Positions 1 through 64,000 of a DNA stretch of 64,000 nt are shown here, in pieces. Every line of letters begins with the position of its first letter. Position 1 is the stretch's first letter. Location: the NCBI GenBank assembly GCA_030390025.1, contig CM059431.1:123382001-123446000 (forward strand), given 5' to 3'. The notes below the pieces were generated by a model that saw only the letters and a list, made by a program, of their open reading frames with translations, was not told the origin of the DNA and did not search any database. Made by a program: the position numbers and the translations under genes. The stretch is from Squalus acanthias (Eukaryota).

Positions 1-256
1 GCAGCAAGCTTTAGGGAACCAGACAGACATGTCCGAATGGACATAGGAAGCAGAGGGAATAGGTTGTTCGGCGTTGAGGCAAGAGACCCACCAAGAATGT
101 GATATGTATTTTGTGGAGGGAGGTGGTTTTGTACAGTGAGTGCTGTCTTTTTGATTCCCCAGGACTCTTTAAAAATACAAGAAGAAGGTTAATGATCTCA
201 CCAGAGCAGCCACGGTAAGTTAACTACTCATCCTGGCCCTTCTTTGCAGTCTCTTT
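1..256 (+). mobile_element. Degenerate Harbinger Myb/SANT-gene exon 1 remnant
   Basis: ~181-213 reads KKVNDLTRAAT followed by a gtaagt donor, the same KKFNDL+donor motif seen in other Harbinger copies in the window. Confidence 0.5.
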
Positions 257-340
257 TGTAAAGTTTCGCAATTATCGCGATTCAAAATAACACAAGAGAA
301 GCAGATTCGTTTGATCAGTTTTATTAAACGAAATGCTGTC

Positions 341-720
341 ATAGAGCAGAAACTGATAGCCAAGTTCCGCACTCATGAGGATGGCCTCAATCGCGATATC
401 GGGTTCATGTCACGATACAGAACGTGACTTGACATCATGGCCGGTCTTTCCAGGTTTTTTTTAAACCCAAATGGAGAGGATATGCAGCCAGCAGGTGTTT
501 TGACACGTTGGACCCCCTGGGACACATCTCATTGTCTTGGCTGTGCTCTTAGTGTGTCTTTGATGTAGGGAAAGATTTGAATACATTTTTTCTGTGTTTA
601 TATTGTGAATTCTGGGAGATTCTCTCACAGCTACCCTACCTGAAGAAGGGGCGACAGCTCCGAAAGCTTGTAATTTTAAATAAATCTGTTGGACTATAAC
701 CTGGTGTTGTGCGACTTCTG
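341..720 (+). mobile_element. Penelope-like element 3' fragment (GIY-YIG C-terminus plus 3' pLTR)
   Basis: 341-427 reads IEQKLIAKFRTHEDGLNRDIGFMSRYRT*; downstream hammerhead motif and tail (gttggactataacctggtgttgtgcgac) shared with the 25387-25712 insert. Confidence 0.75.
637..672 (+). ncRNA. Minimal hammerhead ribozyme motif (family A)
   Basis: TAC CTGAAGA A GGGGC GACA GCTCC GAAAGCTT GTA: CUGAnGA/GAAA core, stem II, palindromic stem III AAGCTT, stem I TAC/GTA. Confidence 0.75.
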
Positions 721-3000
721 ATAATAAAGGACACAGAAGCCTGTAAAATGGCCGCTGAGCATCGTGGCAGAAGCTTCCAGAAACACAGTGGGCAGACAAA
801 ATGGCATTGAATATACATTTAGTATAAGATTGGATCATACTCGGTAAACACTGATAAAGACAGGATGCAACCCGTTTGCATTTGGAACAATAGCAAAGAT
901 ATAAGTGCTGGAATCAGTTTTCCTATGTACAGAAAGGATCATTGTACTGGGCAATCGAAGGCCCATCCAGACACATCAATACACAAATACCCCCCCGGCT
1001 CTACAATGAGAGAGACATTGACGGGTGATTAAGTCAGTATTCGGGGGCCCCCAAAACCAGTCAGTGAGACGATTCATACACATCCTGGCTGGGTCAACAA
1101 TGGGGAAAACATTAACGGATAGTTGGCCAGTTTCAGGTGCTACCGAAACCCGTTAAAGAAGACAACCGCCCCATGCTGGGAGTTTTGTGCGCCAATATTA
1201 CACAAAGGACAAACATTAAGATTCGAGCGGGAGATAAGGAGGACACATCACTATAACTATAGAGAACAAATTTCCATCGCTCTCTTATTCGCTTGCCTCT
1301 TCATGAACTCGCTTGACTTGTGGGCTCTTGATTTTCTCTCTGGACTTTGTTGACTCTTGACTTTAAGCCACACTGGTCGGTTATTCAAGTGTTGGGTGGA
1401 GCTCAATCGGAACGAGCCGCCCCGACAAGGGCAAGTAACAGGGTACACCATCCCGAGTGTCGGTAAACGGTGTCTGGACCCGGAGGCCCGAAGAGACGAG
1501 ACGAGACGAGAAGAAGACGAGAAGAATTCACGTGCCGCCACGGTCAGTAAACCCCGACCGCGCCCGAAAAATATAAATAAAGAACTTTTCTTTGAGTTCT
1601 CCCGACAACCTGTATCGAGCACAGGAAGACTCTTCTTTGAACTGTGTCCGAGGTCTGTCGAGTTCTTCATGACAACAGGGAGTCTGGCCTGCTTTTCGCA
1701 GCAGCGAAAGTAAACAAGTGGGGTGCAGAGACCCTTCCAAACACGTGACAGTCAGGCGCTGCAGCGAAACGAGCCGAGTGCCTCACTTTAAAATCTCCGA
1801 AATTAAACGAGTGGTGAGCATGATTTCCGATCCTACAAATCTAGACGTAGTGTAGGTATTATTAAGGGAGGGTGTTTTAATAAGGTTAAGATATAATGTG
1901 TTCCCCTTTCTACGATGTGCCGTGTGTTCTCCATTTTCCACAGACCAAGCTTTATGAATGTATGTATACTTGTACTATCGTTGATTTGCGCCTATGACAT
2001 GTATTTCATGATTTTAGACGCCATGCAATAAAGATTTCCATTTCGTACTATTCAACCGGGTCTATTTGAGTTTTTCTCTGCATTACTGCTCCCTGCACCT
2101 AAGTCCAGTGTTAGAACCGTAAGGGCGAGTGGGTCGAACCACTCACAGGTGCTTATTGCAAAAAGGCTGGCCGGAGACCAGAGCAAGCAATAGTATTAGG
2201 CAACGAAGGCCTAACCTCGCACCAGCACCGCCTGAGACACGCCCCCTTACACTTTATATGGGTGCCACACTTTCTTTTATTTAGGGACTGTTTGGAGGGA
2301 ACAATGGCAACTGGTTTCTAAGAGATTGAGGATGCCATCTCCTAGGGTATGCAGGATCTAATTAATACCACTGATTAGTGGGCAATCAGATGTGGGGTGT
2401 CGAGAGTCCACCTTAATAATACCATCCTCTCACCAGGTGATAGTTCATGTGACCTCTCAAGACTGCCCCCTCCCAGATGTCTGCTCTTGTAGGTGTCAGT
2501 GGACAGGAATGGGCTGCTCACACACCTGTAGAGGTAACACAACAATTTATAGATATTCAGAGCCTGTGAATTCATCCACTTCCTGATTTGACACCCTTCT
2601 TTTCTATGGCGTGGAGTTTCAAAATAAAATAGCACTGAAGATCACGGAATTTTAAATGTGAGTGAGTTGTGCCCATGACCATTTTAGGTTGGACTATCCA
2701 CGATCTTTTACACTGGTTCAAAAGTTAATTCACCCAAAGCAGGCCACGCCCGCAGGTCGGAAGGGCAGGTTTCCACTGATTGTGCCCATTCAGATGTGCA
2801 TCACATTGCGCCCGGAATTCTCGGGCGCACAGACATCCGATTCACACAAATCCAGTGTTAATCACCTGTTCACCTGTACCTAAAGTGACCAGCAGTCAAT
2901 TGAAGCTTGGCCCAGGTCTGATTCTGCTGCTGTTCTAATCACTTTAAATTACTTAAAATTAGTCTATATTCAGTCAATTACAGCAGAGCAGGACATACCT

Positions 3001-3048
3001 GAAAGAAAGAAAGAAAGAAAGAAAGAAAGAAGAAAGAAAGAAAGAAAG
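3001..3048 (+). repeat. (GAAA)n microsatellite
   Basis: Direct reading. Confidence 0.95.
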
Positions 3049-3059
3049 GAGGGAGACAG

Positions 3060-4216
3060 AATGCAGGAAACTATAGACCAGTTAGCCTAACATCTGTCAT
3101 TGGGAAACTGCTGGAGTCCTTCATTAAGGAAGTGGTAGCAGGGCATTTGGAAAATCATAATGCAGTCAAGCAGAGTCAGCATGGTTTTATGAAAGGGAAA
3201 TCATGTTTAACAAATTTGTTGGAGTTCTTTGAGGATGTAACGAGCAGGTTAGATAAAGGTGAGCCAGTGGATGTGGTGTATTTGGATTTCCAGGAGGCAT
3301 TCGATAAGGTGCCACATAAAATATTACTGCATAAGATAAGAGCTCACGGAGTTGGGGGTAATATATTAGTATGGATAGAGAATTGGCTAACTAACAGAAA
3401 GCAGAGAGTCGGGATAAATGGGTCATTTTCCGGTTGGCAAACGGTAACTAGTGGGGTGCCACAGGGATCGGTGCTGGGGTCTCAACTATTTACAATCTAC
3501 ATTAATGACTTGGATGAAGGGACCGAGTGTAATGTAGCCAAGTTTGCTGATGATACAAAGATGGGTGGGAAAGCAAGTTGTGCAGAGGACTCAAAGGGCT
3601 GGATTTTCATTGGTCCTGCTACAACTGTACAGGGTATTGGTGAGACCACACCTGAGTACTGCGTACAGTTTTGGTCTCCTTATTTAAGGAAGGATATACT
3701 TGCATTGGAGGCAGTTCAGAGACGATTCACTAGGTTAATTCCAGAGATGAGGGGGTTGACTTATGAAGAAAGGTTGAGCAGGTTGGGCCTATACTCATTG
3801 GAATTTAGAAGAATGAGAGGTGATCTTATTGAAACATATAAGATACTGAGGGGGCTCGACAGGGTAGATGCAGAGAGGATGTTTCCCCTCGTGGGGAAAT
3901 CTAGAACTCGGGGGCATAGTTTCAGAATAAAGGTTTGCCCTTTTAGAACTGAGATGAGGAGGAATTTCTTCTCTCAGAGGGTCGTAAATCTGTGGAATTC
4001 TCTGCCCCAGAGAGCCGTGGAGGCTGGGTCATTAAATACATTTAAGGTGGAGATAGACAGATTTTTGCAAGATAAGGGAGTGAAGGGTTATGGGGAGCGC
4101 GCTGGGAAATGGCTTTGAGCCCAAGGTCAGCCATGACCCATTGAATGGCGGAGCAGGCTCGAGGGGCCAAGTGGCCTATTCCTGCTACTATTTCTTATGC
4201 TCTTATATTCTTATGT
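3060..4216 (+). mobile_element. CR1-type LINE 3' portion (reverse transcriptase), internally deleted
   Basis: QHGFMKGKSCLTNLLEFF, YLDF..AFDKVPH, GVPQGSVLG, KFADD, YCVQFWSP; tail of TTCTTATG-like repeats; RT segment missing around 3590-3620. Confidence 0.95.
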
Positions 4217-4825
4217 ACCTGTGTGGCTCCAATTGACTTCTGGTCTTATGTCCCAAGGACAGATCAAAGGATTCAGTTGAAGTCAATTAAAAAGTAAGAC
4301 CAATAGCATTATTTATATCAGTTGAAGAATGACTAATTTCCTGGCCATCCCACTCCTCTTTGTGATGCTGGAGAACGCCCTGTTCCAGTCACCAATCAAT
4401 ACGCTGCTTGATTGCACTGATTCTTGGGAGATTTTAATTTCAGGATGACGCTAATGAGTTTGCGCAGAAACTTGAGTGTAACTTCACCTCGGCAAAACCG
4501 GTGCAGTGTCCAGTGCATTCTGGGCATATTTTGTCGATTGCGACCCCAGCAGAGACTCCACGGCAATAAGTTTAATTTAAGTCAGGTGCACTTTGGGTGT
4601 AAATGGTGGAATTTCCGGGACAGCAGCTTTTAGCTTCTCTATCGGGGAAAGTGCATCTCCTGCCAGGAGTCAATTCTACTGGAACTTTAGCATGTATTTG
4701 GGAATATGTGTAACTCTGCTGTATATCACTTACACCCCAAATTCCTGTCACCTACGCCGGAACTACACCACTTTTGCAGCAGAACAAATTGGAATTTCGG
4801 GCTCCATGCTTTCACTGAGACGCAA

Positions 4826-4994
4826 GGGGTTGAATTTCCACAGGGGTTCTCCTGCTCATCCACCATAACTTCAGTGGAAGATCCGGGGAAATCCGAGAGA
4901 AATAGTGTAAACGCTGTTCAAGCCGTTTCTCCACGATTTCTGTGGATGAAGTTATGGCAGACGATTGGAAAAATCTCTGCGGAAATTCAACCCC
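4826..4994. mobile_element. MITE, Harbinger-like TIRs
   Basis: TIRs ggggttgaatttcc / ggaaattcaacccc; related copy at 38987-39100. Confidence 0.75.
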
Positions 4995-5322
4995 TATAAT
5001 GCATGAAAGCTTTATCTAAACATCCAGCCTCCATAAGAATAAAACAATTTGCTGCTGTTTGTAAATTAAAATAATGGCTGAATGAAATTAGAGGATCGGA
5101 ATTACTGATTTACCTTTCGAGACGCCTGTTTTCTTTAATTCACCGCTTATCAAGCACTTCTAATCCAAAAAACAGAGTTTGAAGAAATGTGAGGTGCAAT
5201 TAAAAAAATATTATGAGGTGCTAAATAGGATTTTATGAGACTTGTTTTTTCAAATAAAATGTTGATGGGGATGCAGTTTTTTATTTTGGTTGTAAAATTA
5301 AATTAAGAGGCCATAATTTTTT

Positions 5323-5809
5323 TTAATTCATTCACAGGATGTAGGCGTCACTGGCAAGGCCAGCATTTATTGCCCATCCCTAATTGACCTTGAGAAGACT
5401 TCTTGAACCACTGCAGTCTGTGCGGTGAACAAACTCCCACAGTGCTGTTAGATAGTGAGTTCCAGGATTTTGACCCAGCGACGATGAAGGAACGGTGACA
5501 TATTTCCAAGTCCGAATGGTGTGTGACTTGATGGGGAACTTGAGAGCTGGTGGTGTTCCCATGCGCCTGCTGCCCTTGTCCTTCTAGGTGGTAGAGGTTG
5601 CGGGTTTGGGAAGTGCTGTTGAAGAAGCCTTGGCAAGTTGCTGCAGTGAATCTTGTAGCTGGTACAAACTGCAGCCACGTGCGCTGGTGGTGAAGGTAGT
5701 GTATGTTTTAGTGGTGGATGGCGTGCCAATCAAGCAGGCTGCTTTGTCCTGGATGGTGTTGAGCTACTTGTGTGTTGTTGGAGCTGCACTCATCCAGGCA
5801 AGTGGAGAG
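5323..5809 (-). mobile_element. 3' fragment of the CR1/L2-group LINE family seen at 6370-9520
   Basis: Closely similar to 6370-6880; SPLAWMSAAPTT motif. Confidence 0.9.
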
Positions 5810-6369
5810 CAATGTTCCCTGTAAGGTCCGTGGGTGCATGGCGCGCAGCGATGTGGAAGGTCCCGTAAATTCAAAGGCTGCGCAGTGAGCTGGAGAGCTG
5901 GAGCGGGGGTGAGAGGCCCAATACACAATGGCCTGGGAATCCTCACAGGGAGAGTCGTTTGTGATCTCACAGAGCCAATCCGAATTGGATTGCGTTTGCT
6001 AAGATACGGAGCCCTGGAACCCGGTGAGCATTGTCTCGGGATTCTGTCGGTATTTTTTCCGCTGAGACGCGTGTAGTCGATTCCCGGGGACTGAGCAGCA
6101 GCCGCACTATGGAACAGCACACCGTTTATTGATCAGAAAAGTTCACACATTCCTTTTATGGGCACAGAATCTGGAAACTCTCTACAGAAGATGACATCAG
6201 CATTAACTGCGTTTGCTCCAACAGACACCGTCACACGAAACCACCAGGAATTCACAGACAAACACACCTGAACTACTCAGATGGGGCGGTGGGAGGGAGG
6301 GGGGGGGGGGCAGGGGGGTGCGGGGGTGGTTGTCATTCTCTGCTTGAGGCTGCTACTTTCACATCTATT

Positions 6370-9300
6370 TGTTTTTATTCATTTATGGGATGTGGGCGTC
6401 ATTGGCAAGGCCAGCATTTATTGCCCATCCCTAATTGCCCTTCAGAAGGTGGTGGTGAGCCGCCTTCTTGAACCGCTGCAGTCCGTGTGGTGAAGGTACT
6501 CCCACAGTGCTGTTAGGGAGAGAGTTCCAGGATTTTGACCCAGCGACGATGAAGGATCGGCAATATATTTCCAAGTCAGGATGGTGTGTGACTTGGAGGG
6601 GAATTTGCAGGTAATGGTGGTGTTCCCATGTGCCTGCTGCCGTTGTCCTTCTAGGTGGAAGAGGCCGCGGGTTTGGGAGGTGCTGCCGAAGAAGACTTTG
6701 CAAGTTGCTGCAGTGCATCTTGTAGATGGTACACACTGCAGTCATGGTGTGCCAGTGGTGGAGGGAGTGAATGTTTAAGGTGGTGGATGGGGTGCCAATC
6801 AAGTGTGTTGCTTTGTCCTGGATGGTGTCGAGCTTCTTGCATGTTGTTCGAGCTGCACTCATCCAGGCAAGTGGAGAGTATTCCATCACACTCCTTACTT
6901 GTGCCTTGTAGATGGCTTTGGGGAGTCAGGAGGTGAGACACTAGCCACAGAACACCTAGCCTCTGACCTGCTCTTGTTGCCACAGTATTTATGTAGCTGG
7001 TCCAGTTAAGTTACTGGTCAATGGTGACCCCTAGGATGTTGATGGTGGGGGATTCGGCGATGGTAATGTTGTTGAGTGTCAAGTGGAGGTGGTTAGAATC
7101 TCGCTTGTTGGAGATAGTCATTGCCTGGCACTTCGGTGGCGCGAATGTTACCTGCCACTTATCAGCCCAAGCCTGAACGTTATCCAGGTCTTGTTGCGTG
7201 CGGGCGTGGATTGCTTCATTATCTGAGGAGTTGTGAATTGCGCTGAACACTGTGCAGTCATCAACGAACATCCCCATTTCTGACCTTATGTTGGAGGGAA
7301 GTTCATTGATGAAGCAGCTGAAGATGGTGGGGCCTAGGACACTGCCCTGAGAAACTCTTACAGCGATGTTCTGGGGCTGTGATGATTGACTTTCAACCAC
7401 CACAACCATCTTCCTTTGTGCTAGGTATGATGCCAGCCAGTGGCGTGTTTTCCCCCCGATTCCCATTGACTTCAGTTTTACTAGGGCTCCTTGATGCCAC
7501 ACCTAGTCAAATGCTGCCTCGATGTCAAGGGCAGTCACTCTCATCTCACGTCTGGAATTCAGCTCCTTTGTTCATGTTTGGACCAAGGCTGTAATGAGGT
7601 CGGGAGCCAAGTGGTCCTGGTGGATCCCAAACTGGGCATCAGTGAGCAGGTGCCGCTTGATAGCGCTCTTGATGACACCTTTCATCACTTTGCTGATGAC
7701 TGAGAGTAGACTGATGGGGCGGTAATTGGCTGGATTGGATTTGTTCTGCTTTTTGTGGACAGGACATACCTGGGCAGTTTTCCACATTGTCGGATAGATG
7801 CCAGTATTGTAGCTGTACTGGAACAGCTTGGCTAGAGGCGCTTCTAGTTCTGGAGCACAAGTCTTCAGCACGATAGCCGATGTTGTCGGGACCCATAGCT
7901 TTTGCTGTATCCAGTGCACTCAGCCGTTTCTTGATATCACGTGGAGTGAATCAAATTGACTGAAGACTGACCTTCTGTGATGGTGGGGACCTCAGAAGTA
8001 GGCCGAGATGGTTGCAAACGCTTCAGCTTTGTCTTTTGCACTCACGTGCTGGGCTCCACCATCACTGAGGATGGGGATATTCATAGAGTCTCTTCCTCCT
8101 CCTCTTAGTTGTTTAATGGTCCACCACCATTCACGACTGGATGTGGCAGGACTGCAGAGCTTTGATCTGATCCGTTGATTGTGGGATCGCTTAGCCCTGT
8201 CTATAGCATGCTGCTTCCGCTTTTTAGCATGCATGTAGTCCTGTGTTGCAGCTTCCCCAGGTTGGCACCTCATTTTTAGGTATGCCTGGTGCTGCTCCTG
8301 TACACTCCTTATTGAACCAGGGTTGGTCCCCTGGCTTGATGGTAATGGTAGAGTGAGGGATATGCCGGGCCATGAGGTTACAGATTGTGGTGGAATACAA
8401 TTCTGCTGCTGCTGATAGCCCACAGCACCTCATAGATGCCCAGTTTTGAGCTGCTAGGTCTGTTCTGAACCCATCTCACTTAGCACAGGTGGTAGTGCCA
8501 CACAACACGATGGAGGTGTCCTCAGTGTGAAGCCAGGACTTCATCTCCACAACGACTGTGCGGTGGTCACTGCTGCCAATACTGTAATGGACAGATGCAT
8601 CTGCGACAGGTAAATTGGTGAGGATGAGGTCAAGTAGGTTTGTCCCTCGTGTTGGTTCTCTCACCACCTGTCGCAGGCCCAGACTGGCAGTTATGTCCTT
8701 CAGGACTCAACCAGTGCTGCTACTGAGCCACTCTTGGTGATGGACTTTGAAGTCCCCCACCCAGAGTACAAGTACATTCTGCTTCCAAGTGGTGTTCAAC
8801 ATGGAGCAGTACTGATTTATCAGCTGAGGGATGGCTGTAGGTGATAATCAGCAGGAGGTTTCCTTGCCCATGCTTGACCTGAAGCCATGAGACCCAGTGT
8901 GATTGTTGAGGACTCCCAGGGCCACTCTTCCCCACTGTACTGCTACCCGTGGTGGGTCTGTCCTGCCGGTGGGACAGGGCATACCCAGGGATGGTGATGG
9001 AAGAGTTCAGGACATTGGCTGAAAGGTATGTTTCCATGAGTATGACTGTGTCAGGCTGTTGCTTGACAGCTCTCCCAATTTGGCAAGTCCCCAGATGTTG
9101 GTGACAAGGACTTTGCAGGTTCAACTGGGCTGGGTGTGCTGTTGCCGTGTCCGTAGACGGTGCCGAGTGGTCCGTCCAGTTTTATTACTTCTTATTGTTT
9201 TTCATAGTGGTTTGTTACAACTGAGTGGCTTGCTAGGTCATTTCAGAGGGCAGTTAAGGATCAACCACATTGCTGTGGGTCTGGAGTCACATGTAGGCCA

Positions 9301-9520
9301 GATTTCCTTCCCTAAAGGACATTAGTGAACAAGATGGTTTTTTACGACAATCCGATAGTTTCATGGTTACCATTACTGATACTAGCTTTTTATTCCAGAT
9401 TTATTTAATTAACTGAAATTAAATTCCCTTGCTGCCGTGGTGGGATTTGAACTAACGTCTTTGGATCATTGGTCCAGGCCTCTGAATTACCAGCCCAGTG
9501 ACATGACCACGATGCTACCG
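6370..9520 (-). mobile_element. Near full-length degenerate CR1/L2-group LINE (APE + RT) with a tRNA-like 5' head
   Basis: APE: KQQPDTVILMETYL..IPGY..RQDR, LLDLILTN..SDH; RT: WKTAQVCPVHKK..NYRPISLLS, QGSVLGP, FVDD; many frameshifts; Pol III A/B-box-like head at 9440-9520. Confidence 0.9.
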
Positions 9521-10329
9521 TTCCATTTCCTACCAAGCATTCGGCCCTATAATAAGTGGCTATTCCTGCTTTCCCAAGCACTCCAAAGCAGGAAGGAAGG
9601 AGATATGCAATATATTGCTTGCTGGAATATATTTATTTTCAGGTTAACTTTTTTTTTAAATTAAATTATCACATATTTAATTATCGTATATTTATTTAAT
9701 GTAAATGTTTATTTTTAAGTAAACAATCGTTAATGTCCAAAGCACTCGGGTTTTAAAGTCTTAAAAATGTCCAACATTTTTGAAACTGAAGCCAAGAGGA
9801 AGACGGCGACATGTTGCAGCTTTGCCAAAAGTGAACTATTGACAAACGGATCGCCCCTCGATGTTTCAGAACTTTCCCGATTTCTAGACAGTGAGTGCTT
9901 TGCTGAACCTCTTCAGGCAAACTTTTTTTTATGTTTCACGTTTCAATTCATGCGGTGTAATGCAGACAAAGGTGAGCTGTGGATGTGTAACCCAAGAAGA
10001 CAGTCCTGAGTTCGACAAGCGCATTTGCTCCCATAGAAAGTGGTTTTGGGTCCACTTCAATGAAAAAGTGGTGGTATAACCTAAGAGATAATTGAGGGTG
10101 CTAAAGTCGTACGGGTTTATGTTTGCACTGAGTGCACGTTAACTCCAGCTTTAGTTTCTCACCGCCTCCCAACAAATGTTGGAAACAAGGTTACTGCCAA
10201 TGTCTGGTGTAATAATAAGAAAACGTAACAAAACAAGTTATTTTGTTCATCAAATGTTTTCCTTCCACCAACAATATCCAGTCTATTTGTTTTTGGGATG
10301 AGACGTTAAATCTGCTCCTGTGATTCAGA

Positions 10330-10763
10330 TGGATTAATAAGGAACAGCCAGCACGGATTTGTTAAAGGCAAATCCTGTCTGACCAACCTGATTGAGTCCT
10401 TTGATGAAGTAACAGAGGGTTGATGAAGGTAGTGTAGTAGATGCATATATCAACTTTCAAAAAGCATTTGATGAAGTGCCACATAATAGACTTAATTGGA
10501 AAATAGAAGCAGATGGTATTAAAGGGACAGTGGTAACTTCGGTACATAATTGGCTTTCGGAGAGGAGACACAGAGTAGTGGTGAAAAGATTTTTTTCTCA
10601 CTGGAGAGCAATATGCAATGGGGTTCCCCAGAGGTCGCTATTAGGACAATTGCTTTACTTGTTATATATAAATGACATGCACGTGGGTATTAGAGTACAA
10701 TTTTGAAGTTTGTGGATAATACAAAACTTGGCAATGTAGTAAATAGTGAGCAGGATAGTAGCA
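10330..10763 (+). mobile_element. Old CR1 RT fragment
   Basis: SQHGFVKGKSCLTNL, GVPQRSLLG..YIND; ends at the satellite. Confidence 0.85.
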
Positions 10764-13700
10764 GAGGAGAGGTAGAATGGGATGTGTGAGTAGAGGTAGA
10801 ATGTGATGTGTGAGGAGAGGTAGAATGGGATGTGTGAGGAGAGGTAAATGGGATGTGAGAGGAGAGGTAGAATGGGATGTCAGAGGAGAGGTAGAATGGG
10901 ATGTGAGGAGAGGTAAAATGGGATGTGTGAGGAGAGGTAGAATGAGATGTGAGGAGAGGTAGAATGGGATGTGTGAAGAGAGGTAGAATGGGATGTGTAA
11001 GAGAGGTAGAATGGGATGTGTAAAGAAAGGTAGAATGGGATGTGTGAGGAGAGGTAGAATGGGATGTGTAAAGAAAGGTAGAATGGGATGTGTGAGGAGA
11101 GGTAGAATGGGATGTGTAAAGAAAGGTAGAATGGGATGTGTGAGGAGAGGTAGAATGGGATGTGTAAAGAAAGGTAGAATGGGATGTGTGAGGAGAGGTA
11201 GAATGGGATGTGTGAGGAGAGGTAGAATGGGATGTGTGAGGAGAGGTAGAATGGGATGTGTGAGGAGAGGTAGAATGGGATGTGTGAGAGGAGAGGTAGA
11301 ATGGGATGTGAGAGTAGAGGTAGAATGGGATGTGAGAGGAGAGGTAGAATGGGAAGTGCGAGTAGAGGTAGAATGGGATGTGAGAGGAGAGGTAGAATGG
11401 GATGTGCGAGTAGAGGTAGAATGGGATGTGAGAGGAGAGGTAGAATGGGATGTGAGTGAGGAGAGGTAGAATGGGATGGGAGGAGAGGTAGAATGTGATG
11501 TGAGAGGAGAGGTAGAATGGGATGTGAGAGGAGAGGTAGAATGAGATGTGAGAGGAGAGGTAGAATGGGATGTAAGAGGAGAGGTAGAATGGGATGTGAG
11601 AGGAGAGGTAGAATGGGATGTGAGAGGAGAGGTAGAATGGGATGTGAGAGGAGAGGTAGAATGGGATGTGTGTGAGGAGAGGTAGAATGGGATGGGAGGA
11701 GAGGTAGAATGGGATGTGAGAGGAGAGGTAGAATGGGATGGGAGGAGAGGTAGAATGGGATGTGAGAGGAGAGGTAGAATGGGATGTGAGAGGAGAGGTA
11801 GAATGGGATGTGTGAGGAGAGGTAGAATGGGATGTGTGAGGAGAGGTAGAATGGGATGTGTGTAAAGAGAGGTAGAATGGGATGTGTGTGAGGACATGTA
11901 GAATGGTACGTGTGAGGAGAGGTAGAATGGGATGTGTGAGGAGAGGTAGAATGGGATGTGTGAGGAGAGGTAGAATGGGATGTGAGAGGACAGGTAGAAT
12001 GGGATGTGTGAGGAGAGGTAGAATGGGATGTGTGAGGAGAGGTAGAATGGGATGTGAGAGGAGAGGCAGAATGGGATGTGTGTAAAGAGAGGTAGAATGG
12101 GATGTGTGTGAGGACATGTAGAATGGTACGTGTGAGGAGAGGTAGAGTGGGATGTGTGTAAAGAGAGGTAGAATGGGATGTGTGAGGAGAGGTAGAATGG
12201 GATGTGTGTAAAGAGAGGTAGAATGGGATGTGTGAGGAGAGGTAGAATGGGATGTGAGAGGAGAGGTAGAATGGGATGTGAGAGGAGAGTTAGAATGGGA
12301 TGTGAGAGGAGAGGTAGAATGGGATGTGTGAGGAGAGGTAGAATGGGATGTGAGAGGAGAGGTAGAATGGGATGTGTGAGGAGAGGTAGAATGGGATGTG
12401 AGAGGAGAGGTAGAATGGGATGTGAGAGGAGAGGTAGAATGGGATGTGTGAGGAGAGGTAGAATGGGATGTGTGAGGAGAGGTAGAATGGGATGTGAGAG
12501 GAGAGGTAGAATGGGATGTGTGTAAAGAGAGGTAGAATGGGATGTGAGAGGAGAGGTAGAATGGGATGTGAGGAGAGGTAGAATGGGATGTGAGAGGAGA
12601 GGTAGAATGGGATGTGTGAGGAGAGGTAGAATGGGATGTGAGAGGAGAGGTAGAATGGGATGTGAGAGGAGAGGTAGAATGGGATGTGCGAGTAGAGGTA
12701 GAATGGGATGTGAGAGGAGAGGTAGAATGGGATGTGAGTGAGGAGAGGTAGAATGGGATGGGAGGAGAGGTAGAATGTGATGTGAGAGGAGAGGTAGAAT
12801 GGGATGTGAGAGGAGAGGTAGAATGAGATGTGAGAGGAGAGGTAGAATGGGATGTAAGAGGAGAGGTAGAATGGGATGTGAGAGGAGAGGTAGAATGGGA
12901 TGTGAGAGGAGAGGTAGAATGGGATGTGAGAGGAGAGGTAGAATGGGATGTGAGTGAGGAGAGGTAGAATGGGATGGGAGGAGAGGTAGAATGGGATGTG
13001 AGAGGAGAGGTAGAATGGGATGGGAGGAGAGGTAGAATGGGATGTGAGAGGAGAGGTAGAATGGGATGTGAGAGGAGAGGTAGAATGGGATGTGTGAGGA
13101 GAGGTAGAATGGGATGTGTGAGGAGAGGTAGAATGGGATGTGTGTAAAGAGAGGTAGAATGGGATGTGTGTGAGGACATGTAGAATGGTACGTGTGAGGA
13201 GAGGTAGAATGGGATGTGTGAGGAGAGGTAGAATGGGATGTGTGAGGAGAGGTAGAATGGGATGTGAGAGGACAGGTAGAATGGGATGTGTGAGGAGAGG
13301 TAGAATGGGATGTGTGAGGAGAGGTAGAATGGGATGTGAGAGGAGAGGCAGAATGGGATGTGTGTAAAGAGAGGTAGAATGGGATGTGTGTGAGGACATG
13401 TAGAATGGTACGTGTGAGGAGAGGTAGAGTGGGATGTGTGTAAGAGAGGTAGAATGGGATGTGTGAGGAGAGGTAGAATGGGATGTGTGTAAGAGAGGTA
13501 GAATGGGATGTGTGAGGAGAGGTAGAATGGGATGTGAGAGGAGAGGTAGAATGGGATGTGAGAGGAGAGTTAGAATGGGATGTGAGAGGAGAGGTAGAAT
13601 GGGATGTGTGAGGAGAGGTAGAATGGGATGTGAGAGGAGAGGTAGAATGGGATGTGTGAGGAGAGGTAGAATGGGATGTGAGAGGAGAGGTAGAATGGGA

Positions 13701-16700
13701 TGTGAGAGGAGAGGTAGAATGGGATGTGTGAGGAGAGGTAGAATGGGATGTGTGAGGAGAGGTAGAATGGGATGTGAGAGGAGAGGTAGAATGGGATGTG
13801 TGTAAAGAGAGGTAGAATGGGATGTGAGAGGAGAGGTAGAATGGGATGTGAGGAGAGGTAGAATGGGATGTGAGAGGAGAGGTAGAATGGGATGTGTGAG
13901 GAGAGGTAGAATGGGATGTGAGAGGAGAGGTAGAATGGGATGTGAGAGGAGAGGTAGAATGGGATGTGTGAGGAGAGGTAGAATGGGATGTGAGGAGAGG
14001 TAGAATGGGATGTGTGAGGAGAGGTAGAATGGGATGTGTGAGGAGAGGTAGAATGGGATGTGAGAGGAGAGGTAGAATGGGATGTGAGGAGAGGTAGAAT
14101 GGGATGTGAGAGGAGAGGTAGAATGGGATGTGAGAGGAGAGGTAGAATGGGATGTTAGATGAGAGGTAGAATGGGATGTGAGAGGAGAGGTAGAATGGGA
14201 TGTGAGGAGAGGTAGAATGGGGTGTGAGAGGAGAGGTAGAATGGGATGTGAGAGGAGAGGTAGAATGGGATGTGAGAGGAGAGGTAGAATGGGATGTGAG
14301 AGGAGAGGTAGAATGGGATGTGAGAGGAGAGGTAGAATGGGATGTGAGAGTAGAGGAAGAATGGGATGTGAGGAGAGGTAGAATGGGATGTGTGAGGAGA
14401 GGTAGAATGGGATGTGAGGAGAGGTAGAATGGGATGTGAGAGGAGAGGTAGAATGGGATGTGTGAGGAGAGGTAGAATGGTACGTGTGAGGAGAGATAGA
14501 ATGGGATGTGAGAGGAGAGGTAGAATGGGATGTGTGTAAAGAGAGGTAGAATGGGATGTTTAAAGAGAGGTAGAATGGGATGTGAGGAGAGGTAGAATGG
14601 GATGTGTGAGGAGAGGTAGAATGGGATGTGTGAGGAGAGGTAGAATGGGATGTGTGAGGAGAGGAAAAATGGGATGTGAGAGGAGAGGCAGAATGGGATG
14701 TGAGAGGAGAGATAGAATGGGATGTGTGAGGAGAGGTAGAATGGGATGTGTGAGGAGAGGTACAATGGGATGTGAGAGGAGAGGTAGAATGGGATGTGAG
14801 AGGAGAGGTAGAATGGGATGTGTGAGAGGAGAGGTAGAATGGGATGTGAGAGGAGAGGTAGAATGGGATGTGAGAGGAGAGGTAGAATGGGATGTGAGAG
14901 GAGAGGTAGAATGGGATGTGAGGAGAGGTAGAATGGGATGTGAGGAGAGGTAGAATGGGATGTGAGGAGAGGTAGAATGGGATGTGAGAGGAGAGGTAGA
15001 ATGGGATGTATGAGGAGAGGTAGAATGGGATGTGAGAGGAGAGGTAGAATGGGATGTGAGAGGAGAGGTAGAATGGGATGTGTGTAAAGAGAGGTAGAAT
15101 GGGATGTGAGAGGAGAGGTAGAATGGGATGTGAGGAGAGGTAGAATGGGATGTGAGAGGAGAGGTAGAATGGGATGTGTGAGGAGAGGTAGAATGGGATG
15201 TGTGAGGAGAGGTAGAATGGGATGTGAGGAGAGGTAGAATGGGATGTGTGAGGAGAGGTAGAATGGGATGTGAAAGGAGAGGTAGAATGGGATGTGAGAG
15301 GAGAGGTAGAATGGGATGTGAGAGGAGAGGTAGAATGGGATGTGTGAGGAGAGGTAGAATGGGATGTGAGGAGAGGTAGAATGGGATGTGTGAGGAGAGG
15401 TAGAATGGGATGTGTGAGGAGAGGTAGAATGGGATGTGAGAGGAGAGGTAGAATGGGATGTGAGGAGAGGTAGAATGGGATGTGAGAGGAGAGGTAGAAT
15501 GGGATGTGAGAGGAATGGTAGAATGGGATGTTAGATGAGAGGTAGAATGGGATGTGAGAGGAGAGGTAGAATGGGATGTGAGAGGAGAGGTAGAATGGGA
15601 TGTGAGAGGAGAGGTAGAATGGGATGTGTGAGGAGAGGTAGAATGGGATGTGAGGAGAGGTAGAATGGGGTGTGAGAGGAGAGGTAGAATGGGATGTGAG
15701 AGGAGAGGTAGAATGGGATGTGAGAGGAGAGGTAGAATGGGATGTGAGAGGAGAGGTAGAATGGGATGTGAGAGGAGAGGTAGAATGGGATGTGAGAGTA
15801 GAGGAAGAATGGGATGTGAGGAGAGGTAGAATGGGATGTGTGAGGAGAGGTAGAATGGGATGTGAGGAGAGGTAGAATGGGATGTGAGAGGAGAGGTAGA
15901 ATGGGATGTGAGAGGAGAGGTAGAACGGGATGTGAGAGGAGAGGTAGAATGGGATGTGTGAGGAGAGGTAGAATGGTAAGTGTGAGGAGAGATAGAATGG
16001 GATGTGAGAGGAGAGGTAGAATGGGATGTGTGTAAAGAGAGGTAGAATGGGATGTTTAAAGAGAGGTAGAATGGGATGTGAGGAGAGGTAGAATGGGATG
16101 TGTGAGGAGAGGTAGAATGGGATGTGTGAGGAGAGGTAGAATGGGATGTGTGAGGAGAGGTAGAATGGGATGTGAGAGGAGAGGCAGAATGGGATGTGAG
16201 AGGAGAGATAGAATGGGATGTGTGAGGAGAGGTAGAATGGGATGTGTGAGGAGAGGTAGAATGGGATGTGAGAGGAGAGGTAGAATGGGATGTGAGAGGA
16301 GAGGTAGAATGGGATGTGTGAGAGGAGAGGCAGAATGGGATGTGAGAGGAGAGGTAGAATGGGATGTGAGAGGAGAGGTAGAATGGGATGTGAGGAGAGG
16401 TAGAATGGGATGTGAGGAGAGGTAGAATGGGATGTGAGGAGAGGTAGAATGGGATGTGAGAGGAGAGGTAGAATGGGATGTGTGAGGAGAGCTAGAATGG
16501 GATGTGTGAGGAGAGGTAGAATGGGATGTGAGAGGAGAGGTAGAATGGGATGTGTGAGGAGAGGTAGAATGGGATGTGAGAGGAGAGGTAGAATGGGATG
16601 TGAGAGGAGAGGTAGAATGAGATGTGAGAGGAGAGGTAGAATGGGATGTGTGAGGAGAGGAAGAATGGGATGTGTGAGGAGAGGAAGAATGGGTATGTGA

Positions 16701-16743
16701 GAGTAAAGGTAGAATGCGATGTGTGTGAGAGTAGAGCTAGCAT
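10764..16743 (+). repeat. ~6 kb minisatellite, unit ~21-25 bp (GAGGAGAGGTAGAATGGGATGT[GA/GT])
   Basis: Direct reading; + strand almost C-free; variant units recur at ~1.28 kb and ~1.4-1.5 kb spacing. Confidence 0.98.
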
Positions 16744-17947
16744 GGTATATGTAAAACTTTGTCCAGAATGTATACTGAAGCAAGGTTCCTTCTCTCCAAA
16801 CCTCCAGACCTCGTGACATAAGGACCATCTTGATGGTTTAACCACTAATCAATTTAACCTGATGTTTCCTTTCTGAATTTACAAAGGAACGGGAGATGAC
16901 CTGGACAATCCCAGATAGCTATTGTGACATTGCTAATTGTTGCTATGTGTGAGCTTTGGTGCCTCCATTGTTTTGGCCAATCTGCTATTAACACCTCACA
17001 TGGGATATTACTGATACCTCGGCTTCTTCCTACTCCCCCAGTGTCCCGCCTAATCTCCAATATTACCATATCCTAGCATATCCTAATCAGACAATGACCC
17101 AGAGATATTATGATTAACTTTGCTGAGACACCTGATAGAGTAAATTCTAACATGAGACACGTGTAATATAGTTTTTGTGAAAGCTGTGACTTGTTAGAGA
17201 TTAAATAAAGCCATTAATAAGGTTTATAAACCAAAAAAGAGCAACTGATTTCATGATTGTTAAGAATTTAGTTGACTGTCTCATGATTTGAGACAGTGGG
17301 TTGGCAATATGGCATTACAGTATATATGCTTTTAAGTGGTTGCTGTTGATGTTGTTGTTGTAGTAAAAGATATTGTTGTTTTAAAATTTGTTGTTGTAAA
17401 ATTTTCCCATGGACAAAAGGATCACGCACAAAGGAGTTTGTGGCCCGTTCAGTACAAAAAAAAATAGAGGGAACATTGGTGGAGCATATTCAATCACTCT
17501 CCTGATTTGTGACACAATCAATCACATTGATTTGTGCCAGTGCAAAATTATAAATTTCTGCAAGTTTTCATATAGTCCTAATGGTCCCTTTGGGATGGGG
17601 ACAGGCTTCCATTTGCTTATTCCACTGCTCTAAATTTATATTGATCAGTTGATCAATCGTTTATTTTAGGTGATTTCTTTCACCTATAGTTCATCTATAA
17701 ACTGCAGGGAATACTGTGCTGAATCTACGGTCGGAATTTTCCAGAGGGTCAGCGGGCGGGATCGGTGGCGGGTCGGGTGGGAAAGTGTTTTTCTTTCAGA
17801 GCATTGAAGGATTACTTATCTCGCAGCACAAATTCATGTTATGCATAGTAACAACAAAAGGTTCATGATTAGGACCAGTGTTCCTAAGCTATGTAAATAT
17901 AATGAATATTGCATTCTGTTGGATAACTTTCTGAATGATCCTCAATG

Positions 17948-18180
17948 CATATGAACATATGAACATACAAACAATGATGAACAGGAGAAGACCCTTTGGT
18001 CCATCTAGCATGTCCCACACAGCTGTGCATCACAATATATTCACTCTCCACCACACCTGAAACCAATGTGATCTCCTGGGAGAGGCAGATAAAAACACAA
18101 GCCAATTTGGGAAACAAAATCTGGAAAATTTCTCTCCAACCACCTTAGGCGATATAAACTAGTACACGGTATCACTCTGG
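17948..18180 (-). mobile_element. LINE 3' UTR/tail fragment (CR1-like)
   Basis: 8-bp tail repeats (catatgaa)n and the typical 3' UTR stem region in reverse orientation. Confidence 0.55.
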
Positions 18181-19969
18181 CATGAAAAATGCTTACTGAA
18201 CAGTGATGGTTTACAGATTAACTAGGGTAATATAATGGCTCATGTATAGCCCATTCAATTATTTACAAGTTTGGTGTATTACAATTTGAATAAATTCGAT
18301 ACACTGTATTTGTAATGGACAGAAATAACACATGTTCATACTGAGAATGTGGACCAATAAGAAACACTAAAAAGTCTGTTGTACAGTTTGTTGTCTCAAG
18401 TTTAATAGTTTCCATGTATTTCTAATAGGTTTGCAATTAGAATGATTGGGGGTTAAATTGGATAGTCCCTGAAAATGGGCGCAGGGATCGCGATGCACTA
18501 TTAACCTGCGCCCGTTGATTGCAATGCAGGCAGCACACCAACTTTGTGCTACCTGCTCATTTTAATGATTTCAGCATGCAGCCAGCGTGAACCGTGCTAT
18601 TCATTGGCTGCATCAGCAGGGGGCCCAAAATCGTAATTTGCTAGCACCAGTTAAAGCTAGCCTGCACCTCTTAAAGGGGAGGTGCATTGTGGCTGGAATA
18701 GGTGATGGCAGTTGTTCAGGAAGTGAATCTGACCTGGGAACCAGTGAAGAATGTCTCAACATGGGAGAGAGGGGGCTCCAAGGCTTTCGGAGGTTGCACT
18801 GGAGGCCTTGGTGGAAGAGGTGAAAAGTAGGAGAGATGTCCTGTATCCACAGGGGGCCAGGGAGCCCTTTAGACACACACTCAAAAGGCAATGGGAGCAG
18901 ATAGCCGTGGAGGTCAATGGAGGAGTCCAGCATCAACTTGGCACAGTGCTTTGCGCAGAGCTTGGAGCCCATCCTTTCCAGCATGGAAGTGATGACCCAC
19001 TCCATCAAGACACTTGTGGACCTGAAAGGATATTTACTAGTTCCAGCCCCTTTGGGGCTATTCCGGATCAGGCATATTTCTCAGATGTTCACTTTCAACT
19101 AAAGTTTGAGGTAGCTGAATCATCATGCTGGTGTTCATATGCCTATGCTTCACCTAGGTAAGCATGAAAAGACTAGAGAAAAGGCTGAAGGTTCGAGTGG
19201 AATCAATGGAAGCGTATCAGGCTTTACAAAGGACAAAGGACACACCCCGACAATGGTAAACAGCTTTATAGTGATCAAATCATTTGGTCAAATGATAATG
19301 ATCAAAGGGAGGAATGTGGAAATAAAATGGAAGAAGTAGTGTCTAAGTAAGAAATCTGAAATAAAATGAAGGAGTCACCATGTGTAAGAGATAGTGGGTA
19401 AATAATGATCAGCCGTGGAATGTTCTGAAACAGAGGGCTCATAGGTAAACTCATCAGACACGGGTGAGGTCACTACAGACGCCAGTTAACAAACAATGGG
19501 TCAATTGGAGAAAATGGATGAAGTAAGATGTAAACTAATCAAGGAGATGGGACAGATTGTAGAATAGGATAAACTAATCATCAGGGCGCAGACCGAACAG
19601 GAAAAAAGGAACAAATGTGTAACCAAAGAGATGGGACAGATTATAGAATAGTATAAACCAGGAGGGAACACCCCAGACAGCAGCGAGAACCTAGGAGCAA
19701 CACTCGACAGCAGGGACCTGAGGACAGAAACCCTACGTAGAGGTTTGGACAGAGACTGATCACCTTGGACCAAATCAGGTAATATCAATATAAGTTGTGA
19801 GTCTTATATTTTGGAATTTTACTTTAAATAACGAACGGTGTTTGTTAAGCATTTATTGCCTGTGTGTTTGTTCAGACCAAACTTACATTTGAACCCTAAA
19901 AGGAAAAATTGTGAACCTATTTGTTCGATCTTTCGAACATCTTGCGAATTTGGCGCAACAATTGGCGAC

Positions 19970-21121
19970 ATTCCCCTCTACGGTGGTTGACACGGCCCTC
20001 GACCGAGTCCGTTCCATCTCCCGCACTTCTGCCCTCACACCTGCCCCTCCCTCCCGGAACCACGATAGGGTTCCCCTTGTCCTCACCTTTCACCCCACCA
20101 GCCTCCACATTCAGCGGATCATCCTCCACCATTTCCGTCACCTCCAGCGTGATCTCACCACCAAACGCTTCTTCCCCTCACCTCCCCTTTCAGCATTCCG
20201 TAGGGACCTGCTCCCTCCGCGACACTCTAGTCCACTCCTCTATCAACCCCAGCTCCCCTTCCCCTTCGCCCGGCACCTTCCCGTGCAAGTACAGGAGATG
20301 CAACACATGCCCTTATACCTCCCCCCTCCCCACTGTCCAGGGCCTCAAACACCCCTTCCAGGTGAAACAGCGATTTACTTGTACTTCTTGCAATTTAGTA
20401 TACTGTATTCGCTGCTCACGATGTGGTCTCCGCTACATTGGGGAAACCAGACGCAGATTGGGTGACCGCTTTGCGGAACACCTCCGTTCAGTCCGTAAGG
20501 GGGACCCCGAGCTCCCGGTGGCCTGTCACTTTAATTCACCGCTTCACTCCCACTCTGACCTCACCGTCCTCGGCCTCTTGCATTGTTCCACGGAAGCTCA
20601 GCATAAGCTCGAGGAACAGCACCTCATCTTTCGATTAGGCACTCTACAGCCCTCTGGACTCCACATAGAGTTCAACAATTTCAGATCATAACCTCGGCCC
20701 CTTATCACATATATATATATATATATAATATTTTTTATCCACACTTTTTGTTTGGCTCTTCTTTTCTTCCCTCCCACATGGCAGTTGTCCTTCATTCTAC
20801 CAGCGTAATTCACACTTCATCTAGAGCCATCCTTTGTTCCTTAACCTGTCCCATTACCACCTCCTCTTGCCTTGAATATCTCTTAATGTCTCTCAATGTC
20901 TCTTAATCTCTCCTGCTTTCTATCCTATCACTGGCCTTCCCTTTTGTTCTTTCATCCCCTCCCCCATTTCTCAGCCCTGAAACCTGTTTTAAAATTTAGT
21001 CCATTTCCTGCTTTTTTCCAGTTCTGATGAAAGGTCTTCGACCTGAAACGTTAACTCTGTTTCTCTCTCCACGGTTGCTGCCTGGCCTGCTGAGTTTTTC
21101 CAGCGTTTTCTGTTGTTATTT
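19970..21121 (+). mobile_element. Penelope-like element 3' part (GIY-YIG endonuclease, 3' pLTR)
   Basis: CNTC..FTCTSCNLVYCIRCSRCGLRYIGETRRRLGDRFAEH..PVACHFN..EEQHLIFRLGTLQPSGL; one frameshift near 20210; hammerhead in the 3' region. Confidence 0.95.
21020..21056 (+). ncRNA. Minimal hammerhead ribozyme motif (family B)
   Basis: AGTT CTGATGA A AGGTC TTC GACCT GAAACGTT AACT: intact core, stems I and II, palindromic stem III AACGTT. Confidence 0.85.
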
Positions 21122-24100
21122 CCTCAAGACGCTTAACTGGGTCTAAAGGTCCGGGCTATCTCTCCCAAAAGGAAAGGTACAACCCGAGAATGTTATCGTC
21201 CTCCACATAGCAATTTTAATAAGTTTAGCTGGACTGTAACGTCCCGGATATTATGAGAGTCTGGAGATCTCCTTCAGAAATGTAACTCTTCACCAAAGAG
21301 TGTACAGAGATTGAGTTCGTGAGTTATTGATACAGAAGACTTATGTGAGACAATTCTAAAAATATATAGAGATTTATTAAAGAACCGACATGCAATTTAC
21401 AGTTGGTGAATCAGTCAATTGCAGCATTAACAGTTCTAAAAAGAGAAAAAATACAATCTTTTTAACAGAGAATCAACTTCGCTACAGTATTACAGTTCTT
21501 AAAGTTTTCCATACAGGATATCCATCAATATCAAAATACCTTTGATCCCCGAGGTACAAAGAGTGGAAGACCACAGAGCCGCCTCTGTAGATGAGAATCG
21601 CCTTGCCCGATTAAAGCGACTCTGATATCCCATTTGAGACTTCAATATTGATACCCTTTTTCAGTTGTATTCCTTAAGGTTTCTGCTGACCCAAGTTAAT
21701 TATCACTATTCATCTTTCTGCTGACCTCTGCAATTCTTTACTGCCACATCAGCTTGTAATATTCGAGAATCTGCCGCATCTCCAGGTGTTCTGGGTTCAC
21801 CATATAAAAGGTGTGAAAGGCAGGTGTCCCTTATTTTATGTGTCATCTTTACGAGGGCAGATGTTCCTTATCTTATGTGCCATCTTTACAAAATTTAATT
21901 TATATCACATATCCAGGGTTCACCATTGTTTTGTTCCCAAAAGATCAGCCACTCGGAAGCATCCCATTCTTCTGATTCAATAAGGTTATTTATTCAAGGT
22001 CAACAACTTGTCCTGTTTCAATAGCCAGAATTCTTTCATAGCTATTTCATAGTTAGGTTTTTAAATTTCCAAACCTGTTTGTCATGTTTTAAAGAATTTA
22101 TAAGTTAGAGTTCCTTACAAGGTACTCTTCAGGGTCACCCACTGTCTTATCTCAACAAGGCCAGAATTCTTTCATAAGATTGTGTATTTTTCTAAAAAGG
22201 CAAAATTGTATATTCCTTCACAGACCCAACCATGATGCAGCATCTGATGGCCAATGTCGCAACTTCCACTGCAGCACAAGCAGCAGCCACCCAATGTCTG
22301 AGTGCTGCAGTGGTAGCTCAGACTGCTGCCATGCAAGCTCAGACTGCTGCCATCGTGGTTGTGGATTACAGTGTTCAAAGGGGCTTGCACGGTGTCACAG
22401 CAGTCCAGCAATCTGTCCTCCAACAAATTACTAGGATTGCTGAGGTGCCACACAGGGAGAGTGGCAGTGGCTCCATGGAGCACGAACCTGGTGTACTCTC
22501 TCAGGATGATAGCATTTGTTCTCCCACCATAGCCACGATGCCAGTGCCCTTGCTGTTGCCTGTCAGCCAGTCCAGACTGCTGCCGTCCATGCTGAGATGG
22601 TGCAGTCCGCAGCCGGGTCTTCTAGGCCCAGAGCTGCTCGAGGTCATCCTCCAAGGCCATCTACAGTGTCCTCCACTGAAAGTCAGCAGCCTTCCATCGG
22701 CCATGCTGCACTACTGGGGTAGAACTGTATAGGAGTACTAGGACAGGCAAAGGAACATGGAAGACAGGCACCAAGGGAATGCACAAGGATGATTAGTTTA
22801 TGTTTGTATGCAATATAGCAATAAGAGAATAGCGTAGCTGGGGAGATGGTGCAGGAGGGAGGGCTTTAGATTCCTGAGGCATTGGGACTAGTTCTGGGGT
22901 GGTCGGACCTATACAAGCCGGAGAGGTTGCACCTCAACAGGGCCGGGAGCAATATGCTCGCTGAGGGTGGGGTTGCAGGGGGGTGTGGCAGGTGGGGTTT
23001 GCTAGTGCTGTTGGGGAGGGTTTAAACTAGCTTGGCGGGGGATGGGAACCTGAGTGTAGATTCAAAAGGGAGAGAAGCAAAGCTGGAAATGGAAGGCAGA
23101 AAATTAGTAAGCGAGTTTGGAAGACAGAGGAAACAAAGACTAGAAAATAGACAACAAAGGAGTTTGGCAGTGCTTAATGGTACATACTTCAACTGCAAGG
23201 AGTCTTGTGAATAAGGCAGATGAGCTGAGGGCACAGATAGACACGTGGGAGTATGATATTATAGCTATTACTGAAACATAGCTTAAAGAAGGGCAGGAAT
23301 GGCAGCTCAACATTCCTGGTTACATGGCTTTAAGATGAGAGAGAGGGGATAAAAAAGGAGGTAGGGTCGCAATATTGGTTAAAGAAACAATTACAGCTGT
23401 GAGGAGGGATGATATGTTAGAAGGTTCATCAAATGAGGCCATATGGGTTGAACTGAAAACAAAAAAGGGTAAATCACACTGCTGGAATGTACTATAGAAC
23501 CCCAAACAGTCAGAAGGAGATAGAAGAGCAATATGTAAGCAAATTTCTGAGAAGTGCAAAAACAATACGGCAGCAATAGACAGGGATTTCAACTACCCTA
23601 ATATTAACTGGGATAGAATCAGTGTAAAAGGTAGAGAGGGCGCAGAATTCTTAAAATGCATTCTGGAGAAGTTTTTTAGCAATACCTAGCAAGCCTAACA
23701 AGAGAGGGGGCGGTTCTGGACTTAGTTTTAGGGGATGAAGCTGGGCAGGTGGAAGAGGTATCAGTGGAAGAGCATTTTGGTGATAGTGATCATAATTCAG
23801 TTAGATTAAGCGTAGTTATGGAAAAGGACAAAGATAGATCAGGAGTAAAAGTTCTCAATTGGGGAAAGGCCAATTTTACTAAGCTGAGCTTTAATTTAGC
23901 AAAAGTGGACTGGAAACAGTTACTTGAAGGTTATTCAGTGTCAAAGAAGTGGGAGGCATTCAATAAGGAGATTCAAGGAGGGTTCAGAGAAAATATGTTC
24001 CCACAAAGAAAAAGGGTGGGACTCTCAAATCTAGGGCCCCCTGGATGTCAAAGAGCATACAGGTTAGGAAAAGGCAACAAAGGGAAGCTTATGTCAGATA

Positions 24101-25386
24101 CCGAGAGCTCAATACTGCAAGAAGCCTAGAGGAGTATGGAAAGTGCAGGGGTAAAATTAAAAAGGAAATTAGGAAAGCAAAGAGAGGGCACGAAAAAATA
24201 TCGGCAAGGAAAACCAAAAGATGTTTTATAAATACATAAAGAGCAAGAGGATAACTAAGGTAAGAGTAGGGCCTATTAGAGACCTTTGTGTGGAGGCGGA
24301 AGGCGTGGGTACAGTTCTTAATGAATACTTTGCGTCTGACTTCATAAAAGATAGGGATGCTGCAGACAATTTATTCAAGTAGGAAGATTGTTAAATACTA
24401 GATGGAATACACATAGTGAGAGACAAAATATTAAGGGGTTTAGCATCTTTGAAAGTATATAAATCACCAGGCCCGGATGAAATGTATCCCAGGCTGTAAG
24501 GGAAGCAAGGGAGGAAATAGCGGAGGCTCTGACCTTCATTTTCCAATCCTCTCTGGCTACAGGCATGGTGCTGGAGGACTGGAGGACTGCTAACGTTGTA
24601 CCTTTGTTTAAAAAGAGAGAAAGGGATAGACTGAGTAATTACTGGCCTTTCATTCTAACCTCGGTGGTGGGCAAATTAGGCAAAAATTCTGAGGGACAGC
24701 ATTAATCGTCATTTAGAATGGCACAGATTAATCAAGGACAGTCAGCATAGACTTGTTAAGGGAAAGTCGTGTCTGACTAACTTGATTGAATTTTTTGAAG
24801 AAGTAACAAGGAGGGTCGATGAGGGTAGTGTGTTTGAGGTAGTCTACATGGATTTTAGCAAGGTTTTTGACAAGGTCCCATATGGCAGACTGCTCAGAAA
24901 AGTAAAAGCCCATGGGATCCAAGGGAAAGTGGCAAGTTGGATCCAAAATTGCCTCAGTGGCAGGAAGCAAAGGGTAATGGGTGGCGGGTGTTTTTGTAAC
25001 TGGAAGGCTGTTTCCAGTGGGGTTCTGCAGGGCTCAGTACTAGGTCCCTTGCTTTTTGTGGTGTATATCAATGATTTAGACTTCAATGTAGGGGGCATGA
25101 TTAAGAAGTTTGCAGATGAAACAAAAATTGGCCAGATGGTTGATTGTGAGGAAGAAAGTTGTAGACTGCAGGAAGATATCAATGGACTGGTCAGGTGAAC
25201 AGAAAAGTGGCAAATGGAATTCAATCCGGAGAAGTGTGAGGTAATGTATTCGGGGCGGGATAACAAGGCAAGGCAACACACAATAAATGGTAGGATACTG
25301 AGAAGTGTAGAGAAACAGAGGGACCTTGGAGTTCATGTCCACAGATCACTGAAGGTAGCAGGACAGGTAGGTAAGGCTTTATTAAC

Positions 25387-25712
25387 AGAATTGAGAGGTC
25401 GCACAACACCAGGTTATAGTCCAACAGTTTTATTTGAAATCACAAGCTTTCGGAGCTATCGATTGCTCCTTCCTCAGGTGAAGTAAATTAGATACAGAAT
25501 CGCCAAAGCATATATAGATAGAAAACAAAGCATGTGTACCTTATGTGTGTGCTTTGGCGATTCTGTATCTAATTTACTTCACCTGAGGAAGGAGCAATCG
25601 ATAGCTCCGAAAGCTTGTGATTTCAAATAAAACTGTTGGACTATAACCTGGTGTTGTGCGACCTCTCAATTTTGTCCACCCCAGTCCAACACCGGCATCT
25701 CCGCATCATGAC
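25387..25712. mobile_element. Foldback Penelope-derived mini-element with hammerhead motifs on both strands
   Basis: Perfect 122-bp inverted arms 25389-25510 / 25550-25671; 10-bp TSD CTTTATTAAC (25377-86, 25713-22). Confidence 0.9.
25579..25620 (+). ncRNA. Minimal hammerhead ribozyme motif (family A); mirror copy on the - strand at 25440-25481
   Basis: TCAC CTGAGGA A GGAGC AATCGATA GCTCC GAAAGCTT GTGA. Confidence 0.8.
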
Positions 25713-26085
25713 CTTTATTAACTGAGGCATAGAATATAAGACGAGTGAGGTTATGCTAGAACTGTATAAAAGACTAGTTAGGCCACAGCTAGTACTGCGT
25801 ACAGTTCTGATCACCACATTGTAGGAAAGATGTGATTGCACTAGAGAGGGTACCAAGGAGATTTACAAGGATGTTGCCAGGACTGGAGAATTTTAGCTAA
25901 GAGAAAAGATTGGATAGGCTGGGGTTATTTTCTTTGGAGCAGAGGAGGCTGAGGCGAGATTTAATTGAGGTGTATAAAATTATAAGGGTCCTATATAGAG
26001 TGGATAGGAAGCACCTATTTCCCTTGACAGAGGTCAATAACCAGGGGGCAAGGATTTAAAGTAATTGGTAGAAGGATTCGAGGGG

Positions 26086-26720
26086 AGTTGCACACCAGCT
26101 GGATGTTGTGGGTGTAGAATCCGTTTCTGTTCCAGTCCATGACAGAGTTGACATGCGGACCCCACAAAGTGATGTACGTGCAGTCAATGGCACCCTGCTT
26201 CATGGCGAAACCTGCAATCTTAGCAATGCCGTGTGCTTGCTTCACCTGCTGGTCTCTGGCAAGAGAGATTGAAATGTAATCAGCTCTCTTTGAATAGAGA
26301 GCCTCAGTGACCTCCCTTACACAACAGTGGACGGCAAACTGCGAGATGTTGCAAATATCTCCAGCTTCAGCCTGGAAGGAGCCTGACGCATAATCGTTCA
26401 TAGCCATGGTCACCTTCACAGTCACTGGCAATGTGGTCGTTGCCTTGCTCTAAGGTTGGAGCTGTGGCTGCAGCAGATGACAGATTTCAGTGAGGACGCC
26501 CTTATTGCAGTGCAGTTGTCTCACACACTGTTCCTGACTGAGGTTCAGGTAGGAGAATTGCTCCCTGAACACCCTGTGCGGATATGGCCTTCTGCTGAGA
26601 GCCCTTCTCCCCCTCCTCCTCCTCCCTCTTCTAGCAGCTTGCCCTGCTCTGTGACACCTCTGCTCATTCTCCCAGTCATGCCGTATTCCAAGGGAAATGC
26701 TTACTAATGCACCCATGTCT
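26086..26720 (-). pseudogene. Harbinger (HARBI1-like) transposase N-terminal half
   Basis: YASGSFQ..GDICNISQFAVH..GAIDCTYI..NRNGFYTHNIQLVC; truncated by the CR1 insertion. Confidence 0.9.
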
Positions 26721-28951
26721 GGCAGAAACTGGTTTCTGCAGAGCCTTGAAGTCAAGATAAAGTCCTTTAGCACTCCCTGTAAACTTTTGCAACTTGAAAG
26801 AACTATGGAAAGCACCAAACACTTGTGGAATCATACCAACAGCCAAAAGAAATCAATCAGCAACTAACCTGTAAGTGGTTGATGATCCCTTTAAATAGCA
26901 CTGGTGGGGAGTCCTTCCTGCTGCTTAATGCTTGTTCAGTCGTGAGAGGTTATGAGAGGGCGTCAGCTGGAACTTTGAACTCCAAAATGGCAACACTGGC
27001 ATTAAATCGGCTTTGCACGCTGATTGATCTACCTGCTCGGCATACTTCCGGTGGATCTTAGCTGCACGCACGGTTACGCCCTCACCAATATGGTGTCTGG
27101 CGTGATTTGCGGCAGAAGTGTGCCGCGCGCATCAGATGTCATTTCGGTCCCCAAACAGCACCTGTAGCGCCCAAAGAACGGGCGCTACAGATCCCAATTT
27201 TGCACCCGAAAAGTTTACATGAGTTGTGGGGTTAGTTAGCATTATCTCAAACAGTGCTATGGAGTTAATGCTCCTTTTGTTCTGGAGTCTGAGCAGTGAG
27301 ATCCCTATATGACCTCTTCTGCTTGTATATTCTTTGGAGCGAGTAATATCTGGTGTTCTGTATCCTCTTTGAATGATCCCTGACTCTCCTTAGTTCTATT
27401 TTGTGTGGCTTCTCCTCCTCCTTCTCCTGCATGGTAATGGCATGAGTGGTATGCCGATAGGAAAAGTCATGCTTCTGAAATAACCTGACTGTGGGATCAC
27501 AGGTATTCAAGAATCTGCGGGTGGGCTGAGCCTGTGAGAGACAAAAGCAAGTGTAGGTCTTTGTGGAGAAAAATGAATAAAAAGGGTCCAAAAGGCATTT
27601 CCAAGTTGCGTAAATCAATGTACAAAATGACTCTTCAAGCTCACAAAGTCCTCATCTCCACCTTGATCAGGTAATCCTGGCAGGTGCTGAGCCTAATATG
27701 TCTCAACCAGAATGCAATAGCAGTGGAAAACCAGGATACGTGCAGCCGCTGTGCTATTGGCTATCCCCCTGAGGTCAGTGGGGATCCAGCGAGCGGATCG
27801 CGAAAAGGCTCAAAAAACTGTGGTGGGGGGAGGGCGAAGGGTGAGTGTTTTAAAGGCACACAAGCAGCCTTTGGCTTCCGCATGAATTCCCTCGTTATAA
27901 TCTGCTGAAAATGGTGAAGAAAGTTACCCCCATTGTGTCCTACCCTTGAGCCAATTTCTTATCCATACCCAGGTTTTACCCTGAAGCCTGGTTAGAGATT
28001 CACTGGTGCCAGATTTTCCTCCTCAGCCATGTCAAGGTGCAAACATTCCTGAATGGCAAAGCTGCGAGGGCACACTCAGCAGGCTATCACTATTCTGGAC
28101 ACCCGATCTGGAGCATAATACAGATTCTCTCCCCACCTGTCCAGGCAGCAAAAGCCCACTTTCAACACCCGATGGTCCTCTTGATCCCCACAACTTTGAG
28201 TTAAATTAGTTACCTTATGTGTGGAACATTATGAAATGCTTTTTAGAATTCTAAGTGCACAATGTTGTAAGGTTTACTTGGGTTGTCACTTCCACAACAA
28301 GCGTGCAGTGCGTTACCCTGCCAGCCCCAGTGAGGTAGTTGAACTTCTTGCGACACTGTTGTCCAGTCCCGGGAGTGAGAGAGTTGGGACTCCGTGTCAG
28401 TGCCACCTCCCTCCAGGCTGCATGAGTTACATAAAGAGCTGCCTCTCTGTGTGTCTTGGCGTGGGGTGAAATTGTTAATCAGGCGCTCCAGCACAGCGCG
28501 CCTGAATTATTATGATGAGGCCCAAGGGCAAATTTAGTTCGGTCCTCAGAGCCTCTCCGTTGTAGCGCTCTGTCACTGTGTACTTCTGGAATTGTGAATG
28601 CTACTACTATTCAGAGGTCACCTTATGGAGGTTTATTTTATTAAAGTAGCACTCTGTTTAATATATTGAGATCCTTTGTTTTTAAACCAAAATTATCCTT
28701 TTTGTAAATGAATAAAAGTTAAAATAAATAAAGCTTGAAGGTAAAACCTAGGAGCTTAAAGCGCTTGGAAGAATATCTCCTCAGTGTCCATTCTCTATCG
28801 CTGTACTGTTCTCTACAGTAAATAAAACCCATCAATTTCTCATTCCATGCCACACCCCAAAGCAGAAAGGAGACACAACACCATTTCTGCAACATTCCAA
28901 TAATAAATTTATCCACAAGCAGTAACCACATATATTGAAGAACAATATTAA

Positions 28952-29885
28952 CTAATGACCCTTGTGCAAACCCTTACTTGCCCTCTTTACAGTGCCTTTT
29001 CCTAATCTAGTGCTCCTACGTAGTGTCTCCCCAGTGGCTGCAGAAGGGCTGGTGAAAGGCTGCTGAGTGTCGGTGCCAGAAACTACAGATGGCCCTGCAG
29101 AATGCCCTCGACCAGCTCTGGGTCTGGAAGGCCCGGCTGTACACTGCGCCATCTCAGGATGGGCGGTGGCAGTCAGGACTGGCTGGATGACAGGCAGTGG
29201 CAAGGGCAATGGCGGAGTGGCAGTGGTGGGGTCAGGAAAGTTGTCATCCTCAGACAGGACAGCAGGTTCCTGCTCCATTGACACAATGCCTCCCCCGGGG
29301 CAGCACCTCAGCATCCTACTAATCTGTTGCAGCACAGATTGCTGGGCTGCTGCGACACCATGTGATCCCCGGTGGACTGTGGTGGACCCAGCGACGATGG
29401 CAGCAGTCAGAGCTTTCGTGGCATCCAGCTGAGACTGCATGAAAGCAGTCTGAGACTGGATGACATCAACCACTGACTGCATTACAGCTCTAAGATGTTA
29501 CGTGGCTTCCGCCTGTGCTGCAGTGGATGCTGCCACATCACCCATGACACGCGGCATGAGGTTTGGATCCCCACGGTCTCTCAGGGAGTCCACTTTCGTT
29601 TGCAGACTGCCAAGGATGGGTTCCATGGTATGCGCAGAGCACACAGTTGGAGCTGGACTCCTCCACGCTCCATCCCATTGCCGATAGGCTCTCGGGCACC
29701 CTTGCCATTGCACATATCATCTTGGTGTGCATGCTCATCACCCTTCTTGTGAACGCCTCCCCATCGAGGTCCTCATCTGAGTCCTGCGCAGCAGAACTCG
29801 TGCATGAACTCGCCCTCCGGGGAGCTGGCTCCCGAGCTACCCTTTCCCCCTGGCCTTGCTGCAGCCCGCTTGTCCCCGCAGTGCA
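28952..29885 (-). mobile_element. Harbinger Myb/SANT-gene last-exon remnant
   Basis: QSQLDATKALTAAIVAG..GPSRPRAGRG..QQPFTS..LRRSTR; homologous to 59640-60518. Confidence 0.85.
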
Positions 29886-30384
29886 GAAAATATCACTACA
29901 TATAGCAAAATTATATTCCCATCACCAATTTGGACTCTCTCAATGTTCTGTTGAACTGCAATAGCTATTTCTGGGAGCTCCAATATGAAAACAATTTGCT
30001 GAAAATCCGAACAAAGTGAACCTAAATTCACCTGTAAGTATGGGTCCCTAATAATGAGTTATAAACCAGACTGAAAATTGTTTTCGAGGCCACATTTCTC
30101 TCTTACCAGAATAAAAATATAGGCATTCCATTCTATCAAATACATTTCCAGCATCAGCCATGGTAGCTGCAATAGAAATCATATGAAGGGTCCTCCCCAT
30201 ACTGTGATCAAGAGAGATCAGGACTTGATAGCTCAGCACCTTATTAAGCAGCTACTGCTAGGTAGGTCCATTCTCTTCTGTTGCATCTTTGTTAAAAATA
30301 CATTCCATGTTTGCTGAAGTCCTTAGCGGCTGTTTTTTCTGTGCGAGCTTTGTTATTCATTGGAAGCTTTAGCTCAGAAATTAT

Positions 30385-31140
30385 GCATACGAACATACGA
30401 ATTAGGAGCAGGATTCGGCTACTTGGCCCTTCGAGCCTGCTCCGCCATTCAATAAGATCATGGCTGATCCGATTACTCCACATTCCCGCCTACCCCTGAT
30501 AACCTTTCACCCCCTTGCTTACCAAGAATCTATCTACCTCTGCCTTAAAAATATTCAAAGACTCTACTTCCACCGCCCTCTGAGGAAGAGAGTTCCAAAG
30601 ACTCACGACCCTCTGTCAGAAAAAGTTTCTCCTCATCTCTGTCTTAAATGGGCGACCCCTTACTTTTAAACAATGACCTCTAGTTCTAGATTCTCCCACA
30701 AGAGGAAATATCCTCTCCACATCCACCCTGTCCAGACCCCTCAGGATCTTATACATTTCAATCAAGTCACCTCTTACTCTTCTAAACTCCAGCGGATACA
30801 AGCCTAGCCTGTCCAACCTTTCCTCATAAGACAACCCGCCCATTCCAGGTATTAGTCTAGTAAACCTTCTCTGAACTGCTTCCAATGCATTTACATCCTT
30901 CCTTAAATAAGGAGACCAATACTGTACACAGTACTCCAGATGTGGTCTCACCAATGCCCTGTATAACTGAAGCATAACCTCCCTACTTTTGTATTCAATT
31001 CCCCTCACAATAAACAATAACATTTTATTAGCTTTCCTAATTACTTGCTGTACCTGCATAGTAACCTTTTGTGATTCATGCACTAGCACACCCAGATCCC
31101 TCTGCATCTCAGAGCTCTGCAATCTCTCACCATTTAGATA
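30385..31140 (-). mobile_element. CR1 3' fragment
   Basis: QRDLGVLVH..LVRPHLEYCVQYWSP; tail (catacgaa)n. Confidence 0.95.
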
Positions 31141-31463
31141 AATTGTGCCAAAATAGACAATTTAGAACAGGGGGTGGAACTTGGAAACATAAGACTTCTA
31201 TTCCTTTTTCATAGTGCTGCAAATTCCAGCAAATGTGGGGCCAGGGTTAAGATGCACTTAAGACGCCATCCATCAGAATTCTTATTGTTTCCGTCAGTAC
31301 TGGTTTTGACTTTTTTATGCCTATATAAAGGTGTGAGTTGCCAGGATCAGTAGATAATGCAGGAATTTACTGGTTACAGAGTTTTTGAGTGTCCTCAGAC
31401 TTTGATATATATCTCTGCTGTCATTGGAGCAATTTAAATTATTTTTTGTAGTTTGATCCACAG

Positions 31464-32200
31464 GGTACAGAGAGACCTGGGTGTTCTTGTACACCAGTCA
31501 CTGAAGGCGAGCATGCAGGTGCAACAGGCGGTCAAGAAGGCAAACGGTATGCTGGCCTTCATAGCAAAAGGGTTGGAATACAGGAACAGGGATACCTTGC
31601 TGCAGCTGTACAGGGCACTGGTGAGACCACACCTCGAGTACTGTGTACAGTTTTGGTCGCCTCATCTGAGGAAAGATGTTCTTGCCATGGAGGGGGTGCA
31701 GCGGCGATTCACCAGGCTGATACCAGGAATGGCGGGATTGACCTATGAGGAGAGACTATGTAGTTTAGGGATGTACACACTGGAGTTTAGAAGATTGAGA
31801 GGGGACCTCATAGAAGTGTATAAAATTCTGACAGGTCTAGACAGACTAGATGCAGAAGGAATGTTTCCCTTGGCGGGTGAGAACAGAACTAGAGGACATA
31901 ATTTAAGGATAAGGGCTAAACCATTTAGGACAGAAATGAGGGGGAATTTCTTCACTCAGAGGGTGGTGAACCTGTGGAACTCATTGCCACAGAGGGCAGT
32001 GTACGCCAGCTCATTAAATATATTTAAGAGGGAATTAGATATATTTCTACAGGCAAAAGGGGTTAAGGGTTACGGAGAGAAGGCGGGGACGGGATACTGA
32101 ATTGGAGGATCAGCCATGATCTCATTAAATGGCGGAGCAGGCTCGAAGGGCCGGATGGCCTACTCCTGCTCCTATCTTCTATGTATCTATGTATCTATGT
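31464..32200 (+). mobile_element. CR1 3' fragment with an uninterrupted RT C-terminus
   Basis: VQRDLGVLVH..EYCVQFWSPH..WNSLP; tail (CTATGTAT)n. Confidence 0.95.
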
Positions 32201-32299
32201 ATAGCTTCTGCAAACTGCTTTTCAACAGTTCTGGCTATATTTTTTCACCCTTTATATATTTATCCTCTTAGTCACACAGTTCCCTATGGACATATCCTG

Positions 32300-32800
32300 A
32301 TGGTGAAGGTAGAACAGGAGCAAGTTGAATAGGACTTGAGAGAGGCACAAGAATGAGGCTGCACCAGGGGAGGATGAGAGCTAACTCGGCATTACACTTT
32401 TTGCCAGAGTTTTACAGACCACCCCACTCCTTCAAACATACTTCGGAGGAGATCTGTTGGAGAAAGCTACACTTCGTAAAGAAGTTCTGGAGGAATACTG
32501 TGTGCTGCTGCAACCAGACCTCCAACCCTCCGCTCGCACAAGTACTGCACTGTCAGTCCAAGTGAAGGTCACTACAATCCTCAATTTTTATGCAACTGGA
32601 TTCTTTCAGGCAACAACAGGTGGCTTCACCAACATCACCCAGTTTGCAGTCCATTCCTCTAATTGTGAAATTACAGATACTCTTTTCATCAAGGCATTTG
32701 AAATGATCAGTTATGGAATCTCAGCGCAAGAAAGAAACCAGAAGGCTTTAGGGTTTTACCATGTGGCAGGCATCCTAGGGTGCAACGGCTGTAGATGGCA
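32300..32800 (+). mobile_element. Old Harbinger transposase fragment
   Basis: TALSVQVKVTTILNFYATGFFQ..NITQFAVH, homologous to 26200-26450. Confidence 0.8.
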
Positions 32801-33487
32801 CTTGGTATTTGTATTATTATGCAGCTACTATTTTATATTAAGAGGATAATTAAGCACAGCGCATGCTGCGGTTAGGCATCAACCAATTTGGGGAATGTAT
32901 CTGAAATAGGCGTTATGCCCCCGATCTGCCTCAGCAATTGGTCTAACGCCTATTTCAGGTGGAGACCCTGGATGACTATAGGGTGCCCTAATCAATATGG
33001 CAAGCATCGCATATCCAGTAAGGAATGAGCACATGCCTCGCGCCATATTGGACCCTTCTGTGCCCATTTTCGCCTGAAAAATGGATGCTGCATGATCACT
33101 TTTTAGGCTATTATGTCAGTCAATGAATATGCAGAAATAATGAACCTCTTAGTGGGACAGAAAGAAATTACCCCACCTGTGCATTTATAAAGATCAGCAG
33201 TTGGCTATGTTCCCTACATTCTACCAAGGTTACAGTGTAGAGCTATAAAGAATCTTGGTAAGACAACCAATTAAGATGTTAACGCTTGTTTGCATACTTA
33301 CTTTACATCAACCATCCAAATTTCTTCCTCATCTGTTTCCAGGTTCAGACCACTGGAAAATCTATGATATGCACTCTCACAGTACATTAACTGGATAACT
33401 GTTGTTGTTCAGATAATGTACTGCTCTAGGAAAAGCACTAAAGTTTGAGCTCTGTTACCTGAAATGTTGCAAGCTACAGAATATAAT

Positions 33488-33675
33488 GGGTAATTTTCTG
33501 ACTTCGCACTTCTGGTGTGGAGCCTTTTATTCTCAGAAGTGCATATTAAAATTCAGACAGCAGTGGCAAATGATTTTGTAATCACTTAAACTAATGGTAG
33601 GAAAATGAAGCACTGCATGTGTCTGATCATAGGTAAGGCTCCTCACTGGGAGTGCATAATCGTAAAATTATCCCC
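33488..33675. mobile_element. Degenerate palindromic MITE
   Basis: gggtaatttt / aaaattatcccc termini. Confidence 0.5.
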
Positions 33676-33879
33676 ACTATTGTTCAATTCTTGGTGTGTG
33701 CTGATATAGCTGATTTCAGCCAGTAGGGATAATAACAACCTTATGCAAGCACAAAGATCCTTAAATCCATGAGAGTAAACAGAATATCCTCTTATCCCTC
33801 TGAGATGCTATTCTATGTACTTTGCAATCAGTTGACATGGACTATTCTAAGTGGTCCCCATAGACCTCAGACCTAATCC

Positions 33880-35600
33880 AGTGCCTCCATATTGCCTGGT
33901 TCTCTCATGGAGTGGGGAAGGTATGCAGATGATCCTAGAGCTGCCACATATTCCCAGATGAAGTGCGATGGTGTGAAACCCTCTTGGATGTTGGTGTACA
34001 GCAGGGCAGTGGATTACCCTGCTATTACAGCCATTGTCCGCACATTTGAGAGGTCATGCAGAACATCTGTATGTGTTTGAAGCTCTTCATTTTTTCACGG
34101 CAGAACTCCTGTGATCATCATCCAAAAATTTTGTAGCTAGGTGCTAATACTTTTTAAGCGACCATTCAGCTACTTGAGGTTCCACTTCCACAACAACATC
34201 CTTTGGCTTCCTTGTGCTCTGTGTCTCACCATGTGTTAATTACTCATCTACACTATTTGTATCCCACTGCCACCCCCACCAAACCCCACCCCCACCCCCA
34301 ACCTCTCACACCCCCCATGACTGTCTTTGAACTGCTGATTATAAGACAGAGGATGAATAACAGAGTGGGTATGAGGATGCCAATATTGACAGAGGTAGAG
34401 GGGACGTCAATCTCTTGCCAATCATCACCCTTCTCTTCTGTTTCCTGGCATGTACCCTCTGGAGGAAAAAACATACTGCAGTTAACTGGGGTCTGAATGA
34501 CCAACATGCTGTGTGAAACAGTGTCTTTATGGGTCTCTTATGTGGAAGCTGGTAGCTGCTGGAGAGATTGAAGAATACATAGAAATATTATATAAGAAAA
34601 GATGACGCCATTAAAAACATGTTCACTCCCACATCTCCATCCCCAATTACCTGGCCAGTGTTTGTTCAAGTGATTAACAGTGCCATCTCTTCATCTTAAG
34701 TTAATGTGCCGATGTCTGCCCTTTTTCCCCAGTTCCCTGCCATCCCCTGGTAATGTGTGCTAGCTTCTCCTGCAGGAGGATGGCATTGTTTTAACGTTGC
34801 TGCAGCAGTTTCCAGATACTGTCAGGATGTGTGGAATGGATGGTAATAATAGTAGATAGAAAGAAACAAGGACCTAATATGAGTGGCTTCAATGTGCTCA
34901 CATGTATTACAGAATGTGATAAAATTGACATGGCAGATGCCAGGTTAAAATGCAACTGGGGCAAGAAACCAAGTTCTGTGTGATACCCAAAGGGAATTGC
35001 CTGAAAATTGTGGCAGGGAATATCCATTAGCCTCTCTGTATTTCAGCTTCCCTGTTATTCAGCTGACAATTTACTTACCTTTGCTGATCTTATGAGGTCA
35101 TTAAACTTCTTCTGACACTGCAGAAGGGTCCTTGGGATTATGGACGTGCCACTCACTGACACAGCCATCTCCTTCCACGTGCTCATGCTATTACTTTGGG
35201 TGGCTTCTTTCTAGCTATTCCAACAATTTTATTCCTCCTTTATTTTATTTCTGAGAGCAAAACTTAAACAACAGCTTCAGAAAAAATTGATGCTTGTCTT
35301 TTCCTCTTCCTGCAGCTGCCATTATGCGAATTCTTACCAAAGCCTCCTCATCCCTTTAAAAGAAATAATCCCTTTAAATCAGGATGGTTTGCCCATTTTC
35401 CACTCCCTTGCTGAATTTTCTGATCTCCCTACTGTATTTGGTCTACTGCTGGCAGGACTCATGGCCTTGTCCCACTCAGCATGATGCAAAGCAGCTGATG
35501 CTGAGATTTCTGATAGATTGCATGACCTTAGATATTGGTGGATGGAAGTCCTGTTCTGTCACGCTTCTGCTGAAGTAATCAGGTGCCCACGAATTTTAGG
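33880..35600. mobile_element. Highly decayed Harbinger remnant
   Basis: - strand ~35078-35125 reads QCQKKFNDLIRSAK followed by a gtaagt donor; boundaries approximate. Confidence 0.5.
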
Positions 35601-36077
35601 TGCACAGTCTAGTTCATATGTGGCGGGAGATCTGCTTACTGATGCTGAACCCAAGTAGTATTTCTAGCATAAAAAGCCAGAAATCTTAACAGTTTCCTCC
35701 TGTACAAACCATTTACTTCTTCTCCACTATGAGCATGAGCCGGTGGTGGTAGTCTATATGTTCCCCTTTTAGTAGCTGTACTACTGGTGGAAGGTGAATT
35801 GCCTGACTGTGATCCTTCAGATTGTGCATTTGGAATCATTAAGGGATCAACAATGCTCCCTGATGGGAAGTGGCATAGAGAAGGATATCGTGAAGCATTA
35901 TCACAGTGTGCTTCTTGGCTTCCAATGGAACATCAAAAGAAATGTGACTAGGGTGGCATGATATCATGGATAAGTTGCTGTCCAATTCTCTGCATTTGCA
36001 GTGCAGTACATCAACCATTGCAGATGGGCACCTTCTTAAGCCTGACACTAAGCCTTCTGAGGACATGAAAATGTATA

Positions 36078-36779
36078 GGCCCTGATATTTACGGGGAGGT
36101 GGGAAGGCTGCAGGTGAGGCCGAAAGCGACAGGTGAACCCAGCAAGGCCGTAGACGCAAAGGTCCTGCCGAACTTAATGGCAGGACCACATTATCATTTT
36201 TTGGATCCGTTTCCCAACTGGCAGCCGGCCAAATTGACAGCCTGCACAGTGGCTGGAAGGGAAAACCAACGGGAGGAGGCCATAGCCGGGGACTTGAGGA
36301 CAGTCCTCGGAAATCGGGAGTGCGAAGGTCTGCCATGGCAGCAGGGGGGAAAGAGATGGCATTGGGGCTGAAAAGGGATAGGTCAGACATCATGGCAGGG
36401 GATAGAGAGAGACCACGATCAGCAGAGGGAAGGCCGAAGTCTTCCTTAAAGGACCAGGGGAAGCACTCCTGCTCCTCCTGGTCCACCAGGAGTGCTGGAA
36501 AAGACACTTAGCTTGGGGCAGCTCCTGCCTCCCTTTCACTGCCAGGTTTCCCGACCCCTGGGAAACCCAAATCGACCTCGCAATTGCACTGTGGGAGCCC
36601 AATTTTAATATGTTAATGAAGTGCCCTACCTCTCCATGGCGGGACACTCAGACACCGTAAAAACAGCAACAGGCGCGTGTGCAGCAGGTTAGGGTCACAT
36701 TTCATGCATTTGATGGTTTAAAACACCACGCCATCCATCGACACGCTCGCGCCCATCGTGCGGGTTTAATATCGAGGCC
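36078..36779. mobile_element. Non-autonomous TIR element (Harbinger-like)
   Basis: ggccctgatatt / aatatcgaggcc termini, GC-rich interior. Confidence 0.55.
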
Positions 36780-37996
36780 TATATATTTAAATTGAACAAA
36801 ACCTTGCATCGTGTTTTCTTTCTACAGGATTATGTTTTCCTAATTGCAGGCCTTATAAGATGGTAGACCGCTTGTCAGACATAACAAAAGTCAAAGCATG
36901 TTGGAGCAAAGCCTCTTATATCTTGTATAAGGTTACACACCAGGTGGTTTCTTCTTGATCCAACTGCTGGTCCAGCATATTATAGATGTCAGCAAAGAAG
37001 GTATTAATCTATAAGATCCAAGTATGAAGCTCAAACATGGAAGCTACTCAGATAGCAGCCTCCATCCTGCTCAATCTCTTTGCTGTCAAAATATGCATGG
37101 TGACCCTAATGTGCTGCTGTTCCACTATCCTGTTTCATAGCAGGCCCACTAATAACTGAATCTGACCATACCTTTCTTTGGGTCTCAGGCCGAGGGCCTT
37201 TACAACCCCTCATTGGCTTCTGCAAACCACTTTCAGATAATGGGGGTTCGAACATCTGCTCCTCTGCTGATGATTCACTAGGTTGTGGAAGTGTAGGTGG
37301 GTCTGTTTCTGTGTTAAGATAAAAATATTATAAAGGAAGAATGCTGCAGGCTGATCAGCATATGAAAAGAAAAAAACAGGTTCATGTTCTGGGCGTAGGC
37401 TCTGCCTCAGAACTCCCAGAGAAGGATCTATAAAACATTAACCTAGCTTATCTCTTTTCAGGTGCTAACAGAGCTATTGGGTATATTTCCAACATTTTCG
37501 GTTTTTATTTCAGATCTTGAGCATTTACAATTCCTCTTTTTTATCTCTTCTGTTTCTATGCTGGCAATGCACTGCAGGCAATGTTACCTCATTTCATACA
37601 TAGCTACTTATTTCAATCAAGTCTATTCAGGAAGTATTTAAAAAAAAATCAAAATCATCTTATCGCTGCTGCAATATGATTGTGAAATGAAGGACCAAAT
37701 CTTTACAATGGTTGAATTGAGCTATAAGAGGGCAATTCAGACAGTTACATTGCTCTCATCAAATAACATCTAAAACTATCACTGGTCCCACAATACATTG
37801 TCAGACCAGTGCCAGTTGCAATACTTCTATCTTTTAAATGGATCTTCCATAGATGGTCAATTTGTCCTTGTATTTTTCTTTAAACTGCTGTTTCCCAGTA
37901 ATTTTCCTGGGTAGCCAGGAAAATGAAGTCAATTTTTGATATTAATAGTGGTGCATATGCTTTTTTATAAGATGTTGAGGTTTGTGAAAAGAGTAA

Positions 37997-38181
37997 GGAG
38001 GTAAAATCTGTCTTGGGCGGTAGCGCTAACTGTCGATAGCGAATCGGCAGCCCGTTTTACACCCTGCTTGATCTTCTTTTCCCTTGAAGTCAATGTAAAC
38101 GAAACTCAAGTGGTGTGTAAAATGGGCAGCCTCCCTGCAACCGCCTGTTTTGCTCTACCGCCCAATATGAATTTTACCCCC
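37997..38181. mobile_element. PIF/Harbinger MITE
   Basis: TIRs ggaggtaaaat / attttaccccc, internally palindromic, flanked by a TAA TSD. Confidence 0.8.
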
Positions 38182-38986
38182 TAAATCTCCTTACTCTAGT
38201 AATTTCAAATAGAATTATTACAAAAGCACATAATCAGGTCTGAAACATGAAACAGAAAAGGTAACATGTCAAAATAGCAATTAAAAAAAGCATATTATAT
38301 AGATTATTTTACAACAGAACCTAGTTGGATGCACAGTCTCATAGTAATTAAAGACCTGTCATGAGATTGGTACATTTTGACAATGCCCTCAAGCACTTAA
38401 AGTTGCAGCAATGCTCCTCAATCTTGATGAGGGTTTCATGTCATGAAGTAAAGTATTTGGATGTCTGCTTTAAAGCAACTCTCGTATTTTATTTTTGTTC
38501 AGCTTTGCTGAGAAAGCAATCCATTCCCATGTGCCAGGACAAATGTCCCTGAAGTCAGCTTGGAGAACAAAGCATATTGAGGTGTGCTTGTGTTTCTACG
38601 ATTTTTCAATTCCATGAGCATTGAATTATTTTTCATCCAGTATCATCCAGAATATATACAGTGATGCTTCATGCTTCAATTGCCCTCTGATTATGTCTGT
38701 CTTATGAAACAAGAAACTGTTCAGCCATCTTGTTGCTTGACAGTTCTCATTAACACTTAACAATTTAAAAATATCTATATAGATTGCACCCCAAAGTTTA
38801 TGAGAGTAAACCTGCTTTGCAAGATGCATCACAAAAACTTTCAACCAAGTCAGAAAGGTGGAAATGCCTTTTCTCATTTACCTCTTGTTCAGAATGAAGA
38901 GCTAGTTCCAGTACATCTCCATACATGCTCCCGCTGGAGGCCACCTCCCCACCAATCTCTATGAGTATAGAACAGTGGACAAGTAT

Positions 38987-39100
38987 GGGGTGAATTTCCA
39001 CAGGGGTCCTCCCACTTGTCCACCGTAACTTCAGTGGAAGAGCCATGGAAACCCCAGAAAAAATTTGTGAACAGTGAATGAATCCCCGCAGAAATTCACC
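38987..39100. mobile_element. MITE, same family as 4826-4994
   Basis: ggggtgaatttccacagggg..gaaattcacc. Confidence 0.7.
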
Positions 39101-40385
39101 TTAAGTTCCCTGAATCCCTCCATCAATGTTATCTGTAAGCATCTTCCAAACAATTTGACAGCAGCCAAAATGTGTATACCCAGCCTATTAACACCAGCTT
39201 CCACTGCTGTATATATGGCACTTATGGAGACATGTGACTTCTGAGTATGTGTTCTAATATGGAACATGTTAAGATCTGTATCCTAAGACAACACAGAAAG
39301 GGCAAGCAGTATGCAAAACCTCTGCAATGCATCAGCTGACCCCTCAATAAACCTCCATTACTGTTACCCTGTGCATAATGATTTGTTGTAGGGTGTTTGT
39401 ATCTGTGCTGGTGCTTACTTCAAGTGATGGCAGCTATTCAGCTGACTGTTCCTCTCTAGCTGAACAATGTAGACTACTGGATTCTCCTTGCTTTATGAAG
39501 AGAGCAGTTGGTGCATCATGAGGTTGATAATGCAATGCTCACTGATGTGCATCTGGTGCAAACTCCATGCATTATGGGGTAGTGAAGTCTGAGGTATACT
39601 CAGTATCCATTTGGTTGGCATAACATCCCCTAACTCACCCGTGGCACTCTCATTATGGTCCTTGGTTTTGATGTAAATGAGGGTTTCTCCCCATAATGTG
39701 GCAGATGTGCCAGATGTAGTGTCCATTTGGAATGGACATTTCAGTGAAGCCATACCAAAAATTAATTTCTTAATAAAAAACTTTTGTATCATTACATGAA
39801 CCTAAATTGTACTAATTGAATGAAGCAACTCTGTTACTCTGTTTGTTTTACCTCACTTTGGAATAAAACAGTTTACCAATTGAACCAAACTCCGCCTCAT
39901 CTTGTGCTAACTCAGTCTGCCATTGGAGAGATTGAAGAAATGTACATGCAAAAGACACAGATATCCAGTTCAGATTGCAAGGGGATCATATTCTTAGTCC
40001 CTGGGTCTATTTACCATACAAGAAGATACAGGGCAATGTGAGTCAATTTCCTTACAAGTAAGCTGTTCAAACTGCTTTCAGGATCAACTGAGAAGGTATT
40101 TATAGCTGAGCCGCGTAATAACAATCACCCTTCTGTCATCCACTTTTCTTCTTTGACCTCCAATGACAAGCAAATGAAGGGGTCCTTGTGACCCAACCCA
40201 CTTATCATGAGAAACAGCCGGTGGTGCTTTACAGACAGCCAACAGCTCTTTTATAGCCAATTCTCTCTGTGGCACTCCCAACACATCATGCACCAAGCAC
40301 CATTAAAATATGTAAATGAGCTGACCTGGCAGTGTCGTGTGAGGTCAGCTGACTTTGTAGGATTATTATTCATTTCCCCCTATCA

Positions 40386-40944
40386 TTAGGGAAATAACCC
40401 TACTCCTAGTTCTAACCTTGAGCGGAAACCACAATCACAGAAAGTGGCACTAAGATTACTAAACACTTTATTCGATTGCTGAACAACAATAAGCAACAGG
40501 TCTAAATAATGCACACAATTGGGAACCCGGTTCAAAACCCAGATTGACCAGACCTCTGTTTTGGGGAGGCCCCGGAGATATTTTTCCTTGTCTTCTTCAC
40601 GTTGCCTCTCCTCCCGATAGCACATTTCGTTCTTTTTATACAGTTTTGAGGTTTTTCTCTTCTGGCTTCCGACTACCATAAAAGGGGCCTCCTCTGTCTT
40701 TTTTTTGTTGCGGTTTCCAAGTCATGACCTTTTCCTATTCTGCGTCTATTTTCTGTTTTTTCTAACAACAGACAAAAGCCTGTGGTTAGTTGCTGCTCCA
40801 GTGCACCTTTTTCTGTTTTCTGTTTTTCTTAGCAGCAGACACAAGTCTACTGTTTGTGATTAACCTGCAGGCTGGGTTTTCCATTAAAAATGGAGTCAAA
40901 AGTTCATGACATTTAAATAACCCAAAACAATCCTGTACCCTACA
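40386..40944 (-). mobile_element. Possible solo LTR
   Basis: Inverted-like ends ttaggga../..ccctaca; reverse-strand AATAAA and TATA-like motifs; TSD unclear. Confidence 0.35.
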
Positions 40945-41097
40945 ACATCGATGCAGATGCTGAGAGCGCTTGATGAGCAGCAGTCTCAGTGTAGATAAGG
41001 GTATTTATCCATTTCTGTATTGTATTATCATTAGATAAAACAAGCACCTGTGCATGGATTTGTTGTAACATATGGTTCACATTATAAAATATATGAT

Positions 41098-41290
41098 TAA
41101 GACATGTAACTAGCAGGGTAGATAAGGGGGGAACCAACGGATATAGTGTATTTCGATTTTCAAAAAGCATTCGATAAGGTACCACACAAGCGGTTATTAC
41201 ACAAAATTAGTGCTCATGGGATTGGGGGTAATATAATAGCATGGATTGAGGATTGGTTAACGGACAGAAAGCAGAGAGTAGGAATAAACA
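41098..41290 (+). mobile_element. CR1 RT fragment
   Basis: YFDFQKAFDKVPHKRLL..WLTDRKQRVGIN. Confidence 0.9.
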
Positions 41291-41480
41291 AGGTGAGCAT
41301 ACGTCCCTGTTTTCCGGGGACAGTCCCCAGATGAGGTACTATGTCCTCGAGCAAACAATGTCTCCGGAAGAGAGGCGGTTCACAAACCTCGTCCTCAAAT
41401 ACCCTCACTGCCACTGTATTTGATTAAGCTCCATTCATCCGCTGCTGGCTCCATCCCACTCTGTATAAAGAATTTTACGA

Positions 41481-43171
41481 TGATTGGGCTTGTTAAGCCC
41501 ACCCAGCCTGTTTCCCGGCCAATTGAAGGAAGCGGGTCTGATGACGTCACTTAATGACGCGTCATCAACTGGTTTCCTTAAAGGACCATGCCCAAATTGA
41601 TTTTGACAGTTGTGCTGTCAGTGTTCTACAGCATTGAGGTGCTGCAAACACTGACAAGCACAGAGGTGCACGGCTGCACCCAGTCTCTCCCATGACTCCC
41701 TCCATATGCTTATGGAGGGAGTCATAGCACGCAGGGAGGTTCTCTTCCTTCCACTGGGCGGAAGACACCTCCCCAGGAGACCAACGCAGCCTGGTTGCAC
41801 ATTTCACAGGAAGACACAAGCAGGGATGTCATCAGGAGGACCAGGCTGCAGTGGCACAAACCTTTCAATGATCTCAGTAGATCACGAAACGTAACTGCAA
41901 AGCCACACTCAGCCTCATCCTACTGTGCCACCCATCACATCCCATCATCTGCCTTCCCTACCCTACTCCGGCACATCCTTACTCACACCAACTTACCTTG
42001 CACCTCCACCCATCTCTGTCTATCTACATTATCACTTCCCCATCTCACTAGCCACCCCTCACACTCACCCTCATCCTAGTCCAATCATATCAACTAACAA
42101 CACACAAGGGTAGGCACTTGTGTGTTTTAGCCAATGTTCATGTGAAGTTTCTGTTAATGTGCTGTCAAACATTGAAATCTTTATTTTCAACACTTTGTGT
42201 TCAAGGACAAATTTGTGTGCACTTTTGGAAGTGGCTTAGTGAGTTGTAGTGAATGGTTAGACATAACGGTACCCCCCGCAATGGCGATGAGTGTGAAAGG
42301 AATGGCTTGGGCATTGTAGGGATGCTTGCTGGTGTTGGTGTGGGATGGTGCCAACCTGTCGCACCATGTGGCAGCCAGGGTGTACAGCAGTAAGTGAAGT
42401 AAATGTGGCCATGGTGAGGATATCCCTGGCGTCCCGGGCAGCAATTTGGCCGGGTGCTGATGCCCTGTGTCATGTGCAGCACCAGCTTATTGCGGAGAAG
42501 GTTGGTGTTGTTGTTGGTGCTGCTGGTGTGCCTGGTGCTGGTGTGCCTGGTGACGTTGGTGTTGGGGCTGATCATGGTGGGATTCTGAGGGCCAAGGTGA
42601 GATTTTTTTCAAGGGCACTGATGCTGATTGAATAGATGGCAGGTGAGGTTGAGATGACAGAAGCGATCTGTCAATGGTGAGAGAGTTTGTTCCAATGAGG
42701 TGACACTGGATAGTAAGTTTGCTCCAAACACTTGCAAGTTGCATAAAGCTCAATCTGTGTTCCAAATGCAGTAAGCAACAGCTTCTGAGCTTGGAAAGTG
42801 AAGTCTATGAAATGGGAGCTTTTATAGACCATTTTCAGTTGTCAAGTTAAGAAATCATCACGTGCTGACACAAGACCCGACCTCCTTACCTGACGTGATC
42901 CCCGAACAGCGGGGAAGCTGTTGGCGAACTCTAAAAATCTAAAGATAAGCTTAAAATAATACTTAATTGCCTCTTAACAATCCAGCTAATGATCTAAATT
43001 GCCTCCCCTGCCGCTTGGTGTCAGGTCTGTTGTGCGATGACAGACCCGACATCTGGGAGACTAACGTGGAGGCGGGTTGACAGCAGGTTCCCGACCCGCT
43101 GTCAAAAAAAAACATTTTCCCAGCTGACCCGCCTCCGAATGCGCCCCCTAACCCCCCAAAAAATTCTGGCC
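41481..43171 (+). mobile_element. Non-autonomous Harbinger family B, copy 1 (5' truncated)
   Basis: Collinear with 53485-55233. Confidence 0.85.
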
Positions 43172-43401
43172 ATAAATTCAGATAGTAGTCAGATACTATC
43201 TTAATTACACAAAATGTAGTGTAAAATAGTAAAATATTCTGTCACTAAATGAACAAAATGATTCATCGATCGATTACATGTTGTACTGAAAATCTACGTG
43301 GCTCGAGTCTGAGGTGCCTCCGATGCGAGAGGTGTTCTCTTTTTAGTGTGCTGAGTACGGGAGCCCGAGGCTTCGCAAGGCCTGAACTATAATCACTTTC
43401 C

Positions 43402-43544
43402 CTGGAGTCCTTGTGCTCAGGATCCACTTCTGTGTCGAAGACAGCGATGAGAACTCCCCTGCCGTCGTACTTTGGGTAGCGGGAGAGGAAGAGGCAGCAC
43501 TGACCTCTTTCTTCAGTGAAGTTGTTATGGAGGTGAGCAGCCAC
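43402..43544 (-). pseudogene. TPP2: Decayed copy of tripeptidyl peptidase II exon 1
   Basis: [32 protein letters not shown]/AQGLQ versus vertebrate TPP2 [39 protein letters not shown] (recalled from memory); GTG at the start position, two frameshifts, donor degraded to ggaaag. Confidence 0.88.
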
Positions 43545-43877
43545 GACTCGGCTGCAAAATGGAGAGGACATATTCGAGTACGCAGAGCGTTCTGGGTACG
43601 GACGTCCATCATTGGGGCCCAGATTCGCGGAACAGATCCTTTTAAGATTGGGCCAGGGAGAATCGCTTTTGTGAATTATTAATTTGAATTAAGTATTACT
43701 ATGTTTTTTCCTCGGCTGCAGTTCAGATCTGTCTCTAACCCACGAGAAGTGAAAGTGGATAGACTAATGTGCAGCTCGAGTTCTGGCTTGCGTTCTATTT
43801 CTGTCCCATCCCACGGGCTGAGTAGAATTAATTGGTGGGCTGGATACAGCCCGCAGGCCGTATTTTACCCACCACTG

Positions 43878-44226
43878 GGGTAGATGCTGGGAAGATGTTT
43901 CCCCTGGCTGGGGGGTCTAGAACTCGGAGTCACAGTCTCAGAACAAGGGGTCGGCCATTTAGGACTGAGATGAGGAAAAATATCTTCACTCAGTGGGTGG
44001 TGAATCTTTAGAATTCTCTACCCCAGAGGGCTGTGGATGCTCAGTCATTGAGTATATTCAAAACAGAGAGCGATAGATTTTTGAAGACTAAGGGAATCAA
44101 GGGATATGGGGATAGTGCGGGAAGGTGGAGATGAGGTAGAAGACCAGCCATGATCTTATTGAATGGGAGAGCAGGCTCAAAGGGCCAAATGGCCTACTCC
44201 TGCTCCTATTTCTTATGTTCTTATGG
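43878..44226 (+). mobile_element. CR1 3' end
   Basis: Similar to 3865-4216; tail TTCTTATG x2. Confidence 0.9.
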
Positions 44227-45320
44227 AACAGTTTGTCAGCACACCATCCAAACTCATCTCCTAATAAATACGTATGAATTTCACTTTTAATAATTAGCAA
44301 CGTGGATTAAGATAGGGTGGTTTGACTAATGGGAATTCATTCTCTATATAATTGCACAATTTTTTTGTTGAAAATATCAATAGCTACCACTTAACTTCAG
44401 CTCCATATGTGTTCTTCATCTCTATATCAAATCAGGATGATTTCTGGCATTGAAATCTATTTATTTATCTCTGTCAGTATTTTTTTCTGAAAATCTCTGT
44501 AACTAACTCATAAGTTTATTTCAATACCTGTCCAGTCTTTCTACTTCACGATAATATTTTTGCCTTATCTCAATGCTCTTTAACAAATTACAAGAGTTCT
44601 TCCAAACTTCTGTTCAACTCCTCACAGTTGTCAAGCCTAGCCTGATAGGCTCCATGTCCCATAGCCAAGCTCTTTTTCTCCACAGCATGTCAGTGGACTA
44701 TTTTGCTTGACCAGTAAGGTCTGTCCATTTCTCCATTACACAATCCAGAAAGACCTCAGTTGGATATTCAGCTAAGTAAGCTTTATGGATTTGCCACTGA
44801 GCCTTTATGCTAAGGTTTTGCACACACCACAGCAGGATTAATTAAATTAAATATTTGTCATTTACGCTGGCTAAATGGATCATTAGCTGTTTGAAAAGTA
44901 TGAAATGAACATTAATACACATGAATCATCTTTGGCCGATAACAATTTTTTGTTGCATGAAATTAACCATAGCAAAATTACACTCACCACCATTTTAATG
45001 ATAGGGTCATTCAATCTATGGAAATCAGGGCATATTTTGAAAATAGACAAATATATGCTTCTTAATTTGCATCCTCTGGTATTTGAATCCTTGACCATAG
45101 CAAACAATATGTATGGATTGAGTTTATTAATCCTCTTCAGGATCTTAATACTCTCCTCTTTTTTCAAAATTTCCTTTTTTATTCATTTTCGGGATCTGGG
45201 CAATACTAGCAAGGCTACATTTATTGCCTATCCCTAGTTGCACCCTTCAAATTTCATAAATGCCATCACTGAAAGCTTTGTAAGCATCATTTGCAACAAG
45301 ATATGTAATATCACATAGAA

Positions 45321-45502
45321 GGGGTAATTTTGACTGTTTGTGATAGTGTAAAATGGGCGATATCGGATCAGCCGTCCGTTATACATCTCTCCCGATATTC
45401 ATTTCCATTGAAGACAATGATAATGAAAATCGTGAGAGATATACAATGGGGGCTGATCTGATTTTGCCCATTTTACATTATCGCACAAAGTCAAAATTAC
45501 CC
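45321..45502. mobile_element. Palindromic MITE
   Basis: gggtaattttgact / agtcaaaattaccc; the whole element folds back. Confidence 0.8.
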
Positions 45503-45674
45503 TCAGTGTGTCTGAAACAGATGCAAAGTTCAGCCTTTCATAGCATTGCGTTTCCAGGATGTGCTCCAAATTGCAGCTTTGTGGTTTATTCCAACTTTCT
45601 CTTTTCTGAATGCGGTGATTCACGTTAGATGGTAGCAGCCTTTTAGGTCTCAACCTTGTTACTATCCTTCACGT

Positions 45675-46068
45675 GTCAGCTGTGGCTCAGTGGGTAGCGC
45701 ACTTGCTTTTGAGTCAGAAGGTTGAGGGTTCAAATCTCACGCAGTCTTTCGGATGAGATGTTAAATCGAGGCCCTGTCTGCTCTCTCAGGTGAATGTAAA
45801 AGATCCCATGGCACTATTTTGAAGAAGAGCAGGGGAATAATCCCCAGTGTCCTGGCCAATATTTATCCCTCAATCAACATAACAAAAACAGATTATCTGG
45901 TCATTATCACATTGCTGTTTGTGGGACCTTGCTGTGTGCAAATTGGCTGCATCGTTTCCCACATTACAACAGTGACTACACTTCAAAAGTACTTCATTGG
46001 CTGTAAAGCGCTTTGAGACATCCGGTGGTTGTGAAAGGTGCTATATAAATGCATGTCTTTCTTTCTTT
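45675..46068 (+). mobile_element. tRNA-derived DeuSINE (SacSINE1-like)
   Basis: A box tggctcagtggg, B box gttcaaatc; Deu-like core (ggatgagatgttaaatcgaggccc..aagatcccatggcactatttt); L2-like tail gctatataaatgca. Confidence 0.85.
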
Positions 46069-46441
46069 TATGTGATCCTAAATCCTAGATAGGCAATTTA
46101 TTATGAGGAGCATCTGAGTAGAGATGGATGTCTACACAATTCATGTCCATACATATTCTCTGCCCAACAAGAGTTGCTGGACATGAATCAGAAGCAGGAA
46201 CACTAGCGTTTTATTCTCTTTCCGGCTCTGGAGAATCTGAGGCTAGTAATAGTGCCTTAACATTCTTCCAGATAAGAACAGCTAACTTAGAGAAGAATGG
46301 CCATTGAACCTGACAGCTTAGTAGCTCACTAGGCAGTGTATTACTCACCAGGTCACGAAAGGAGTTATTGAGGTTTCTGTTTACTAATTTTTATTTAGTT
46401 TATACTAGACCCTGTACATGTCCCCATGTATATCATGATTC

Positions 46442-48189
46442 TGCCTGGAATTTTGCCGGCCCTCAGCGGGCGGGATGGATGGTGGGTCAGCTGTTAAATT
46501 GAAAATGATTGACAGTGGGTGAGGAACACGCTGTCAAACGTGCACACTGGACTTTCCCAATGTCGGGTCTGCTGGCGCTGAGCAGACCCAACACGCAGCG
46601 GCGGGGGAGGCAATTAAAATCATTAGTGGCTTGTTTACAGCCACTTAACAATGCTTTTTCACAGCTTTTTGAATTTGACAGGTCGCCCATCAATTTCCCG
46701 CTGTGCCTAGACCTCGTCAGTGAAGCTGAGGCGGGAGGTCAGTGGCCATTGAATCAGCTGATGAGTTCACAGTTTCAAATGTCAAGTCAAAGCTCCCAGC
46801 TGATTGAGATATGTTCCCTTAACCACTAGATTCTCTCAACTGCATTTCCACTACAGATTCAGAATGCTGCAAGTCTTTACACAAGTCTCCATCCAGTCTG
46901 ACCTCATTACCTCTCCCACCATTGACAGATCGTTTCTGTCATCTCTACTTCACCTGTCATCTATTCCAGCAGCATCAGAGCACTTTATACTCTATTATCT
47001 TGGTCCTCAGAATCCCACCACGATCAACCGAACACCAGCATCACCAGGCACACCAACATCATCAGGCACACAAGCAGCACCAACAACACCTACCTTCTCC
47101 ACAATCAACAGATGCTGCACAGGACACAGTGCATCAGTACCTGACCACATTGCTGCCCAGGATGCCAGGGATGGCCTCAACATGGCCAGATTTACTTCAC
47201 TTGATGCTGTACACCCTGGCTGCCACATGATGCACCAGGTTGGCACCACCCCACACTAACACCAAAAGCATCCCTACAATATCCAAGCCATTCCTTTCAC
47301 ACTCATCAGTATTGTGGGGGTAACCGTTATATCTCACCATTCACTTCAACTCACTAAGCCACTTCCAAAGGTGCACACAAATCTGTCCAAGAACGCAAAG
47401 TGTTGAAAATAAAGATTTCAATGTTTGACAGCACATTAACAGAAACTTCACATGAACATTGGCTAAAACACATAAGTGCCGACCCTTGTGTGTTGTTAGT
47501 TTGTATGATTGGACAAGGATGAGGGTGAGTGTGAGGGGTGGCTAGTGAGATGGGGAAGTGATAATGTATTTAGAGAGGGATGGGTGGAGGCAGAAGGTAA
47601 GTTGGTGTGAGTAAGGATGTGCCGGAGTAGGGTAGGGAAGGCAGATGATGGGGATGTGATGAGTGGCACAGCAGGAAGAGGTTGTGTGTGGGTATGCAGT
47701 ATTGTTTCGTGATTTACTGAGATCATTGAAAGGTTTGCGCCACTGCAGCCTGGTACTCCTGACGACATCCCTGCTTGTGTCCTCCTGTGCAATGTGCAAC
47801 CAGGCTGCGTTGGTCTCCTGAGGAGGTCTCTTCCACCCATTGGAAGGGAAGAGAACCCCCCTGCATATGGAGGGAGTCATGGGAGAGCCTGGGTGCAGCC
47901 CTGCACCTTTGTGCAGTGCTTGTCAGTGTTTGCAGCTCCTCAATGCTGTAGAACACTGACAGCACAAATGTCAAAAGAAAGTTGCGCATGGTCCCTTTAA
48001 GGAAACCGGCTGATGACGTGTCATCAAATGACGTTATCAGATGCGCTTCCTTCAATTGGCTGGGAAACTCGCTGGAAGGGCTTAACAAGCTCAATCAATG
48101 GAAAGTCATTTCGGAGGCCAGGGTGGAGACAGGAGCAGTGCCAGGACCCGCCACTGACGTCACCTGCCGAGGTCGGGAAAATCACAGCC
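46442..48189 (-). mobile_element. Non-autonomous Harbinger family B, copy 2 (inverted)
   Basis: Reverse-complement similarity to 53485-55233; TIR-like ends. Confidence 0.85.
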
Positions 48190-48837
48190 TCTGAGTTTTT
48201 TAAAAGCAGTGTATTGACTTGTAAAACATACAACATGCATTCTGGGATATTTTTAACTAAAAGGGTTAATCATTGCACTTTAGATAACCTTATAAGAAAT
48301 ACAAGGCATTAATACATTCTTCTCTACCTAGGCGTTACTAATCAACGTACGAGTAGCAACATGAACTAAGCGGGTAGTCAAAGTTGAAGAGCAAAAGAAT
48401 TATTAATGTACTTTCATCTTTGAGCAGAAACTGCTTTCAGGAAATTGTCTTTTTATAGTGATTTAACCGTTAGGAAGAGAAAGGAGCAGCGAGATAATGG
48501 GAAGTTTAGTTCTTATAATATTAGAACAGTGCAAATTTAACATCTGACACATATTTGTTTAGTTAAATAACATCTTTCAAGATGATCCATGTGTTTGAAT
48601 TGGTCACTTTGAGTGGTCACTACAGGTCATGTTCTTTGTGATATTTTAAGGTATTTAAGGTTGGGCATTGTTCATCTAAATCAAAAGGTTTTTGGCAAAG
48701 CTAAACGTCTTGGGATGTTGTAGAGAGTTTTTGAAGAAGATCATTGACAGTTGAGAGAATGTTTATGAATAAAAAGTTTGAAAGTTTCAGAAAGGTTAAA
48801 TGTTTGTGCAAACAACTCAAATCAATAGAAATGAAAA

Positions 48838-49352
48838 TCAACAACTTCAGCAACAACTTGCATTTATATAGCGCCTTTAACATAGTAAAGTATCCCAAGG
48901 AGCTTCACAGGAGCATTATCAAACAAAATTTGACACTGAGCCACATAAGGAGATTTTAGGACAGGTGAGCAAAAATTTGGTCAAAGAGGTAGGTTTTAAG
49001 GAGCATCTTAAAGGAGGAGAAAGACGTAGAGAGGCAGACAGGTTTAGGGAGGGAATTCCAGAACTTAGGGCCTAGGCAGATGAAGTCATGGCTGCCAATG
49101 GTGGAGCAATTAAAATCACGGATGTGCAAAAGGCCAGGATTGGAAGAGCGCAGACATCTCAGAGAGTTTTAGGGCTGGAGGACGTTACAGAAGTAGGGAG
49201 CGGCATGGTCATGGATGGATTTGAAAATAAGGATGAGAAATAAAATCGAGGCGTTGCCGGACCAGGAGCCAATGTAGCTCAGCGTAACAGGGGTGATGGG
49301 TGAACAGGACTTGGTGCGAGTTAGGATACATGCAGCAGAGTTTTGGATGATC
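48838..49352 (-). mobile_element. L2 LINE 3' fragment
   Basis: IQNSAACILTRTK..PITPV; 3' tail ggcgctatataaatgcaagttgttg. Confidence 0.85.
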
Positions 49353-49884
49353 ATGAAATATGTATAACAGGCAGCTGATCCGATAGTGCCTGTTTTACAC
49401 TATCACCCAAAGTCAATAACTTAAGTGGAATATTGGTGGAAACTGTGGATAGATGCGTGAATGGGATTTCTGTTAAAGGTACACTGGTGTATCATAGAAC
49501 CCCTGAGGAAATTCCCAGTGTACGTTTATAAGCATAAAGAGAAAATACAGAAAAACAACAGCGGAATGTTACACTATGTATGAGGATGGATAAAGCTAGA
49601 AAAGAAGATAACCACAGAAAGAAGACAGTGACCATGAATGATTGCTTGCCATAGGCACCTCCAGGTGTGAGCCCACAGGGTTCTAGAAAAAGGCAGAACT
49701 ACACTTCAAAAGGATGGATTGCATGATCTTATACTAAAGTCACAAAGAGACAGCCTTAACACTGGAAAACTCTAAAGTTAATCTTGCTAATTCCATACTG
49801 CAATCGAATATAACTTTGTTATACTTTTATTAATAAAAACTCATAGCCTATGAGATATTATAATGCAGTTATTGTTGTACTTTT

Positions 49885-50056
49885 GGGACCTGAAATTCAG
49901 GAGGTGGGGGGTTCTCCTGGCTTGGTTAGAGACTGGCGGAACACCCAGAGAAATGGCATGTATGTCCATTTTCAGGGGTTTACACCATTTCCCTGGGCAG
50001 TCTCCAAAGAGAGAAATGGCAGGAGACTGGGAAAACCCCCACAGAATTTTAGGGCC
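49885..50056. mobile_element. MITE
   Basis: ggacctgaaattc / gaattttagggcc termini, internally palindromic. Confidence 0.55.
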
Positions 50057-50777
50057 ACAATGATTTCAATTCTGCTGATCGATATTAAATATCTGTTTAC
50101 CTCTACTTGTAGTTGTATGAATGGCATTATTGAAGAGTATGAATATGTGTTAGTTATTTCATCTCTGTGTTTAACTTGGATTTTGATGCTTCCAGCTAAT
50201 AAGGGTTAAGTTGCATTTCAGTTGGTTTATACAGAGGTCCTGTTGTTCATTATTCAGTGATTGACATTTTTCTGACAGTATCATGTGGGACAGTCCAAAG
50301 CTAGATATTTTCGGCATCATATATGAAACCCGACACATGAAAAGCAACGTTGATTGGATGGAGGAAGATTCATCTGATACCCTTCAAATAAGATAGATTG
50401 CAAAGTGGAATTTCCAATACAGTTTTTCTAATGAGGAGTGGGATTTACCATTCATATATCCTGCAGTTTGATATTTTCATCGTGATTAAAAGACTCAAGA
50501 CAATTCCCTGCACACTCCACAATGCCCAGAGGGCAAAACCAGATTGCCTCAGGCACCAAGTAAAGAACTAGATTTTTAAATCCTGCCAGACAGAGCCATT
50601 TTGGATTCAAATTAGGCTGATTGGGAAATTGTCAGGGCGGAAGCGACATTGTCACAATTGGCTTGATTTTCGGGTTGAACTTTCACAAAACTAACACGAG
50701 GTTGATACTTTATGGAAACAACTTGCTGCATTGTATGCTAATGCTACGCTGGGAAGATTTGTCAATTAATAAGTAAA

Positions 50778-50875
50778 TAAGAAAGAAAGACTTGCATTTA
50801 TAGTGCACATTTTACGACATCAGGACGTTCCAAAGCATAAGTACTTTTGAAGTGTAGTCCTGTAGTAATGTGGGA
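50778..50875 (-). mobile_element. DeuSINE/L2 3' tail fragment
   Basis: Reverse similarity to 45955-46068. Confidence 0.65.
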
Positions 50876-50923
50876 AATATATTACATCAGTAATTTTTGA
50901 AAATATAGGCCTTGACAGACACT

Positions 50924-53014
50924 GGCCTAGAAAATGGATAGCGCGAAAAAATGGGCGCGGGCACCACAATGCGAGATATGCCTGCACCCGTTCAAGGAGC
51001 GCAGGCAGCACGTCAACTTTGAGCTACCTGCTAATTATAATGATTGCAGTGCACAGCCTAGTGCTGAACCCACTGCTGACAGGCTGTGCACTCAGCAGGG
51101 GGTTGAAGTTCGCGTTGTTCAAGCGAGGCTAGCTTTACTAATGCAGACTGCCTTAAAGAGGCCTGGTCCTCTTAAAGGCAGTCTGCACCTCTTAAAGGTG
51201 AGCTGCCTTCTGCAGATGAAGAATTTTAAAAGAGCTTCAGCACTAACCAAATGGTTCAACAGGCCAGGGAAAGGGCACATAGGGTCTCGGACACAGCACT
51301 GGAGCATTGTGCAGGGGGTCGACACTGGAATAGAGGTCCTCTACCCACAGGGGGCCAGAAGGCCCTCCATAAAGAAGGATGTGGGACCAGATCGCCGATG
51401 CGGTCGCTGTCAGCAGTGTCGTTCCCCAGGACCTGGCTCCAGTGCCCAAAGAAAGTTTCATAACCTCAGACCAATGGCCAAAGTCAGTAAATGCATCTTC
51501 AAAAGCCATCTCCTACCAACTGCACCATTAGCCTCACACACTGCTTAATGCACAACTCCCCTCCCCAATCACTCACCTATCAACAATGTCTACCAAACAC
51601 AAGGCACACCTCACATTCCTAGCTTCACTTCACCCCCTTGGAGGAGACGGTGCAGGCCATTCTTGGCAGGGGCATGGCTCAGCCCTTGGCCAGTGGCGGG
51701 GCTGAAAGAATACTAGATGCTGGTATCCTCATACGTTATCTTCCTTCTCACATCCCACTTCCCCCTTATCCCACAATAACTTCCGATGTACAAGCTGAGC
51801 ATGGTGTAAGTATGCAGATCTTGTTTCTGGTCCTCCCCCCACCACAACTCTACCCTTGTGTCTTCCTCATTTCAGACACCCACGAAATCCAGCCAGCACA
51901 GCCAGTGGTTGACCAAAAAGAGGTAGAGGAGAGTGAAGAAGAAGAAGAAACACTGTCACTCGATTTCACGGTCCCAGCCACAAGCTCCTCGAAGTTATCT
52001 TGCAAAGCCACCTGCAGTGTCCCCCACCGAAAGTCAGAAACCTTCCACCAGCCATGCTGCAGCCACTGGGGTAGCACTGTGTGACATCAGTAGGATAGGC
52101 AAAGGCACACACATGGCAGTCACTAAGGGAATGAACAAGGGTGATTAGTTGACTTTTTGATGTAATATTCGATGCGTAAATGAATAAAGTTGTATTGGAA
52201 AGTTTGTTTTTATTTCTGCATTGTGGCCAAGAGGATGCTGTGATGGTCAGTACAGAGGGAAGGTAAGGTGTGGGACAAATGTTGAAAGGGGAATTTGTGG
52301 TTGCGGTCACTGGTACCGCAGGTGGATGATTTGATCCCGAATATCGCAGCCAGAAAGGGGCTGACTGGGTTGCCTACTTCCTTCTGCTTCTTCCTCTTCT
52401 GCTTCTTCCTCTTCTGCTTCTTCCTCTTCTGCTTCTTCCTCTTCTGCTTCCTCCTCTTCCCTCTGTGAGCAACTTGTCCCCTTTGCTGACTCTGCTTCAT
52501 CCCCATGTGATGTTACAGCCCAGTGAGGACTGCAACTAGAGCCCCCAGGATTGTGAGCAAGTGGTGTTCTCTGAGGCCTTCCTTTAACATCCAAAGCTTG
52601 CAAGTGTCCAGCAGCATTCCCTGCACACTTCAACAACTTTTAAAATATATTGCAACAAGCCACATAATATTTTTTAAAAGTTCAAAAGCTTAAATCCAAA
52701 CTTACCTGAAAGATGTGTGTGTCCCTTTAAGAAACGCTGACAGCATATCTATACGACTGCTGCAGACAGGTTCTTCCATGCGTAGTTAGGAGAGAGCGTT
52801 ATCGCGTGTGGCGATATCTAAAATCATAGTCGTGCATCAAATCAGGCGTTGCATTTAATTGGAAATGCAAGCACAGGCAACGACAGTGCTGCCAACCTCT
52901 CCAAAATGGTGGCCGCTGTGTCCCATGTTGAAAGCGGGTGGAAGCAAGGCAGCTGCCATTTTGTCAAGAAAACCGGCGTTAATGGCTGGCGCTACTACGG
53001 GGAATTTCGAGGCC
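50924..53014 (+). mobile_element. Internally deleted Harbinger element (related to 18448-27207)
   Basis: ggcctagaaaat / atttcgaggcc termini; Myb exon RERAHRVSDTALE..QRKFHNL followed by a donor. Confidence 0.8.
52381..52458. repeat. 15-bp tandem repeat (CTTCTGCTTCTTCCT)n
   Basis: About five units. Confidence 0.9.
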
Positions 53015-53059
53015 AATGTTTCATTAGAAAGTTTTGGAAAGAACAGCTTTTAAGCACTA

Positions 53060-53473
53060 CAGGAAACTTTCGTTTATCCGGCACCCAAATATCCGGAATT
53101 CTCGCTTAACCGGCAAAAATCATCCTCCGAAAACTCCTCTCAAATAACCAGGCAATGTTGCCGAGTCGCAGTCGAGTCTCCGCGAACGCCGAGTGCTCCG
53201 AAAACTCCTCTCAAATAACCGGCAATGTTGCCGATCCCGAGTCCGAGAACGCCGATTTAGTCAGAAGGGGTACTTTTCAAAAGTGCCACTACTCGGCCTC
53301 CTGGCGCTGTCGGAAGTCCGAAACACTGCAGTAGCAGGAGTTGATTCTCCCGCGCTGCCTGGAGTCTCTTTGTTAAAAATAGCCTCGGTAGATATAACTC
53401 TCCGTTATCCGGTACTTTCGATAAACCGGCACCACGCCGGTCCCGTCGATGCCGGATAAACGAAAGTTTCCTG
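53060..53473. mobile_element. Tc1/mariner (pogo/Tigger-like) MITE
   Basis: Perfect 24-bp TIR caggaaactttcgtttatccggca; TA TSD; CpG-rich; internal ~40-bp duplication (53126, 53197). Confidence 0.9.
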
Positions 53474-53484
53474 TACTACTATCT

Positions 53485-55233
53485 GGGCTGGATTTTACCA
53501 ACCTCGGCGGGTCCGTGGCGGGCAACATGGGTGGCGGGTCCCTTCCCCGTTGCTGGTTCCAGCCCGCTGTCCAAAATTATTTTCCCCTGATTGGGCTTGT
53601 TAAGCCTGCCCAGCGCGATTCCCAGCCAATTAAAGGAAGCGGGTCTGATGACGTCATTTGATGACATGTCATCAACCGGTTTCCTTAAAGGGACCATGCG
53701 CAAATTTATTTTGACAGTTGTGTTGTCAGTGTTCTACAGCATTGAGGTGCTGCAAACACTGACAAGCGACGCGGAGAGGTGCACGGCTGCACCCAGGCTC
53801 TCCCATGACTCCCTGCATATGCTTATGGAGGGAGTCACAGCACACAGGGAGATTCTCTTCTCTTCCAATGGGCAGAAGTGCCCTCACCAGGAGATCAACA
53901 CAGCCTGGTTGCACACTGCACAGCAGGACACAAGCAGGGATGTCGTAAGGATGACCAGGCTGCAGTGGCGCAAACCTTTCATTGATCTCAGTAGATCACG
54001 AAATGTTACTGCAAAGTCACACTCAACCTCATCCTGCTGTTCTACTCATCACATCCCCATCACTCTGCCTTCGCTACCCTACTCCTGCACATTCTTACTC
54101 ACACCAACTTACTTGCACCTTCACCCATCCCTCTCTATCTACATTATCATGTCCCCATCTCACGAGCTCATACTCACCCTCATCCTAGTCCAATCATACC
54201 CACTAAGAACACACAAGAGTAGGCATGTGAAGTTTCTGTTAATGTGCTGTCAAACATTGAAATCTTTATTTTCAACACTTTGTGTTCTTGGACAGATTTG
54301 TGTGCACCTTTGGAAGTGGCTTAGTGAGTTGCAGTGAATGGTGAGACATAACTGTAGCCCCCGCAATGTTGGTGAGTGTGAAACGAATGGCTTGGGCATT
54401 GTAGAGATGCTTTGTGGTGTTGGTGTGGGGTGGTGCCAACCTGGCGCATCATGTGGGAGCCAGGGTGTGCAGTGTCAAGTGAAGTAAATCTGGCCATGGT
54501 GAGGCCATCAATGGTGTCCCGGGCAGCATGTGGTCTGGTGCTGATGCCCTGCGTCCTGTGCAGCATCAGTTGATTGCAGAGAAGTTTGGTGTTGTTGTTG
54601 GTGTTGCTGGTGTGCCTGGTGCTGCTGGTGTTGGGGCTGATTGTGGTGGGATTCTGAGGACTAAGGTGAGAGAATATAAAGGGCACTGATGCTGATGAAA
54701 TAGATGACAGGTGAAATTGAGCTGACAGAAGCGATCTGTCAATGGTGAAAGAGGTTGTTCCAATGAGGTGACACTGGATAGCAAGTTTGCTCCAAACACT
54801 TGCATCCTGCATAAAGCTCAATCTGTCTTCCAAATGCAGTAAGCAACAACTTCTGTGCTTGGAAAATGAGATGGGAGCTTTTATAGCACATTTATAGCTG
54901 TCAAATAATGAGATGATTCCACGGTCATACAGTTCCCGAAATGCTTACCTGGCATGATCCCTGAGCAGTGTGGACCCTGTGGGCGACCTCGTAAAATGGT
55001 AAGGTGAGCTCAAAATACTTCTTAATGGGCTGTTAACAAGGTCATAATGACCTGAATTGCCTCCCCCGCCGCTGCGTGTCGGGTCTGTTCGACGCTGACA
55101 GACCCAACATCTGGGAAAAGCGCGTGGCAGCGGGTTGGCAACGGGGTCCCGACCCGCTGTCAAAAAAAAACATTTCCCACCTGACCCACCCCTGAATGTG
55201 CCCGCTGACCCACCCCCCCTGAAAAATTCCCCC
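53485..55233 (+). mobile_element. Non-autonomous Harbinger family B, copy 3
   Basis: gggctggatttt / aaaattccccc termini; Myb-like exon RLSHDSLHMLMEGV..AWLH..LQWRKPFIDL. Confidence 0.85.
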
Positions 55234-56469
55234 TTTATCTTTTTATAAAAATGATTGAGACTTATTGAGAAGTAAGTAGCGAGGTAAACTTTTATCTTCA
55301 CTGCCTGGGCAGTAATTGAACAGAGTGGATCCTATTGAAATGAATGGAATGGAATGAAAATTGGGCATGTTCTATAACGGCCGAGCGATCCGTTGCACCA
55401 GATTACCACCCAAGTATTGAAGACAAAGGATAAAGATTATTAGGTCCAGCATGCCTGTTTGTGTTTGCCATTGATCCACAATGCACAAAGTTCCAATAAA
55501 AGTTTCAAAACAATTTTTGGGGTTTTCTAACCCCGCTATTTATGTTCCTGTGATATGCAAACCTCTCCATTCCAATCAGGACAGTGCCAACTTCACTCTG
55601 TAATTAGCAGCTAAGTGTTTAATAACGTCACTCTAAATTGAGTATTCTTCTGATTTTTTATTCTCCCTTTTGGGATTTCGCATTGACTTCAGTTGGTAAA
55701 TTACTCAGCTGACCCCACTCAGGTTTCGGGACTCACTGGGGATGAATTTCCTCGACATTTTTAGTGCATTAGCAGCAGTGGAAAGACGTAGGAAATTGTT
55801 CCAGTGACAAAACCTGCGAGGAAGCCATTTCTGATGCTTGTGCGCCTTTAAAAGGCTACCCCCCGAGTTTCTTTGTCATCCACAAAGTACCCACTGAATC
55901 ACCATTTCCCTCATTTACACACGGCCACTTGTCAGCCAGTGGTGCTATGGATTCAGGATTCCTGGGATCCCTCCCCCCACCACCCATTGCACTCAGGGTA
56001 AGTTATACCTAGTTGTTTGAGGTGCAGCAGCTACCAGGATCAGCTAATTCTGGTGGAGCTCCTAATGAAGAAGAATCTGCAGATTTTTGAATCGAAATTC
56101 CTGAAGATAGGCAATGTTTTTTTTAAGTGTTTTTTTGTTGTTGTTGCATTCAGCCCACAGACACCTGCACTTGCTTCTCATTACTTTTGAGAGGGTCAGA
56201 CCACCAGCAGTGGTCCGCAGTCAAAACATGACTGTGGCTACATGTTCTGCATGTACCCACTGTCAATGTGTAGCAGGTTGAGAAGAAACACATTGGCCAA
56301 GAAGTTCCTTGGAGTTGTACCCACACCGCCGCCATATCTTCATAGCGACATAAAATGGGGTGTCCACAACACTTCCAGCGAAGTTATGGTGGTAAACCAG
56401 GAGCAGCTCCAAGGAAATTCCCAGCCATCTGGCATGCATACTTTGCCTCTCTACTTCACATTGGGACTT

Positions 56470-56685
56470 ATACAAAAGCAAAATACTGCTGGAAGTCTGA
56501 AATAAAAACAGAAAATGCTGGAAATAATCAGCAGGTCAGGCAGCATCTGTAGAGAGAGAAACAGAGTTAATGTTTCAGGCGAGTTCTGACGAGAGGTCAG
56601 CGACCTGAAACATTAACTCTGTTTCTCTCTCCACAGGTCCTACCTGACCTGTTGAGTATTTCCAGCATTTTCTGTTTTTATTTCA
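56470..56685. mobile_element. Foldback Penelope-derived mini-element with a central hammerhead (family B)
   Basis: ~82-bp imperfect inverted arms 56498-56579 / 56604-56685; flanking repeat ttcac(a/t)ttgggactt (56455-69, 56682-96). Confidence 0.85.
56581..56619 (+). ncRNA. Minimal hammerhead ribozyme motif (family B)
   Basis: GAGTT CTGACGA G AGGTC AGC GACCT GAAACATT AACTC; stem III palindrome broken by a CpG-type change. Confidence 0.7.
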
Positions 56686-57016
56686 CTTTGGGACTTGTTG
56701 GCTAGCTTTACTTTGGAAGATTTTCTCAGGCTGACAAATATCTTCTTTATTTGTGTTCAGGTCCTCTGGGTATAGGTTACATCATTCACCCTTTGTGCTA
56801 TTTAATCTCCACAGTCTGCTTCACTCTCTCATGGAGTAGCAGGTGCACAGTGTAAGATACCCTAGTTGTGTATACATATATACATAGGGTTACTATTTGG
56901 TTTAATCTCATTTGGTGGAGATTTTTGCTTTTATTTAACTTATAAATGGCTTGTGGATCTGTACTATAGCTAGAAATAATGAAATGGTTAAAGTTTTTCA
57001 TTTCCAGGATGCTTTA

Positions 57017-57218
57017 GGGGGTGATTTTAACCCTACTCACTCAGTAGAAACCTGGCGGGTTTAAAATCGTCCTGGCTCTTGCCTGTCTGAATCTGCCCGG
57101 AGTCAACAGGGTCCTTTTTTACATATGCATGTTGCGGCCCGATGACATCATTGAGACTTGACTGTAATTTTAACTTGGGCCTGAGCGGGGAATACCACCT
57201 GGAGTTAAAATTGGGGCC
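57017..57218. mobile_element. MITE
   Basis: gggggtgattttaac / gttaaaattggggcc termini. Confidence 0.55.
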
Positions 57219-58187
57219 ATATGTCAGGGTACAATTTAGCTGACTGTGCTGCTTAGCTTCTGCTGAGGTGCATGATGTGTGATTTGTGCCAGTTGACATA
57301 TTTGTGTGGCCACATTGTGAAATGAGATAGGAAGTGGGACAATGGAGCTCAGGATGATTAGTTACATCCTAGATGGTAAACAAGTTGGCATCTGGAGTTT
57401 GCTAGGAAATATCTCATTTCTGATTGTCCTGCTCACAATAAAACTTCTCAAGCCATAATGAATCATCTCGGACAGTGTGCATGATTACGGGCCTATAAAG
57501 ATCTTGAGTTTTCCTTAACAATTTGTTGAAAGAGTCAGGATCAAAAATATTGACAAAGGTTACATTTCTACCCAGGGGAATATAGTTCTCTATATATCTA
57601 CTCCTCAAAGTCACTGTGCATGTCTGGACTTGGTCAAACACAATAAAAGGAATATGTTGCAGCCTTTATTGGTTTTTCAGATTTGAATTTTCCGACAACA
57701 GCTGCATCAATGAAGTGTGGTATTCTTGTCAGCTATTGTTCCATCATTTGAGATTATTTCCAGGCTCTGGACAATGTTTGCATGCCACAAATAAACCCTC
57801 ACTTTAAATGGCTACTGCAGCCCTTGTAGGAAATTCCGCTCCCGATTGAGCAAGCAAGCAGCAGCAGGCCCAATTCAGACCAAGGGTTGGTCGTGAATAT
57901 TCAATTAAGGCTCACATGGAAGATCTGACAGAACTCGCCAAGTGCAACACATATGGATGCTTCCAATTTCAAATAAACTAGAAAACCTACCCTAAATGTT
58001 TGGCGCACAAACAAAAAATATAATGCCAACTCTGTATGTTATAATAATGATGGTGTTCCTTTAAGCTTGCCGTTACCTAAAATGTATGTATGCTTCCTGC
58101 GAGAGTAAACAAAACTTAAAATCCATTTAAAGTGAATGGGTTAACACTTTTGTTAAAACAGTAGAGAAGAATTTGATATGAGCACAG

Positions 58188-58284
58188 GAAATAAAAGCAG
58201 AAAATGCTGGAAATACTCAGCAGGTCAGTCAGCATCTGTGGAGAGAGAAACAGAGTTAACGTTTCAGATGGATGACCTTTCATC
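58188..58284 (-). mobile_element. Penelope pLTR fragment with a truncated family-B hammerhead
   Basis: Reverse similarity to 21026-21121. Confidence 0.8.
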
Positions 58285-58600
58285 TAGAAATTGGACATTG
58301 CCACAAAACCGGCAGTGTTAAGGCCAAACAATGTTAAGATGCGCCAGGTCAAAATGGTCTAGGTAGCACGCAAAATTCGTGCTCAGTCCTCATTAACATG
58401 ATTGTAGTCTTGATCTCAGCACTAAAACCATTGCTCATTGGCTTACCTCTCGACAGGTGGCCCAATATCGGGTCCAGTTTAATTCCAAGTCATGTTTGGC
58501 ACAGGCTTTATTCAGTTGAAGGGGAGGTGCATTGATGCTACAGCACCACATTGTCAAGCAACTTACAACTTCACCTGGAAGAAGACAGCAGTGGAAACAC

Positions 58601-60518
58601 ATGGCTGAGCTTCAGCCCAGGGAGAGAGCCCGCAGATTCTCTGATGCGGCTTTTGAGGCACTGTTCCTGCACTATTCGGGCTGTCCTCTTCCCGCACACT
58701 GGCAGAAAGCCTTCGCCACAAACCTCTCGAAGACTCTGGCAGGAGATAGCCACCGATATGATGGTCAGCGCTGTGGTCCCCAGGTCGGCCATCCAGTGCC
58801 GAAAGAAGTTTGACGACTTCTACACGGCAGATCATGGTGAGTGAATGCATCTTCAAGTGCCATATCCCACCTTCTGCACCACAAGCCTCACACGCTGCTC
58901 AATGCACCATACCCCCAGCGCTCATCTACCAACAATCACTACCTATCACCACTCAGACCTCACAATCATAGCTTCACTTCGACCTCACAACCTTAGCACT
59001 GCTGCAGCACTCACAACCACATCTCACACCTTGCACACATTATCAGCTATTCAATTATGGCAGGCACATCACCTAGACACATTGCACCACACTCACTAAC
59101 ACACTCACTAACACACTTCTCTTTCTCTTGCAGGCCAAGGTGGTGCATAATCGGAGAGAGCAGCGGCAGACAGGCGGGGGGCAAGATGCCTTCCAGGACG
59201 ACAACCAGCTGGAGGAGAGACTGCTGGAGATCATTAGGTGGCAGATAATGGAGACCATGGAACCCAGCGAGGTTGAAGACCTTGGGGACAACAACTGTAT
59301 GCTCACTCTTAATCCTTCTTTTCACATCCCACTTCTCTGTCATCCCAGAATCTCTTCACACTTTCAAACTTCTGATGCTGTATGCAGGCATAGCTTGCCT
59401 TTCCCCCCCTCCCCTCACCACAACCCGACTCTTCTGCCCTTCTGCTTTCAGCTAATCAAGAACAAGCACCAGACCAACCTGCCCCTGAGACGATGCAGGA
59501 GAGCGAGGGGGGAGAAGAAGAAGAACAAGACACAGCATCACTGCATCTCTCACTCACAGACACCAGCTCAGAAACCGGCACTGCGCCTAATTTAGAGGCT
59601 AGTGTGGAAGCGGGATCTGCACAGGGTGAGGCACCGGGGATGAGCGGGCTGCAGTAAGGCCAGGGGGAAAGGGTAGCTCGGGGGTCAGCTTCCCGGAGGA
59701 CGAGTTCACGGGCGTGTTCTGCTGCACAAGACTCAGATGAGGACCTCGATGGGTCGGCCTTCAGAAGAAGCATACGCACCGAATTGCTAGGCGCAATGGC
59801 AAGCCTGCCAGAGAGCCTCTGGGCATTGACAAGGAGCATGGAGGAGTCCACCTCCAACATTGCACGGGGCTCTGCGCAAAGCTTGGAGCCTAGGATTTCC
59901 AGGCTGGAAATGATGCAAAACTCCCCGAGAGACCTTGTGGACCCAGACATGATGCTGCATGTGATAGGCGATGTTGTAGCTACCATTGCAGCACAGGTGG
60001 AAGCGACTCAATTTCTTCATGCTGCAGCAGATGCGCAGACTGCTTTCATGCAATCTCAGCTTGCTACCACGCAAGCTCAGACTGCTGCCATTGTGGCTGG
60101 GTTTACCAGTGTTGGCCGGGGCTTGCAGGGGTTCGCAGCAGGCCAGCAATCTGTGCTCCAACAGATAGCTAGGAGTGCTGAGGCGCCGCCCCAGGGGAGT
60201 GGCAGTGGGTCAGTGGAGCAGGAACCTGGTGTCCTCTCGCAGATTGACAGCATTCCTACTCCCACCACTGCCACTCCGCCATTGCCCTTGCCACTGCCTG
60301 TCAGACAGTCAGCCCAGACTGCTGCCCATGTCGCGGTGGTGCAGTCTACAGTCGGGCCTTCTAGGTCCAGAGCTGGTCGAGGTCATCCTGCAAGGCCATC
60401 TGAAATCTCCCACATGGAAACTCAGCAGCCTTCCACCAGCCATGCTGCAGCCACTGGGGAGCACTTCATAGGAGCACTAGATCAGGAAAGGGCACCCGAA
60501 CGACAGGCACTAGGGTGA
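58601..60518 (+). pseudogene. Three-exon Harbinger Myb/SANT (MSANTD/NAIF1-like) gene, disrupted
   Basis: Exon 1 58601-58836 (RARRFSDAAFEAL..LWQEIA..IQCRKKFDD, gtgagt), exon 2 59134-59296 (AKVVHNRREQRQTGGG), exon 3 59452-60518; frameshifts and a stop at ~59655. Confidence 0.85.
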
Positions 60519-61129
60519 TAAGTTCAGGTCATAAGTGTAAATATGTGTTAATTGATTTGGGATAAATTTATTAATTTTATTTGGAATCTTTTTGTAGTGT
60601 CTCTCATTTCAGCTTTGTGTCCAGGAGGATGCTGTGATATTCTGTGACAGAGGGACGGTATGATGGGGATGTTGTAAGCGATGGGGATCTGGGGTTTCAT
60701 TTATTGGAATCAGAGTCTGATGAGGTGTTCACAGACAGCCCGAGCGGAAGGGGGATTGGCTGCCTGCCTCCTCCCTTCCTCCTTGTAGAGCCCCTATGAT
60801 AGAGACCAGAAGCCTTCAAATAAGAAGGAAGCTGTTCTCAACTTGCAACAACACTCCCTGTTACCTTAGAACTGAAGTGGGGCTTTAGAGCTCTACTATG
60901 ATTTAAGGGTTAAGAATGGATCTCGGGAACTAAATAAGTGAATAATTCTTTTTGCAGAAGTAAGCTGTCTTAAGTTGCTGAACTGACAGTTGAGATAACG
61001 CTAAGAATGACATGTTGATTTCGCAGTAGTTTTAGAATGATTATTTGCGGCAAGCTGTGTAATTTGGAGATAATTGCAACTAGTCCATTGAACCACAAGA
61101 GGCCTAGAGGGGCAGATAAGCAGAACAGT

Positions 61130-64000
61130 GGGCTCGATTTTGCCAGGCCCGAGGAGGTGGGATTGGAGGCGTGTGAGTTGTTAAAATCACCAAAAATGGC
61201 GGGCGGTACTGATTCCACCTCCATCCCGCCTCCGAGCAATTTTCCCAAATGCATGTTTTCTGATCCCCTTTCCATCCCGCCTCCAAGAGGCAGAATTGGC
61301 CCTTAAGGCCCTTAACAAACACTTAATAGCCTCTATAATCCCATTTTGAGAGGCCTTTCTGATTTTTAGTCATTCCTGCCATTCTTCATGCCTCCTCTGG
61401 AACACGCCAGTGAATCCTGGCGGCCTCACAAGTGGACTGCTTACTCACAGCTGCAGCTCCACCATTACAAAGGAGTTCTCACCAATGATCATTTGCAGGT
61501 CGCAGAACTTTGTTGTCTCAGGTCTGGGGGAACTTTTAGCAGGCCTACTCAGTGTTGTGGAAGTTTGGAGCCTGGCACCCATCTCCAGTGTGACCTCCTG
61601 GGAAACCCTTCTCACCACCTTGACAAAGCGCTTCCTCAACTGAGGCATATTCCAGAAGAATGGCAAACATTCCTTTCCTCCTGGACATCAGATTCAGACG
61701 CAGACCAGCCGCGGCAGCAGCAGAACCATGAGCAACAGCAGCACCAACAGCAGGAGCATCAACAGGTGGGCCAAGCTGCTAGCCACCCACCTTAAGTTGC
61801 ACAGGCCAGAAGACGTCAGCGCGCAACAACATTGCTGCCCGGGATGCAAGGGACGCATTCATCCTGGCCAGATTTGCTTAGCCTGCACAATCAAACACTT
61901 TAGTCTCGCTCCTTCTTACCAGAGCATCGACAATGGAGAAGAACCTGCGGAATCCTATCACTCTGACCACCATTCTGACAATCGCAAGGCGCCCTAAGTC
62001 CTCAATGTGAAAGTCCCATTTGCGAAATGACACAGGCCACAACTGCAACAGTTTGCCATCAAAACTCTTTATAATACAATCACAATAATGGCTGGTCCAA
62101 AAACAAAACAACACAGCACCCAAGTGACTACCCTTGTGACTACTTGTGCTTTACCTTCCTCTTATGCGTGCTCCTACGTGGTGCTTCCCCTGTGGCTTCA
62201 GCAGATGTGGAGGCCCCTTGCTCACTCTCTTGCTGCTCCTGTCTCGACACCTTTGGCGGGCGTCCTCTGGGGTGGTGAACCTGTGTGGGCTCACCAACAG
62301 TCTGCTGCTCCTGCGGCTGTGCAGGGGCTGAGACGCCCATCTCAGTTGGGTGAGGACTCTGGTGGGGCTCTGACCGAGGGCTTTGCTGTGACATGGTTGT
62401 GTGAGCGCTTGGAGAGGAGCCCCCACTTCCTTGTTGTCTGCCACCAACATCCCTCTCTTGTGTCAGCCCCACTTCAGAGCTAGCAAGTGGCTTGATAGCA
62501 CCTTGCTGCACTGCAGGGGGCCATGAGGACCCATTTCTGCACTGGAAGTCCTACTCCAGAGGACTTGCATGAAGGTCTGGTTTGTTTGCTCAATAGCTGA
62601 CCATCACTCCTCAAGAGATGTCTTTCTATTCTGAACAATGACCATGTTTTCAATACCCTGGCGACTAAGCTCCTCCATGTACGTAGCCATCCTCTCCTCT
62701 ACGGTAGCCAGCCTTACCATGGAGGTAGCCATCCTTTCCACGGAGGTTGCCATCCTTTCCGTGGTGATGCGTTCATGCGCCAATGCCTCCACAAAGGCTC
62801 TGCTCATGTTAGCGATGGACTCCTCCATTCGTTCCACACTCGCAGTAACCCTGGCGACAAAACCTGCCAAAGACTCCTGCACCTGTTCCTGGAGTTCCAG
62901 CACTGCTCTCCTTCTGGATGGACCTGGAGGCATAGGTTCGGCATGCAGCTGAGCCGAGCTGGCAGAGTCCTGCGCCTTCCGACGAGGGCTCTCCACTGCT
63001 GTCCCTGTCTCCACCATCTGCTGATGCTCACTTGTGAGCTGTGATACACCAGGTGACAACACTACTCTATCTCGCGAAGGTCCCACCGAGTTGTGTGTGC
63101 GCTGGTGCTGGGTGCGCTGAATTCTGCTGACGCTGCGCCCTCAGAGGTTGCAGCTTCCTCTGAGGAGTCTGGAGGCTCAGGCTGTTCCTCCTGGATAGTG
63201 GGGACGGGGGCTCTCGATGGTCCTGTGGGGGAGTAAAGGAAAGAGTTGGAGATGTGAGGCCAAAGTTACATGCACATTGAATATTGCAGATGATCATAAG
63301 TCAATCTGTTAGAGCATTAGAATCATTATCAGTGACTCATGCTTTGTCAATGAGAGAGATGCCAAACTATTCTGTCACCAGCTTGTTGTGATGCGCCCGT
63401 ATGTCCGTCCCGTACTTGGATATCCTCCTCGATCCCAGCAATTTCTAGGGCCGCCTCCTCCCAGGGGGTCAGCTGGGCTACTGAGGGTGGCCCTCCTCCT
63501 GTCATGGCTCTTTCCCTTTTATTGTGGGCTCTCTTTTCCTGCAATGAGGGACACAAGTGGAGTTTGAGTGAGAATGAAGGAGTGAGTGTAGTGAATCCAT
63601 AGCATAGATGCTTAGAAGGATACAAAGGACCCTTCTTGTGTGTTGAAAGTTGTTGTTGTCATGGCATCACAGTGATAGGGAGTGTGAGGGCTACATGGTT
63701 GAATAGTTAAGTGAATGTGGCCATAGAGAGAGAGGCAATGGGTAAGGGTGCAGGGATGTAAGTGTCAAGCGGCATGTGGAGGAAGAGGTTGGCAAAGCAG
63801 AGTGCTGGTGAGGAGAGGCAATGGGGATCAGATTGAGGGAGATGGGAAAGTTATACTCACTTTTCCTGACTGGAGAAGGGCATAAAACCTCTTCCTGCAT
63901 TGCAGCCAGGTTCTGCGGCTCAACGAAATGGAGTTGACCTCCTGGGCCACTTGTAGCCACACAGCTTTTGTCTGCTGGGGTGGTTTTTTTCTCCCTGAGG
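61130..64000 (-). mobile_element. Harbinger element running off the window end (Myb/SANT gene on the - strand)
   Basis: TIR-like gggctcgatttt at 61130; exon 63538-63379 EKRAHNKRERAMTGGGPP; last exon ends APRRSTHKRKVKHK at 62140. Confidence 0.8.

Follow-up and report, generated by a model that had tools for sequence, protein, structure and literature searches.

Is the 326-bp fold-back insert in the genome of Squalus acanthias, which carries a hammerhead ribozyme motif on each strand, a single truncated insertion of a Penelope-like element (PLE), or is it a copy of a non-coding, ribozyme-bearing mobile family that makes a long hairpin RNA? Both possibilities had been raised in a preliminary description of the 64,000-nucleotide stretch of DNA analysed here (the window). 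We conclude that the insert is very probably a recent, heavily 5'-truncated, head-to-head insertion of an abundant Penelope-like family, and a dead-end product rather than a mobile ribozyme RNA. It is a well-preserved example of a kind already described, the short head-to-head PLE insertion; taken singly, the locus is of little importance, being another PLE stump, and its value is that of a clean specimen.

The lengths given in the preliminary description (122-bp arms, 39-bp spacer, 41-bp tail and 326 bp in all) were reproduced exactly on recomputation. The insert occupies 25387-25712, and a script search found the arms at 25389-25510 and 25550-25671 to be reverse complements over 122/122 bp with no mismatch, leaving a centre of 39 bp (25511-25549) between them. 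The locus is composed of the following features:

24500-26090, plus strand: host, the decayed reverse transcriptase (RT) region of a LINE, split by the insert (Pfam RVT_1, E 3e-14)
25377-25386, plus strand: left copy of the target-site duplication (TSD), 10 bp, AT-rich and including ATT
25387-25543, minus strand: inverted copy of the PLE 3' end without the tail, 157 nt, consisting of the arm 25389-25510 and, upstream of it, about 33 nt of parent sequence (25511-25543), whose extent is suggested by contigs
25440-25481, minus strand: minimal type I hammerhead by structural descriptor, sense on the minus strand
25544-25549, no strand: putative head-to-head joint with a 6-nt filler, suggested by public contigs
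25550-25671, plus strand: direct copy of the PLE 3' end (122-bp arm), found by script as an inverted repeat
25579-25620, plus strand: minimal type I hammerhead by structural descriptor, fitting the published consensus
25672-25712, plus strand: PLE tail, 41 bp, on one end only and AC-rich, with the sole sense ATG of arm and tail at 25708
25713-25722, plus strand: right copy of the TSD, matching the left copy

The perfect 10-bp TSD claimed earlier is likewise present: the 10-mer CTTTATTAAC stands at 25377-25386 and at 25713-25722, identical at 10/10 bp, and CTTTATTAAC occurs nowhere else on either strand of the window. With zero differences over 122 bp, the divergence of the arms is below 2.4% (95% bound); unless their likeness is maintained by conversion, the insertion is recent. 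No tandem array was found at the locus.

The host had been called an old CR1. A decayed LINE RT part is confirmed by the RVT_1 match, with several stops and frameshifts and a reading frame that resumes to the right of the insert; its motifs suggest the CR1 type. Compared with both intact paralogues in the window (2/2), the host lacks 28 bp flush against the left TSD copy (25376|25377), a deletion that is not accounted for by the insertion route proposed below and counts against it. An empty allele was not found among the contigs listed, where the reference comprised one arm and the right flank only.

This anatomy resembles that reported for PLE insertions. In the portions of the literature available to us, an inverted 5'-truncated copy is described beside the element, with a tail of 30-40 bp on one end (Craig et al. 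2021, PMC8557442), and such inserts are stated to carry TSDs of 8, 9 or 10 bp, with head-to-head as the usual arrangement (Arkhipova et al. 2013, PMC3846280). What the insert shares with insertions of EN+ PLEs in these two accounts is the outward-facing, head-to-head, inverted 5'-truncated copy, the tail on one end, the short TSD (8-10 bp) in an AT-rich target and, at this locus, a hammerhead in the terminal repeat. The preliminary statement that PLEs carry minimal hammerheads and often insert with an inverted terminal copy is in keeping with what these sources and the available part of PMC4209133 report. The differences are that here neither copy contains an open reading frame and both are only about 160 nt long; that the 41-bp tail lies at the upper edge of the published 30-40 bp (PMC8557442); and that the centre appears to be parent sequence plus filler instead of a perfect palindrome.

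Contigs of four public runs (of 23 listed, 20 covering part of the stretch and none covering half of it) were compared with 25505-26200 at 90% likeness, in bins 24 nt wide; 15 of the 40 joints and 20 of the 822 loose ends were listed. In organism A, summed contig depth, which is not equal to copy number, ran into the millions over the arm and tail, compared with 6-31 for single-copy contigs, and division by the 31 overlapping words still left hundreds to thousands. These data indicate that the insert's family is very abundant in organism A. Raw reads of organism H amounted to nine, all on the arm and tail, and were too few to use. The arm was also sought by exact pattern scans of metagenome, prokaryote-genome and viral collections; these gave 0 matches, the outcome to be expected of a repeat from an animal, and are uninformative either way.

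The same contigs reveal where copies of the family end. All 11 distinct 3' end points among those listed fell either at 25662-25675 (five) or at 25705-25714 (six), with none between; the sample comprises 15 of 40 joints and 12 of 21 entries of a second table, and is confined to copies lying in LINEs that resemble the flank. A go-back joint within the arm (25660 to 25617) was excluded, and one of the 11 points counted is a go-back joint in the tail. These two clusters, about 40 nt apart, are the tail-less and tailed ends of the family. Together with the anatomy and the hammerhead, the contig ends support the first of the two original alternatives, a Penelope insertion that was truncated and carries a terminal copy in inverted orientation.

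The ends also bear on two explanations that do not involve a PLE, a class II fold-back or MITE element and an assembly artefact in the form of a palindromic misjoin. The long, perfect terminal inverted repeats and the 10-bp TSD of the insert resemble those of Mutator and Foldback elements, and a misjoin would yield perfect arms. Against a class II element stand the asymmetric ends, with a 41-bp tail on one side, and the fact that arms occur solo (638-719) and bear the minimal hammerhead; a misjoin would produce neither a TSD that splits the host reading frame nor a tail in keeping with both end clusters of the family. We regard this pair of explanations as extremely unlikely.

If the insert is a PLE insertion, the question becomes whether its centre was made once for this locus or is shared by a family of copies. 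The 39-bp spacer of the preliminary description is correct in length, and the contigs indicate that most of it is probably not a spacer at all. Along the minus-strand parent path the summed depth drops smoothly, from 858k to 787k and 413k in X1 and from 394k to 268k and 181k in X3, and 21 contigs of X3 (X3 only, among those listed) track the reference as far as 25543 and then run on into a single different sequence (agreement 0.86). This is most simply read as the left arm and 33 nt of the centre forming one piece of the parent on the minus strand. With 33 of the 39 bases belonging to the parent sequence, the true joint would be 25543|25550, bridged by a 6-nt filler. ATGTGT at 25543 repeats 25532-25537, and the filler, TGTGTG at 25544-25549, differs from the TATATA of the parent by three A-to-G changes. 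A local duplication of ATGTGT was considered to explain TGTGTG as well as an A-to-I edited template would; the other 122 nt carry no such change.

The alternative is a non-autonomous hairpin family, in which one early fold-back would now be copied as a 326-bp unit, with a shared joint, by a PLE protein that recognises the outward ends. The entire centre is highly repeated in organism A, with a summed depth of 412,503-787,025 in X1 and 181,267-268,005 in X3 against 6-31 for single-copy contigs, and is absent from organisms B and H. The depth of the inner arm is about twice that of bin 25529-25552 (2.1 in X1 and 2.2 in X3), as such a family would have it. It is also reported, in the available parts of the sources, that pLTR sequences by themselves suffice to mobilise cargo in trans (PMC3846280) and that non-autonomous PLEs exist (PMC8557442). 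However, the 21 X3 contigs leave the reference at 25543 for another sequence, and in the first bin of the centre the depth is 1.5-1.9 times that of the second, whereas a fixed unit should give both bins the same depth. A second copy of the centre was found neither in the window nor in other indexed windows, the latter by a weak 13-word look-up; a 13-bp match at 28211 (E 0.71) was judged to be chance. In four other joints, 25525 or 25528 is connected to the arm at 25572, 25596, 25607 or 25642, at depths of 12-33 and with short fillers in three cases. If the centre is parent sequence, these are other head-to-head joints; alternatively, they retain the left part of the centre and can be central deletions of a fixed hairpin. 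A read-through RNA would moreover be a 130-bp duplex that buries the arm, and the second fold-back in the window, described below, has a quite different joint. Taken together, a fixed-junction ribozyme hairpin family, the second of the original alternatives, is unsupported, with the exit at 25543 and the four other break points as some evidence against it, and we consider this explanation unlikely. In the literature covered, with most subscription papers, Repbase and Dfam outside that coverage, neither a fixed-junction PLE hairpin family nor a shark case was found; if true, this reading would describe a new non-autonomous form of PLE. A related proposal, that the 326-bp hairpin is itself the transposition unit, a non-coding, fixed-junction PLE parasite copied from a long double-stranded RNA hairpin whose hammerheads are kept off by their antisense copies until the PLE protein opens it, is improbable as well; if true, it would make the hairpin a source of long double-stranded RNA against its own parent family.

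A second PLE family in the same window allows the head-to-head insertion to be compared with another of its kind. A 5'-truncated remnant of this family lies at 19915-21122 on the plus strand, where a GIY-YIG-like frame ends at 20691 and is followed by the terminal repeat, with a hammerhead at 21020-21056, about 330 bp beyond the GIY-YIG remnant. The Pfam match of this frame (E 8e-4) fails the cut-off, and its first Atlas hits fall in GIY-YIG clusters at 0.96. The link to GIY-YIG is known for this second family only, and the family of the 326-bp insert would be a PLE by virtue of its motif and anatomy. Further solo ends of the second family occur at 58186-58289 (minus strand) and 37433-37514. 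Its fold-back, a head-to-head insert of 216 bp at 56470-56685 (56459-56696 with TSDs), lies between 11-bp TSD copies that differ at one position; it is extended by 28 bp at the left end only, is unequally truncated and carries a minimal hammerhead at 56582-56618. Its arms differ at 6 of 81 positions, and it is older than the 326-bp insert. Stumps of this kind have thus been left by two PLE families within 64 kb, and short fold-backs seem to be common here.

The two fold-backs agree in their geometry. The pieces of the 326-bp insert measure 157 nt on the left and 163 nt on the right, which places the joint at the midpoint (25549.5); those of the second fold-back measure 110 and 104 nt, and in both the joint lies about 6 bp or less from the midpoint (25543-25550 and 56579-56582). 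In both (2/2) the tail-less copy extends further 5' by about one tail length. Among the four other contig joints, in which the outer ends are not covered, balanced arm lengths were seen in just one.

How such an insert arises is stated to be an open matter for PLE inverted copies in the available parts of PMC8557442 and PMC3846280. We propose a route in three steps. An RT/GIY-YIG protein, encoded by an intact copy at another locus, would nick each strand of an AT-rich site, with the nicks 10 nt apart; the TSD is observed, and the nicking is suggested by the work of Frangieh et al. (2024, PMC11167929), who, in the available portion of their article, found both strands to be nicked and extended in vitro by a PLE of Anolis carolinensis. 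Reverse transcription would then start at two internal sites of the family, the outer one giving the tailed copy and the inner one the tail-less copy. This step agrees with the two clusters of 3' ends in the contigs; such start sites have been demonstrated in vitro only for the anole element, in which reverse transcription begins at two adjacent internal sites whose spacing equals the tail (PMC11167929). Finally, both copies would stop after about 160 nt and be joined head to head at 25543|25550 via the 6-nt filler. That anole element, PAc, which is of the Poseidon type, would share with the insert two RT starts spaced by the tail, an AC-rich start region, nicking of both strands, a preference for ATT and a hammerhead that is dispensable in vitro, insertion having been independent of hammerhead cleavage. 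These features of PAc were observed in vitro and in another element, and the origin of the inverted copy is left unexplained in the available text of PMC11167929.

Two versions of this route differ in the number of cDNAs. We give slightly better than even chances to two separately primed cDNAs, and slightly less than even chances to one snap-back cDNA that was later trimmed. The joint at the midpoint in both fold-backs of the window fits two cDNAs primed from opposite nicks. In the snap-back version, one cDNA would prime itself, an idea present in the part of PMC3846280 available to us, and one tail would be lost to trimming by a nuclease; the centre can pair over 6 bp more with three G-T wobbles, which is compatible with this version. 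If the midpoint joint and the offset of one tail length prove regular genome-wide, this would speak for two cDNAs, primed in step at opposite nicks, rather than for snap-back.

The hammerheads themselves are complete. The structural descriptor (core, helix II of at least 4 bp, GAAA, UH and helix I of 4 bp) confirmed one motif in each arm and on each strand, as had been claimed, and matched four times in the 64-kb window, twice within the insert and twice in the second family, against 0 matches in each of 30 shuffled windows. On the plus strand the motif has helix I UCAC/GUGA, a core CUGAGGA with one extra A, helix II GGAGC/GCUCC and GAAA; palindromic AGCU replaces helix III, and cleavage is predicted after CUU at 25616. 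The insert thus has the core, the extra base at 9/10.1, the G10.1-C11.1 pair, the palindromic helix III, an NUH site and helix I of a minimal PLE hammerhead. With the motifs of Cervera and De la Pena (2014, PMC4209133), as far as the available text and supplement show them, it shares CUGANGA with the extra base, G10.1-C11.1, a 4-bp helix I, a palindrome for helix III and a U-rich 5' flank; its G-C-U-U at helix III and the cut site is also listed there for one turtle motif and one rotifer motif. Unlike those motifs, helix II here is 5 bp long with an 8-nt loop, which marks a subfamily of organism A, and cartilaginous fish are absent from the table and alignment in the available part of that supplement. 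Pairs of minimal hammerheads on opposite strands, 100-700 bp apart, are reported there for Schistosoma. Loop II (25596-25603) contains the palindrome AUCGAU, and in a predicted two-copy co-fold pairing runs through helix II and loop II, not helix III. The hammerhead is absent among the 14 Rfam matches to the insert at E <= 10, and the miRNA-type matches among them were rejected as generic hairpin models with scores below the gathering thresholds.

The fold is kept across the family, with covariation. A solo tail-less copy at 638-719 (plus strand), around which no TSD of 6-10 bp was found, is 87% identical to the 122-bp arm over 86 columns and carries compensatory changes in helix I (C-G to U-A) and helix II (A-U to G-U). 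In loose-end consensuses from coded organisms A and B, a helix II pair is swapped from C-G to G-C, and loop II takes three different forms.

These observations raise a further possibility, that the locus is a functional ribozyme or retrozyme giving self-cleaving or circular RNA from either strand. In its favour, both motifs are intact, their fold is kept in the family, and a motif on its own is predicted to fold, with a probability of 0.81-0.87 for helix I and 0.99 for helix II. The whole insert is predicted to behave quite differently. It folds as a single hairpin of -245.2 kcal/mol (z = -31.9; 0 of 100 shuffles equally stable), and in the full transcript of either strand the predicted pairing probability of helices I and II is 0.0000. 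Forcing these helices in the full RNA gives -173.9 instead of -245.2 kcal/mol, a penalty of about 71 kcal/mol. Both motifs face outward, so that transcription of either strand passes through the antisense copy before it reaches the single sense hammerhead, and a second same-strand motif that could serve as a dimer partner is absent nearby. In the available part of PMC4209133 the minimal PLE hammerhead is thought to act as a dimer, and the monomer tested did not cleave; the motif here, with the palindrome AGCU alone for helix III, is of this dimer type. The earlier suggestion of competition between the hairpin and ribozyme folding is thus upheld and, according to these predictions, understated: the hammerheads at the 326-bp locus would be masked by the hairpin in read-through RNA.

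Non-LTR retrozymes, as described in the available part of a preprint (bioRxiv 10.64898/2026.07.22.740005), are, like the insert, short, non-coding and PLE-derived, with a type I hammerhead. Animal retrozymes are arranged as head-to-tail tandems in which at least two hammerheads lie on the same strand, whereas the insert is head to head with one per strand, and an arrangement of the retrozyme kind was not seen at the locus. A functional ribozyme or retrozyme is accordingly very unlikely in our assessment. In the preferred reading, a truncated head-to-head PLE insertion, the hammerheads are likely to be carried along with the terminal repeat, maintained in the family by selection but masked by the hairpin at this locus.

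Other repeats in the window deserve brief mention. Short imperfect inverted repeats of other families, with arms of 31-52 bp and no descriptor match for a hammerhead, occur at 4825-4995, 37990-38188, 45322-45502 and 53053-53480. A large diverged inverted repeat spans 41747-47847 in several blocks that are 79-93% complementary, with arms 4-6 kb apart, and a tandem array at 10764-16725 consists of 249 copies of a 24-bp purine-rich unit, with 91% matches and a GC skew near 1.
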